From: Gekko japonicus
Lineage: Eukaryota
DNA length: 64,000 nt
Assembly: GCF_001447785.1 (NCBI RefSeq)
Contig: NW_015170278.1
Span: 1,762,357-1,826,356 of the forward strand
Direction of reading: 5' to 3'
Part shown: piece after piece, positions 1 through 64,000 of the stretch
How positions within the stretch are numbered: position 1 is the first letter of the stretch
How the letters are laid out: every line of letters starts with the position of its first letter
Notes under the pieces: generated by a model
What the model was told of the DNA's origin: nothing
What the model saw: the letters and a program-made list of their open reading frames with translations, nothing else
The model's database searches: none
Made by a program: the position numbers and the translations under genes

Positions 1-1060
1 CCTTTGAGCCACTTGCTACATGTGAACTCAAACTCCTTGCATGGAAAACGGCCTTTTTAATTGCTATCACATCGGCAAGGCGAGTTGGAGAAATATTGGC
101 TTTCCGACACGATACACCTTACTTATCGTTTCTGCCAGATGGAGTCCGCCTCATCCCGGATATCTCCTTCCTGCCGAAGGTGGTGTCAGAGTTCCACCTG
201 CAGGCGGAGGTCTTCCTCCCTGACTTCTTTCCAAATCCAACATCAGCGGAGGACAAATTATTACACACTTTAGATGNNNNNNNNNNNNNNNNNNNNNNNN
301 NNNNNNNNNNNNNNNNNNNNNNNNNNNNNNNNNNNNNNNNNNNNNNNNNNNNNNNNNNNNNNNNNNNNNNNNNNNNNNNNNNNNNNNNNNNNNNNNNNNN
401 NNNNNNNNNNNNNNNNNNNNNNNNNNNNNNNNNNNNNNNNNNNNNNNNNNNNNNNNNNNNNNNNNNNNNNNNNNNNNNNNNNNNNNNNNNNNNNNNNNNN
501 NNNNNNNNNNNNNNNNNNNNNNNNNNNNNNNNNNNNNNNNNNNNNNNNNNNNNNNNNNNNNNNNNNNNNNNNNNNNNNNNNNNNNNNNNNNNNNNACACC
601 AATACCAACATGGGACGTCACATTCTGTCTTTGGCTACACAGTAAAAGACCTGCCAGCACCCTCCTCCAGGTAGGCTACTGCTCGCTAATCTCCTGTGGG
701 TGTGAAGTACAGAGACCACGTCGAAGATAAGCAGGTTGCTTACCAGTCACTGGTGATCTTGGAGTGGTCATCTGTGCATTCACACCACCCGCCCTCCTTC
801 CCCACTGCTATCAGCGTCTACATTTTTATTAGGGGTTGATTTGTGGTGGTTTGTAGGAACTGGCGGGATGTCCGCGCCCACCCCTCTGGGCATGTGCGGT
901 GAGGTTCCTGCGCATGCCCGAGGGACTGGGCGCGAAAATCCGTTAAAAGAGCTTGCTACAGCACCGATCGATCCAGCGCGTGCGCACTAGATCCCATGGG
1001 TGTGAATGCACAGATGACCACTCGAAGATCACCAGTTACTGGTAAGCAACCTGCTTTTTC
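1..1060 (+). mobile_element. 3' part of a DIRS-type tyrosine-recombinase retrotransposon (YR ORF fragment, internal complementary region, right terminal repeat), interrupted by an N gap
   Basis: Frame 3 from base 3 reads FEPLATCELKLLAWKTAFLIAITSARRVGEILAFRHDTPYLSFLPDGVRLIPDISFLPKVVSEFH...LHTLD, typical of vertebrate DIRS1 YR domains (SARR.GE catalytic Arg motif, FLPKVVSEFH). 730-786 is the reverse complement of 999-1055 (57 bp, 2 mismatches), the ICR/terminal-repeat arrangement of DIRS. Confidence 0.85.
277..595. other. Assembly gap (N run); further gaps at 10632-10691 and 37174-37571
   Basis: Runs of n in the sequence. Confidence 0.99.
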
Positions 1061-1460
1061 CCTTGCTTGAAAGCCAGTCGAGTCCAACTCTAGGGTTGCG
1101 GTGCTCATCTTCGTTTCAAAGCCGAAGAGCCAGCGCTGTCTGAAGACATTTCCGTGGTCATGTGGCCGGCATGAATGTCTGTGCTTTTTACAGCCACCCA
1201 GTGTGCAGAAATTCAACAGGTGCAGCATTCTCCACCACTGTAAAACAAGGCTCAATGTACCCAGAATGTGGCTGTTAAAGGCATAGTACCTATGTCAGGA
1301 AAACTAGCTTGGAAAGTCAGTTTCCCAAGCTCCCCCCCCCTAAGGTCATCTGCCTTTTGCCTAGCAGCTATTTGAAGGTCTCCATGGAGTTTCGAGTGAA
1401 CATCAGTTTCATGTTTCTAAAGTACAAGTTGCCTTCAAGCCTAGCCTTATAGTTCTGTAG

Positions 1461-1588
1461 CTGAAGAAGTGAGCAGTGACTCACAAAAGCTCATATCCTG
1501 CCACCAATTTTGTTAGTCTTTAAGGTGCTACTGGACTCTTGTTCTTTTCTATTGCTACAGACAGACTAACACGGCCACCCATCTTGAT
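1461..1588 (+). mobile_element. Penelope-like element terminal repeat fragment with degenerate hammerhead core
   Basis: ctgaagaagtgagcagtgactcacaaaagctcat...ttgttagtctttaaggtgctactggactc matches the reptile Penelope terminal repeat pattern; a related copy lies at ~7222-7310. Confidence 0.65.
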
Positions 1589-2077
1589 TTAGCTCTGTAC
1601 CAGAAATCCTACCCAGGTATAGCAGCTGTGGAAGCTATGGAATGCTTGTGACCGTTATAATATAAGGTGCTACAGAATGGAAAGAATGACCTGATCAAAG
1701 ACTCTTTTGAACATTGTAATTTCCCTTCAGTGGCTGAATTTACCTTTGTAGTGAATGCTGTGGAGGGATGTCTTTTGAACGGTTATGATTTTGGAGCGAA
1801 GCCTTTCCAGGGTAGGTTTGACATTCCAGATCAATTGTTTGCGCCACTTAGAAACAGATGGTAATTTCCTCCTGTTGCTTTGGCCTCTGTGAAGTGAGAG
1901 AAGGCACAGAAAAAAAGCAGGAATTCAAGGTGGCTCATACATGTTACTACCTGTAGCAACCCATTCCACTCTAAACATTGTAGGAGGAACAGAGGTTTTT
2001 CACCCCTACTTCTCATTCCCTCTCTGTCTTTTCCTCATTATACACAGGACTCAAATACCTCAAATCAGAAGGCCAGC

Positions 2078-2195
2078 ATGCTGCCAGAGAAAGACTCTAA
2101 AAAGCTGGGGGAGAAGGACCCCAAGGAAGACCCATCGGTCACTCTTTTCCGGGAGTATCTGAGAATCAAGACTGTCCAGCCAGAGCCTGATTATG
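2078..2195 (+). CDS. ACY1: ACY1 first coding exon (human exon 2); acceptor AG at 2046-2047
   Basis: [39 protein letters not shown], donor g|gtatg, phase 1; a polypyrimidine tract precedes 2047. Confidence 0.93.
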
Positions 2196-5100
2196 GTATG
2201 GAGGCAGATTTCTTCCTTCATGTCAGTACTGTGAGCTGTTTGACGGGTGTCACTGCTAAGGCTGCGGGAAGTTAGCAGTCAATAAGAGCCCTGACTGCAA
2301 TCAGAGGTAGTGTTTTCCCCTCCTTTGCCAGAACAAACAAAATAAACTGATTCTACTGAATTACCTGTCCTGGCCTTGATGTATTCAACGCACGTGCCAT
2401 ATACAGATAGGCTCACCTTATTTTAAAAGAGGGGGGGATCCAGTTGGTTCTTAAGGACTTCAGCCCTCAGGAGGAATATGTAGTGCGGGATGTAATTATA
2501 ATTATCTGGGTCTTTTATTTGGTATTGGTTGCTGAAAATACAATACTGTAGTTTTGTTCACATGTCTGTCCCAGCTTGGCCTGGCATGTTTCATTGTGTA
2601 TATTCATTTTCTAGCTACATACATTTTGTCTTCATGTTAAGAAACTGAAATTGTGACTCTCTACCTGATGCTTGTTATGAAGAGTGGGGAGAGAATCCTC
2701 TCATGTCATGCCTTCAGTTCTTGAGAGCCACATATAACCAAGGTGTATTAAGATCTCATTTACCCATATCAAGTAATTGGCTTCTGGGCAGTCAGTGGCC
2801 TGGTCTGAAGGAGAATGAAGTGGTGGAATCATAGAATCATAGAGTTGGAAGGGACCTCCAGGGTCATCTAGTCCAACCCCCTGCACAAGGCAGGAAATTC
2901 ACAAATGCCTCCCCCTCTACACCTGTAGTGACCACTGTTCTATGCCCAGAAGATGTTTAAAAAAAAACCCTCCAGGATTGCTTCCTGACTCCAAAGTGGC
3001 AATCAGCATTTCCCTGGGCGTGTAAGAAAGGGCCACAAGAACTAAGCACTGAGGCAACCTTTCCTGCCCTCCCTCTTCTGATCTGCCTAAGTTCACAGAA
3101 TCTGCATTGCTGTCAGATGGCCATCTAGCCTCTGTTTGAAAACCTCCAAAGAAGGAGAGCCCACCACTTCCCAAGGAAGCCTGTTCCACTGAGGAACTGC
3201 CCTAATTGTCAGGACGTTCTTCCTAATGTTTAGCCCAAAACTCTTCTGATTTAATTTCAACCCGTTGGTTCTGGTTCGACCTTCTGGGGCAATAGAAAAC
3301 AACTCCACACCGTCCTCTAGATGGTAGCCCTTCAAGTACTTGAAGATGGTTATCATATCACCTCTCAGTCGTCTCCTCTCCAGGCTAAACATACCCAGCT
3401 CCTTCAACCTTTCCTCATAGGACTTGGTCTCCAGACCCCTCACCATCTTCGTTGCCCTCCTCTGGACACGTTCCAGCTTGTCTATATCCTTCTTAAATTG
3501 TGGCACCCCAAACTGAACACAATACTCTAGGTGAGGTCTAACCAGAGCAGAGTAAAGTGAGCAGAGTAAAGAAATCTTTGGGTGCGGTCACACAGTCTGT
3601 TTGATTGGGTTTCACTGCTGTTCCCTCCCACATTTAAATTTGCTGACTAGATCCACCTTCCGTGGCGAAGCCGGTTCACTCACGCAATGTTCGCGGTTTT
3701 TCCTGCCCCTTGGAAAATCAAGTGTTTTTCTTGTACTTGCGCTTTGAACACGCGATTTTGCCTATCTGGACAGCCATCTATCACAATGGTTGAGATTAGG
3801 GCCGTCTGACTGTTTTTCCCCACAATGAGATTCCCCCCCCCCCGCCGCCGCCACAATTTCCCCACAATGAGATTCCCCCCCCCCCCCAGGCTTCTGCAGA
3901 GCGCCTGGGCAATTCACCATTTAAACATTCAGGTGCATGGGCTGGGCGGACGAGCAAAGTCCTCTGCAAGGTGCTCCGGGCGACAATGGTGGCGGCTGCT
4001 GCTGCAGGCTTCAGAAGGGAGGGAAGGTAGAAGAGGAGGCGGAGGCGGCGCAGGGAGCACCAGGCATCGGCAGCGGTTTTGAGCGCTCTGTTTGGCAGCG
4101 GCTGCGGCGGGGGGGGGGGGGAGGGTTTCTGTGGAGTGGACCCTGCTGGGATCTCGGGGCCATTGATCTTCGCAGGGCTTTTCCTCTGCTGGGAGAGACT
4201 CAGGAAGTGCCGCTGAGTCCTCAAGCTGTCTCCTGGGCTGCCCAGGTGTGCTGGCAGGCGAGTGGACAGGCGGCGGAGAGAGGGGAAGGATTTTCAGGCG
4301 AGCGAATGGTGGAAGAGAGGGGCCGGTTGCGTCTAATCAGCCGAACCGAAGAAAAATATTCCCGATTAAATTAAATTAAAGCGGGAACAAAGCGGAATTA
4401 CCTTGCCCGTGTGACCACAGCCTTTATCAGAGTAAAGAAATCTTTACCAGAGCAGAGTAAAGAAATCTAAGTGATAGCGGCTATGCGAGTGTTTTTGAAT
4501 GCTCCCTCCTTTAAAAAAACTCCATGCAAGTAGAGATCTAGCACATGAGGGAGAAATGCCCAGTTTGTTCCCTGCTGTGCTAATTTCCTATTTGCGGATA
4601 GGAGAGGTAACCTGCAGTCTGAGGTGGTACAGCCTGTTCTACCAACTTATTACAGTACATTCCTTGACCAGGCTGTAGGTTGGACTTATGTGAAGGAAGT
4701 TTCTCATTTTTAAGAAACGATACTGCACAGAACAGCAGTATGGGGGGGAAGTCCTTACTCTTGTTTGGTCTAGTGGTGTTTTGTTTATGCCAACATTTGT
4801 CACCTATCTTTCCGACGGGTCTGTCAGAATAGTGACTGAATTTTCCTGGGTGGAGGGACTTTTTCTATATATGTGGGGGGTTTTGTATTATTTATTTGGT
4901 ACATTTGGTACGTTTGTATCTCATTTTCTCTTAGAGGAAAAGGGAATTCTTAAAGGCAGTGTTACTCAATTTGAAAACATGCAACCCCCTCTATAATTAA
5001 TAGTATTTTATTTTAAAGTCTTATAGCCTGCCTGCCTCCACCAAGCATATAAAATGGTGAGTATAAAACCATCTATACGTCAGACTTGCTTTACAGGCAA

Positions 5101-8100
5101 AAATGGTCAGAAAGAAAACACTAATCCAGTACCATAACTCAGAAGGCCAGGAAGAAGGCCTTGTGGCATAAGAGTGCCTTACAGAGCCTTCTGAAGGCCA
5201 TCGGAGAAGGTACCCTCTGCAACTTTCCTGGGGGGGGGGCACATTCCATAGGAGGCTACGACTGAAAAGGGCTATGACCTGGGTAAGGACAGTTTCACAG
5301 TCCTGTGGATAAGAATGGCAAGCGAGGGCTTTGGGGAGCCGTGACCTATAATAGACAACGATAATAGTAATATAGAGTGATATGAGACTTCTTGCATAAT
5401 TTTTCATCACTGATCCAGCTTATCTCACATACCGAGAGAACTTCTCAGTTCTTCTAACTTAGATTGTAGGATAAAATGGCTGCCATATATGGCACCCTTA
5501 CAAAAGCAGTCTCTTTGTGTTTGACTGGGGTTTGATCTTATGAAAAGGATTAAGAGTCAGTTGCCCAAGACCACCAAGTGAGCATTACAGCTGAGCAGAG
5601 ATTTGAATCTGGTTTTCTCTTATCCAAATCCAGCACTAATGAAGAGCATAGTCAGAGGAATGAAAGCGAGGGTATAATTGTATTAATCCTGTTAGTGTGC
5701 AATCCCATGTCTCTTGGGTTCTCTGCACTTAAGTGGGAAAGTTTTGTCCGGGCTGTACCACTTCATCCTGCAGGTGTGGCTCACATGATTGAATGTTCCT
5801 ATTTACAAAAAGAAAAACCTAACACATAAATAATTAGCATTTTGTGGAGAAGGCTGGGTCTTCCCTTAGACATTTGTTTTGCTCTGTGGATGATTTTTGG
5901 GGGGCGTGGAGGAACATAGTGCTCCCCCCCATCGGTGCTATAAAAATGGTACTGCCCAGATAAAATTTTAGGACCAGATTCTCCAGCAACAAATCACATG
6001 GGTGCATAATGTTCAAAATCCCTCACTACGGTGGATACCAGAATAACTGGTAGGAAACACTTTCATCAGATGGAAACGTGCATGTTAACTGTTAAAAATG
6101 AAAGTGCACCAGAAGTTACAATTAGTGAGGTATACTTCATTATCTAGTAGGTAATCATGATCTGATTCTTAGAACATTACCCTTTGGTGTGACTAAGCAG
6201 ACTTGGGTAGGGCAGGTTCCACAGTGTATTTTGTTGCCCTGAGCACGGTTCACCCATTGCTTCCTCCAGTGCTGCTGCTGGTGGAATTCATGTGGCGCCA
6301 ATATAGATCCAAGAGCCTACCACCTCCTGTGCCACTTCTGGCTGTGACCCCAGACAGGTTCTCGGATGGCTGCACTAGAGAACTAGCTCAGACTTGGGCT
6401 GACAAAGTTATATAGGTATGGGTTTCCCCAGTAATACTTTGAAGCGGTTAGGAATGATAGAGCAAAACAGAAATTTCAGCCTAGGCTATGTGATTATTTC
6501 ACATAGCAGGGAAGAGAATAGGTTGTGCTCTGGGAGGTCCCTAGCTCAAATGTCACTTCTGCCACAGACTAATTGGGTCGCCTTAGATAGGCCACTCTTT
6601 CAGCCCCAGCACACTTTGCCCCACAATATGGGGACAGTACTTGCCTGCATTACAGGATTGATCTGAGGATAATAGCAAGATAATGTATGAGAAGTTCTTC
6701 AAACATGTGGAAGTGCTATATAAATGCTAAGCATTATTAGGAAGGGTAATTTTACACTAGTGCCACTGTGGTATTTGAGAGTAAAAGTCAGTCATAATGT
6801 GCACCTTACTTTTCCGATCTCTGCAGATTTCCTGTAAGAAAAGCTTTTACTCAGTTAAGGATACAGCAGATACTGTCATCTGTTCTAGATGGATGTTTTC
6901 ATGAAATATATTCACAATCAGATTTAATGCTGGAATTTAATTTAGATCTTTTAACTTTCTAGATGGATGTTTTCATGAAATATATTCACAATCTAATTTA
7001 ATGCTGGATTTTAATTTAGATCTTTTAACATTTTGCTTTTATTATTGTTGTTTTGTAAGCTGCCTCGGGCAGGTTCCTGGAGAGGCGTAAAGTCTGTATT
7101 TTATGCAGCTTGAAGATAAGCAGCATTTTATGTTTCATTGCCTTGTCTGAGAGTAGCCTATGCAAGAGTTTCTTGACCTATAGTTGGTTGCAACACAAAC
7201 TTGAACATCTATTTGCTAACAAAAAGTGAGCAGACTCATGAAAGCTCATACCCTCCCACAAATTTTGTTAGTCTTTAAGGTGCTACTGGACTCTTGCTCT
7301 TTTTTACTGCAAGGAGAATACCATGAAAGTAGCAAAATTTTGCCTTGTTTGTTTGCTTGATTCTCATGCAGAAACTGTAAATTAGATTGAGGTACATACT
7401 TGTCCATAAATATAAGATAGGTATAATTGTTAGCTTGTTCTGTTTGTTTCTTTTTGGGTGTTACAATGTAAATAATGTTACTTGCTTACAGCAGGGAAAT
7501 AAGGTCCTCATTGAGGTCAGGACAGTGACATGAACACATGGACCATAATTATGTGTGGAGTTAAGTGCACTGAAGCCAATTAAAATCACTGGACTTAAGC
7601 ATGCTCAGCTTAGAACCCTGGTCTAAAGCCAACATCCAGAGAGTTACTTTAAGAGTACACAAGGACTTGATTGTTTGCCATAGGAATTTTGACTTCTCCA
7701 CCCCTTTGAACAGCAGACTGCCTTGCTATGTTGCCAACTAGTTTTGAAACTACACTGAATTTCAAAAGTGTGGGACACTGCTACTTGAGAAATGGATATC
7801 TAAACCCCACTAGACTCCCAGAGCCAGTTTCATGATACTGTGTATTGTCACCTAAATACTTATATACCTCATGATTGTTTTAATATTGCAGCAAATGAGT
7901 CTTCTTTAATTAAAGGATAGAAATATGATACTCGCTAGGTCAAGGAATCAGAAAAACCTGCTAGAGTCCCAGCAGATATTGGAGAAATATGCTTCACATA
8001 AGAGGCTGAGGCCTTGAACTGAGTGAACATATGAAGCTGCCTTGTATTGTCAGATGATTGGTTCATCTAGTTCAGTACTGGCTACACTAATTGTTAGTGG

Positions 8101-11100
8101 CTCTTCAGAGCTTCAGACAGATCTTTTTCATCACCTGCTGCCCTGAGAGCCTTTAGCTGGAGCTGCCGGGAATTGTATCTAGGAGTTTTTGCAAGCAAAG
8201 CATGTGTTCTACCACTAGTTACTAGAGAAGAGTGATTGGTTCTGTAACGGAACAAAGTTTGATTCCAGTGGCACCTTTAAGACCAACAAAGTTTAATTCC
8301 CGGTATAAGCTTTTGTGTGAATGCATGTTTCTTCACATATTCTTCAGATGTCTGAAGGTGTGCATGCACATGAAAGTTTATACCCCAACTTAAGCTTTGT
8401 TTGTCTTAAAGGTGCCACTGGAATCAAACTTTGTTCTATTGCTTCTGACCGAAATGGCTACCCACATGGTTCTATAACAAGTTATGCATGTACAAGGTTT
8501 GCAACTTTTAGTTAATCTGGGGTTTGAACTCAGGTCTCTCATAACTGTATCTGACCCTCGTTCTACTAAACCAGTCACATGCTTCAAAATGAGCAGGAAG
8601 AGAGGTGGGGCAACTCTTCTGGATTTGGTGTGATTCATCCTGTTCCTCGAAGGTTCTGATGATGTTCCCCTACCCACATACAATGTTCTGCTGCCCTTAA
8701 GCTCCTTTACTTCTCTTCATGGTATCTTGCTATTTGATGATGTTCCCCTACCCACATACAATGCTCTGCTGCCCTTAACCTCCTTTACTTCATGGTATCT
8801 TGCTACTTGCCAGAGTTGGTGAATAACATATAGTTTGTGGGGGTTGGAGAACATCATTCACACACACACAAACACACACACCCCACCCTGAACACACACA
8901 TACAAGTGCCTGCATAGTCCACCCGTAGCTTTTAAAACTTTTTGGTATTGGAAGTCTGTCTGTGATCGCACCTGTGACTGCTTCCTCATGGCCTTTTGTT
9001 GTCATTTGAAAGGAAAAAATGTGTTCCAGGTGCTGTCAGGTCAGACCACCATTTTGCACATCAAGCTGTCAAAAGTGAGGAAGAGTGGAAATTGTTGGTT
9101 GTTTAGAAAATGCTTAACTCAGTGACTGGGTGCTGAGTGAAGTCCACATTCCAGGTCTTACTGCAAACAAGTAATGTCCCTCTGTTATCTTGAATTATTA
9201 TTGAGTCACAAAGTCTGAAGCCTTGTTTTCATGGCAACATGTGAAAATCTGTATCCGTTGGGGACTCGAATGAGTTAAGCTGGAACACAATTTTTTTGTT
9301 GTTGTTTATACTATTGGTTGGCTCACATCCACTTTGGTCAGGCCAATGCTGAGTTGGAGTCATGTGGACTCTCATTTGCAGTAGACTCAGCGGTTAAGTT
9401 GGCAAGTTTGCTTCTTGCTAATCACTTTTGCAATATGAAGAGGGACTGTTGAAGCCAGTGGGAATGCTCTGGAGTAAGAGATTTGTAGATTGCCGCCCCA
9501 GTTAGTTCTGAATACATGAGATTGAGAGGATGTATTTTGATTGGAAAGACATTATGTGCGGGTGTGTTCACATTTCCATCTGGTGCATGGTGACCTTGGG
9601 AAAGTTCTTGATAAGGCTTCATGTGCTTATTCCCAGCCAGGAAACATTTGATCTACCTACCACTTTGTGAAGGATTCAGCTTTGGTATGAATGGGAATAT
9701 GCCTGAAAACTGACTCTTCCCAGTGAGTGAACCCTGAAACTGAATCCTGACCTGCACATGACAGGGGTGCAGACACTAGGCTTACCATAGGCCGGGAGCA
9801 ACCTCAGTCTTTTCACAGTATCCCTGAGATTTCAGGTGATTGTGTGAGTGCTAAGAGATGAGATGGCAGTGGGATGCTGCCAAATTGTTTTGAATCAAAC
9901 TTTAACTGGCTCAATAGATTGATGTGACTTGATTTTTATAACACACCTGCACTGCATTTCACTCACCAGTGATTAAATTTTTATTCCTCGTTTGAGCAAA
10001 GCAATAGTAGTTCTGTAATACTGTAGAAGATCCCCCCCATGTAGTGCTCAAAGCTTCTTTAGCATAAAATGGGCCACTTCTTCAGCACAGAATGTTTCGC
10101 TTGTTGGGAGGGTCTGTGGCTCAGTGGAAGAGCGTCTGCTTTGCATGTAGAAGGTCCCGGATTCAATCTCCCAGCATCTTCAGTTAAAAGGACCAGGTCG
10201 TAGGTGAGGTGCAAAATTTCTACCTGAGACCCTGGAGAAGCACTGCCAGTCTGAGTAGATGTTACTGACCTTGATGGACCAAGGGTCTGATTCATGATAA
10301 GGCAGCTTCATGTGTCTGGCTGGTAATGTGAGATAGAAAATGTAAGAGAATAACATTTACTGTATGCTTTAATTAGTTTAACTTTTTTCATTCTACACCT
10401 GGAAGCAGGAAATGTAAAAGCCATGCTAAGTAAATTTGTGGGGGAAAGTCCTTGGGGAGAAAGGCTTGATCTCTGGAGGGTGCGTAGTGAGGCAATGAGT
10501 TTCTTACTAGACTGTCAATGCTCCATAATTCTAACATCTCTGAGCTGGTCAAGGATGAGATTATATGAATTGTTCTCTGTGTCCAAGAAGACAAGGGCTG
10601 TAGGAAGGCTGTGCCAGGAAACTTCAGCAGGNNNNNNNNNNNNNNNNNNNNNNNNNNNNNNNNNNNNNNNNNNNNNNNNNNNNNNNNNNNNCCCCCCCCC
10701 CCGTTTTGCAGAAGGGGCCCTGCTGGGACAAGAATCCCGCAGAGGGGACTGTTAGAGTCTTTTTCCATTTGCTTGGCCAAGAACATTACTGAGAGACACC
10801 CCAGTGTAAAAGAAAAAATATTTTTCTTTTCTTTTTAAAATTTGGCCTGAAAAATGTTCTGAAATAGAGGGGGGGAGGGCCTAGCAAAAATAGTCTTAGG
10901 ATAGAATCTTGTTTAGGGACCTTGTGGAAATTGCTTTCATGCTATCTTCCACCTTCTCAAGGAACATGGAGTAACCCTGCTCTAGGCATTTTCCAAATCC
11001 TTGGAATATTCCCACAGTGGCCTGTGTGAGTGTATTACATTTGCTGAATAAGACAGAAAAAGATAAGAGTTTGCAGTATTTCAGGAAGGGTTATAGGACA

Positions 11101-14100
11101 AGACCTGAGAACTTTCAGTAATGAATGGCAAATATGTTGAACATGATGCTTGCAGACATTTCCATGTTTTGTCTTTATCAATCTGTTCTACAAGCAACGT
11201 TCTATACAGTAAGATAGTAGAGAGTTGAAGGAAAGGGGGGGAAATCTTTTTCTTCATATGGAGCTTCTTCTCCTTACGTCCCTCTTCCACAATGTCTGTG
11301 CGCATAAAAATAAAAATGAGTGATTTTCCCTTCCCTCAAGGTCTCTGCAGTTCATGGAGAGCTGAGACGTAATTGCCATTAATAACCTTGTAAGTGTAGT
11401 TGTGGAGCCTTAATTTTAATTAAATGCTGAAATGATATTTGAAATTCTATGAAGTCTATCTTGTAGTTGTGGGGTCCAAACCTTCCCCTTTCCTTTGTGG
11501 GAGGATGCAGGTTGTTGTGTATCACAGCAGTACATCATCTTGGACAATAAAGAACAAGTATGTTTCAGTGATTAGGACTGTGGATAGACTTGGGACGTCC
11601 TGTGTGGCTCAACATTGCTTGATGGCTTTAGGCAACTTGCTGTTCTGCTTGAGAGAGACAAACATATAAAACCTGTAAAGCATTTCCTCAGTAAATGCTT
11701 AAAGGAAAATGCATAAATGGATAAGCGCAGCATGCTTGGCATAAAACAAGGGAGTCAAGTGAGCAAGATAGATGTGGAAGGAAGACACAACCAACAAGAG
11801 ACTTTTTTGGAACTGGTCTACAAGGACTTCCCCTCCAGTTGCCATTTACCTTGGGGCCAGTGTTTTACTGCTGAATGCTGCACAAAGCATAGAAGGGCTA
11901 GGTATTGATGTGATAAATTTGAACGGTTTTTGAAATTAAGGAAAAAAAAGTTACATGGGCATATGTCGTTTTTATAGTGGTTTTCTCCCTCCTTCCAGAC
12001 TCATCAGTGAAATTCCTGGAGAGAATGGCTTCTGAACTTAACCTGCAGTGTCAGAAAGTGGAGGTAAGCCATGTGAACACCCATACTTTGTGTCTGTAGG
12101 GTTGCCTACAGGCTTGGAGAAAAATGTCCAGCCCGGTTAATATTTATTTGTCTTCGCTTGTTTCCGCAAGCTTCAGACTACTTATAACCTACATTTCTCA
12201 TTGGGACTCAAGGTGAGTTACACAGAGTAAGTCAATACAATCAACAGGGTAGGCCATCCAAGAAACAATGCAATAGGATTTGTATTGTAGAAATCTGGAA
12301 CCAACCGGACAACTGGAAACCAAACTGAAGCAAAGCATAAGTATTAACATGACGAATGAAAGGATTCAAAAATTACCCAGTAGAATTCGACTTACAGCAA
12401 CAGGCAGCATAAGGTTTACACAGTAGTATAGACCACAGTTTCTAGCACTTTACCCAAGTAACTGTAGGGCAGTCAGTGGAGTGACTGCAGAATGGAAGTG
12501 TAATATGCATGTTCCATCTAGCTCCCAATAATAGCTGAGGTGCAGTGTTCTTCTGCACCAGTTGGAGTCTCCATGTTGATTTTGAGGGGAGAACAATATA
12601 AAGTGCGTTTAAGTAGTCTAGTCTTGATGTTACTATATCATGGATTCGGGTGGCCAGATTGGTCTGATCCAGCAAGGCTTTTCTTACGTTCTAAAGAGGC
12701 ATGGCCTTGATTTACATTCAGATGGAGGTTGTTGATTAAAGCTAGCATGGCTGTCTCTGTCCCATTGCCTGGCCTAAAGCCAACAGAAAGGAGTCCAGAG
12801 CAGATGAGTTATCCAAGAGGGTATCATAATGCAATAAATTAATCCAAATGTCATAAACCACTGCATGAAGCAACATATTTCTGCTCCATCAGGTCATAAA
12901 CTATTACAGACTGGCCTGTTCTCAACAAGTCCAAAATAAATAGACATATTGTTTTCTAGGTATTGTACTCATCACTCTGCAATAAGCCATTTGAAAAAGG
13001 TTTGTTTCTGTCATGTGTAGCTTGCTGTTTCAGGGTGGGGGGGAAGTAGCTTTTCAGTGGCACACTGTCAAACCCATGTGAACTGCGATTATCTCTGCGT
13101 TGTCTCATTTCTCCTTCATTATTTACAGTCAAATGAAATTCTCATGTTTCATTCTGTACCTTAACAAGTATGAGGGTTAGGGTGGGAGAGAGGGATTATA
13201 CACAAGTTATTGTAATAAAGCAGAATTTTAACTTTCTTATAATAAAAATGTACACTTACATTTGAATAGCTTATCAGTCCAATGGGCAAATGCCAAGGGT
13301 TTTCCCCCACAGGAATATTTTATTTACTGATCAGCTTCGTATCCCACCCTCTCCCTCAGCTCAGTCTGAATATTGGAGGAGTCCTTTTATCCAGTCAACA
13401 GCCCTTGTAATTTATTCCAGGTTTCTCATAGTGTCTCAGAATTTAAAACCACTTCTCCCTGGCCCAGCACTCTACCCACAATACTATCTTGCCTCCTGTA
13501 TGGCAATCCTAGGCACTTTAGCTTAATAGAGGCTTAATGTGTAGAAGTAAAAAGCTGAAGCTTCTCGTGGCATGGAGATAAATAGCATCCCATTAAGCCT
13601 CTGTTTTCTCCAGGTAGTTGACATACCTTTGTGTCTGTGTTTCACCAGGATGCCTGACTATGCTTGGTTCAACATCATATGGTCTTGCTATGCTTGTGAC
13701 TTGGGGAATGAGATGTCATCTAATTTCCTGTTATGTAGGAGGCCTTGTGCTAAAGAAAATTATTTGGTCCCAGTTCTGGTACATTTTGGAGGAGGGGCTG
13801 TGGCCCAATGAAGGAGCCTTTTCTTTTCATGCAGAAGGTCCCAGGTTCAAAGGTAACCAAAAAGGTTGAAACAAAGAAAAAGAAAGTCAAATATAACTGT
13901 ACACAGAGTGCAAAAGTACAAAATATAATATATAATTTAATAATACAATTGCAAGTAAAGTATCATTTAAAAATAACAATCCTATGGTTAAGCATATAAG
14001 TACCTAATCCTGATATAAAGACAAATGTCCATTCATATAAATACAGGTTAAAAGGTATATAAAGTTTCCATATGCAAAAACCAATACCAAATGCGTTTCA

Positions 14101-17100
14101 GCAATAAGCCTTCCTCAGTGATATAATTCAAACCGAGCACTCCATTAATTAAAGATATACATAAAACTAATCATACATCGAATGGACCTGAAATGGGGGG
14201 GGGGGAGAGAAGAGAAAAATAATTATATGTCTGTTAAGAAACATAATAATTTAAATATTTTGAAGTAAATGGGACAGAGATGGCTACCTTACTCACACTG
14301 GTCACTAATGGAGTAAGTGGTGTCAAATATTCTTGATACAACATGAGCAACTCATCAAGATACACATAAAACATTTAACTTAACAACTGCAAATTAAAAC
14401 GCCTCCTAATTATTGTAGAAAAAAATGTGTAGCCTACTGGAAAAAACCTAAATGGTACAATATTTACCTTCTTCTGTCCAATCTGCAATACTAATTTTTA
14501 AAATAGGCAAACAGTCCTCCATGCTCTTCCCAGCCAAGAATGAGCTCTAGATCAATATTATGGACTTAAAAAATTGGAATCACAACCCAACGTAATTTCC
14601 TGATGGCTATAAAAGTGTGTTAGTGTCTCCAGGAGAAACTATTCACCATTTTTGGACTGACGCACATGTTGACCAGTCACCAAACAAATTGGCAGTGGCC
14701 ATGTGCCTTTATTATTTCTTCATCACATAAATTCCTGCCTTCCATTGTTGTTGAAAGCATCCTTTGTCTTACACAAATTAATACCACCTGTGGAATAACA
14801 GCAGTAATAATAAGGCTCTTTGTGCATAAAGTGTATATGGCTGGAGGCATTTGTTTGTGTCCACTGTCTTGTCAGCACATTTTGGATATGTTTAACATTT
14901 TCCCATGCTTCACAACCAATATTATTTTTGCTCAGAGCTATTGTGGAGTATGGTTTTGTGTATAGTTCTGAAAGGAATTAAGGTAGAAGTATTGTGGGAA
15001 TAAAGTTGAATATTTTCAGAGTGCGGCTGTGTTGGTCTGCAGTAGAATAGATAACTCTGAGTCCTTGTATCCCAGTCAGAAGGTGGGAGCGGTATAGCAA
15101 AGAAGGGAACTCAGGATGCAGAGGTAGAGTGTGCATTATAATCAGCTTGATTAGAGCAAAGGGGCAATATTTGGGGGCAGAAAATTATCATCTGTAGTGA
15201 GATCAGAATCCTAAGTCCCTATTCAGTCTTGCGGGGGGGGGGGTTCCATTGTTCTGAACTTGTGAATGAACTCAAGTTCAGCAATCTCACACCGGAATCT
15301 CCCCTTGCAGCTTCTCTGTTCCAAACACTCTTCAAGGGTAGCTCCAAGTAGAGTGCATTTCAGTAGTCCAGTCTAGTGTAACTAAGGTACGGATCACTGT
15401 GCCTAGATCAGACTAGATCAGAGCCAGGAACAGATGAAGTTGATGTGCCAGCCAAAGCATTCCTAACCAAGGGGAGTGTAACCCCATCCAAGATGGGAGA
15501 GCCCTGGTCTGTCTTTCTGCTAACCTAGAGAATCTCTGTCTTGTCTGGATTAAGTTTCACTTTGTTCACCCTCCTCCAACCCATTACTGTCTCTAGTCAT
15601 CAGTTCAGAACATTTACAGCATCCTCGGAATTTGGTGGAAAACAAAAGGTAGAGCTGGGTATCATTTTGCATATTGGTGACACTGCACGCCTCAAACCTC
15701 CTGATGACTTCTCCCAGTAGATATTAAATGGGGGGGGGGGATAAGCATAAAGGGGGAATTGAGCCTATGGTCAACCCCACTCTTATATCAGCAAATGGCA
15801 GGGCTATTTGGTTTTTGTTTTCTCTAAGAGTTCTCTGATAAATATTGTCATTGCCTCCTTATTTTGTTATCTTTTGGTTCAAAGGTGCCTGTAACTGCTG
15901 TTGTTTTCCATAAACTTTTCACTTCAAGATTTCACTTTGGTCTGTGCAAAGGGTAGAACACACTCAAAGCAATTCTGCACCATTTTGTCACAGCTGCATA
16001 GAATAAAGGGCCTACTAGTTGGAAGCGTGCAGGAAAATCATTAAAAGTGACCCGAGCATGTGTAACATCAGATTCCATTTTATCTCTTTAACAGAAAAAC
16101 AAGTAAACTTATTAGCATACTGGAGGGGCAGAGTGGGCAATTAGAAGAGGATGGAGTTTTTTTTCCTTGTTATGCTGCATGTTGTGTGAGATCAGCAGCT
16201 CATCCTTATTAGCGTTGTGTCTTTAGTGTGTTCTTTTCCCCAGGGCCTTGTGCAATCTACAGCATCCTTTACATATAGGTACAGCAGTGGTAAGAGGAGC
16301 TACCATGGTGCGATCCCCTGAGGCTGCATGTAATAATGCCTCTACGTAACTGAGGCTGATTGTATGGTTTTTCCCTACCCCCATCAACATTTGGCCAGAA
16401 AGAAGGGTTGCCAAAAACATGAGGAAAACTGATGTTGATAAGGGGCATCCATGCAGTTGTCTCAGTCACTTACAGCCCACTGTTGTGTAGGATTGCACAG
16501 GGAAGTGGCTTCCACGCCACTGCAGTTACATGTGAGGGAGTTCTTGTTTTTGAAACAATGGGAGTTATTTGCAGAGGGCCCTTTGATACATTTATCTTTG
16601 GAGATGATTGTAAAAATAAGCAGGGTGCATTACACCATCAGAGACTAGTAGTTATTCCATATGATAGAAACTTCAGTGGTTTTAGTTCTTGTCTGTTCTT
16701 TAGGAGCCCTTGGATCAAGGCCTTGAATCTCTGTGGTCTGATGAATGGGGGGCCTGAGGTTTGTGATCTGGTAGACATCTGATCAAAAATATGCTATGTG
16801 AAAAGTTTTGATAATGGTGGAGTTTCTGTTGGCTCTTTACTGTTTGCAGCAAACCTTTCTCAGTCTTTAATCCCTTGCAGAGCTGGTATTCCATTAATCC
16901 CTTATTACAGGTTCTCAGTCTATTCCTGAATAGATCTAGACTGACCTTTCTAACTTGATGTGTCATATTTAGACAGATAATTATTACAAATGAACATTGT
17001 GCCAAACAAAAAACAAAAATTAAGGGGGGTAAAACAAGCTTGAATTGTAAAGAATAAAAATGATGTTGGTTTTCTCTTGTATAGGGAATGCCCAGTTTTC

Positions 17101-20100
17101 CTCTCCCAAATTGGCCTACCTCAGATAGGTAAAATACCCCTTGCAAATCATATCTTTTTAATTTTTGAAAGAGGCATTCATTAGTGAAGTTAAATCACTT
17201 CGAGAACTGAGGCTTGCCTCTAATCTAGCATTTGTTGTGGGAACCAAGGACATTTTTAAAGACTACCGACAGTTAACAATCTTCCGGCTTGCCTCTAATC
17301 TAGCATTTGTTGTGAGAACCAAGGACATTTTTAAAGACTGTACCAACAATTAACAGTCTTCCTGAATCTGTTGGTTGTTCCTAGAAGTTCTGTAGCTCCT
17401 CTGGACCCCTGAGGAATCTCTGTGGTTAGAAAGTACTGTTTTTTATTATGTCCTCAGAAACCGAGCTGCAGATGTGGACCTGCGTCGGAGGGAGCTTCTT
17501 GGAACGTCTTGACTTGCCTCTTGGACGGGTTCTGTCTTTATTTTGGGTTCTGAGGGTCATACTGATTCTGCCTGTGATGCTATATCCTATCCATAGCGTC
17601 TTTTCATGGAATGAATTGACTTCTTTCAGCCTTGCAAATAAGTGGACAGAAATTACTAGTCCATAGAGTCCCCCTACAGCTGCCTGCCTAGATGTTCTTA
17701 AACTTGTCATGTGTGGCACATTGAGCCAACTCTCTTCTGAATGTGCTCTTGCCTGTTCACTTAAGATGATATTACTTCCCACAGGGAGCAAGTGAGTGTC
17801 TGTTGTCTCCCAGCTTCTCATTCGAATTAATAGAATGATCCTCTTGTCTTTCTAAGAAGGGGGAAAGAATAATAACCCCCATTCAAATCTTCAGATTGCT
17901 GCAAAATCCAAGCTATAAAAAGTAGAATACCAAACAGGGTCTCCACATAGTAATACAAGAGTCCTCTTGATACCGTTATTGCCATTATATGGAGCCCCCT
18001 TCTTATAAAAAGAGGTTTTGTGGTACAGTGTATAGGAACTTTCTTAGAGATCTTTCTATCCATACAGCTTCAAAGAAAGGAAGAACAATCCCCTGCTGAC
18101 CTAATTTTCTATTGCAGGTTTGCCCTGGCCGTGTGATCACCATTCTGACCTGGAAAGGCACAAACCCACAACTCCGTTCCATCTTGCTGAATTCCCACAC
18201 AGATGTCGTGCCTGTGTTTGAGGTTAGTGAAGGAGGGGCAGGTTAGGGGTTGAAGGCTTTCTAATCTTCCGGCTACTTGTGATTTGGCTTTGGGGAATAG
18301 ATGTTGTTGGTCTGAGCGTGTTCTTATCTAGAATTCCCGGTGACAGGATATTTTGCTCCAGAAGAGAAATCCTCCTCCTGTCTCACCTATGTTTTGAACC
18401 CACAGTAGATGTAGGTTACAGTGCTTATGTAGGTGTAATGCATTCTCACACACCCCTACTTACCATATCAACACCAGTGCCATCCTAGATGGTTTAGTAC
18501 AACAAAGTCCATTCTGAATTAATTCAGGTGAAGAGGGTGCATGATATCTTTGACAAAATTAATTCTGTCACTTCATTCAGAGGCACTTCGATATGTTCCT
18601 GGGTTTGTGGGAACAGAGTGCCAACTTCAGGGGAAAAATAAAGATGTACAAGACCTTTGGGTGGTACCATGGTAGGTTATGGAACAGCTTCTCTAAAACA
18701 GTTATACCAGGCTCCCAAGAACTCTTTTCCCACAAAGAATGAGCTAAATAGCATTATTTTAAAAACTCTTATCTGTCATGGCCAACCACCGGAAACCATC
18801 TGGATGAAATTATACAGGCTTTTCCTCGGTGTCTTTTCAGACTGGGTTGGACTGAGCAGATAATGAATCTGCTTCAGTATTGTAGCCAACACAACTTCTA
18901 ATGAATCTGCTTCAGTATTGTAGCCAACTTGTGGTGTGGTCTCCTTCCACTGAGTGACAGTGGGAACTCCATTTTGAGGTAATTGTCTCTGTCCTTTGGC
19001 CCTAAGGCAGCACTGAAGGGGCCGAGTTAACATGAGGCCCTTTTCAGGTAGGACTTGATGGCTGATTCAGAGCAGCTCTTCACTCAAAGAACCGATACTT
19101 GTGATGTTAGAAATGTGAAAAATTTCTGTTGATTTCAGTCCCCTGGACTTGAATCGTGAAAGGCTCATAGTTTAAATGAATCTTTGAGAGAACCAATTCT
19201 TCTGTATTATCCTTTGCTGCTGCTGAGAAAAGCCCTTTTTGCGTTTGTCTTGGTTTGGGTTCAGGTTGAGTTGTGAAGCTTACACCTCTCTGCTTCTCTA
19301 ATTTAGCCTCTTAGTGGTTGATTCTCCAAGGCATAGGGGGATGAGCTCCCTAACAACTTCTGTACAGGCTTTGCTTATTCAAGGAAGATAGATCCATCAA
19401 AGGGTATGAGCCACAGTAGTTAAATGGAACATATAGGGAGGCAGTAATTCTCTGAATACCAGTGCAGGGAGGCATCAACAGAGGGAGGCACCTTTATGCC
19501 ATGCTTGTGGGTCTTCCTGTGGCATCTGGCTGGGCAGTGTGTGAAACAGGAGGCTGGAGTAGATGGACCATGAGTCTCATGGCTACTCTTATGTTCTCAT
19601 ACAGCTGTCCTGTCCTTGTCATCTTGTCTCCACCTCCCTTTGCTTAGGGGCAGATTGCCACTCCGTTCAGTCCAGAAGTAGCTCCAGAGACATCCTTCTC
19701 CTCACAGCTTTGTTGCATTCCCTAGGGTGCCATTCTTGTGTAGCCTTGTATCCTCCAGCATCCTCATCCATCTTCTAAGGGGTACTCTGTGCTGTTTTCC
19801 CATTCCTGCAGGATTATTGGTGCTGTGACCCCTTTGCAGCTTTCAAGGACTCTGATGGAAACATCTATGCTCGTGGAGCTCAGGATATGAAATGTGTCTC
19901 CATTCAGTAAGTCCAGCCACCTTCCCTGTCACATTTCTGTTGTATAGTGGAATTTTCCTGTGCTAATTAAAAGGGTTTCTGTGCCAGTTCTGCATTGGAG
20001 AGTGATGGGAAGTGGGAAGCATGGCTGAGAGGATCTTTCCACCTTACCACATCAAGTACTCACTTTAGTTACATCCACATGAATCTGTAGAAGGGATGGA

Positions 20101-23100
20101 AGTCAGTGATCAAGGTAATGTGGAGAGCCAGTGTGGCATAGCGGTCAAGACTGTCAGACCAGTATCTGGGAGACCCAGGTTCAAATCTCCACTTGTGCCA
20201 TGGAAGCTCATTGGGTGACCTTGGGCCAGTCACACTCCAGGCCTAACCTACCTCACAGGGTTGTTGTGGGGATAAAAAGGAGGAGAGGAGATTTATGCAA
20301 GCCACTTTTGGTTCTCACTGGGGAGAAAGGTAGGGTATGAATGAATGAATGAATGAATGAATGAATGAATGAATGAATGAATGAATGAATGAATGAAATA
20401 ATCTTATGACTTGTATCAAGTAGTTATTACTGGTCTGGTACCCTCAATGAAAACTGGAATAAGTGGGCTGCCCAGACACAACTGTGAGCTGGTGTGTTGT
20501 TGTTACATGTCTGGGAGTGAAAAAGAGATTTTTGGAACTGTTTTATGTATTAAGTGTATAGGAGCAGGTTGCTTCCATTTTGAACTGCAAGGCATGTCTT
20601 AGGTGCGAGGGAATTCTGATCCAAGCTTTTGTTAACTATGGTAGTCCTTATGCTCCCCTCACTCCCGGCATGGCTTTTCTTTAAATCAGATGCTTCATCT
20701 CCTTCATCATGCCTTTCTCTGGGTACAGTCCTGACTGAGTACGGGTCAAGTATCCCTGTGTCCCCGGAAGTTTTAGCAACCACTAAACAAAACCTCTTTC
20801 TCGTTAGATACATAGAGGCCATCCGGAGGCTGAAAGCTGAAGGGAGACATTTCCCAAGAACAGTTCATATGAGCTTTGTCCCAGGTAAGTTAAATAGTGG
20901 GACATAAAGAAGCAGCCAGTTGTTTCCTAGCATCTGCCCAGAGTGGTAGAACCTGAAAGTGGCTGAGCTGGAGATGGGATGACCCACAGTGCAATCCTAA
21001 ACAGAGTTATACCCTCCTAAGCCTGTTGGTTTCAATAGACTTAGAAGGGAGTAACTCTGCTTAGGACTGTACTGGTAGGCTTTTTGGATCAAGGGATACT
21101 TTCATTAGAGGCAGATCTCCAATAAACCAAGAAGCAGGTGTCTAAGGAAATACATAGAAGCTAGCAAAGTATTGGTATCTGTTCAGCGTGTGTCTGCCAC
21201 AGTCTGATAGCTCTGTATTAGTTTGGGCCTCATCTATTTTCTACTCCCCAGGCCACTCACCCCACTTCTGTCTCCAAAATGTAACCAGTTAGGCCAGAAG
21301 GAATAAAGTAGCCAAACATGTCAAGAATTGAAAAATTAGATTTCATGTGTAGAGAAAATGATGGTGGTTTAAAAACCCACTTCTTTGATTTTCCATAGTA
21401 TTTGGTCCCATCTGTTCTGCTCTCTTACCCCCCTTTGCTCAGGTGCTCAAAGAACCATTCCTATTCTCTCTCTAGATTTTAAAAGAGTAACAAATTTATA
21501 TGCTAGATTTAGCATCATGTAATTGTATTACACTTTAGGAAAAAGAGGCTGAGTCTCAGCTTAAAAGACAGCAGTAGCAGCTGACATTCATTCACTCCAA
21601 TCCCTGCCAAACACACTTAGACTGTGTATCGTCTCCTTCCCCACTTAATAACCCACCCCAGAAAAAAACAAACAGCCCCAATTACGCCCACATCCATTGA
21701 CTGCGGAGCGCAGAAGCTCTCAGTCTCACTCTGCACCCATCTTTGGGTGCATCCTAAACACTGGCTGTGTATACGCTCATGCACAACAGAACTCAATATC
21801 TAACGATCACCCTTCAAACCCTTTCCACCCTTCAGTGTGCAAAGAAGGCAGCTCACCATATTGAGGAACAAGCGGCTCCCACAAGGGGCCGGAAAAGGCG
21901 GGTTTCTGCTGTCGCCATGGAGACGAGATGGAAGTCGAATACAGTGACGCGTAATTGGCTAAATGCTGCCTAAAGCAGGAACTGACGGAAAGTTTCGTCC
22001 AGACCCGGCCTACTCAAGACGCGGCGCTCCTATCGGCGCTGTGACAGACTGGGAGAGTTATGTGCGCATGCGTTAATGGAGATCGTATTAACGGCGAGGA
22101 TGCTAATTAGCTCACGGCGGGGGGGATGGCTCAATTAAACCTTATGGGGGAACATTTTAAACAAACAACCACAGACACCAGCCATCTTACAAACACAGGT
22201 AACTTCCAGTCTGTGAGTGGTCCGAAATCACAGCTTCCACGGCAAGAACCTGGGTCTGGCAGACCCTGCTCTGAAGCACTAACTGCTGTGCCTAGAGTAG
22301 CGAACCTCCAAGTAGAGCCTGAAGATCGCTGGTTATCGTAACTGAACTCCAGACAACAGATCTCTTCCCCCCCTGGAGTAAATAAATGCTTTGGATGGTG
22401 GCCTCTATGGCATTCTATTCAGCTGAGGCCTCTCCTCTCCCCTCTCCGAACTCTGGCTTCCTTACACTAGCTTCCTTAGACACAGAATAGCCTGGAATTT
22501 CCCATCCTGGAGCTGGCAACCCTAGTCAGGACTGGCTCCAATGCGTTCCTCACAACAGCCACTGAGGGGGAAGTTAGTCCTGCACAGGAGGCAAGCAGGA
22601 GAAGCGTCTTTGTCAAGAGAGAAAGCTGTTTGCCAGTAATTCTGACAGGGCACAGTGGCTGAAGGGGAAGTGGGCGGGGAAGAGGAGCAGACCCAGCACC
22701 TGGCCAATGGCACATGAGTACTCTTGAGTGGCGGCTGATGGGCCAATGGCTGAGGGAGCACATTTCACAGCCAATGGGAGAGCTGGAAAGTGCCACTCCA
22801 CTTCACAATTATATATAAGGAGAGATTCATGCCTGACTTTCCATAATTATTTATTCCATTTATACCCTTTCTTTCTTTCATCATACAATTCAAGACAGCA
22901 TGATAAGGTTTCCAGGAGGTCTCCCATCCTGGCAATGCCCCAGTCTTGTTCTGCTCCAGCAAGTTTGCTGCAGATCAGACCTTGGGGCCAAGACGAGTGG
23001 GGGTGGGGGGAGGAAAAATGAGCCATCTTTGCAGCACTACTGGAGGGACAAAGCTGGGAAAATTCTCCCCCAAGCTGTTGTCTCTTGAGGGCTGCAGTGA

Positions 23101-26100
23101 ACCCCTCCCCCCCATCAACAAGCATCAACTGACCGTTGGGGACAGGTGGGATCTTTTGATGTCACTAGCCTGTCCATCTGCTTTCCCTCCTGCTGAAGAG
23201 ATGGTCCTTGGTGGTTACCTACTGCTTCCTTCAACCTAAGAGAGAGAAGAGTCCTGTTAGGGCACAAGCTAGCTACCATAGAAAAAGGAGTCTTCTGCTC
23301 CACTTTTTTGGGTATTTTTGCATTTGTGTGTGCGTGTGTGCGCACGCCCCTGTGCCTGGACTGGAAGTCATGGCAACCTCTGGTGACTCCTACTGGGGCA
23401 TGAAGGATGTTTAGAGAAATGGCTTGATAGCCTGCCCCTGCCTCCTGGCCTTGGTATTTTTGGAGGTCTCCCATCCAAATACTTGCCAGGGTTGGCCCTG
23501 CTTAGCTTCTGAGATCTGACGAGATCAGGCTTGCTGGGCTATCCAGGTCAGGGCCCTTCTGCTCCACTTTTGAGGCACAAGGATGTGAACATTTTGACCT
23601 GCCTAAGACTAATGAATGCCTTGGCCACTTAGCTGATTCAGAATTGCCACTGCTGTGGCTTCCTTGCGTATAAGATATCACAGAAAGCCTACTGTATCTT
23701 CTAGCCAAACATATTGCCAATTCTGTCTTTTGTTTCCCTGTAGGTCTGGCGAACCCATCAGACACCTTCACTGTATTCTATGGTGAGAAATGCCCATGGT
23801 GTAAGTAAGATTTAGGATTCCATCTTGTATGAAGCTGCAGAGTCATTGGTCCAGATCGCTAACTCTGACTGGCTGTGGCTCTGCAGGGTCTTAGGCAGAG
23901 CAATATTTTTCCTCCTCCTGCTTCCCAAGAGCATTTTTAGCCAAAGATGCCAGGGACTGAACCTAGGACCTTCTGCAGTGTCCTGCCACTGAGCCACAGC
24001 CCCTCTACCCATTTGTAGTTTCTAAAAACATGCCTTCTATCTATTTCTCATTGTTCTATTTAAAGATACACATCTTAAGAACTGTACTAAAAATGCAGAT
24101 AAAACTTTATAAGAAAACTAACATGTGTGTGTGTTTCACAGTGAATGCACAAATTCTTCCAAACTGTTCTGGAGTTTTGCCATTCATATGTCATAGTTGT
24201 GAAAAACACATATGTAATCCTTTATTAAGATTTTAATCTTCTTGGGGGAGCCAAAATAGATAATTGGGCCAGCTTCCTGTCGGTATTGAAGTGGAATATA
24301 TAAGATTCTTAGCCACAGATGTTTTTCACTTTTGCAACAGATTGTAATCTGTGGATTTAAAGTTACACTACTGGGCTGTATTTGGAATATAAGACCCTCA
24401 CGGGGACAGAGTACGCATGGCATTGGAATTCTGTGATTGAAACTCCACACTTATAATTTGCTGTCAAGAACAGTTGTGGAGATGCCCCTGTAAGAAACAT
24501 GATCATGGTGCTAGGCAAGGGAGATTAAACTCTTACCCTGTCTTATTTCTCTGATCAAAATGCCCCCACCAACTGCTGTGAATCTCAGTAGACGGCCACA
24601 ACAAATGAATCTCTTTTTACCCCTACTAGGACTTAAAGAGCATGTGGGGAGCCATTTCCAGTTGGGCTGTGTGGGGGAAAGGTAACACCCCCTCCCCAGT
24701 GTAGTGGCTGTGATTCTGATCGGGGGCCCCCATGGCTCTTTTATAGGGCCAAGCAGCACATCTGGAATTGCAGCCACAGAAGTTCAGCTTTGTGTGTTGT
24801 TTGGCCCTTAGCCACATCTTTTTTTAAAGTGTTTTTATACTTCAAAATATTCAGCTAACAGCTTTTGTGACTGCTTCTGTTGAATTGCAGCTTTACAAAG
24901 TATTCATATCTGCTCTGTATTCTTGGTGCTTGGGGGGCAACAGTGGGAGGGCTTCTGGAGTTCTGGCCCCACTGGTGGACCTCCTGATGGCACCTGGGTT
25001 TTGGCCACTATGTGAGTGTTGGACTGGATGGGCCCATTGGCCTGATCCAGCATGGCTTCTGTTATGTTCTTATATCTGAATTTTGCTATCCGTGTGCATC
25101 AAAAAATTGACATTCGTGCATGAACCCCAATGATCCTGCACCTTTTAAAAATGAGTATTCAAAAATGAAGAAATACACCAGTGGGTACTGACTGTCACTT
25201 AAACATGATTGATAATGTTCAGTGATGTATGTTTTAAGAGTAGAAGTATAGATATCTCCTAAGAGAGCCAGCAGTTGGATCATGTGCTATAAAGATGCGC
25301 TGGAGTTGTTGGTGCCAAGACCCTGCTTCTCTTCCAGCTGGCTGTGCCCTATTTCTTTCCATTAGCAACTGCTTTCTTGCTATCGCTTTCTTAAATCTTT
25401 TGTATAAACATTTGCGTAAGGTTTGGAATTTAAATTCTTTTAAACAATGTTTTGCTTACTCAGAGGAATTCCATTTTTAGTGTGACTCTCAGGACCTAAA
25501 TAGATGGTATGCTGGAGTTCCATGTCAGGAGCTCCTGGTGGTTTTTTAAAAGGCTTTTACCAGTGTGTGTGTGTGGTGGTGGTGGGTTTTGTTGTTGTTT
25601 TTTAGGCTTTTACACAGGACATAACTAGATGGTGCACTCCATGTTACAAACTAGAAGATACACTGGGAGTTCCATGTCAGGAGCTCCCAGTGTTTTTTAA
25701 GGCTTTTTACCAGGTGGGCTGGGACCAATTCAGACTGGCACCAGGGGAGGATTTTTAAAGCACCCCTCCCTGCACTGTTTCCCAATCTCAAATGGCCCCA
25801 GTGGGTTATTGTTCGCCATGTTATGAAGCTTCTGTGTACTAACCAGAACATGTAAGTCTTCATAACAGGGGAAATAGCACCCCAACTGTTTTCAAGTGGG
25901 GGAAATGGCATGGGGAAGGCTTAAAATCCCCCTTCCCCTCATGTCCCAGTCTGATATTCTAACTACGATATCACAACACCTCCTCTCACAAAGTTGTGAA
26001 TTCTTCTGTTGCAGTCATTCCCATTGCTAAAGGAAGAGCCCACAGCCCACTTTTCAAAGCAAGCGCTCTCCTTGACAGTGGGAAGCGTGGAAGCAGTTCT

Positions 26101-29100
26101 CCTTTCAGTGTAGGTGTTGCTCCTTTTGATCGTGACCCATATACTTTGGAAATTCTGCTGCAAGAGGTTCCAGCTCCATTTGTAGCTGGGCCACATGGTG
26201 CTTCTCTCCTTGTTCTGCTTGCCTTTCATTTTGCTCTTCCTCTCCTTCATACTTGCAGGGATTAAAGTGAAAGTAGAAGGGAACCCTGGACATGGATCTA
26301 GATTCATTGAGGACACAGCTGCTGAAAAGCTGGTAAGAGAACACCCTGTAAAGGCTAGAGGCAGGGTGCGGAGAGGGGCTGCTTGTGTGAGGCCACAGGA
26401 GACAGTCGGTTTCTTAGACCTGCTGTGAAAGCAGATGTCAGGCTACCTTCATAAGCATCATCTTGCACAAGCCAGACGCACTGCCTCTGGGGAAGTGTAG
26501 ACTTGACATCTCCCAGGTACTAGACATCTTACATTAAAAATCTGGTATTTGCTTGGTAGGTTGTACTCTATTTGATTTGACTCTTGTACTTTCCTATCCA
26601 CAGCACAGAGTGATCACTTCCTTCCTAGAGTTCAGAGAGCGTGAAAAACAAAGGTGAGGGGGAAGCCTGTAGTGTAAGCCAGATTTTTCTTCCCTGACCT
26701 CTTCCAGGGCTTACTTTCATTCACTTATGCCATAAGAGCAAGATTCAAGTCCCGGGGCATAAGCTTTCAAGAGTCAAAGCTCCGTCAGATGGGACTCGAA
26801 TCTTGCTCTTCTACTGCAGACCAACACAGTTACCATTGGGAAATTACACCATAACAGTAGCTGTGTTTGTCTACAGAAGCACAAAAAGAAGAAAAAGTGC
26901 TTTGATAACTCAGAAGTGAAACTGATTATGACATGGCCCTTCCTATGGAGACAGACACTTCATCAGATGCATAAAGTGGGCTGTTCTTTAATCATCAGTG
27001 GCCATCTGTCTGAAGGCAGAGTCCGAGACTTTGAAGTTTTGCTTCCTGCATCTGCTGTTCACACCCTGTGTGGCACTGGGCCAGACATCTCCATTTATTT
27101 GTTGCTCAGTTTATCCTTTTGTATAATGAAACTGGGAACTGGTGTAGCCTAATCATTAAGAAGGAGACATCCAAATTTCTGGTTCCTATCCCATGTGTAT
27201 AATGAAACTGGGAACTGGTGTAGCATAATCATTAAGAAGGTTCCTATCCCACGAACTCACCAGGTGGCCATAGACAAACTGCTGTCTCCCATCTTTCCAT
27301 GCACAATAGCATGTTAGTAATAATGGCCAGCCTAGCAAAATGATGTAAGACAATATAAAAATAAAAGCACAATGAACAATTAGAAACAAGTATTGTGCAA
27401 CATTATGACAACTTTTGCCAGTTCTGTTTGCAAATTACGTAGTTGTATGATAGATTTATTATTTGCTTCCAGTTATAATTTGCTATTTATCGGCATGCAA
27501 AGGTTATTAGCTTGTTTTCAGAGCAATCAGTAGAGTTTTTGATTCACAAGGGCATTGTAGGATCAGCCCGTCTTTTAGTTCCATTTCTGATACTGTTCAG
27601 TGGACCCTACTGGTGCATGGCTTGCTACAGTCTGAACAGTTTAAGCACCTCAGCTAAGGTGCAGGTGTGATATTCATCAACAGTTTTCCAACTCTGTGTA
27701 GCGGAGGACATGGGTGCTTTGGTAGTATCAGCCACACTTGGGACAGAAATAGAGTGTCAGAAGCAGGGTATGTGTATGCTTCAAGAACTCTTGCAAAGTA
27801 CTGTTATCATGTATGAGAGAGGTATTTTATGCAGTCCATTTTCTGTGGATAGGGCTGTTAGTCACTCTGCCTTTTGCAAATGCCCATGGTTCCTACAGAT
27901 GTTTGGGAAAATGAGCTTGAGCCCAAGAATGTGCTGTTGGGGTGGCTCTTCAATCTCTGGAAGTTAGGAAGAAGCTTCCAGAGTTTCACCAAGGTGGGGT
28001 GAAAGACTTTGTCCTTTCCTTCACACAGGTTGAAATCAGAGAAGCACCTTACCTTAGGCGATGTAACCTCCCTTAACCTAACCATGTTGAATGGGGGCAT
28101 CTCCTTCAATGTGGTCCCCTCTGAGATGTCTGCTGGCTTTGACATCCGCATACCACCCACAGTGGATTTAAAGGTACAATAGAGAAACAGGTAGAGAAAT
28201 GGTGAGCAGTTTTCAGTCTGTGAGATGTTGCCTGGAATCTATGATACCTCCTGGGAGCTGCCTGGAATGTGTCTTGGACTGTGATTCTTATAGCTGTATT
28301 TTCCAGGGTCCTTCACATTAAAAAAAAAAGAGTTGAAAACATGTTATTAAAAAAAATTGAACTATTAAGAAAGATCTCTCCTTGCATTGGTTGCAGTTGA
28401 TGATGTAGCGGTTTCTGTTGTTTAAAAGCTTTTTATTGTCAGGATAATGTAATCCATTTTAAACATTTTTTTGTTTGTTTAAAAGCTTTTTATTGTTAAA
28501 GCTTTTTATTGGATGATGTAGCGGTTTCTTGGAGCCCTGATTGGCTGTGGCTGAGAGAACCAGAAGGACTGGTCCTGAGGCCCAGTCCCATTCTCCTGTC
28601 CTTTGTTCTATCTGAGACGCAACAGCAGAGGCAGGTCATTCCTTCCAAATGCAAGAAAGCATTTGCAGCAACAGGCTGCAAGAAAATAGAGACCTCACTA
28701 GCGCAACCAATAAGGGGATCATCGGAGACCCTGCATGGCCTTACGCCAACTCGGGACACTGATTAAAGCTTTTTTTTTTTTTTAAGAAGCATCTGATTTG
28801 TACCGTTATGTGGCTAGAACTGGTAAAGGTGGAAAGCAGAATATTATGGGATAAATTGAGAGGCTTATGGAATGACAAGCCAGACTGAAATCAGGATCTT
28901 CACTCAGGAATCACTCACTTTCCCACGGTCTGTCTTGCAGGCGTTTGAAGAGCAGCTCACAGCCTGGTGCCGGGCAGCTGGGGAAGGTGTTGCCTATGAG
29001 TTCCACCAGGTAACTGCAGAGAGGAGGGAGCATTCCAGCAGCTTGTTGCCGTCCCTTAGACCTGGGAGCATTGATCCATTCCTGGTCTTTGACTCTGTTC

Positions 29101-30432
29101 TCTACCTTACGACTGCCACAGTCTCTCTGCCCTGGGTCTTTTGTCTCAACACGGCTACCTTTCTGTTCTGCACTGTGTCCCTCACTCTCTTGCGCTCCTG
29201 CTGCCGCTTCTGCTCTGCCCTGGCCACAGACTCTTGCACTGTGGGTGCTGCGTTGCTGCCTCCTCCAAGCTTTACCTTCTACCCTTCTCTTTGGGCTAGA
29301 AATACACGGATCAGTCGATGACCTCCACAGAGGAATCTGACCCCTGGTGGAAAGCATTCAGTAGCACCTGCAGGGACATGTGAGTAAGGTGCCATATCTT
29401 CCCCACTCTTACACTCGCTCCTTCGGGTGCATGTATGTATGTAAAGCTATCCTGTCAAATGCTTGGAGGAGGTCTGCCTTCCTTTACCCAGTGCCCTGTA
29501 TGTTAAGTGTTACTGCTAAATGGGCAGCTTACTGCTGGTGGCTGTTCCATTTGCAAGGCACAGAGGAGGCAATGTCAATTGGGAGGGGGGGGCGACATTC
29601 AAAGCATTCAGAACAGTGCCTGTATAAAGAACAAGGGAGTTGCCCAGTGACCCTGAACCTTCCCAACATTTCCCCTGTTCTCTCCTATGAGGTATCCTCA
29701 ACTCCAGTTGCCAGTTTGGTGTAGTGGTTAGGACGGCAGACTCTAATCTGGGAGAACTGGGTTTGATTCCCTACTCTTCCACATGCAGCTACTGGTGTGA
29801 CCTTTGGTCAGTCATAACTTCTTTCAGAGCTGTTCTCAAGAGCAGTTTCTGTCAAGAGCTCTCTCAGCCCCACCCACCTCACAGGGTGTCTGTTGTGGGG
29901 AGGGGAAGGGAAAGGAGTTTGTAAGCCGCTCTGAGACTCCTTCGGGTAGTGAAAGGTGGGGTGTAAATCCAATCTCCTCCTCTTCTCCCATTATAAAAAT
30001 GCCCACTGTCTGATGATCCTGCCTTCAAACACAGGAGGAGGAAGGACAGGGTTAACTCAGCAGTGGGAGCTGCTTCTTATGATGTCTCTGTCTTGTTAGG
30101 AACATGAAACTGAAGTGCGAGATCTTTCCTGCTGCCACAGACAGTCGCTATATCAGGGCAGTGAGTACAAGTTTATTTCCCGTGTCTGTCAGTCACTTGG
30201 TGTCTTCTCTTGTATTTTGTTGAGATCTTGTTTATGATAGTTACTTCTCCTTGCACTGTATTTCCAGGCAGGCCACCCAGCAATTGGATTCTCCCCCATG
30301 AACCGCACTCCTGTGCTGCTGCATGACCACAATGAATTCCTGAATGAGCAGGTCTTTCTTCGTGGGATTGAGATCTATGCCCACCTCATCCCAGCGCTGG
30401 CTAGTGTCCCTCCTCTACAAGCAGAGGCCTGA
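2078..30432 (+). CDS. ACY1: Aminoacylase-1 gene, 13 coding exons found (1161 nt, 386 aa + stop); equivalent of human exon 7 absent, so possibly a catalytically dead form, a pseudogene or a misassembly
   Basis: Spliced translation contains [70 protein letters not shown] and [17 protein letters not shown]. Exon sizes are 118/65/105/95/77/57/74/50/145/69/80/61/165, all GT-AG. Confidence 0.95.
2826..3560 (-). mobile_element. CR1 LINE 3' fragment
   Basis: ORF 3093-3506(-) [24 protein letters not shown]...WNRLP is the CR1 ORF2 C-terminus; the 3' tail reads gaatcatagaatcatag on the + strand. Confidence 0.93.
3580..4422. mobile_element. GC-rich non-autonomous DNA transposon (PIF/Harbinger-like MITE)
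   Basis: Imperfect terminal inverted repeats gggtgcggtcacac / gtgtgaccacagcc with ttt on both flanks; similar termini on the elements at 31789 and 47828. Confidence 0.55.
5000..5345 (-). mobile_element. L2-type LINE 3' end fragment
   Basis: Minus strand has the ...gccctttt cagtcgtagcc tcctatggaatg...ccttcagaagg...aaggcc 3' pattern, similar to the + strand L2 end at ~40850-40960. Confidence 0.5.
8025..8215 (-). mobile_element. tRNA-derived SINE (Squam3-like), degenerate
   Basis: Reverse complement resembles the 10106-10315 copy (gaacatatgaagctgccttg...). Confidence 0.6.
8240..8465. mobile_element. Palindromic non-autonomous Penelope-derived element (two inverted terminal repeats)
   Basis: gaacaaagtttgattccagtggcacctttaagac (~8250) is inverted by gtcttaaaggtgccactggaatcaaactttgttc (~8403-8436); related units at ~26733-26835 and ~35995-36165. 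Confidence 0.65.
10106..10315 (+). mobile_element. tRNA-derived SINE (Squam3-like), near full length
   Basis: A-box tggctcagtgg, B-box-like ggattcaatc, body ending taaggcagcttcatgtgt; several other copies in the window. Confidence 0.8.
11999..12063 (+). CDS. ACY1: ACY1 exon (human exon 3)
   Basis: ccttccag|ac ... [22 protein letters not shown] ... gag|gtaagc; 65 nt. Confidence 0.92.
12150..12650 (-). mobile_element. L2-type LINE fragment
   Basis: ORF 12442-12675(-) contains [16 protein letters not shown]...LQLVQ, the L2 RT C-terminal motif SRLDYCN. Confidence 0.7.
15020..15325 (-). mobile_element. Penelope-like element 3' fragment (GIY-YIG C-terminus and terminal repeat)
   Basis: Minus strand gives ..[25 protein letters not shown], typical of the Penelope endonuclease end. 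Confidence 0.7.
15330..15720 (-). mobile_element. L2-type LINE fragment, degenerate
   Basis: Minus-strand remnants of [17 protein letters not shown] and RLDY motifs. Confidence 0.6.
18118..18222 (+). CDS. ACY1: ACY1 exon (human exon 4), Zn ligand His (human H80)
   Basis: ttgcag|[35 protein letters not shown]|gttagt; 105 nt. Confidence 0.96.
19812..19906 (+). CDS. ACY1: ACY1 exon (human exon 5), Zn ligand Asp (human D113)
   Basis: ctgcag|[32 protein letters not shown]|gtaagt; 95 nt. Confidence 0.96.
20125..20396 (+). mobile_element. tRNA-derived SINE followed by an (ATGA)n microsatellite (20337-20396)
   Basis: agccagtgtggcatagcgg...ggttcaaatc...gggtgaccttgggccagtca...ctcacagggttgttgtg, then about 15 ATGA units. 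Confidence 0.8.
20808..20884 (+). CDS. ACY1: ACY1 exon (human exon 6)
   Basis: cgttag|a [25 protein letters not shown] g|gtaagt; 77 nt, ends in phase 1. Confidence 0.96.
20986..21074. mobile_element. Short palindromic MITE-like repeat; similar copies at ~33570-33647 and ~41818-41897
   Basis: cagtgcaatcctaaacagagtta...taactctgcttaggactgtactg forms an imperfect hairpin. Confidence 0.6.
21857..21898 (-). other. Putative short first exon with a 5' TOP-like start, resembling RPL29 exon 1 (orphan; downstream exons not found)
   Basis: Minus strand: CCTTTTCCGGCCCCTTGTGGGAGCCGCTTGTTCCTCAATATG|GTGAGC, a pyrimidine-tract start with a strong donor. It shares TTCCGG...GGGAGCCGC...TATG| with human RPL29 exon 1 as I recall it, and RPL29 is the minus-strand neighbour of ACY1 in human. 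Confidence 0.55.
21899..22125 (-). promoter_or_regulatory. CpG-rich housekeeping-type promoter
   Basis: Dense CpGs in a CpG-depleted background; RFX X-box-like gtcgccatggagac 21911-21924; minus-strand CCAAT (attgg 21954-21958) about 57 nt upstream of the putative start; ETS-like CGGAA; NRF1 motif tgcgcatgcg 22063-22072. Confidence 0.7.
22292..22524. mobile_element. hAT-type MITE of the TAGGGTTGCCA family, degenerate; further copies at ~39215-39450, 46140-46335, 46690-46900, 53540-53722, 59948-60103 and 62990-63195
   Basis: Ends in tggcaacccta and shares the internal gatctccagac...cccctggagaaaatggctgc-type body with the other copies. Confidence 0.65.
22672..22820 (+). promoter_or_regulatory. 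Promoter-like cluster: GC box, three NF-Y CCAAT boxes, TATA box
   Basis: gggcgggg 22672-22679; RRCCAATGG with CCAAT at 22704, 22743 and 22771; tatatataagg 22810-22820. Confidence 0.5.
23308..23555 (-). mobile_element. 5S rRNA-derived SINE with 16-bp target-site duplication
   Basis: ~23453-23535 (ggtctcccatccaaatact...ccctgcttagcttctgagatctgacgagatc) is the reverse complement of 5S rRNA; TSD cttctgctccactttt at 23292-23307 and 23556-23571. Confidence 0.88.
23744..23800 (+). CDS. ACY1: ACY1 exon (human exon 8)
   Basis: ctgtag|gt [18 protein letters not shown] t|gtaagt; 57 nt. Confidence 0.95.
23820..24010 (-). mobile_element. tRNA-derived SINE (Squam3-like)
   Basis: Ends ccactgagccacagcccct, the reverse complement of the SINE head. 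Confidence 0.65.
24925..25073 (+). mobile_element. CR1 3' UTR/tail fragment
   Basis: ttggactggatgggcccattggcctgatccagcatggcttctgttatgttctta, the squamate CR1 3' end pattern. Confidence 0.65.
26259..26332 (+). CDS. ACY1: ACY1 exon (human exon 9), trans-acting His (human H206)
   Basis: ttgcag|gg [24 protein letters not shown]|gtaaga; 74 nt. Confidence 0.96.
26604..26653 (+). CDS. ACY1: ACY1 exon (human exon 10)
   Basis: ccacag|[16 protein letters not shown] ag|gtgagg; 50 nt. Confidence 0.93.
28029..28173 (+). CDS. ACY1: ACY1 exon (human exon 11)
   Basis: acacag|g [48 protein letters not shown]|gtacaa; 145 nt. Confidence 0.96.
28941..29009 (+). CDS. ACY1: ACY1 exon (human exon 12)
   Basis: ttgcag|[23 protein letters not shown]|gtaact; 69 nt. 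Confidence 0.96.
29300..29379 (+). CDS. ACY1: ACY1 exon (human exon 13)
   Basis: ggctag|[26 protein letters not shown] at|gtgagt; 80 nt. Confidence 0.95.
29710..29988 (+). mobile_element. tRNA-derived SINE
   Basis: gccagtttggtgtagtggttagg...ggtttgattcc...ctcacagggtgtctgttgtgggg; same family as 49686-49935 and 63340-63860. Confidence 0.8.
30100..30160 (+). CDS. ACY1: ACY1 exon (human exon 14)
   Basis: tgttag|g [20 protein letters not shown]|gtgagt; 61 nt. Confidence 0.96.
30268..30432 (+). CDS. ACY1: ACY1 last coding exon (human exon 15), Zn ligand His (human H373)
   Basis: ttccag|[57 protein letters not shown]; the first candidate polyA hexamer I saw is attaaa at 31519. Confidence 0.96.
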
Positions 30433-31788
30433 GTGAAGGTTATAAGTGAGAGGCAGTCGTCTGAAGGAAGAAGACATAGAAACCAAAGAGAGAGAGAGAG
30501 ATGGTTGAAAAATTATATTCTTTCCTGTTGTGATCCAGGACCCTACTAGGGGGATGTAGGCCTTAGATGTTGTGGTTGAGAACTGGTGACTTACTTAGGT
30601 CTGGTGGCATCCCAGGACAAACTGTGGAACTTCAGCATCTCTGAATGGTACCACCTGGAGCAAGACATGTTTAAAGCAGACATTTAGACAGGCGCATCTA
30701 AAGCTGGGTTTTTTAGGTGACTATGACTGGTTCCCTACTCCTTACTGAAACACATACTAAGCATCCTTATTTTCCACAGTTCCTGGACTAAGTTCTCAGT
30801 TCCTAAGCTTTCTTATTGACACCTGTCCATTTCAGAGAATCCCCCCGACTCCTGATTCTCATCATAGAGGCTTCTTGGGATATGTAGGGAAGTGTGACTA
30901 CCCTCCCATTGGCCTTCGCCATAATTCCAAAGTTGTGCCATTCTTTCATGTGATCCTCATAGAAAAGCATCAGTTCCCCAGCTGCCAAACCCAAAAGCAA
31001 AGCAATAGGAGGAGCCAGAGGACCCTTAACCTGTAGGCATAACTGTGCTTTCTTTTCTGTTTGGGCACCTCCTGTAGCTGCTTTGGTGGCTTTCACTGTT
31101 GCCATGCCTGCCAAGCTCTATAGTCCAAGAACAAACTTTCTGGAGAGCCCAGGCATCACAGAAGAATCTTCATTTTAGCTCCACTGTCCATATGCTTTAT
31201 GGCTTTAGACAAATCAGCAGTTCTTTTTGTGTCTCAGATTCCTCATTGGTAGAGGGGCGTGAATGATGAAACTGCTTCCTTACTATCCAAGATCCTCCAG
31301 TGGAAGATAGTGATTCTAAAAAGGGCTGGAGTGAAAGCTAATATATAAATGACTCAGAGTGCATAGGAAATGGCAACTCCTTGGAGTGGGGGAACAGTAT
31401 TCAATGTGGCCATTGAATTTGCACTACCTCCCCCCCCCCGCCGCCGCCACAGCAGAAAGCAGTCCTTGGGAGTCAACAGCACAGTTACTGGCTGCAGCCC
31501 TCTGCCTTAAGTTTCTATATTAAACTGCTGTCTTAAAAAATGCCAGGCAGAATGAATGAGTTGAGTGACTGAACCTTGCATGCAAGAGGAAATGCTTTGG
31601 ACAGCTGGGTGCCCAACATTGTGGAAGAATGGTTTTCCTTTTGGGGTAAGGAACAAGCTATCCTATCAAATGTTTGGAGGAAGTCTGCTTTTCCTTACCC
31701 AGTGCACTGTATGTTAAGTGTTATTGCTAAATGGGCAGCTTACTACTGGAGTCGGGGATTGCCATCAGGGTGTTACTTGAGTATCATT

Positions 31789-32443
31789 GGGTGCGTTCAG
31801 ACGGGGCGTTTCAGCCGGCATAAACTGTATCGGTTGGAACCGTTGCAGCTTATGCCGGCTGAAACGCAATCACACTTACCTCCTGTCTGCGGAGCCCATT
31901 GCTGTATGCCCGTTCACACACAGCGGGCGTCGGCGGTTTGTTGGGATTTTTTTAACTTAGTTTGTGCATGCGCATAGGCAGCCATCCACAGAATGGCAAT
32001 CTTCGAGCATGCGCAAAACACCCCGTCCAGAAAAGCATGCCCTGAAGAGAGGACTTACCTTTAAGGTTTAAAGAGCAAACTGGCCTCCCTGAGGTCCTGG
32101 ACTCCTCTAAAACGTTAAACTAAGGACCTTTTCTTTTTTTTTTAAACAAACACCGGGGCGAAGCTTCGCCCAAGCGCATATTGCTGACCTAAAAAAAAAT
32201 GGCAGGCGAAAATCAGAAACCTTGGGCTTTCGAATGGTGGAGAGCGATCAGAGGGGGGTAAAGCGATTACAACCGTTGCACTCAGGATACCACCACTTGG
32301 GGACCTAGTGGCAGAATACAACGGTTTAAAGCTCTTTGCAACGGTTAGGGACAGAAGGCAGATGTTCGCTGTGTGAACGCCGGTAAGTACACCGATTCCA
32401 ACCGGCACCTATACCGTTGTAAATGCCCTGTCTGAACGCACCC
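31789..32443. mobile_element. Non-autonomous DNA transposon (PIF/Harbinger-like MITE)
   Basis: Perfect 14-bp TIR gggtgcgttcagac / gtctgaacgcaccc, extending imperfectly to about 23 bp; CpG-rich interior; TSD not evident. Confidence 0.75.
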
Positions 32444-34419
32444 AGAGTGTTTGCTGTCAGAAGAAAACATGCACAATGTGATCCCCGCATTGGATGACCA
32501 GATCGCCTGGAAGGCCCACAGCAGCCTCCGCCTGGTGCTGTTCCCTCCACTCCAGCAGCAGCTGGTCAGAGGCATCCTGCCTTTGAACATGAAAGTCCTA
32601 TGCGGCCATCATGGCTAGTAATCACCGATGGATCTGTCTTCATGAAGTTGTCTAACCCCATTTAAAGCCACTGAGTTACTGGCCATCACCACATCCCATG
32701 ACAGCAAGTTCCACAAGTTGTGTGTAGAAGAATTTCCAGCAAGTCGTATGTAGAATAATTTTTTTAAGTCAAGCACATCTTCTGCCTGGAATGCTCTTCT
32801 AGAAGTGGAAACCTCTCTCTTTCCCGGACCTGAGGCAAACTCTCGAACTGTACAAAATGAAAGGAATGTGTTTGAAGACTGACCTCATTCCTGGGCTTAG
32901 CATCTAAGCTTGGAAGGGGCTGACTGAGCGCAAAGAGTCTCCTTGCACAGTGGGGGGTGGGGATGGGGGAAGAGAGAAGAAGGAAAGATCCTTCATATTG
33001 GCCAGTGGGATCACCATTAACCGAGCTTAGAAAGAATTTCTCAAGTGGTGTGCCTAAATTCCTCCTCCCCATGGATAGTATGGATGCTTTCTGATTTAAT
33101 TTTGCTTCCGGAATGTCTGCCAGAGCCTCCAGCTCTTTTGTCTGCCTCCACGGTGTCTGTGACTTCACTAAATAAAATTGTTCATTTGGAATGGAAAGGG
33201 AGGCTGCCCTCCAGATTGTCCGTGTTTCACTCAAGCCCTCCTATCTCATCTCTCTTTCCTGGTTGTTTTTAGCAACTCATCTACTTGTTTGGGGAGTATC
33301 TTTCATGTGCTGCTGGTAACACAAGCCCATTCCTCATCTGTAGGTACATTTTGCAGCTCATGCTCTTTTTATATTTGATGACTGCATCAGGAAATAGCAA
33401 CTGCATTCCCTAGGAACCATGTTCACGAACACTGGCATCATACATCAACAGGCACTTAGGGAGTAGGGGGAAATTAATTTCTTTATCCGCCTGTTAACCG
33501 CTTGGGGCCTGATCACTAGTTTGAGGAAAGATGTGACGGTTTGGTTTGCCAAGCATGACTACTAGTATGACCCTGCAGTCCTAAGAAGTCACACCCTTCT
33601 AAATTCATTGACTCAGCAGGGTGTAACTCTGCATAGGGATGCACTCTGAGGGCCAAACTACATATTAGCATCGTTAAAACAGTTGGGTCTGGGTTCCCTA
33701 CAGCTACACAGCGACTTCTTTTAAAAATGAAGACTCCAAACAAGTTCGGAATATTGTTGCTGGGGGAGGAAGGGCTCCTTCCTGCTCCCCAGGCTCTTTT
33801 TTCCACTTGGAAACAGCCCTGGGGGGTTTATTTCCCCATTTTTGCTGCTCCTCATGGAGTATACTGTGTACCTGGAGGAGCAACAATAGGGAAATACCTC
33901 CTCCCCAAGCCTCTTCCACGTAAAGTAATGGCTTGGGGAGGGGGACTCAGGAGCCTTTTCTGTACCACCCCCCCATGGTGGCATTCTGAGCTTATCTGGG
34001 TGAAGCTGTTCCCCGCGGCTGCTGTGGCTATGGGAAACCCAAGATGGGTCCTGGCAACCCAGACACAACCCTGTAAAAACACTGATATATAGTTCAGTCC
34101 TGAGTCTTATAGATGAAGGCTTATCTGCCAAAGCATACTAAGAGTCTTTGGAGTACATTTACAGTCTTGTGTCCCCATGTCCCATGAGAAATTTGTTTTA
34201 GACGCTCTAGTTTAGAATTGTAGGATTCTCAGGTCAGGAGTATGTTGGTAAGAACCTCCCTTGGAAAATGGGACTACAGGTATGCATGCGTCGTCAGCAC
34301 CCTTATCGACTGTGCGATTGAACAACAACAAAATAGTTCAGTCTTGAGTCTTGTAGATGAAGGCTTATCTGCCAAAGCATACAAACCCAGACACAACCCT
34401 GTAAAAACACTGGTGTATA

Positions 34420-34665
34420 GCTCAAATCATTTGGCCACCAAATGAGAAGGGAGCACTCACTGGAGAAGACCCTGATGCTGGGGAAGATTGAAGGTCAAAG
34501 AAGACGGGGACGGCAAAGGATGAGATGGTTGGACAGTGTCATCGACGGAACGAACATGAAGTTGAGCAAATTTCAGAGGATGGCGGAAGACAGGAAGGCC
34601 TGGCGGGATCTGGTCCATGGGGTCGCAAAGAGTCGGGGTCGACTGTGCGATTGAACAACAACAAA
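34420..34665 (+). mobile_element. RTE-BovB 3' fragment
   Basis: MRREHSLEKTLMLGKIEGQRRRGRQRMRWLDSV...VHGVAKSR; (CAA)n tail. Confidence 0.93.
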
Positions 34666-36435
34666 ATAGTTCAGTCTTGAGTCTTGTAGATGAAGGCTTA
34701 TCTGCCAAAGCATACTAAGAGTCTTTGGAGTACATTTACAGTCTTGTGTCCCCATGTCCCACGAGAAATTTGTTTTAGACACTCTGGTTTAGAATTGTAG
34801 GATTCTCAGCTCAGGAGTATGTTGGTAAGAACCTCCCTTGGAAAGTGGGACTACAGGTATGCAAGCGTCGTCGGCACCCTTATTTTACTGTTGCTTTGAG
34901 GTTCATCCCAGCACTTTAAAGGGGGTATTATTGCAGCCCTTGAGTAAACTTGAGAAATAGCAACTTGATGTTTGAATCCCCAAATAGAGTTCCTTTCTAA
35001 CTAGAGAAAGAAGTAGACCCTGTGGTCATGTGTGGCGTGCAGTTCTGTTCCCTGCATTTCCAGTGCTGTCAAGGAAGCTGCTCCCTGCAGTTGGGAAGAG
35101 CTTGCAAAGCCGTGGTATGTGGCCTGCCAGTTACTGCACGCTGGTACAGGAAAAGCATGTGCAGAAGGCAAACTGAATAAAAGTAGGGAGGTACAGCAGA
35201 TGGCATGCCCCACTGAATAAATCTGAAATCCTTAACCTCACAGGGCACACTCCACCAGGAAGGTCTGTGCAAAACTCTGGCTGAATCTGCTGGTTGATTG
35301 CACTCAATGTGTATCTTAATTCAGCATTCACATCAAGAATTTGCATGGTATGATCCAGTTCTTCCTCTCAGAATCGTTTATAGGATTGCAAAACTATGAG
35401 AAATATTGCTGCCCAACTACATCATTATATAGGTGTGAAATTGTAAACTCTGGACATAGTATTAACTATCATCTAATGCTGAGAGTTGGTCCATCTTTGC
35501 CTTCTGAACCTCTGTTTGGTAAACATTTTAATTGCTTCCTCCTAGGTGGAACTACAGGCTTCTTTAGCCTTGTAAGTTCGTTAACAATCCCACTTTTTCA
35601 GGTAGCAAAAGATCAGAAATATATAATAACAAAAATATAATAGTGATTCTACTAGAAAAACAGATTCAGATATTAAATTCTATTCAAATATTTTTTTAAA
35701 ACCCTAAAATGTGGTCATCTTGTAAGACTGTAGGTTGACCGAAAAGTGGATCTTTAGTTTTGTATTCCACCAGATGGCAGACTGTGCCTGAGAATCCTCC
35801 CTTTAAGGCCCTGTTGGTGCTTTGCTTGCGTGCTGAACAATGTTTGTGGCACTAATCAGAGCACACCAGTGAATATACAGCTGCTGCTCAATATTACCAT
35901 TGTTGTAACTTTCAGTTTGATTTCAGTCATCACAGGTGTGCCACGTTTTTCAAGAAGGGGTTTTAGAGTAGATTTGGAGAGTAGGTACAACTTATCAAGA
36001 GCAGACATCCAGATTCAAGTCCAGTGGCACTTTAAAGACCAAGGTTTCCAGGTTTAGAGAGTCAAAGCTCCCTTTGTTAGAAGGGACTCAAATCTTGCTC
36101 TTCTACTGCACTCAAATCTTGATGGGCTCAAATCATGCTCCTCTGTTGCAGAACAACACAACTACTCACCTGAAACAAAAGCAGACAGTGTTTGCTCAGA
36201 AGTTCTAAATGGCTCGGAAATTGCTGAGAACAGCATTGGAGGGAACTGATCCACAACAGATTATTATAAGGCCCCTGCACACACACTAACTGTGTTCTGT
36301 AGTTTTGTAGGGCAAAAAGACCAGAGGAGCATGTATACATCTTGCTGCTCTCCCTTTGTAAAGCTAATGTCAGTGTCGTGCTAGCTGGGCTTGGAGAATT
36401 AGTCTGGTTGTGTCTATATTCTGAAAGATTATGCT

Positions 36436-36835
36436 TGTTGGATCCCAAGCATTCAAAATAACTCCACGTTGAAGAGCAAAGCAAGGTTTATTTCAAAGCG
36501 TTGGTTTAACCAGAACAGGACATTGTTAGGAATAACTACAGGTAACCAGGGAAGGCATAATATAGACATTTGAACCAGGTAAGGACCAATGAGCCCATTT
36601 CCCGCTGGCGGGAATAGAACATACAATTCGCGCCCATTGCATGGGAACGTAACAGTTCTATAATGTCAACACAGGTTCAGTTCACATGCTAGATACCCAA
36701 AACATTCTAGGCGAAGCTTTCCTCCTACAACCAGCTGCACGACCTTGGTGAGTTCCGCGGACTACATAACATAACTCCAGCAAACAAGGAATGAGAGGGG
36801 GGGGCGAAGGATACTAGACAGGAACCGGAATGACA
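36436..36835 (-). mobile_element. Possible solo LTR
   Basis: TG...CA ends (tgttggatcc...gaatgaca) and a minus-strand AATAAA (tttatt ~36487); TSD not convincing. Confidence 0.35.
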
Positions 36836-36964
36836 ATGGCAGCTAGCTGATAATGCGGTAGATACTTGAAATGACAGTGAACATTACTTAGCCTGCAAAT
36901 GGGTGGAACAAAATAATAAAACATTTCAGTGTATTGATGATTACAGAAATGTTCACAGTGACCT

Positions 36965-37173
36965 ATTTGTTGTTCAGTCGCACAGTCGGGTCTGACTCTT
37001 CGCGACCCCATGGACCAGATCCCGCCAGGCCTTCCTGTCTTCCGGCGCTGCATCTATGACACTGTCTAACCACCTCATCCTTTGCCGTCCCCGTCTTCTT
37101 TGACCTTCAGTCTTTCCCAGCATCAGGGTCTTCTCCAGTGAGTGCTCCCTTCTCATTTGGTGGCCAAAGTATT
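36965..37173 (-). mobile_element. RTE-BovB 3' fragment
   Basis: ORF 36974-37156(-) REHSLEKTLMLGKTEGQRRRGRQRMRWLDSV. Confidence 0.9.
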
Positions 37174-37571
37174 NNNNNNNNNNNNNNNNNNNNNNNNNNN
37201 NNNNNNNNNNNNNNNNNNNNNNNNNNNNNNNNNNNNNNNNNNNNNNNNNNNNNNNNNNNNNNNNNNNNNNNNNNNNNNNNNNNNNNNNNNNNNNNNNNNN
37301 NNNNNNNNNNNNNNNNNNNNNNNNNNNNNNNNNNNNNNNNNNNNNNNNNNNNNNNNNNNNNNNNNNNNNNNNNNNNNNNNNNNNNNNNNNNNNNNNNNNN
37401 NNNNNNNNNNNNNNNNNNNNNNNNNNNNNNNNNNNNNNNNNNNNNNNNNNNNNNNNNNNNNNNNNNNNNNNNNNNNNNNNNNNNNNNNNNNNNNNNNNNN
37501 NNNNNNNNNNNNNNNNNNNNNNNNNNNNNNNNNNNNNNNNNNNNNNNNNNNNNNNNNNNNNNNNNNNNNNN

Positions 37572-37712
37572 GGGACGGCAAAGGATGAGATGGTTAGACA
37601 GTGTCATAGATGCAACGAACATGAAGTTGAGCAAACTTCAGAGGACGGTGGAAGACCGGAAGGCCTGGCGTGATTTGGCCCATGGGGTCGCAGAGAGTCG
37701 GACTCGACTGTA
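37572..37712 (+). mobile_element. RTE-BovB 3' fragment
   Basis: GRQRMRWLDSVIDATNMKLSKL...HGVAESRTRL directly after the gap. Confidence 0.9.
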
Positions 37713-39479
37713 GAAAAAATCATGAAATACCTGTAGTCAGCTGAGTTTGCTGCAGCTATTAAACAAACAAAAAAGCAAAACGGATTTAGGGACCATATGG
37801 GAAAGGCTGGATTGAACCAGAAGGACCTGAGTACTTTCCTGTTGCCGCTCAGTGCTTTGTTAGGGTTTTCCTGATTGATGTATCTGGTACTAGCTGAAGA
37901 CATAATACTACTTAATTGTACCACTGGTCCGGTCCGTTTTATGGACTTATTAATTACTATAGTGTGTGAACACATATGTGCACAGGGGACCCTTATTACT
38001 AAACCGGAATGCTCTGAAGCCCTTTGATGAGTATGAAACATAAGCATGATCAAAGCCTCCTAAAAGAGAGACAGCCCAGTCACATCTGGGACTTGTTTGA
38101 CCTGGATCTGAGTCTGAAAGCTGGTGTGTGACACTGGACGTTTTCTCGTATCCGATAAATCAAACCAGGTGTGGAGTAGCGTAATCCTGAGTTCGGCATC
38201 TTCACACTTCTTATGCCACAATGCAAACCTCCACATGGTGCCATGTGATGTTTGGGAAAAGATATCACAGGGGAACAGCGTGGTATCTGTCTTTGGAGGG
38301 AAAGCTATTTCCACAGCAGCCTGTTGAGGTTGCGTGCAAATGTTTGCAGAAGCCTCTTCCCCCACCGCCCCTCTGTCTCCACTCTACTCAAAACACAACA
38401 GCAAGCAGAATAATTTAAAGGCAGCCATCAAAATTGAAATCAGATGAGATGCAAAAATATTTTGCTTTGGGTTTGAACTTTCCTTCTTCTCACATATGAG
38501 ATCCATGTCTCCCTGTGCAGGGGTTCTCTCTTGGGCCCCCAAACCTGTTCAACTTGATAGAAGATGATGACTGAGGAGTTGTGATGACAGGCCCGGTGGG
38601 GTGTAGTGGATTAGTGGTGAGCAGGTCTTATAATAGTTCAGTTCAATTTCCTGACATTCAAATTGTCATAAGAGGCCTAATCCCCATAGAAGACTACATT
38701 GGCTCACTCTTCTTTGGGGAGAGGTGCAATTGGCCAACAACTAATCCTGGAGAGATTGCTGGGTTTTTGTGGGGCAGTGAGGGTGGTTAGAGTTCAAGAA
38801 AAGTTTTCTGTTGCAAGGGGTGTTAAGAATAGTGTTGCAGCATCATTGAACTAATGACGGTTTCTAGGGCCCTCTGCTCTCCTGCAGAGCCCAGAATGCC
38901 CCTTGGTTTACTGAGGAACTTGGAGCAGTGAAGCTGTCAGACAGATGGCTAGAGCACAAGTGGAGGAAGACACAAAGTGACCTCTCATGCCTGCTCCGGG
39001 GAGGTGATAGCAGCAAAACAAGCTCACTTCTTTCCTACCATTGCACTCACTCAATGTCATCCAGTGGAGTTTTTCCAGATTATGAAGGGGCTCTTATCCC
39101 AGGCTCCTGAAAACATAGACCCAGAAAACATACAGGCCCACTGTGATGCATTTTGTAGGTAAAATTGCTCACATCTGCTGTGACTTAGATTCCACATTTG
39201 GTGCCATACCACCTAGGGATGCCAGCCTCTGGGTGGCACCTGGGGATCCCCTGGAATTACAGCTCATCTTCAGACCACAGAGATCAGTTCCCTGGAGAAA
39301 ATGGATGTTTGGGAGGATGGACTCAATGGCCTTGTACCCCAGTGAGGTCTCTGTCCTCTCCAGGCTCTATCTCCAAATCTCCAGGAGTTTCCCAACCTGG
39401 GTCTGGCAACCTAACTCCCCCATCCCCTGCCAGTGGCTTGGTAACCCTAGTTCCATTTCAGGATGCCATTGTATTAACT

Positions 39480-40960
39480 GGTCCTAGCTGTATGCATGAC
39501 TTCAGTTGGTGAGGCTTGATGAAGTGGACAAGCTACTCAGAAGTGTGCAGCCAACCACATCTAGATTCGACTTTTGGGCTTTGTGGCTGTTGATATCGAG
39601 TCAGCTGGGTTGTCAAATGGGTCTGGGAGATAATAAATACCTCTCTGCAAGAGGGTGTAGCTCTGACTGCCTTGAAAGAGACAGTCATGCGACCCCCTCC
39701 TCAAGAAGGCATTCGTGGACCCCACTGACCTGAACAAGTACCGCCTGGTGGTCAACATTCCATTTTGGATCAAGATGCTTGAATGGGTGGTAGACAAACA
39801 GTTTCAGGCTGTCTTGGAGGAGATGGATTATCTAGACCCATTTCAGTCTGGATTCAGGCCTGGATTTGGGATGGAAACAGCTTTGTTTACCCTGATAAAT
39901 TATTTTCAACAGGAGAGTGACGGGGAGTGCATACCTGTTGATTCTCCTGGTCTTCTCTGCAGCATTCAGTACTGTCTACCATGGTATCCTACTGGAGAGT
40001 CTGGTTGAGTTGGGAGTGGGAGAAGGTACCATGCTTTGATGGTTCCACTCTTACTTCACCAGAAGGTGGTATTGGCCCCATGACTTTTATGCAGTGGGGT
40101 CCTGGAGGGTTCCATCTTGTCCCCAGTGCTGCTTAATATCTACATAACACTGTTGGGCAAGATCATCAGAGAATTTAGTGTAAGGTGCCACCAATATGCA
40201 TATGACACTCCCCTCTGCATCTCCTTAACAGCTGAGGCAGGTGGGTCTGTGAAAGTCCTGTACTGGTAATGAAGATGGTAATGGGGTGGATGAGGCCCAA
40301 TAAACTGAAGCTCAATCCATACAAGACTGAACTGCTGCTGGTCAATGACAAAGCTACTTGAGGACTCAGCCTGTTCTGGAGGGAGTTGTACTGAAGGAAC
40401 AGGTTCATAGCTTGGGGATACCGCTAGATCCTGGCCTACAGTTGGAGGCCCCAATCTTTTCTGTGGCCTTTTATCAGCTTCAGTTGATAATTCAGCTGCA
40501 GCTGTCCCTCAAAAAGTATGATCTGGCCACAGTGATCCATGCTGTGATTGCATCCAGGTTAGATTACTGTAGATAGGTCTGCCTTTTAGAATGGTCCAGA
40601 AACTTCAGCTCATCCAAAATGCAGCAACCAGGCTATTGTCAAGGGCGGGATACAGGGATTGTATCACCCCAGTCCAGGCACAATTCAAAGTGCTGGTTCT
40701 TACCATTAAAGCCCATAATGGCTCAGGTCCAAGGTACTGGAAGGACGACTTATCTTCCTCTCATATTGTCCAGCCTACCAGTTAAGATCTGCATCACAAG
40801 CCCGGGTCTCTGTGCCCCCACCTTCGGAGGTGAGGTGGGTGGCAACCAAAGAGGGCTTTTTCAGTAGTGGCACTTCAGTTGTGGGATGCCCTTCCCCTTG
40901 AGGCTTGCTTGGTGCCTACATGGCAGGCTGAAATATTTCTGTTCACCCAGGCTTTTAATT
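39480..40960 (+). mobile_element. L2-type LINE, degenerate RT and 3' end
   Basis: Frameshifted RT motifs YLDPFQSGFRPGFGMETAL, GS.LSP.L.NIY, HQYA.DT, KLNPYKTE, ASRLDYC and LQLIQNAATRL. Confidence 0.88.
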
Positions 40961-41184
40961 AGGGGTGGGCTGATTTTTTAAAACACTATTTTAGCCTGGA
41001 AACTGTAGTTTTAAGCTCTCTCTGGTGGGTTGATCGTCTTTTAATGTCAGATTAGATTTTAATTAGTATCTTTTAATCATTTGTTTTGACTGTTTTTATT
41101 TTGAAAGCCACCTCTGGCAGATTCCTAAAGAGGCATCATAAAAATGTTATAAATATATAATTTGTTTGATGAATAGATTTAAAG

Positions 41185-41598
41185 CAGGGGTGTCAAACAT
41201 GCGGCCCGGGGGCTGGATCAGGCCCCCGGAGGGCTTCTATCGGGCCCGCAGTAGAACTGGCTGCCTTCTGCTTCTTCTTCCAGTTTTGCTGCTGCTGCAT
41301 CATTGTAGGTTTGCAGCTTACAGATACACAACCTGAACAGCACAGACATTTTGATGCAATAATTCAGAGCATGAGGTGTCAGTTATCAGACACTGTTAAA
41401 TAAACAAAATATTGCATGAGTGCTAATGTTTTAAGCATGTTTTTATTTTAAATTAAAAAAAACCTTTGTGTGTGTGTCCTTTATAAAGTTCATATCTCCG
41501 CTACCTGGCATTACATTTTATTTCAAACATGGCCCGGCCCAACAAGGTCTCATTTATGTCAGATCCAGCCCTCATAACAAAAGAGTTCGACACCCCTG
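41185..41598. mobile_element. hAT-superfamily MITE with perfect 8-bp TSD
   Basis: TIR caggggtgtcaaac / gttcgacacccctg; TSD atttaaag at 41177-41184 and 41599-41606. Confidence 0.92.
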
Positions 41599-42789
41599 AT
41601 TTAAAGTGTTAGTGATGTTTAAAACCACACAGTGTCCTGTGAATGTTTTTTTAAATGTTGGCAGCAACCTATAAGCACCTCTTGATTCAGGTAAACCACT
41701 TAAATTGATTTTTTCATATCCGAATTATTACTGAGTTATATGAACTCAATTACTTTCATTAAATCATTTGAAAATAGCTTCTGTGTTAAGAGAGAGAGTC
41801 GTGGAAACTGGGAAACTAAGGGTGCATTCCTAAACACAGTTACGAAGGAGTAAGTGAGAAGATTTACTTCTAGGTATACATACTTAGAATTGCACTGCAA
41901 GCAAGACAGTTTATCAACGTTAGAAATGTTTAATGGATTAAAGCTGTTCATAGTGATCATTTTTGCAACTGTTGATGCCAGTTTAGAAGAAAAAGGAGTA
42001 CACAAGGATTTGGTGTCTATGTAGACATGATATACATATCTTTAGCTCCCAAGCAACTCCATAATCTCTTCTACCCACCTCCAGAAAGCCCTACCCATGT
42101 TCAGCTAACCTCCTTTTATGAGCTGACCTGTCTGCCTATCATCATCATCCTGCTCCAACAGAATTAGATCACTCCTGCATGGCCTGGTGCAATAGGAGAT
42201 TGTATTCAGCAAGAGATGTGCATCAAGGAGTAGAATAATATGTAGACCCTGAGCAAACCTGATCCTACATGACTTAAAACCAGTGGGTTGTATCTACCAG
42301 AAAATTACCACAGGTGGGGGATTCTGGTTGGTTCCCCCACCTACTGCAGACCGCTAACTCCCCACTCATGCTGCTCGGGGGGGTGTTCCTGTCCTCCAGT
42401 AACAGCATCTGGACTGCAGCAGGAAGGGGAAGGTGAGAAATTACCCTGGAAGGTGAGAAATGACCCTGGATCCAAGCAAGTGGCTTCCATCTTCTCTCTC
42501 TACTCAACAAAGTTTGAAGTCTTTGAAAAGTGATTTGGTTTAGAAGAACATGGAATAAATAGTACTGAACACTTTGGTTCTCATATTGTGGGACTGCTAA
42601 TGCAAAGTAAAACTGTCACATCTCAGTCAGGCACACAAACCTAGATTTTCTATTTGCCTAATTGGTTGTCATTGAAAAAAGTGTAAAAGCATGGCCAGGT
42701 AGTCAAATCACTGCCACCTCAGGTTAACAGTTCATGAGTGGGGCTGCTTGGGTACTCTGTCATCCCTTTCCTTTTCAGTGACCTAATAT

Positions 42790-43125
42790 GCTCAAGTGGT
42801 TAAGACGCTGAATTGCAGACCGGAAGGATGGTAGTTCAGCAGTTCAAGACCTGAGTACCGCATGATGGAGTGAGCTCCCATCTCTGCCCCCAGCTCTCGG
42901 CAACCTAGTAGTTCGAAAGCAAGAAATTGCAAGTAGATAAATAGGTACCACTTAGGTGGGAAGGTAACAGCATTCCATGCGCCTTGGTGTTTAGTCATGC
43001 CGGCCACATGACCATGGAAATGTCTTTGGACAGCGCTGGCTCTTCGGCTTGGAAACAGAGATGAGCACTGCATTCCTAGAGTCAGATTCGACTGGCTTTC
43101 GAGAAAGGGAAACCTTTACCTTTAC
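42790..43125 (+). mobile_element. Sauria SINE
   Basis: tRNA-like head gtggttaag..., body gtagataaataggtaccac...gggaaggtaac, tail (acctttt-like) aacctttacctttac. Confidence 0.85.
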
Positions 43126-43968
43126 TATGCTTAGTACATCTCCACAAATCTACCCTGACATAGGGTGGGAGGAAGAAGGAGTCTTTCTAGCTGTCCACCC
43201 AAACTGAACAACATGTAAATGAAGTGCCTAATGCCAGCATGTTTGACTGTAAGATGTGCCTTTAATTCCTCCATATCTTATATTTTACTTTGTGAATGGC
43301 AAAGGGGGGGGGGAGAAGAAATGCATCTTTGGATCTGTAGAACTTGCCCTTTCACAGTAGCTCTACCACACAAGATACCGGACCTCCACAAGGAATTTTG
43401 TCTATTACAAATGTTCCAAATAGCATTGAAAAGACAAACCCAGTTAGACTAATTCCCGCAATGTTTGAGCCCATATTAGTAGCTGTGGGTACGGAGATTT
43501 GTTGTTTGTTTTGGTCCTGGTTAAGCTGTGCCAAGTTCTCAGAGTTGCCAGGGGCTCAGGAGATCTTATAAAAACAGGAAGCTGCTACTGGATACAAGCT
43601 GGACACATAACCACAACAGAAACCTAGGAGAAGTCCAGGCACAATCTTTTTAGTTTTGGCTTGAATAAAGTCCCTGAGAAGAGAAGAAGGAGAAGCAGCA
43701 TATATTCCACTTAACTCTCCAGTGGCCGGTGGAGACCTACTGGACTTGTTTACACGATCAATTAATTTGGGATAACCAGCCTTGAATTAACTTCAATCTC
43801 TAGTTTGTTTCCATGTTCAAGGGGTCAACATGAGTTGAATGATGGCATCAATCCATCACAAAATCAAGAACCATTAACTCACACATTTATCCAAGCAATT
43901 AACTGTGGAAGTCTGTTACAAAAAAAGGGGGGGAGGGTTTTGAGCACCTTAAAAACTAACAGATGTCC

Positions 43969-44179
43969 TGAACATGTGAGGCTGCCTTCTACTGAGTCAT
44001 ACCATTGGTCTGTCAAGGTCAGTATAGTTTCCTCTGCCTGGCAGTAACTCTCTAGGGTCTCAGGCAGAGGTCTTTCGCGTCACCTCCTACTTGATCCCTT
44101 TTTAACTGGAGATGACAGAGACTGAACCTAGGACCTTCTGCATGCAGAACAGATGCTCTGCCACCGAGCCGTGGCCCCA
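43969..44179 (-). mobile_element. tRNA-derived SINE (Squam3-like)
   Basis: Reverse complement matches the 10106-10315 copy. Confidence 0.75.
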
Positions 44180-47100
44180 TATCGTGTCATATGTTTCATG
44201 ATCCTTGTAGGCTTATGCCAAAATATATCTGCTACTCTGTAGGGTTTCTCAAGACTCTTTAACATTATTATCTCTATCAAATAAAGTTCACAATTTAATT
44301 CAGAAACACTGTTAATGACCTAAAACAGCAAGAGTCTATGTGGCTGAAACATCCTCCAGTTTCTTATTCATTAAGTTGGGGGAACAAAAATCTTAAAATG
44401 ATAATTTACTAATCTTGATTGTGTAAAAAAGCATTGCAATGCTACCAAAAAGGAATGACCATATTAATACTCCTCAGACATTAGGTCTCAAGAATATTCA
44501 AAAAGACATTCCCCATTAAGCCTTTTGCTCCTCCTACCTCTTAAGTGCTGCAAAAGTGAATCGCTGTTTGGATTGGACCTAACACATTTATTCTATATTA
44601 TCATTGGTGATTAAGGTAACCAGGTGCCTAGGAGATTGCTATACCTTTAATAAGTGGGAGTCTCTTACCCTTACATGACAAGCCACCATTCCTTTTTCTA
44701 TGCAACAATTAAAAATACAGGAAAGTTTATGTTTGGCCCACCTAATGGCAATTGGCATTGCCTTTTTCATGCCCATCACCCTCTGCACCACATTAAGGAT
44801 TAAATGTTTCTGTTTCCATTGCAGTTGAAGATTGTTTACATTATAATGCTGCTTTGGTTTCTCACTAGAGATGGTTCATATGGGATTCCCACTTTCTATT
44901 ATGACTAAAAACTTCATGTGTACCAGGGAGATCAAGTATTAGAATCCAAGGTGTGAATTTTATCTATAAAAACACTGTTTAAATCTTCCCTCTGTGCCCT
45001 TACTGATTAGAAATGGCCTCCCTGGGAAGGAAAAGACCTGAATAGTATGAGCACCTGTCCTTTTTCTCTCCCGAGGCTTAAAGAAGCCTATGGGAGAAAT
45101 TCAAACATTTTTCAGGGGACTTGGGGGGGGGGCAAAGAGTTAACCCCCTCACCTTCCTCAACCCTGTTCCATTCAGTGTTTGGCTGCTTAAAATCTACAT
45201 TGGATCGCCAGCAGTATGTGTGGTTTGGCCCTAAACTGAAGATAACCCACAGTGAGTGAACTGTTTGAACCTTCCTTGTGAAGGGGGGGGGGATTCTTTC
45301 TGAATAAGGATTCTGAGTTCCACTGTGTGAGTTAGCTATCCCTTAGGTTTGTATTGCATATGAACTGTTTTTGACCACGACAGAGTAGAAAGTTGATTAT
45401 GGAAAAACAAATATTTTCAGATAGTTTCATTTAACCGCCAGGGAAAAGAAACACAAAACTCACCTGAGGCAGGGCAAGAGGGTTGAGTCTCCAGCTGTCT
45501 GCCAGATGACTCGGTTACCAAAGCCACAGGCTTCTTGCCTCTGGAATTACTAGCCAAATAAACCCTGGGTTTAGAAGAGTGCTAATTAGCCAGGCCTAGG
45601 CTCAAGGAACAGTTGTTGAGCAATGAAAAGGGCATTCACCAAGAATAATAATTTACCAACTAGGAAGTTAACAGCTCTCCCAGCTAAAACTAACCGTGAG
45701 TTGCCTCATGCTGTGAGGTGGCCAGGCAAGTGCAGTTAATGGCTGTAACTGATTTCTGACATAAACAATTGCTGTTCTTTCCTCAGAAAGCTAAAACCAA
45801 GTCACTGTGGGGACTCTGAAATATGAGGTATTGCGCTGGCTCGGAAAGATGACATTCAACACTGAATACTGGAAATGTGGCCAGAAATCAGTTGAGTGTG
45901 GTGAGAATTACGAGTCTCTTCTCTGCCCAAGTCTACCTGCTCATTAGAATAATAGTACTACTGTAAAGATGTGATTAGTTGGTTCAGGAGGCGAAATCCT
46001 TCCTGTTTCTTCATATCCTGCCTCAAGTACGTTTCTGTGGTTTTAATTTTTTCCTATTGATCCTGCTATTGCCTCTGATTGGGGAGGGCAAGCACACAAA
46101 ACCCATTTCAGCAGCAGTGTGTTAGGATTAGGAATGAGGTTCAGTTCAGCTTGGGAAAGTCCTATAGAGGGGAAAGGGGTGCCGAGGGAGGCCAGGGTTT
46201 GGGGAGGGGAGAGAGCTGCCAGGACTACCAGGAATGTGATGTCATAGAGTCCATCATCTCAAGCTGCCATTTCCTCCTGGGGAACTGATCTCTGTAGTCG
46301 AGGTCAACTGTAATTGAAAGAGAACTCCAGGCCTACCTAGATGCTGGCAGCTCTATGTGCCAGGTTCACCTCATGTTAAAGTGATATGTGGTCATAATGC
46401 TGGATTTTAATTAACAGCTTGTAATGTTTTCTTTTTATCTTTTTTGGTTTTGTAAGCCACCTCAGGCAAGTTCCCTGGAGATGCAGCATGTCCCTATCTT
46501 TGTCTCTTGGGAATTTCTTTTACCATTTGTGTGTGTGTGTGTGAGTTGCTAGAGTTGTCAGTCTTCAAGGCTTCCAGTCTGTCTGAGGGAGGCAGCTACA
46601 TATTGACTCTATTGCATCTGCATGTAAATACATATGCATAAGCAGGGCACTAAAATTCTATTTGGTGCACAGCGTAGTGTTTTGTATTATGGTTGCCAGC
46701 CCTGGCTTGGGAGATTTCTGGAGATTTGGGGGCTGAGCCTGGGCAAAGGCAGAATTTGGGTAGGGGAGGGAGCTCAAGAGGGGTGTGATTCCATAGTGTG
46801 TCTACCAGATGCCATTTCCTCCAGGGGAACTGATCTCTGTAGTCTGGACAACAGTTGTAATTCCGGGTGAACCCCAGGCCTCACCAGGAGGATGACAACC
46901 ATGTTTCATATGGTGGACCACTATTTTGAACTGTTGATAATCTCCTGCAGGACAATCATGTCTTTGTAATCCATTTTTTACCCACAGAACAAGCACCTCC
47001 TTGACTTCTATATGATATTGCAGCCTTTCTATATGACATTGCAGCCTAACGAAATATGGCATGTAACACTGGAGTAGAGTCTTCAGCAGTGTGGAATAAT

Positions 47101-47422
47101 GGGGTAGCATGGGCAGTGATCCTTGGTATGGGAATAGGTGTGTGACTGGTGAGTCCCTGTTTCACCTGTGACATATTGGAGGGCATACAATCAGACTGTC
47201 TTGCGTAGGTGGGGGGTGTTCCTCCAGGCTACATTTTTGAATGATCCTGTTTTAAAAAAACACACACCTTTCTTGCCTGTAGAAAACTAGCCTGTGGAAA
47301 ACTAGAGACCTGGACTATAAGTTAACATGTTAGTTTTCTATTCGTAGGGAGGGTTTCTTTTCTTTTGCTCTTTTATTTTTTTAATTAAGAGGATCGTTCA
47401 AAGGTCATACCGTTTCCCTGCA

Positions 47423-47758
47423 TAGGGTTGCCAGGTCCTACCTGGCTGCTGGCGGGGGGGACTCCCAAGCCTTCCTGAACTTCTTTTGGCATGTATGCTG
47501 TGATGACATCACCCGAAAGTCACCATTGGAAACACTCCAGGTTTTGGCCGAAACTATGGTTTTTTGGGCCTCAAAGCCATAGAGTTCTGCCCAAAACCTA
47601 GAGTGTTGCCCTCAACATCGGAAACACGATGACATCACTCTTGGGAGATGTCATCATGCCAGTGGCGCCAGGAGGAGGCTTCTGAGGGTGTGGCTTCCCC
47701 TGCCAGCCAGCTGGGCCATGGCAGATCCCCTGGCCCCATCGGGGGAATGGCAACCCTA
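47423..47758. mobile_element. hAT MITE (TAGGGTTGCCA termini) with perfect 8-bp TSD
   Basis: tagggttgcca...tggcaacccta; TSD tccctgca at 47415-47422 and 47759-47766. Confidence 0.9.
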
Positions 47759-47827
47759 TCCCTGCATCTTCATCATTCTATCATTTCAGGCTTCTGCTGT
47801 ATGAGCAAATCCGTTCTAAGGCACTTT

Positions 47828-48181
47828 GGCCCCAGTCACACGGGCTGGATATCACGGGGGGAGGCGTGGCTAATTGCCTCAGCGCAGTTTGATCCGCGAT
47901 TACACGATCAGATGCACCGGCGGCACACCACGAGTCCTTCCCTTGGCACTGAGGGACCGGAGGGGAATGCCGCGTGCCGGCGCGATCACACCATGGCCAT
48001 ATGGAGGCAGCCTGTGGCAAATGTTTACTAGTACCTTGGAGGTACTAGTTTTTTAACGCGCATTGTTGGCGGTAAGCCACGGGTATGCTCCACTTCCCAG
48101 ATGTTGGGGTGTGATCGCGCCCGGATAATCCGCCCACCATCCGTGCCTCTCCCGCGGAAACTTTGCCGTGTGACCGGGGCC
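47828..48181. mobile_element. PIF/Harbinger-like MITE
   Basis: TIR ggccccagtcacacgg / ccgtgtgaccggggcc; flanks ttt / tta. Confidence 0.75.
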
Positions 48182-48999
48182 TTAGTATGACAATGGCCTA
48201 GTGAACCTTCAGGTTGCATGCAAAGCCAGCAGCACAAAACACATGGTGAGAACAAAGAACAGAGGAATTTCCCAAAGCAATGAGGGAGCAGATAAGAGGG
48301 CAGCTTAAAAAGGTAGGGTCAAACAGCACACATTGATAAGCAGAACTGCAGTATGTTAGGAGTGCTTGCCATCTGGTTTTAAGTGTTCTGAACAACCTAC
48401 ATATGGACGTGCACTTGTGGTGGCGCCCGTAACCAACTCCAAATGGTGCAAGCAGATGATCCATTTCAAGACCATCAGATTCACCACTGTTAAAAAATAA
48501 TCTAAGCAAGAAACAAAGCCTTTTTTGCCCATTCTGTTCACAGTCAGAAGCACCCCCTGTCTAAAGAGCTTTGCAGCGGTCCCGTTGGGCTGTCGCATTG
48601 GTCAGGCCCAGATCCAAAGAAAACACTGAGTTGCTTTGCTTAAAGGGATCAGCATGGATGGATTCGGGCCTGTGATGCTAAGCAGAGTCTTTGTGTTGGC
48701 TTTTGCCTCTTGGCACAGAATGGAGCGGCCTAGCTAAACTACTGGCTGCTAATTTGGATCCCTGTGTACTGATTTTCCAGGAGACATACATGCCAGAAAT
48801 CAGAGCATTCCTAGAAAAAAAGACTGCTGATCCTGGGCTACAGAGAAAACAAAGTCCTGAAAGGAAGCTTTTGCTTTCATTGGGGTTGTTGCTTCTTTGA
48901 TGAACATAAGAATTATCTTGCTGATGAGACCAAAGGTCCATCTAATAGAACTTTCAACTTCCAACAGGTCTCAAGCAAGAGATGCAGATGGCGAGAGCT

Positions 49000-49684
49000 T
49001 AGGGTTGCCAAGTTGTAATGTATTCAGCCTGACATGCCCGGACTTGCCCGGGCTGGCCAGGCACAAACCATCTGTAGCTTGAGTCGAAAGACAAAGGATC
49101 TGAAGGATCCTAGCTGGCCCTATCAAAGGGCTAGTTTTCCAGCCGGGAGACCAATGGTCACCCGGTTACTGTAAATAGCCTATTAGGAGTAGGGGGTGTG
49201 GTTATGGGTACTTGGTGGCGGGTTTTCTGAACGCATATAAACCGGCCTGCGAGCTGGTCAGTTGTCTTTGTCCTGAACCTAATAAAGGTATGCTTAGCTG
49301 AAATCACTCTCCGTCTGCATACTTTTCACAAGTCTTACCTCGGCTTTAGCGGGGGGAGTCCAGGACCCTTCTGGGAGTCTTCTGGCGTGTGCGCAAAGTG
49401 CGCGCATTGCAATGACGCCACCCGGAAGTGACGTCATTGCATCAGGCATGTTGGGGTGGGGGCACAGTCATTCAAGGGAAAACCATAGAGTTTTCCCTCG
49501 AATGATAGAGCATCCCCCCCGCAATGTTCCCGATGCGATAATGTCACCTCTGGGTGGCGTCTTCGCACCAGGCATGTCTGGCACTTTGGGGGCGGGGTTC
49601 CCCCGGTGGCCCAATCTGGGCCGGCAGGGAATGGGCCTCTTGAGCAGGGGTTTCCCCGTCCTCCAGGGGGACTTGGTAACCCTA
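49000..49684. mobile_element. hAT MITE (TAGGGTTGCCA family) interrupted by a solo LTR
   Basis: tagggttgcca...tggtaacccta; TSD cgagagct / tgagagct. Confidence 0.8.
49014..49328 (+). mobile_element. Solo LTR, 315 bp
   Basis: TG...CA termini, catataaa TATA-like at ~49233, aataaa at 49281, 5-bp TSD caagt on both sides. Confidence 0.8.
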
Positions 49685-49685
49685 T

Positions 49686-49935
49686 GAGAGCTAGTTCAGT
49701 GTAATGTTTAAGAGCGGCGGACTCTTAATTTGGAGAACTAGGTGTGATTCCCCACTCCTCCACATGAAACCTGCTGGGTGACCTTGGGTCAGTCACAGTT
49801 CTCTCAGAGCTGCTCTCTCAAGGGCAGTTCTCTCAGAATTCTCTCAGCCCTACCTATCTCACAGGGTGTCTGTTGTCAGAAGGGAAGGTAATCATAAGCC
49901 ACTCTGAGTGAAGGGAGGGGTATAAATCCTTCTCC
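49686..49935 (+). mobile_element. tRNA-derived SINE
   Basis: Same family as 29710-29988. Confidence 0.75.
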
Positions 49936-52900
49936 TTTTCCCTCCCTTCTACCCTTCCTTCCTTCTTTGACCTTGCACAACTGGTAACCAGAGATAGATT
50001 GCCTCTGAGCAGGTTACTGAATGTTGTGGGTGAAGAGCTAAATATCATGTGGAAGAAGCTAGCATATTCCTTCTTGCTGACAAGTCAGGAGGCTGAAATC
50101 CTTCAGCTTTTCACAAGGTTAAGTAGTGGTTATGGAAGAGCATCTGCTCTGATCACCACATAAATGTGCTTTGAAAATTCTAGTGGAATGCTACAAGTTT
50201 AGTCCCACCAAAGAGTTTGGTTAATGTGTGTAATATGCGGCAGGGTAGGATTAATTGCAACTGTCCCAGGCCCGATTCCAATCAGCATCTAAGAAACAAA
50301 AAGTTTGCTTAAATCCTCTAACAATAAGCCCTGATTTACAAGCACTGGTTTCTGTTCTTCTTAGGAATATGGAGGTTTTGGGTTCAGAGATATTTCTATC
50401 ACTGAGTAACACCGGTCTCCTTTCCTGATGGATAACTTCTTTTCCTTTAAATACCACTGGCTGCTTGAACCTGAGCCACTGACACCAACAGAGCAGAAAA
50501 TCCTCCACTGGCATCTGCTTCCCACATCTTCATTCTCTGAGGTATTGATTGTGGAGCAAGTGGATCCACAGGAGGGAGAGCTGACCTGAGGTGTGCGTGA
50601 CTGCAAAGATGTTTTGGGCAAACCCACCCCAACTGGAACAATAAGGCCATTGGTGTTGTTGTTTGGGGATTAGCTGACTCCTGTCTCTGGATCACTGACA
50701 GGTAATTTTAGGCTCCATTGGTGGATAAGGAATGTTAATGGGAAAGGCAAAAGCTTCCACACATGGGTAGCCGACTTCCATCCCAGGGTGAAATCAACCT
50801 AGCGAGATCAACCTGTGTCTCTCTTTCGTCATAATCCAATACAAGTTCTTGGCTTTTGCATTGAGATAGTGAGAATAAATGAGGCATCTTCCTGAAGAAC
50901 AAACCTTGCTTTATAGCTTGGACATCTTTTCCTCGCCCCCAAAGGCTGAGATATGACTGATGGCACAGTATTCTGCCAGTGCAATGTAGTTCTAAACTTT
51001 TGAGCCCAGTGGCACATTTCTAACCAAAAGCCACCAGTCCCAATTACTGCAGCCCTGCCACCCTAGCACATGGGCCTCAAAATCTTTTCTTAATGCTTTT
51101 TAGTTTTGCTCTGCAGCTCCCTTGATTCTGTAATCCTACTTGACCAGTTGGTGCTACCTTGACTTCTGCTTATAAGAGGTTTACTAAGGGCTCAGCTAGA
51201 TGATACATGTGACGTGAATAAACTTCTGCCACATGTAACATTGGGGAATTAACTTTCTCAAATGCTGCAGGTTCAGATTTGGTTCACTAGTGCAGCATGG
51301 GGGAGGGGGGCTTCAGCCTGTGCTATTTTTCCTGCCGTATGCCACCATGTGCTGCAGTTAGTACATGGGGGGCACCACAGGGGCAAATACCTCCCCCTTG
51401 GCCATTTCAGCTTGGCAAAACCTCGCTGGAGGGAAGGTTGAAGATCTTCCCTTGTGCCACGTTCGTGAGCCAAATCCAGCCCTGCAACACTTGAGAATGT
51501 TAATTCCCTGAAAGTTACATGTGGCACAAGTTAGGCCAGACAATCCCTGACCTGATTCATGTCACACGTATTGTCTAGTTGAGCATTAAGATGTTTCCTT
51601 ACACACTGAACAGCTGACTTTTGGTTCATGCCTCCATCTTCTTTTCTTACAGCAGCGATTGATTTGTTAATACAGTCTATATCCTGACAGTTCACATGTG
51701 CCAATTCATCCCTCACTGACTCCAAATGAAATCCTGCTTGTGTGTGTGTGTGTGGGGGGGAAACCCAACCATCATAGCACAAACGGCACAGACACTGGAC
51801 ATCAGTGGAGAAAGTTCTTGTGTTATGATTCACTGAGTCTTGAGAGATCAAGTGCTAGAGGGGCAGCCCCTATGCTGTTTGTATTCCTGGTATAAATCTC
51901 TGTGCCAAGTGAATTAACACTTCATCCATCTGATTAAATGGCCTCTGGCTAATGAAACTTCTCTGCCATGATAAATTTGTTTGTCTTTTGTTGTTTTTCA
52001 CTATCAAGCAATGTCCATGTATATATATGAATCAACCCCGTAAGAGACTTGGTCTGTTGATGAATGTGTTCGGTATATATAAGCTCAGAATTTCTTTGCT
52101 ATTTCATGTAGGAAAATTCTTCCTGTGCAGTGCTGTTCGGATTGCAACTTAAAACACCATCTGATATTGACATTTGGGACACTTGTTTGCATTAGGAAAG
52201 GTGTGTGTGTGTTTTGTACAATAAACATTATAGAACCTTGTTCACAACAGCTAGTGGGTGTTTAATGTATTGTACTTTTTTGGAACACTCTGTTCCTCAA
52301 AGGTCTACTATTGATGGAGCCATACAATCAGAACTTCTGAAGTGAACCTGCTTGAGAAGAGAGAGCCAAGGAACAGGTGAAGGGAGACGGCAGTGCTGGC
52401 ACTGAAGCATTTCTTTGCCTGGTTTCACAACAATAAGAGTCATAGCTGCCATTTGGCTGGACCATGTGGTATGGAGGCTAATTGGGATCTCCATTCCATG
52501 ACACTGGATTGAACCCTAGATTAAACACGTGTACCGTTCCTCTTCTGCCCTAAGGAGTGCTGGGAGGACTCCTTACAATACTGAGAACTAAGGAAGAACA
52601 ATAAGACTCTCAAATATTATTAGAGCGTGACAACAACCCTTCAGTTTCTTGGGAGGGGGTAGGTTTCCATTATTTTGCATTGTCTGTCCCTAGTCTGGTG
52701 GCATTCATGGGTAGGACCTCAGGTGGTGACAGAGCCTTTGGTAAGGCATATGGTAAATGACATCTCTGCTATATGAATGACTCCTTGCCCTTCTGTACAC
52801 TGTAGCACACATCCCATTAAATCTAACAGTAGGGACCACGCAGCTCCCGCTGAGGAGATATGCACTCAGACAATAGAGTCAATGTGTGCTGCTTAATGAA

Positions 52901-55900
52901 AGCATCTGACTCCAATTACATCTCTCCTGGATTTGCATTTCTGTTTAATTGAGGAAGTGAGAGTGAATCTGGTGTGGCTCTTTGCAAGCTCTAGCAGCCT
53001 TTTATCTGACTAATATGTGTTTAATTAAGCCTGCAATGAGCTGGCTGCAGTTATCTCTGCGAGGGCTTGATGAAGTCATCTCCCAGCATGCACTGCAACT
53101 CTACAAGCTCTCTAGGCATAAGTCCCAGTGTGGGCACACATCAATGCCTGACTGTATGAGCTCGGGGAAGAAGCTTTGGAATACAATACAATTCTGGAAG
53201 AGGTATTGGTATGTTGTGTAGAGATTTTTACGTACAAAGAGAATTGCTGGAAAATGTTTATAAATGACATTGAAGTCCAGCTTGTAAATAAGGAAACTGA
53301 GAGATCTGATCTGGCTAATAATATCTAGCAGCTTATACAGTTACTTACCTGCGTGCCAGTAATGTGGTAACTCTTTGTACTCTGAATGCACAAAAACAAA
53401 AAGTAGACCAAAATTGTATTGGCTCTATTTGGTGTGTCCCTTTCTTCCATAATCTGAATGAAATGTGTGAATTGCTGCTCCAGTTCTACTCTGGCAGGAT
53501 GTAATGATCTGTGACTCATGTGCCTAATTTATCTCCTGAGGTTGCCAGCTCTGGCTGGGGAAATTCCTGGAGATTTGGGGGCAGCACATGGGGAGGGACT
53601 TCTGTTTCTTGCTGTACATCTGCCCTCTGAAGCTGCCATTTTCTCCAGGAACTGACCTGTGTTGTGTAGAGAACCATTGTAATTGGAGAACACCTGCTTC
53701 CACCAAGAAGTTGGCAACCCTACTTCTTCCTCATAATGTTTGAAACTGCCCATCATATTGCCAGAAGATTGGCAGGCAGATCAGCGGCAGCTGTTTTCCT
53801 CATAAGATCGAAAAGAGAACTATCAGGACGATGTGGGAGGATTCAACTAGGCCTAGTGATTATTCTTCCTTGTCCTTTGGAATTGGTCTTTTGAAATTCA
53901 TACAATTATAGGGTTAACATATTTGAAAAGCAAAAAAGAGGACATTCCTGGCTGACTACCGTACTTCAAAGAACTGATCACTATGACAAATCTCATGTTA
54001 AATACCCCCACTATTTAAGCTGAAGTTTGCCTCCACTGGGGGACTAGCAAAACAGGCTCAGCCTCCCAACCCAAAAAGAGGACATTTTCATCCTTTAAAA
54101 AACTAAAAGAGCCCCAAAGAGGACTGACTCCAAAAAATGAGGATGTGTCCTCTAAAAAGAGGACATCTGGTAACCCATACAATTACGTAGCCTTGGCTTG
54201 AGGCCTAAAAATGAATTGTCCCAGAGGACAGGTTCAGACAGCCAGGCTTTGTTTATCTGCACCCATGCTCAGAGGGCCTGGCTCTGGGTCATGGCCAGAC
54301 ACCTTGCTGTACATCATCCTACCAGGCTTCTGCTCTCATAAGGCCTTATCATATTCTTCAGAAATACCTTAAGAAGAACCATATCTGCAAAGATGGGCCT
54401 GCTTCTGCTGCTGGTTTCCTTCTCTGTGCTTATCTTCCAATAGGCTCCAGAGATTCTCAGCTCAAAGAGATGTTGAGCCTTGAAGAATGACGGCCTTTGT
54501 GACTCACTCCTGTTGTGGGGAAGATTATGAACTGTAATTGTTCCTGATACACTGAATGCATCTTTTGCCTTTTCCCTCTATCAAATAATAAATGCCTTCT
54601 ATTAATTTGCCCCCCACCCCCAGAAGCTGCCCTGCTCAATTTATTTCTAATGCACTAGATGGCCCATCCCACTAACTGCTGTCCTGTCTCAGACAACCTA
54701 CTCCCACAGAAAGTATTCAGTTCTTAAAACATGCCAAAGAATCACTGGCTGCTGTCTGGAACTTTGCAGATTTACTTATGAAAATGTTTATTTCTTGTTT
54801 ATTTCCAGAGATCACATGACATTAGCTTATCCATAAGCACATTTTTAACTTTAATGAACAACGTATGTTATGTTAATCTATGTTAATGTATTGTTTCTTA
54901 AACAGACAAGCCAGGCACGAGGACTCTGAATTAGAGACACGCTATGGGTCAGTGGTGGTGAACAAGCATTCTGTGCAGATGGTCCCAGGTTCAGTCCAGT
55001 GGAACTTAATATCACCAGATACTCTTGGGTAACAGGCCTTAGGAAAGACATTTCTCAGCATAAGGCTCTGGTAAGCACTACCAATCACAAGTAGAGCCTG
55101 CTGAGCTAGACTGATCAATAGACTGAGCTGGACTGATCAATACCAATCACAAGCAGAGCCTGCTGAGCTAGACTGATCATCAACAATATCTGCGCCTGGC
55201 ATGGCACTTAGGTGTCCATACATGACTGTCTCTTGGGTAACTTAGGTGTCCATACATGACTGTCTCTGTTTTCCAAAACCATCTGTGTGAGTCATGGGAT
55301 ACATCTTTGTTTCTTCAATGTACTTTGGAGTGGTGTTTGGCACGTCTTTGAAATAATAGGAAGCAGCATCCCTGGCTCATTATCAGGCTTCTGTTGATCT
55401 TCTGATTTGCAGTGGGAGAACATAAGTGACCACAGAAAACTTCATGAATGGGTCAGCAGTACTACTGAAGAGCTCATTCTGCATTATCAGCAGATAAACT
55501 TAAAAAGTTGTGATTTAATAGGAGTACACTACCAGGTGATATGTGAAAAGCAGGCTTTCAGATAACTAGCTAAAATGTTTTTTGGCATTGCCTTTGTTTG
55601 TATTCACAATCAAGTTGGCTGCTGTATCAGGTTAATCGTATGCCTCTCTACACTTTGTTCTTTTTATTGCTAGTTTCTCAATAACATATATTCTTACATT
55701 TCTTTGAATTGTAAATGGTTATCTTTCAGTTTGCTTTTCCTTTGCAGATCACAATACTTATGACTGCCATGTGGGAGGCCTCTTAAAAGCTTTCTGAATT
55801 AAGGTGTGGGATTATATTAACTGCAAAAGGTTGATGTGGCAGGGTACCTTTCCTAACCTGAGGCATGCAGGGTTTCAATTAATGTAGTTTTAAATATCTT

Positions 55901-56733
55901 CCAAGCATTGTGAAGGAATTTTACTCTCTTAATCCTAACTTTCAGCTTTGACTAGTCCCCTCACTTTTGTTAAATTCCCACTTTTTAAATCAGATGTGAT
56001 CATTTTGGACTTCTGGGACAGCTTCCCATTGATATAAATGGTGGACATAATAGCATAATTGTTACTGTTCCCATGTGCTGCAGCAATATCTACATCTTGC
56101 ACCAGGTTTCAAGCACCACTCAGAACCAGTCCAGGGTCACTACCCCTCTGGTTGGGTCCATGACCAACTATTTCAACACACAGTCATTAATGATATCTAG
56201 AAACCTCATGTCTGTGGCATGACTCAAGCATATATTTACCCTGTCAATATGAGGCTAGTTTAAGTCACCCATTATTCCATCAGTCTATAGTTGTCTATAG
56301 TTGCGGCTAGTTGAAGTCACCCATTATTCCATCAGTCTATAGTTGTCTATAGTTGTGGCTAGTTGAAGTCACCCATTATTCCATCAGTCTATAGTTGTCT
56401 ATAGTTGTCTCATTTCCTTCTCTGTCTTGAGATCCCCCTTCAGATTTTGGTCAGATGGTCAGTAGTATATCCCTGCTTTTAATTTACCTTAAACATGGGT
56501 AATGATCCTGATGGCCATTTAAAAAAAAAAAGCCACTGGGTAGGGCAATTGGAAAGAGAATTGGCAGCGGCAAGGCACTGCATAATCATTTCTCTACTCA
56601 CTATTTCTCCATTCCCAGTTCTTTTTCTGTACACAAAGGCCAGGTTTGCAGGTAGTTTGGCATGCAGTATCATGGAGCATGTAACAAAGCCTTTTCTCTT
56701 TTCACAAGTGAATTAATTAGCTGTTTTGAAGTA

Positions 56734-57769
56734 AGTCCTCAGGCAAGTCCTTAAAGAGATGGGGGTACCAGATCACCTCACATGTCTCCGGAGAAACCTG
56801 TATAAGGGTCAAGAAGCGACAGTTAGAACCGGATATGGAACAACTGATTGGTTTAGAATAGGAAAAGGTGTACGACAAGGATGTATATTGTCACCTTGCT
56901 TATTTAATTTATATGCAGAGTACATCATGCGAAATGTTGGCCTGGGTGAATCACAAGCCGGAATTAAGATAGCCAGGAAAAACAACCTCAGATATGCAGA
57001 TGATACCACTCTAATGGCAGAAAGTGAAGAGGACCTAAAGAGCCTCTTGTTCAGGATGAGAGGAGAGCACAAAAGTTGGGTTTGAAACTCAACATAAAAA
57101 AATTAGATCATGACATCCAACCCCATCACTCCTTGGCAAATAGAAGGGGAAGTCTTGGAAGCAGTGACAGAATTCATGTTCCTGGGATCCGAGATCACTC
57201 CAGATGGTTACTGCAGCTATGAAATTAAAAGACTCCTGCTCCTTGGGAGGAAAGCTATGGCAAACCTAGACAGCATAATAAAAAGGAGGGACATCACCCT
57301 GCCAACAAGAGTCCGTGTAGTCAAAGTGATGGTATTCCCAGTAGTAATGTATGGCTGCAAGAATTGGACCCTAAGGAAGACTGAGCGCTGAAGAATAGAT
57401 GCTTTCGAATTATGGTGCTGGAGAAAACTCTTGAGAGTCCCTTGGACTACAAGGAGATCAAATCAGTTGATCCTAAAGGAAATCAACCCTGACTGTTCCC
57501 TGGGAGGCCAGATATTGAAGCTGAAGCTCAAATACTTTGGCCTCCAAATGAGAAGGGAGCACTCACTGGAGAAGACCCTGATGCTGGGAATGATTAAAGG
57601 TAAAAGAAGAAGGGGATGGGAAAGGATGAGATGGTTAGACAGTGTTATTGATGCAATGAACATGAAATTGAGCAAACTCTGGAGGACGGCAGAAGACAGG
57701 AGGGCCTGCCGTGATGTGGTCCATGGGGTCATGAAGAGTCGGACTTGACTGTGAGACTGAACAACAACA
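56734..57769 (+). mobile_element. RTE-BovB LINE, 5'-truncated, about 1 kb of RT and 3' end
   Basis: GVRQGCILSPCLFNLYAE, NNLRYADDTTL, RRLLLGRKAM-like and MRWLDSV motifs with frameshifts; (CAA)n tail; TSD ttgaagta at 56726-56733 and 57770-57777. Confidence 0.95.
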
Positions 57770-58387
57770 TTGAAGTACATTATGGACTTCAGTTTTAATC
57801 TATTATTTCTGAGAAAAAAAGACTTCAGTGTTATCCTCTATGGTATTTGCTGTGATCTTGGGGAGCACATGAAAGCACATAGCTCTATTGCATCTGTTCC
57901 TACTGCAATTTCTTGACTCCGTTCAGATGATAGTTTGGACCACTTTCTTCACTCAGGGAAGGGGGCAGTATGTGAAGAAAGCTTTCAAATGTCCATCATG
58001 CATGCTCAGTTCTCTACAATATTTCAAGATAACAAGAGAGTTGAAGACATCACTGTGTCTCAGTTCTGTAAGCTTGTCTTGCACACTTTGTTCTTCCTCT
58101 CATGACTGAAATAGCATGGAAAAATTGATAAGGAAATTGATAAAGCCTGGATAAAGACTTCTTGGTGCTGCTACTAATAATACTTAACATTTACTTTTGA
58201 GTGTTTATATCACCTCATGTATATTCTTGTTATGTTTGCAGCAACCATGGAAGGCAGGTCAATATTATTAACCCAATATTTCAGAAGGGAAGCTGAGGCT
58301 GAAAGTGAGAGTGGTTTGCTAAAGGCCATCTAGTCTACTTTGTAGCACAGAGAAGATCTGACTTGATTCATAGCTCAGTCTCTTCAT

Positions 58388-59347
58388 TGTTAGCCGAATT
58401 ACTTTATTTACAGCAATTGGCAATTTATAAATGGATTCTTGCCCGTTTATACCAAGGTCCTGTTCCCACCAAGGGTTTCCAGTAAAGGATAACGAGGCTG
58501 TTGTAGTTTAAAATAAATGTCTTTTACTTGAAAATATATCTCATACAAACAATACTGATGCACTCACACATTCAATCAAGTTCCTTAGAATTACAGTACT
58601 AAAATAACCACGGTTGCATTAGCAGGTAGGGGTGATGATGGACGATACTTATCTGTCTTGCAGCTTGGTTGTCCCAATGAAGAATGGATGGGAAGAAATG
58701 GAAAATAAAGGGATCCACACTACCAGAACTTAGCTGGAATGTGTGGGGGTCTCTTGACTGTAGATAAAGAGATCAAAGTAGAGGCAAGGGTTTGGGAATA
58801 GCAAGTGGGACTCAAGGGGACTAAAAGCAGATAGGGGGTGTTGTGGGGATTGCTAGCTAGGAAGGGCCAGGTGACTGGTACCCTCCTTTTATAGTGGGTC
58901 CATTAGATGGGTGGTACCTGTTCCAACCTGTAGACCCACCTGTCTGTTAGTCCGTCCCAAAAACAATCCTCTTGGTTGCATGTAAGGAGGGGTGGTTACC
59001 TAAGAGGGGTGGCCAATATTGTTACCTAAAACCTTACTCAAAGGATGGTATCTGGACAGGTGTGAAAACCTTGGCTCAGGATGCTTCATTGTAGTGTTGA
59101 TGAAGCTGGCCATTCTCATTGTGAACCAAATGTCCATTTGGCAGGAAATACCAAAGCAGGAACAAAGCAGTCGATGGGTGGTACGTGACCACAAACAGTT
59201 CAGCAATGGGGGCTGTCTCTTCTCAGAGCTGTTGTTTCTCATTGCTCACAATAATGGAGGTGTGTGCTTCTTTCACCAGGCTAGTAACTGTGTAGCTGAA
59301 ACCTTATTCACGTGTAAGGCTTGTGCAGGCACCTTCTATGTGTAACA
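58388..59347 (-). mobile_element. Probable solo LTR, about 960 bp
   Basis: tgtta...taaca inverted termini, flanks tcat / tcac (4-bp TSD with one mismatch), minus-strand TATAAAA at ~58887-58893. Confidence 0.5.
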
Positions 59348-60127
59348 TCACAACAGGTGTACAGCTTTCTGAGCCTAAGTGTGTATGCAGTCCAATGTGT
59401 GTAGCGATAAATAATTCATAAAGCAAATATCCAGTTCATTCCACGCAACTGAAGATGATGCTTGCCCAGTCCTTCATTCTTTCTGTGATAATATGAACAA
59501 ATTGCCAGCTGCAGAAATTCCCAATCATGGAAACATCTTGAAGATCTGGGTTCAAAATTATTGCAACTTTTCCTTGATGTGAGCAACATTTTGAATACAG
59601 TGTCAAAAGTGCCTTGAAAGATATACCCTGTTCATTCTCCCTTTCCACAAAACTAGGTATACTGTTATAGAAAGAAATTAAGGATGCTTTAATATGATTT
59701 GTCCATGTTATCTATTGGTAACCCTGCACTTTATTTTAAAGACTTATAAATTGTTATATAGTCTTAAGTTTTCCAGAAATCATACTAACAGTTTCATCAT
59801 TTCCTAAATCACTTGCATTTTGAGAGATTATTTGTCCTCAGCATTCTGAGAGATTACTCATTCTCAGCCAACTGGAAACTCACCTGCCTTTAAAGTAAGG
59901 AATAGATTGGAACTGTTTTGGAGAGGAGACAAAGTTCATTTCCAAACAGGTTTGTCAACAACCTGGAGAAAACCTCTTTTAATAGAGATTCAATGTGTGG
60001 AAATGGCCTGGTGAAACTTTTCATGGCATGGAGGTAAATAACATCCCATTAACCCTGTATTAAAGGGACAGGACATTTTTCTCCAGGTGTGTTGGCAAAC
60101 CTATTTCCAGATGAATTTATTGCACGT

Positions 60128-60354
60128 ACCTAGCAGTTCGAAAGCACGAAATTGCAAGTAGATAAATAGGTACCACTTCAGTGGGAAGGTAACAGCGTTC
60201 CGTGCGCCTTGGTGTTTAGTCATGCTGGCCACATGACCACGGGAATGTCTTCGGACAGCGTTGGCTCTTCAGCTTTGAAACGGAGAAGAGCACCGCAACC
60301 CTAGAGTCGGATTCGACTGGCTTTCGAGCAAGGGAACCTTTACCTTTACTTTTA
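60128..60354 (+). mobile_element. Sauria SINE, 5'-truncated
   Basis: Close match to 42903-43125, including the acctttacctttac tail. Confidence 0.85.
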
Positions 60355-61439
60355 CATCACAAAAAGAAAGAACCATTGGAAAATAAATGGGGGAGGGGAC
60401 AGGACTGGACACTTCATTTGAAAATGCACTTGATTTGCCTACGAACAATATTTTTCCTACATGGAAATTATCTCAGTGTACATCCTGTATGCCTCAAGTG
60501 AAAACATGAGTGTCTACTCTTCTATAACTGCTTTGCATGGTTTGGAAGTGACAGAGGTTAACAACACACGGTACTTTACATGGATGGACATGGGGGGGAG
60601 TTGGTACAATGACATTATCTTTGTGTAGGAAAAAAGTCATGCATGAGGCAGCTCTGAGTTTCAATTCTCATCCCAATGAACCGGTGGTAAGAACTGGCAA
60701 GTGCCACAATGATCTAATATGATGCCAGTTTGTAAGCCATCAGCAACATTGCTGGAATAATATGTATGCAGCAGTGGGAATAAATTCTTTGGCAAGTATC
60801 CTTCTCCACTGCCTTCTGTTTTCTATTAAGCACAGCACAACTTAATTTCTTAAGGGCTAAACTGTACACACTGTCACCTGAACCAACTTAATGATCTGCA
60901 CCAAGCTATCTCCTTACATCATGGGGAGAAGGTTTACATAAGGGCACCTGGAACCAATGAGAAATTACATACCCTCATCTGATCTGCCTGAAGCTAGAAT
61001 GCTACATCTGAGGAACATTTCAGTCAGATGTGGTACCACTGATATTGTCAGGTTTAGAAGCAGGAGACCCAGATTCAAAATAGAAACTCCTATTCAATCA
61101 CAATGTTTGTGGACTAAAGCCAGTTTCAGATACTCCAATAAGTCTGGCGTCTTAAGAGTTCTTTTTGGTTTTGTTACAACAGACTAACATGGCTACTTCA
61201 AAAGAATTGTAAAAAGATCTGTAAATAGTTCTTTTATTTATAATATTTGGTCCCACTTATCCTCCAAAGACATCATGGTAGCATAGGTGGGCTGTTTAAC
61301 TGTATTCTCTAAAAAGCCTCTGTAGCAGGTATTAGGCTGTCAGAGATAGTTACTTGCCTATGGTGATAGTGGGAGAAATTCTAAGCAGGTCTGTTCAGAT
61401 GTCCACCAATCAAAATTAAGCTACAGGAGCACTACTTAG

Positions 61440-62420
61440 CACAGCCTTCACAGATCGCTTGCAGACACGCATTCTACAAACACGACCAGGCTGCCGATGA
61501 ATCCATCACTGATTACATCACAGTGCTCTGAAGGGCCTCTCGCAGATGCAGCTCTCCAGACATAGAGGCGGCCCTCCTTGACAGGCTAGTCTGTGGTTTG
61601 TGAGATGAGAAGCTGCAAAGAAGAATCTTCACAAAGAAGGAACTATTGTTCAAAGTCGCTTTTGAAGAGGCCCTTGCAGCCAAAGTCACCACAAGGTCAA
61701 CCCAAGAGGTGTGCCAGTCCAAAAGCCCACCAAATTCTTGCAAGGCACAGCCCATGTGTCAGGAGAACATAGAGGAACGACGACGACGAGGTCCACCATA
61801 CCAAGACGGTGGGACCCAAGTGCTTCAACCCCAGAGCAACCGCCAAGTCACCCTGCACCAGTTGTGGGGGTGACCACGAACACGGATGCTGCAAATTTCA
61901 CAATGCATGAGGCAAGCAGGGACACATCGCTTGTGTATGCCACTCCAGGAAGAGCAAGAAATCACCACAATTGTCTCTGTTCCATAACAGACAGTGTGAC
62001 AAGCTTTCAGCATCCACTACAGAGTGCCTTGCAACTTCCAGATGCTCCTGTCCTACCTTGATCTTGAACATTAAGGTAAAGATGAAGGACAAGATCAAGG
62101 TGACCGTACGCCTCAACGGCAAGCCCTGCAAAATGGAGGTCGACTGGTTCAGCACTCACGATCATTCAACTGAGACCCTGCACCAACTATTCCCAACGAA
62201 AGATCTACACAGCCTTGAACCATGCAGTGTGCATCTAACAGACTCTCATGGGCAACGTATCCCAGTGGCAGGCACTGGAAAATTTACTGTCCACTATAAG
62301 AATTTCTGTGGCCCCTGACACCTCATTGTGGCTGAAGGGCACTGAGCCAGCCTTCTAGGACTTGACTGGTTTGATGCACTTGGCATCCATGTCACTGGGG
62401 TCCAACAGATTTGCCAACTT
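61440..62420 (+). mobile_element. Gypsy-type LTR retrotransposon internal fragment (gag, zinc knuckle, protease), degenerate
   Basis: QAADESITDYI..L..RLVCGL*DEKLQRRI (gag), GKQGHIACVC (knuckle remnant), IKVTVRLNGKPCKMEVD (aspartic protease start) and SLLGLDWFDALGI, with stops and frameshifts. Confidence 0.8.
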
Positions 62421-63339
62421 GACCCTGGACTCTGAATAGCAGCATTGTCTAGGGTCCCATCAAAACCCTTGCGGCAAACATAATAACCAATCTAAGACAG
62501 CATATCTTTCAAATTCTATCAGGTAGCGGCTACCTGATAGAATTTGAAAGACATGCTGTCTTAGGTTATTATGTTGCTATCTTATTATTATGCTGTTATT
62601 ATGATGCTATCTTAAGAGCTTTTGTGCTCACAAAGAGAAATTATTGCACCTTATGTCCTTTATATAAACATCACAGTCCTTGAAAAAGATTCATTCAAAA
62701 CAGGTAAACTACTAGAGTCCCGTGGGACTAGTGTTAGTGTTACTGACAAGGGGCTGTCTGAATGTAAACCTGCACTCGATGTATTGTTTGGGTGAAACAT
62801 TTTTTTCTATGTATTGTTTGGGTGAAATATATTTTTGATAATATTTGATACCAATGTTTAGACAACAGTATTGAAAAATATAAACAGAAAAAGAATAAAG
62901 CATAACATTGTTTTACCATAAACATATCTTTATATAAACACACATATATTTTTGTATGTCTTCCTAACACTGTGACCCTCAGTTTTTGTATTAGCCACCA
63001 GGTGGGGCCTGAAGATCTCCTGTTATTACAACTGATCTCTAGACAATAAAGATCAGGTCCCCTGAAGAAAATGGCTGCTTTGGGACTTTGTGGCACTGTA
63101 CCCTGCTGAGGTCCCTCCCCTCCCCAAACCCCACCTTCTCCAGGCTCTACCCTCAAAATCTCCAGGTATTTCCCCACCCAGAGTTGGCAGCCCTAAGGAG
63201 CAATGATGTAAGATTCTGGGGAATTCTCCTGAAGGTATCTTAGGCTTGGATGTCACCATCACCTGACTTGAAGGGTCAAAAACTATAATTATGATATCCT
63301 CCCAAGGATTAGGGTTCCTTTTCTGAGACATCATGGATA

Positions 63340-63860
63340 GAAGAGGTTTTATTTATACCCCAACCTTCACTCAGAGTCTCAGAGAGGCTTACAAACTCCT
63401 TTTCCTTTCCCTCCCCACAACAGACACCCTGTGAGGTAGGCGGGGCTGAGAGAGCTTTTTCCAGAGCTGTCCTTGAGAGAACAGCTCTGACAGAACTATG
63501 GCTTGCCCAGGGCTCTTTTAGTAGAGAAAGCCCAGCAGGAACTCATTAGCATAATAGGTCACACCCAACAGCAGAAAGGTATTAGCATATTAGGCCACAC
63601 CCCTGACAGTTTATACCCCGCCCTTCACTCAGAGTCTCAGAGAGGCTTACAAACTCCTTTTCCTTCCCCTCCCCACAACAGACACCCTGTGAGGTAGGCG
63701 GGGATGAGAGAGCTTTTTCCAGAGCTGTCCTTGAGAGAACAGCTCTGACAGAACTATGGCTTGCCCAAGGTCATATAGGAGCTGTAAGTGGAGGAGTGGA
63801 GACTCAAACCTGGTTCTCCCAGGTTAGAGTCCACGCATTTAACCATTATACCAAACTGGA
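63340..63860 (-). mobile_element. tRNA-derived SINE with its 3' part duplicated in tandem
   Basis: ~63352-63510 is repeated at ~63610-63767; the head ends at aaccattataccaaactgg. Confidence 0.8.
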
Positions 63861-64000
63861 TAGAGGCCTGAATCTATGCTTCACAAGTTGCTAAAATCGT
63901 AGTCTATGCTAATTAGAGGCCTGCATCTGGATGTAAGTTTTGTACCACCTAACAGAGTTTTCAGAAGTGTTAGGTAGATAAAAGCTATCTTTATTGTTTT

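Follow-up and report, generated by a model that had tools for sequence, protein, structure and literature searches.

Within a 64,000-nucleotide stretch of Gekko japonicus DNA (the window), a minus-strand promoter and short first exon lie inside the gene for aminoacylase-1 (ACY1), at the place where one of its exons is expected. The locus raises two questions: to which gene the element belongs, and whether it occupies this place in the animal or only in the assembly. A first-pass annotation had put the element antisense in the slot of ACY1 exon 7, and its observation of such an element is confirmed here. Most probably, a normal RPL29 promoter has come to stand in the wrong place in a draft assembly. 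No paper on the ACY1/RPL29 locus in reptiles was found in the RPL29 plus ACY1 and synteny literature, judged by listings, and none was found for Gekko with RPL29. The main text of a study of squamate gene loss (PMC13005343) names neither gene, and the accessible parts of three further sources (10.1101/379347, PMC8428372 and PMC8047918) hold nothing specific to add.

The ACY1 gene and its missing exon

The ACY1 coding span (2078..30432, plus strand) comprises 13 coding exons, whose joined reading frame of 386 residues is free of internal stops, and each of the 12 introns is of the GT-AG type. Exons are numbered here by what we take to be the human ACY1 scheme. Introns 2 and 3 measure 9.8 and 6.1 kb (within 2196-18117), and a CpG-rich patch at 3500-4500, inside these large introns, looks repeat-derived. 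Exon 6 (20808..20884) has intact AG/GT borders and ends in phase 1, and exon 8 (23744..23800), likewise intact, starts in phase 1, so that splicing from exon 6 to exon 8 is in frame.

Residues 154–183 of the 416-residue squamate ACY1 are absent. They are the only part of the coding sequence for which six full or near-full squamate proteins, used as tblastn queries, bring up no exon, and the element indeed stands in the slot of exon 7. When 89 exon-7 segments, drawn from 120 proteins, were used as queries, the window gave only six-residue chance matches. None of the seven AG..GT candidates of 87–93 nt in 20885-23400 is exon-7-like, the 340 nt next to exon 8 being covered by tblastn only. The interval between exons 6 and 8 contains no N.

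Of the 30 residues encoded by the missing exon, 21 are invariant among 18 squamate proteins. Alignment to 1Q7L equates human E147, E148 and E175 with squamate residues 155, 156 and 183, all of which lie in this exon; these residues are described as the acid-base catalyst and metal ligands (PMC13058870). The protein encoded in the window is thus without the general base (E147) and the zinc ligands (E148 and E175) of a functional aminoacylase-1 of the M20 family. The remainder of the gene shows no sign of pseudogene decay, its frame being free of stops and frameshifts, its splice sites unbroken and its substitutions not in excess. It differs from Gekko kuhli at 3 of 291 residues and departs from the squamate consensus at 5 positions, as against 3–10 in seven comparison proteins.

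A protein search with the last exon returned squamate ACY1 proteins, with Gekko kuhli the closest among the matches listed, and no protein among the matches listed (15 of 22 and 15 of 43 members of the large clusters) corresponds to the window's own ACY1. Exon 7 is present in seven of eight gecko or gecko-like proteins, including that of G. kuhli; the eighth is a fragment that starts after exon 7. A precise skip of exon 7 is annotated in 12 of the 270 ACY1 proteins fetched. These models (P0017, P0025, P0054, P0069, P0174 and P0237-P0243, from birds, a viper, tuatara and an agamid) would be without the catalytic glutamate. The models of birds, Vipera, Sphenodon and Phrynocephalus have the same in-frame 6–8 junction as the window gene. 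In Vipera, however, the annotation includes a full-length isoform as well as the skipped one, whereas in the gecko window exon 7 is absent from the DNA. Since such models exist, an exon 6–8 junction in RNA would by itself be no proof of genomic loss.

The antisense element and its likeness to RPL29

On the minus strand, positions 21898-21851 hold a C-started pyrimidine tract, GGGAGCCGC at 21880-21872 and the exon end TATG/GTGAGC (the slash marks the splice border), with the donor at 21856. The C-initiated tract, the short exon and its terminal TATG/GTGAGC are thus as first described. The RPL29-like first exon (21857..21897, minus strand) is 41 nt long, its start being placed by the initiator consensus, and is composed of the TOP tract, GGGAGCCGC and a terminal ATG with A at −3. 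It has the form of a TCT/TOP first exon, short and closed by a strong donor (ATG/GTGAGC). The predicted 5′ splice site itself reads GTGAGC (21851..21856, minus strand), where human and mouse rpL29 have gtgagt. The ribosomal-protein (rp) initiator consensus is (Y)2C+1TY(T)2(Y)3 (Perry 2005, PMC554972). With +1 at 21897 and a pyrimidine run of 7 nt from there, the gecko sequence agrees by eye at 8 of 10 positions, and the strict form YYCTYTTYYY is unmatched. The sequence behind the donor (21401..21855, minus strand) is probably the start of RPL29 intron 1, and shows the strongest reversal of strand composition (plus-strand T+G skew of −0.169, z of −3.6).

A TATA-less, CpG-rich promoter (21898..22250, minus strand) precedes the exon, as delimited by CpG counts and a motif scan. 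Positions 21751-22250 contain 27 CpG at an observed/expected ratio (o/e) of 0.84, against window medians of 4 and 0.19; only 4 of 254 500-nt windows hold as many as 27 CpG. The 200-nt windows starting at 21751-22001 are CpG-rich, with GC>=0.5 and o/e>=0.6. Promoter motif patterns were scanned over the window. The RFX-like palindrome (21911-21924) and the NRF1-type GCGCATGCG (22064-22072) each occur once in the window. CCAAT lies at 21954-21960 and TGACG at 21945 and 21983, the former within TGACG/ACGCGT at 21945-21952. ETS-like motifs lie at 21889-21895 and 21986-21991, the second of which provides an upstream site of the GABP/ETS or Sp1 type. The scan found no TATA near −25 of the TOP promoter. 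The CpG-rich patch with its RFX-, CCAAT-, ETS- and NRF1-type motifs, reported in the first-pass annotation, is therefore upheld by both counts and scan, and so is its remark on the preservation of CpGs, of which 21600-22300 has 31 and 20885-21600 has 1. That they are kept suggests a working unmethylated promoter, unlike an old intronic copy.

Exon 1 of human rpL29 is 43 nt long and holds TTCCGG, GGGAGCCGC and TATG/gtgag in that order (PMC554972, supplement 3), which agrees with the human exon that the first-pass annotation had cited. All three rpL29-specific blocks are present in the gecko exon, in a comparison with mammals only. In Perry's human–mouse alignments of rp promoters, the combination belongs to human rpL29 alone. 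TATGgtgag occurs once in that file, in human rpL29, and GGAGCCGC occurs four times, two of these being exon 1 of human and of mouse rpL29; the layout, with its gap dashes and broken lines, may conceal further matches. The three-block pattern has one match in the window and none in 100 shuffles, with an analytic expectation of 7e-8; these figures overstate significance, because the pattern was composed with both sequences already seen. Its single match in a metagenome collection, on a bacterial contig, is a chance one.

The candidate gene had been named beforehand, from synteny, RPL29 being presumably convergent with ACY1 in human. Human anchors in ACY1, RPL29 and DUSP7 lie 42.1, 53.0 and 112.7 kb from the PARP3 promoter (PMC10778978), in agreement with the earlier placing of RPL29 as the downstream neighbour of human ACY1. 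Judged from sequence and against mammals only, the element is very probably the promoter and first exon of RPL29.

The likeness extends beyond the three blocks. Human and mouse rpL29, as given in PMC554972, share with the gecko element a C-started pyrimidine tract ending in TTCCGG, a mid-exon GGGAGCCGC, a short first exon, an upstream ETS/GABP-like actttccg and the lack of a strong TATA; the exon end TATG/gtgag is shared with human rpL29. The spacing of the blocks is different, and RFX-, CCAAT- and NRF1-type motifs are unmarked in the mammalian rpL29 promoters of that source. The gecko element also differs from mammalian rpL29 in that no YY1 site is seen just inside the intron and in that no RPL29 coding exon lies downstream within the window. 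Four short RPL29 peptide motifs, scanned over all six frames of the window, gave no match with 0 or 1 mismatch, and shuffles gave the same result; none of five acceptor-like sites within 6 kb past the donor opens an RPL29-like peptide. The scan agrees with the earlier report that the window holds no RPL29 coding exon. The claim of a transplanted RPL29 5′ segment is thus kept in part: the three exon 1 blocks make its RPL29 identity very probable, but that RPL29 is not seen in the 33 kb downstream says little for its loss in a region where ACY1 alone spans 28 kb. The RPL29 body may lie beyond the window.

The putatively foreign segment and the scaffold

The segment that looks foreign to ACY1 covers approximately 2.2 kb (21100..23300), with a T+G fraction of 0.474 compared with 0.526 in the other ACY1 introns; its borders were picked by eye on a cumulative walk after the data had been seen and are not mapped breakpoints. 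Alone among the 12 ACY1 introns, the exon 6–8 interval has a negative plus-strand T+G skew, the other 11 showing T+G excess, and the reversal peaks just behind the minus-strand donor. Elsewhere in ACY1, none of 105 windows of 2.2 kb (overlapping, approximately 10 independent) is as low in T+G. A palindromic dispersed repeat at the left border (20987..21074), with a related copy near 33570-33650, is a candidate join point, and a second dispersed repeat lies upstream of the promoter (22291..22524), with related copies near 39212, 46187, 46688 and 62995. Rfam gave no matches on 20400-23300. With its opposite strand composition and its repeat-bordered ends, the segment looks foreign and unweathered; approximately 2 kb reads as sequence shaped by evolution as promoter and intron of a minus-strand gene, without weathering in its present place.

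On the plus strand, the CpG-poor stretch 22670-22820 holds a GC box, three CCAAT motifs (22702, 22741 and 22769) and a TATA-like run (22810). This cluster lies within the putative foreign segment and points in the opposite direction to the TOP promoter.

The scaffold carries three N runs and several local duplicates of 90–99% identity. One duplicate (34089-34306 and 34666-34883; 218 nt, 96%) lies round the 3′ end of an element that we take to be BovB-like, and a 398-N run separates two oppositely oriented ends of the same family (36967-37711). The regions 34089-34883 and 36967-37711 are assembly scars, located where RPL29 lies in the human order. In ACY1 intron 13, 95 nt at 29444-29538 recur 2.2 kb downstream at 31655-31749 with 90.5% identity, as a local copy or a small repeat family.

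Origin of the arrangement

An assembly error is the explanation that we favour, with some reserve: a local mis-join probably placed the animal's true RPL29 promoter in the slot of exon 7. The element would then comprise the promoter, the first exon and the beginning of intron 1 of a normal gecko RPL29 gene. Transcription of RPL29 mRNA would start at its C-started pyrimidine initiator in the animal, and its GTGAG donor would be spliced to RPL29 exon 2. During assembly, a promoter-bearing piece of approximately 2 kb would have been joined into the scaffold of ACY1 at ends flanked by repeats, and the piece with ACY1 exon 7 lost, both genes being intact in the animal. We infer that the joins are assembly errors and that the RPL29 body is located elsewhere. 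The first-pass annotation had offered duplication, deletion or misjoining as routes to the replacement of exon 7. Misjoining is favoured because ACY1 is otherwise intact, exon 7 is present in G. kuhli and the scaffold has the look of a draft; as an arrangement in the animal, the replacement is putative. Against a mis-join, the lack of N between exons 6 and 8 means that both joins are closed sequence, and the 398-nt downstream N run is small for a hidden RPL29 body. Every observation that supports a mis-join is also compatible with a genuine event no older than a few million years, and the 90.5% recurrence in intron 13 may be real local copying at the locus.

Such an event, a young deletion–insertion that is private, polymorphic or recently fixed, is distinctly less probable than not, yet is the strongest of the alternatives. 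Exon 7 would have been deleted and the 5′ end of the neighbouring RPL29 copied in, in its native orientation, by a repeat-mediated or template-switch event. Judged from the DNA, the ACY1 encoded by this allele would be in frame but inactive, and antisense transcription from the captured promoter may extend through exons 6–4. The closed sequence over both joins and the in-frame passage from exon 6 to exon 8 suit this explanation, and a single event is enough if RPL29 survives beyond the window. Local template switching predicts neighbouring donor sequence, and the donor gene here is the syntenic neighbour. Of the words sampled from the stretch, two DNA runs from one study carry fractions of 0.66 and 0.57, which shows that much of the sequence is present under one organism label but bears on neither join, and one of the two may be the source sample. 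The other 18 of the 20 matching runs share <0.2 and were not used as evidence, and no RNA run is among the matches listed. Weighing on the other side, the remaining ACY1 exons bear no sign of relaxed selection, G. kuhli retains exon 7, and exon-deleting templated insertions are presumably rare per genome relative to local errors of draft assemblies.

A fuller version of the real allele is improbable: a complete RPL29-type 5′ module would have replaced a catalytic exon in one event, creating at once an in-frame dead ACY1 and a strong TOP-led antisense unit. In this improbable version, that unit would run for 4.3 kb without canonical poly(A) signals and with its own start codon, and the allele would represent both a knockout of ACY1 arisen in nature and the birth of a gene. 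Downstream of the donor, the minus strand is free of AATAAA and ATTAAA for 4.3 kb (17542-21856). The first canonical hexamer stands at approximately 17542, and nine hexamers lie in the next 5.5 kb (12000-17542), before exon 3; an antisense RNA, as suggested in the first-pass annotation, would therefore cross exons 6, 5 and 4.

It is quite unlikely that the element belongs to a different TOP gene, as its first exon, or is a chance look-alike, with exon 7 missing for a separate reason. Many rp genes end exon 1 on ATG/gtgag, which is found 22 times in the rp promoter file (TTCCGG is found 53 times), the likeness to rpL29 amounts to approximately 24 bases in three differently spaced blocks with only mammals as reference, and the strict initiator is unmatched. 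Against this stand the scarcity of TATGgtgag and GGAGCCGC outside rpL29 in the same file, the near-equal exon lengths (41 and 43 nt) and the fact that the match is to a syntenic neighbour named in advance. Very unlikely indeed is a two-way promoter of RPL29 (minus strand) and an ACY1 first exon (plus strand), belonging upstream of exon 2 with the genes head to head in geckos. Speaking for it, the N-terminal extension of Varanus ACY1 weakly matches plus-strand 21986-22057 in tblastn (E of 0.04), a donor-like CAG/GTAACT stands at 22199 on the plus strand, and the 2 kb upstream of exon 2 hold no recognised ACY1 first exon or promoter. However, the match is not upheld by a frameshift-tolerant scan with five N-terminal extensions, in which the element ranks 38th to 62nd of 256 bins, and ABHD14A–ACY1 fusion models (P0035 and P0227; quail and gelada) point to a conserved upstream neighbour, suggesting ABHD14A in birds and mammals.

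If the favoured mis-join is correct, a closed, gap-free stretch of a draft assembly can fake both the loss of an ACY1 exon and an orphan promoter, and would mislead surveys of squamate gene loss. If the arrangement is real, it would offer a rare view of an enzyme being lost as a promoter is captured from the adjacent housekeeping gene.

Each possibility has a known counterpart. Among the false losses recorded in older vertebrate assemblies, missing exons rank with the commonest (Kim et al. 2022, PMC9516821). The gecko locus is similar to the false exon losses described there for short-read assemblies, in that one exon is gone from an intact conserved gene on a repeat-rich, gapped scaffold. However, in those cases GC-rich promoters vanish, whereas in the gecko the promoter is present and misplaced, with no gap at the site. 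A real arrangement would be comparable to LUC7L–HBA2 and PRDX1–MMACHC, in which an antisense RNA crosses the promoter of the victim gene and methylates it (PMC6994850), a housekeeping promoter reading antisense into its neighbour after a lesion in each case. It would differ from these pairs in that poly(A) hexamers precede exon 3 in the gecko, with the ACY1 promoter >19 kb away, and in that the ACY1 enzyme would already be dead through the loss of exon 7.

What the first reader, a model, noticed from the sequence alone, without database searches (positions are those of the whole stretch)
20885..23743. ACY1 lacks the exon carrying its catalytic and Zn-binding glutamates but stays in frame
Seen: every other ACY1 coding exon is present with intact GT-AG sites and no stops. 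By eye I found no DEEVGG...FALDEG exon on either strand in this gap-free 2859-nt interval or elsewhere in the window. Exon 6 ends and exon 8 starts in phase 1, so the join reads ...SFVP-G-LANP... and gives 386 aa. Established: in human ACY1 this 90-nt exon encodes general base E147 and Zn ligands E148/E175, and the enzyme is a homodimer in which H206 acts in trans. Inference: if real, the product is a pseudoenzyme or null allele retaining H80, D113, H206, H373 and the dimerization domain, so it might modulate an active paralogue or allele if it folds. A recent loss or an assembly error explains the pattern equally well.
Basis: partly seen in the sequence, partly recalled or inferred. Interest (0 to 1): 0.8.

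Follow-up and report, generated by a model that had tools for sequence, protein, structure and literature searches.

The report
Gecko ACY1 missing catalytic exon
In this draft gecko sequence the aminoacylase-1 gene lacks the 90-base exon carrying three catalytic residues; because the rest of the gene is intact and such drafts are error-prone, an assembly fault or a one-animal allele is more likely than a gecko trait.

Summary
ACY1 lies on the + strand from 2078 to 30432, with 13 coding exons, all with AG/GT sites and no stops (1158 nt, 386 codons). The 30-codon exon (human D146-E175: E147, E148, E175) is absent from the N-free interval 20885-23743 and from the whole window. A profile of 12 orthologous exon peptides and permissive tblastn score no better than shuffled sequence.

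Whether the absence is biological could not be decided.

Indirect evidence favours an assembly fault (about 0.6) over a real, very young deletion allele (about 0.33):
- The retained exons match Gekko kuhli ACY1, which has the exon, at 282 of 285 residues, with one change specific to this lineage. There is no sign of decay.
- The interval holds an orphan antisense CpG-island, promoter-like piece with no gene body in the window.
- The N-run pattern fits a short-read draft. Other notes of this scan on the same genome, called there the draft Japanese gecko, list many conserved genes with missing exons. The scan has no ACY1 note on other DNA.

Exon-less ACY1 isoforms with the same join are annotated in six other vertebrates, so the product is not unprecedented. 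Interest is low to moderate.

The parts
2078..2195 (+). ACY1 coding exon 1 (ATG at 2078; [39 protein letters not shown])
   Evidence: tblastn with squamate ACY1; boundaries and GT donor
11999..12063 (+). ACY1 coding exon 2
   Evidence: AG/GT
18118..18222 (+). ACY1 coding exon 3 (holds LLNSHTD, the His80 equivalent)
   Evidence: AG/GT; 35/35 identical to Eublepharis
19812..19906 (+). ACY1 coding exon 4 (holds AQDMK, the Asp113 equivalent; Gekko-type YWCCDPF)
   Evidence: Pfam Peptidase_M20 18.5 bits for this exon alone
20808..20884 (+).
   Evidence: aligns to human ACY1 residues 119-145; 25/25 identical to G. kuhli
20885..23743 (+). single 2859-nt intron where two introns and the 90-nt catalytic exon (human D146-E175) are expected; no N and no remnant of the exon
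21850..22140 (-). small CpG island (GC 0.54, CpG observed/expected 1.1) with promoter-like features on the minus strand: CCAAT, GCATGCGCA, pyrimidine-rich CCTTTTCC at 21898-21891, then ATG at 21859-21857 directly followed by GT at 21856-21855. No matching gene body in the window
   Evidence: no RPL29-type coding motif in any frame of the window; also noted by scan note s1-828070
23308..23555 (-). SINE with a 5S-rRNA-derived head, flanked by perfect 16-nt target-site duplications (23292-23307 and 23556-23571)
   Evidence: Rfam 5S_rRNA 51.6 bits at 23443-23547; direct repeat D1
23744..23800 (+).
   Evidence: strong polypyrimidine acceptor
26259..26332 (+). ACY1 coding exon ([24 protein letters not shown]; holds the His206 equivalent)
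26604..26653 (+). ACY1 coding exon
28029..28173 (+). ACY1 coding exon, dimerisation domain
   Evidence: Pfam M20_dimer 29.4 bits, above the cutoff of 21; 48/48 identical to G. kuhli
28941..29009 (+). ACY1 coding exon (holds the one replacement specific to this lineage, T to A in GVAYEF)
29300..29379 (+). ACY1 coding exon
30100..30160 (+). ACY1 coding exon
30268..30432 (+). ACY1 last coding exon with stop TGA (holds LLHDHNE, the C-terminal His ligand motif)
   Evidence: 54/54 identical to G. kuhli

Best explanation
The gene is the ordinary single-copy aminoacylase-1 (ACY1, peptidase family M20) of a Gekko-type gecko. The 90-nt exon encoding the general base and two of the five zinc ligands is absent from the assembled letters. 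The most likely cause is a local fault of a short-read draft assembly. On this reading, the small piece carrying the exon was left out, lost to an unplaced contig or gap, or replaced during scaffolding and gap closing. An unrelated CpG-island piece now sits in the merged intron. The animal would then make normal 416-aa ACY1. Shown: the absence of the exon, the intact rest of the gene, and the odd content of the interval. Inferred: that the cause is the assembly and not the animal.
For: 1) The retained exons show no relaxation. They match Gekko kuhli ACY1 (P0275), which carries the exon, at 282 of 285 residues. Of the three differences, one belongs to this lineage and two to G. kuhli. They are 96% identical to Eublepharis, and all 24 splice sites are canonical.
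2) The lost exon is the most constrained part of the protein. Nine of its 30 columns are invariant across 34 vertebrate and invertebrate ACY1 sequences, and all 12 squamate orthologues have it.
3) The interval holds a 290-nt CpG island (observed/expected 1.1, against 0.24 for the window). On the antisense strand it has promoter-like motifs and an ATG|GT exon end, but no gene body anywhere in the window. One misplaced piece would explain both oddities at once.
4) The window has three N runs of uneven length (319, 60 and 398) in 64 kb. That is the signature of paired-read scaffolding, with contigs of about 10-27 kb.
5) Other notes of this scan on the same genome call it the draft Japanese gecko genome. 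They list missing exons or short deletions in many conserved genes (CDC45, alpha-tubulin, HOXA5, PLOD1, ZBTB11, KHK and others). For PLOD1, a follow-up found a normal transcript in another animal. These are unchecked leads.
6) The published G. japonicus assembly is short-read only, with contig N50 21.1 kb and 19% fragmented and 30% missing BUSCO genes (PMC5080775).
Against: The interval is continuous, without N. I found no usual footprint of a collapse or false join. There is no pair of like repeats flanking a breakpoint and no tandem duplication. The donor at 20885 and the acceptor at 23743 are both strong and the phases match, so the locus as written would splice cleanly. Loss of ACY1 activity is tolerated in people (PMC10789890), so a real null allele is not implausible. 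I did not see a single read. I could not confirm which assembly the window comes from; I showed only that its nearest protein is from the genus Gekko.
Confidence: 0.6

Rival explanations
1. A real and very young germline deletion, possibly part of a complex rearrangement that also brought in the CpG-island piece. It removed the exon in the sequenced animal, either as a private or polymorphic allele or as a change fixed in the species. Exon 6 would then splice directly to exon 8 in frame. The 386-aa product would lack E147, E148 and E175 and one core strand, and would be catalytically dead: in effect a null allele.
For: The sequence is gap-free, the splice sites are strong and the phases match. 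A de Bruijn assembler keeps one allele of a heterozygous structural variant. ACY1 deficiency in humans is recessive and often mild. Exon-less mRNAs with the same join are annotated in six other vertebrates, so the splice pattern is feasible.
Against: There is no decay in 1158 nt of retained coding sequence, and only one lineage-specific replacement against G. kuhli. Any loss must therefore be far younger than the split between these congeners. The orphan promoter-like piece would need a second explanation. In this assembly the base rate of faults seems much higher than that of true exon deletions (the scan notes are unchecked leads).
Confidence: 0.33
2. The exon-less protein is a working pseudoenzyme. 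It folds, dimerises through its intact dimerisation domain and lends His206 in trans, and so modulates an active ACY1 allele or paralogue.
For: The dimerisation-domain exons are intact (M20_dimer 29.4 bits). The His206 equivalent is retained. His206 is reported to act from the dimerisation domain (PMC4012986). The same architecture is annotated as a minor isoform in a cichlid, a viper, the tuatara, a turtle, a bird and a ray.
Against: The missing 30 residues form short helices 155-174 and the strand 177-183 in the AlphaFold model of full-length gecko ACY1. In the model of a natural exon-less isoform, pLDDT falls below 50 at the join. It falls to 59-77, from 84-98, in the C-terminal catalytic part, and a strand is lost there. 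There is no second ACY1 copy in the window. There is no expression evidence.
Confidence: 0.04
3. The exon is in the window after all, either diverged beyond recognition or under one of the N runs.
For: Three N runs exist (277-595, 10632-10691, 37174-37571), two of them long enough to hide 90 nt.
Against: The exon is nearly invariant in squamates and the neighbouring exons are 100% identical to G. kuhli, so divergence beyond detection is not credible. Profile and tblastn searches are at chance level. The N runs lie outside the intron where the exon belongs.
Confidence: 0.03

Closest known systems
Human aminoacylase-1 (ACY1; PDB 1Q7L), peptidase family M20
   Same: Orthologue. The exon before the gap aligns to human residues 119-145. 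The Gekko kuhli protein aligns to residues 89-198 without gaps. The two-domain build is the same: a zinc-binding catalytic domain plus a dimerisation domain.
   Different: The window encodes nothing for human D146-E175, which holds the general base E147 and the ligands E148 and E175.
Annotated exon-skipped ACY1 isoforms in other vertebrates (P0270 Vipera latastei isoform 2-T3, P0273 Sphenodon, P0278/P0279 Chrysemys isoforms X4/X3, P0295 Nyctibius isoform X3, P0152 Mobula birostris isoform X2, P0004 Astatotilapia)
   Same: The join is exactly the same..(F/M)(V/M)P-G-LA(N/S)P.., with the same 30-residue loss. The squamate and tuatara forms have the same 386-aa length.
   Different: Those are predicted transcript isoforms. 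For Vipera latastei and Astatotilapia calliptera a full-length form of the same species is also in the set (P0326; P0245). For Mobula the only full-length form retrieved is from another species, M. hypostoma (P0011). Here the exon is absent from the DNA as assembled.
Human ACY1 deficiency alleles
   Same: Loss of aminoacylase-1 function that is compatible with life (PMC10789890).
   Different: These are rare recessive disease alleles in humans. Here it would be an in-frame loss of a whole exon in a gecko, and it is unproven.
Other exon or base losses noted in the same draft genome by this scan (PLOD1, CDC45, ZBTB11, ZUP1, NIPA2-like, alpha-tubulin, KHK, ABHD3, HOXA5)
   Same: A conserved gene that is otherwise intact lacks a piece in continuous sequence.
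   Different: They are different genes. Only PLOD1 has a follow-up, which read it as an assembly slip or a one-animal allele. These are unchecked notes.

Membership tests
ACY1 orthologue (aminoacylase-1 gene) | Exon-by-exon collinear match to vertebrate ACY1 with conserved exon phases | tested here: met
   Thirteen exons are collinear with squamate ACY1. Identity is 98.9% to G. kuhli over 285 residues and 96% to Eublepharis over 380.
Peptidase M20 / aminoacylase-1 enzymes | Peptidase_M20 catalytic domain (PF01546) | tested here: inconclusive
   Searched exon by exon only. Two exons hit PF01546 at 18.5 and 16.6 bits, each below the whole-protein cutoff of 24.6. The near-identical orthologues carry PF01546. 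The central part of the domain is missing.
Peptidase M20 / aminoacylase-1 enzymes | M20 dimerisation domain (PF07687) | tested here: met
   Exon 28029-28173 alone scores 29.4 bits, above the cutoff of 21.
Peptidase M20 / aminoacylase-1 enzymes | Full set of zinc ligands (human H80, D113, E148, E175, H373) | tested here: not met
   The H80, D113 and C-terminal HDH motifs are present in retained exons. E148 and E175 lie in the absent exon. The residue roles come from established knowledge of the family (Lindner et al. 2003, from my own knowledge).
Peptidase M20 / aminoacylase-1 enzymes | General-base glutamate (human E147, the DEE motif) | tested here: not met
   There is no DEE.GG-type motif of ACY1 context in any frame of the window.
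Peptidase M20 / aminoacylase-1 enzymes | Histidine of the dimerisation domain acting on the partner's active site (human H206) | tested here: met
   GNPGHGSRF is present in exon 26259-26332. The role of H206 is as cited in PMC4012986.
Ribosomal protein L29 gene (RPL29), for the antisense promoter-like piece | RPL29 coding exons downstream of the promoter or first exon | tested here: not met
   None of 24 conserved RPL29 peptide motifs matched in RPL29 context in six frames of the window: 15 gave no hit and the few hits to two short motifs were in unrelated context. That the promoter piece is RPL29-like remains an untested recollection of another first-stage note.

The most novel reading that the evidence does not exclude
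The deletion is real. A Gekko species, or part of its population, carries as its only ACY1 gene an allele that has cleanly lost the catalytic exon. It would make constitutively the same in-frame 386-aa, dimerisation-competent but zinc-site-less protein that other vertebrates are predicted to make only as a minor skipped isoform. That would be a natural vertebrate knock-out of aminoacylase-1, and possibly a dominant-negative one in heterozygotes.
Probability: 0.3. Interest if true: 0.5.

Novelty: not a real feature. Interest (0 to 1): 0.2.

Why it matters
If it is an artefact, it is a concrete warning: this draft should not be used to infer gene or exon loss without read support. It also marks 20.9-23.7 kb, with its orphan CpG-island piece, as a place to re-assemble. 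If it is real, it would be a natural null of aminoacylase-1 in a vertebrate. That would be useful for asking how dispensable the salvage of N-acetylated amino acids is. It would also allow a test of whether the recurrently annotated exon-skipped ACY1 isoform has any activity of its own, for example by poisoning dimers.

Tried and rejected
1) A degraded remnant of the exon in the interval: rejected. tblastn was at chance level against shuffles, and the HMM on all pieces of 8 aa or more found nothing.
2) The exon elsewhere in the window, or a second ACY1 copy: none on either strand. A weak hit at 48659-48597 (E 7.5) and two regex hits on the minus strand (29982, 53732) have no ACY1 context.
3) Repeat-mediated collapse or recombination: I found no like repeats flanking a possible breakpoint. 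The only within-window repeat match of the interval is 22305-22442 against 62995-63125, at 69%. The only direct repeats in the interval are the SINE's target-site duplication and a 15-mer shared by two SINE pieces. There are no tandem duplications.
4) A small RNA gene behind the promoter-like piece: Rfam finds only the 5S-derived SINE head.
5) RPL29 coding exons to go with the antisense piece: none.
Local scripts skipped them or left them out, except that the local BLAST database of the whole window, built earlier, was reused once as a target.
8) This species' own annotated ACY1 protein: it does not appear as a cluster representative. Seven members of the 22-member squamate cluster could not be listed.
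Natural exon-less proteins from the database served as stand-ins. The N runs were not filled.
Full report
**What is there.** The window holds one ACY1 (aminoacylase-1) gene on the + strand. I obtained orthologues by searching with the last exon alone, by reference, and then with database proteins. With these, tblastn maps 13 coding exons between 2078 and 30432. Refined to the base, they are:
- 2078-2195
- 11999-12063
- 18118-18222
- 19812-19906
- 20808-20884
- 23744-23800
- 26259-26332
- 26604-26653
- 28029-28173
- 28941-29009
- 29300-29379
- 30100-30160
- 30268-30429, followed by TGA

Every acceptor is AG and every donor is GT, and there is no stop. The lengths add to 1158 nt, or 386 codons. 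Squamate ACY1 proteins are 414-416 aa. I did not build, search or fold the joined product.

**The missing exon.** Between 20884 and 23744 the orthologues have 30 more residues, DEEIGGHKGMEMFVKRPEF..LNVGFALDE. The interval has no N. A profile of 12 such peptides, run against every six-frame piece of 8 aa or more in the window, finds nothing (best E 0.73, outside the interval). Full-length orthologues leave exactly this part unmatched. A very permissive tblastn on the interval reaches 16.2 bits, against a mean of 15.4 and a maximum of 18.9 for 30 shuffles. So not even a remnant is left.

The alignment of the Gekko kuhli protein to human ACY1 (1Q7L chain A) places the missing piece at human D146-E175. 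It therefore holds E147, E148 and E175, while D113 lies in a retained exon. Nine of the 30 columns are invariant in 34 ACY1 sequences from vertebrates and invertebrates.

**Whose gene, and is it decaying?** The nearest protein is Gekko kuhli ACY1 (P0275), which has the exon. Over the 285 residues that can be compared exon by exon, 282 are identical. Of the three differences, one (T to A in GVAYEF) belongs to the window's lineage and two belong to G. kuhli. Identity to Eublepharis is 96%. The unusual YWCCDPF and MSAGFD motifs are shared with G. kuhli, so the window comes from the genus Gekko or very near it. There is thus no sign of relaxed constraint. If the exon was really lost, it happened very recently.

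**Anatomy of the interval.**
- From 20885 to about 21600 the sequence is AT-rich and almost free of CpG.
- 21850-22140 is a sharp CpG island, with GC 0.54 and CpG observed/expected 1.1, against 0.24 for the whole window.
- Read on the minus strand, the island shows GCATGCGCA, a CCAAT box and a pyrimidine-rich CCTTTTCC (21898-21891). It then has an ATG (21859-21857) followed at once by GT. It looks like the promoter and first exon of a housekeeping gene.
- Another first-stage note (s1-828070) calls this piece RPL29-like. I found no RPL29-type coding motif in any frame of the window, so the piece is an orphan here and its identity is untested.
- Further on lie SINE pieces. One is complete, at 23308-23555, with a 5S-rRNA-derived head (Rfam 51.6 bits) and perfect 16-nt target-site duplications.
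- I found no pair of like repeats that could mark a collapse or a recombination, and no tandem duplication.

**The product, if the DNA is right.** The donor CAG|GTAAGT and the acceptor with its long pyrimidine tract are strong and the phases match, so an in-frame mRNA is expected. The same join..VP-G-LA(N/S)P.., occurs in seven database proteins from six other vertebrates: a cichlid, a viper, the tuatara, the painted turtle, a potoo and a manta ray. For the viper and the cichlid a full-length form of the same species is also in the set. Skipping of this exon is therefore a recurrent predicted isoform and not a new architecture. Isoforms skipping the next exon, or both exons, are also annotated.

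In an AlphaFold model of full-length gecko ACY1 (Eublepharis, pLDDT 90.5), the 30 residues form short helices 155-174 and the strand 177-183 of the catalytic domain. In a model of the natural exon-less viper isoform (pLDDT 84.0), confidence drops below 50 at the join. It drops to 59-77 in the C-terminal catalytic part, where one strand disappears. The dimerisation-domain exon is intact. His206 of that domain is reported to serve the partner's active site (PMC4012986). Such a protein would lack the general base and two of the five metal ligands, so it would be inactive. Whether it folds is open. Predictions of this kind do not measure stability.

**Real or artefact?** The decisive test is to look at reads, and I could not run it. 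The look-up of sequencing runs listed DNA runs and three RNA raw-read runs of the same species label.

What remains is indirect, and it leans towards an artefact:
- The gene is otherwise pristine.
- A foreign-looking orphan CpG-island piece sits exactly where the exon should be. One misplaced piece explains both oddities, whereas a real deletion needs a second event.
- The three N runs of 319, 60 and 398 letters in 64 kb fit a short-read, paired-read scaffold.
- Other notes of this scan call this genome the draft Japanese gecko genome. They list missing exons or short deletions in many conserved and even essential genes. For PLOD1, a follow-up found a normal transcript in another animal. These are unchecked leads.
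- The published G. japonicus assembly is short-read only, with contig N50 21.1 kb and 19% fragmented and 30% missing BUSCO genes (PMC5080775).

Against an artefact:
- The interval is continuous.
- I found no footprint of a false join.
- ACY1 loss is tolerated in humans (PMC10789890).

**Verdict.** The best explanation is a local assembly fault (0.6). The main rival is a real, very recent deletion allele giving an inactive product (0.33). A functional pseudoenzyme (0.04) and a hidden exon (0.03) are unlikely. Interest is low to moderate until reads are examined. The scan has not reported this ACY1 feature on other DNA, but it has reported the same kind of defect in other genes of this genome.

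Noticed in passing
window 21850-22140 (minus strand): A sharp CpG island (observed/expected 1.1) with housekeeping-promoter motifs and an exon-like end, ATG|GT at 21859-21855, antisense inside the ACY1 intron. No gene body for it is in the window. The RPL29 identity claimed by another note is untested.
   Followed up: partly
window 23292-23571: A complete 248-nt SINE with a 5S-rRNA-derived head (Rfam 51.6 bits) and perfect 16-nt target-site duplications. It looks like a young insertion. A fragment of the same family lies near 22915.
   Followed up: partly
proteins P0004, P0152, P0270, P0273, P0278, P0279, P0295: Predicted ACY1 isoforms lacking exactly the catalytic exon, with the same join, recur in six distant vertebrates. 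Isoforms skipping the next exon (P0277, P0280) or both exons (P0272, P0340) also exist. All of these skips are in frame.
   Followed up: partly
window 19812-19906 and G. kuhli P0275: Gekko-lineage ACY1 has two adjacent cysteines (YWCCDPF) where other squamates have R/H/Q/D followed by Y/H. It also has MSAGFD where others have MSAAFD. Both are shared by the window and G. kuhli.
   Followed up: no
window 56735-57745 (+), 34421-34651 (+), 3096-3587 (-): Fragments of reverse-transcriptase ORFs of non-LTR retrotransposons: by eye RTE/BovB-like at 56.7-57.7 kb and 34.4-34.65 kb, and CR1-like at 3.1-3.6 kb (no family search was run). The 34 kb downstream of ACY1 shows no recognisable conserved gene.
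   Followed up: no
window 29444-29538 and 31655-31749: A 95-nt direct repeat at 91% identity, one copy in an ACY1 intron and one downstream of the gene next to a CpG-rich stretch (31650-32550). It is probably a dispersed repeat.
   Followed up: no
window 47700-48350 and 49150-49600: Two further CpG-rich islands (observed/expected up to 0.93) with no gene assigned.
   Followed up: no
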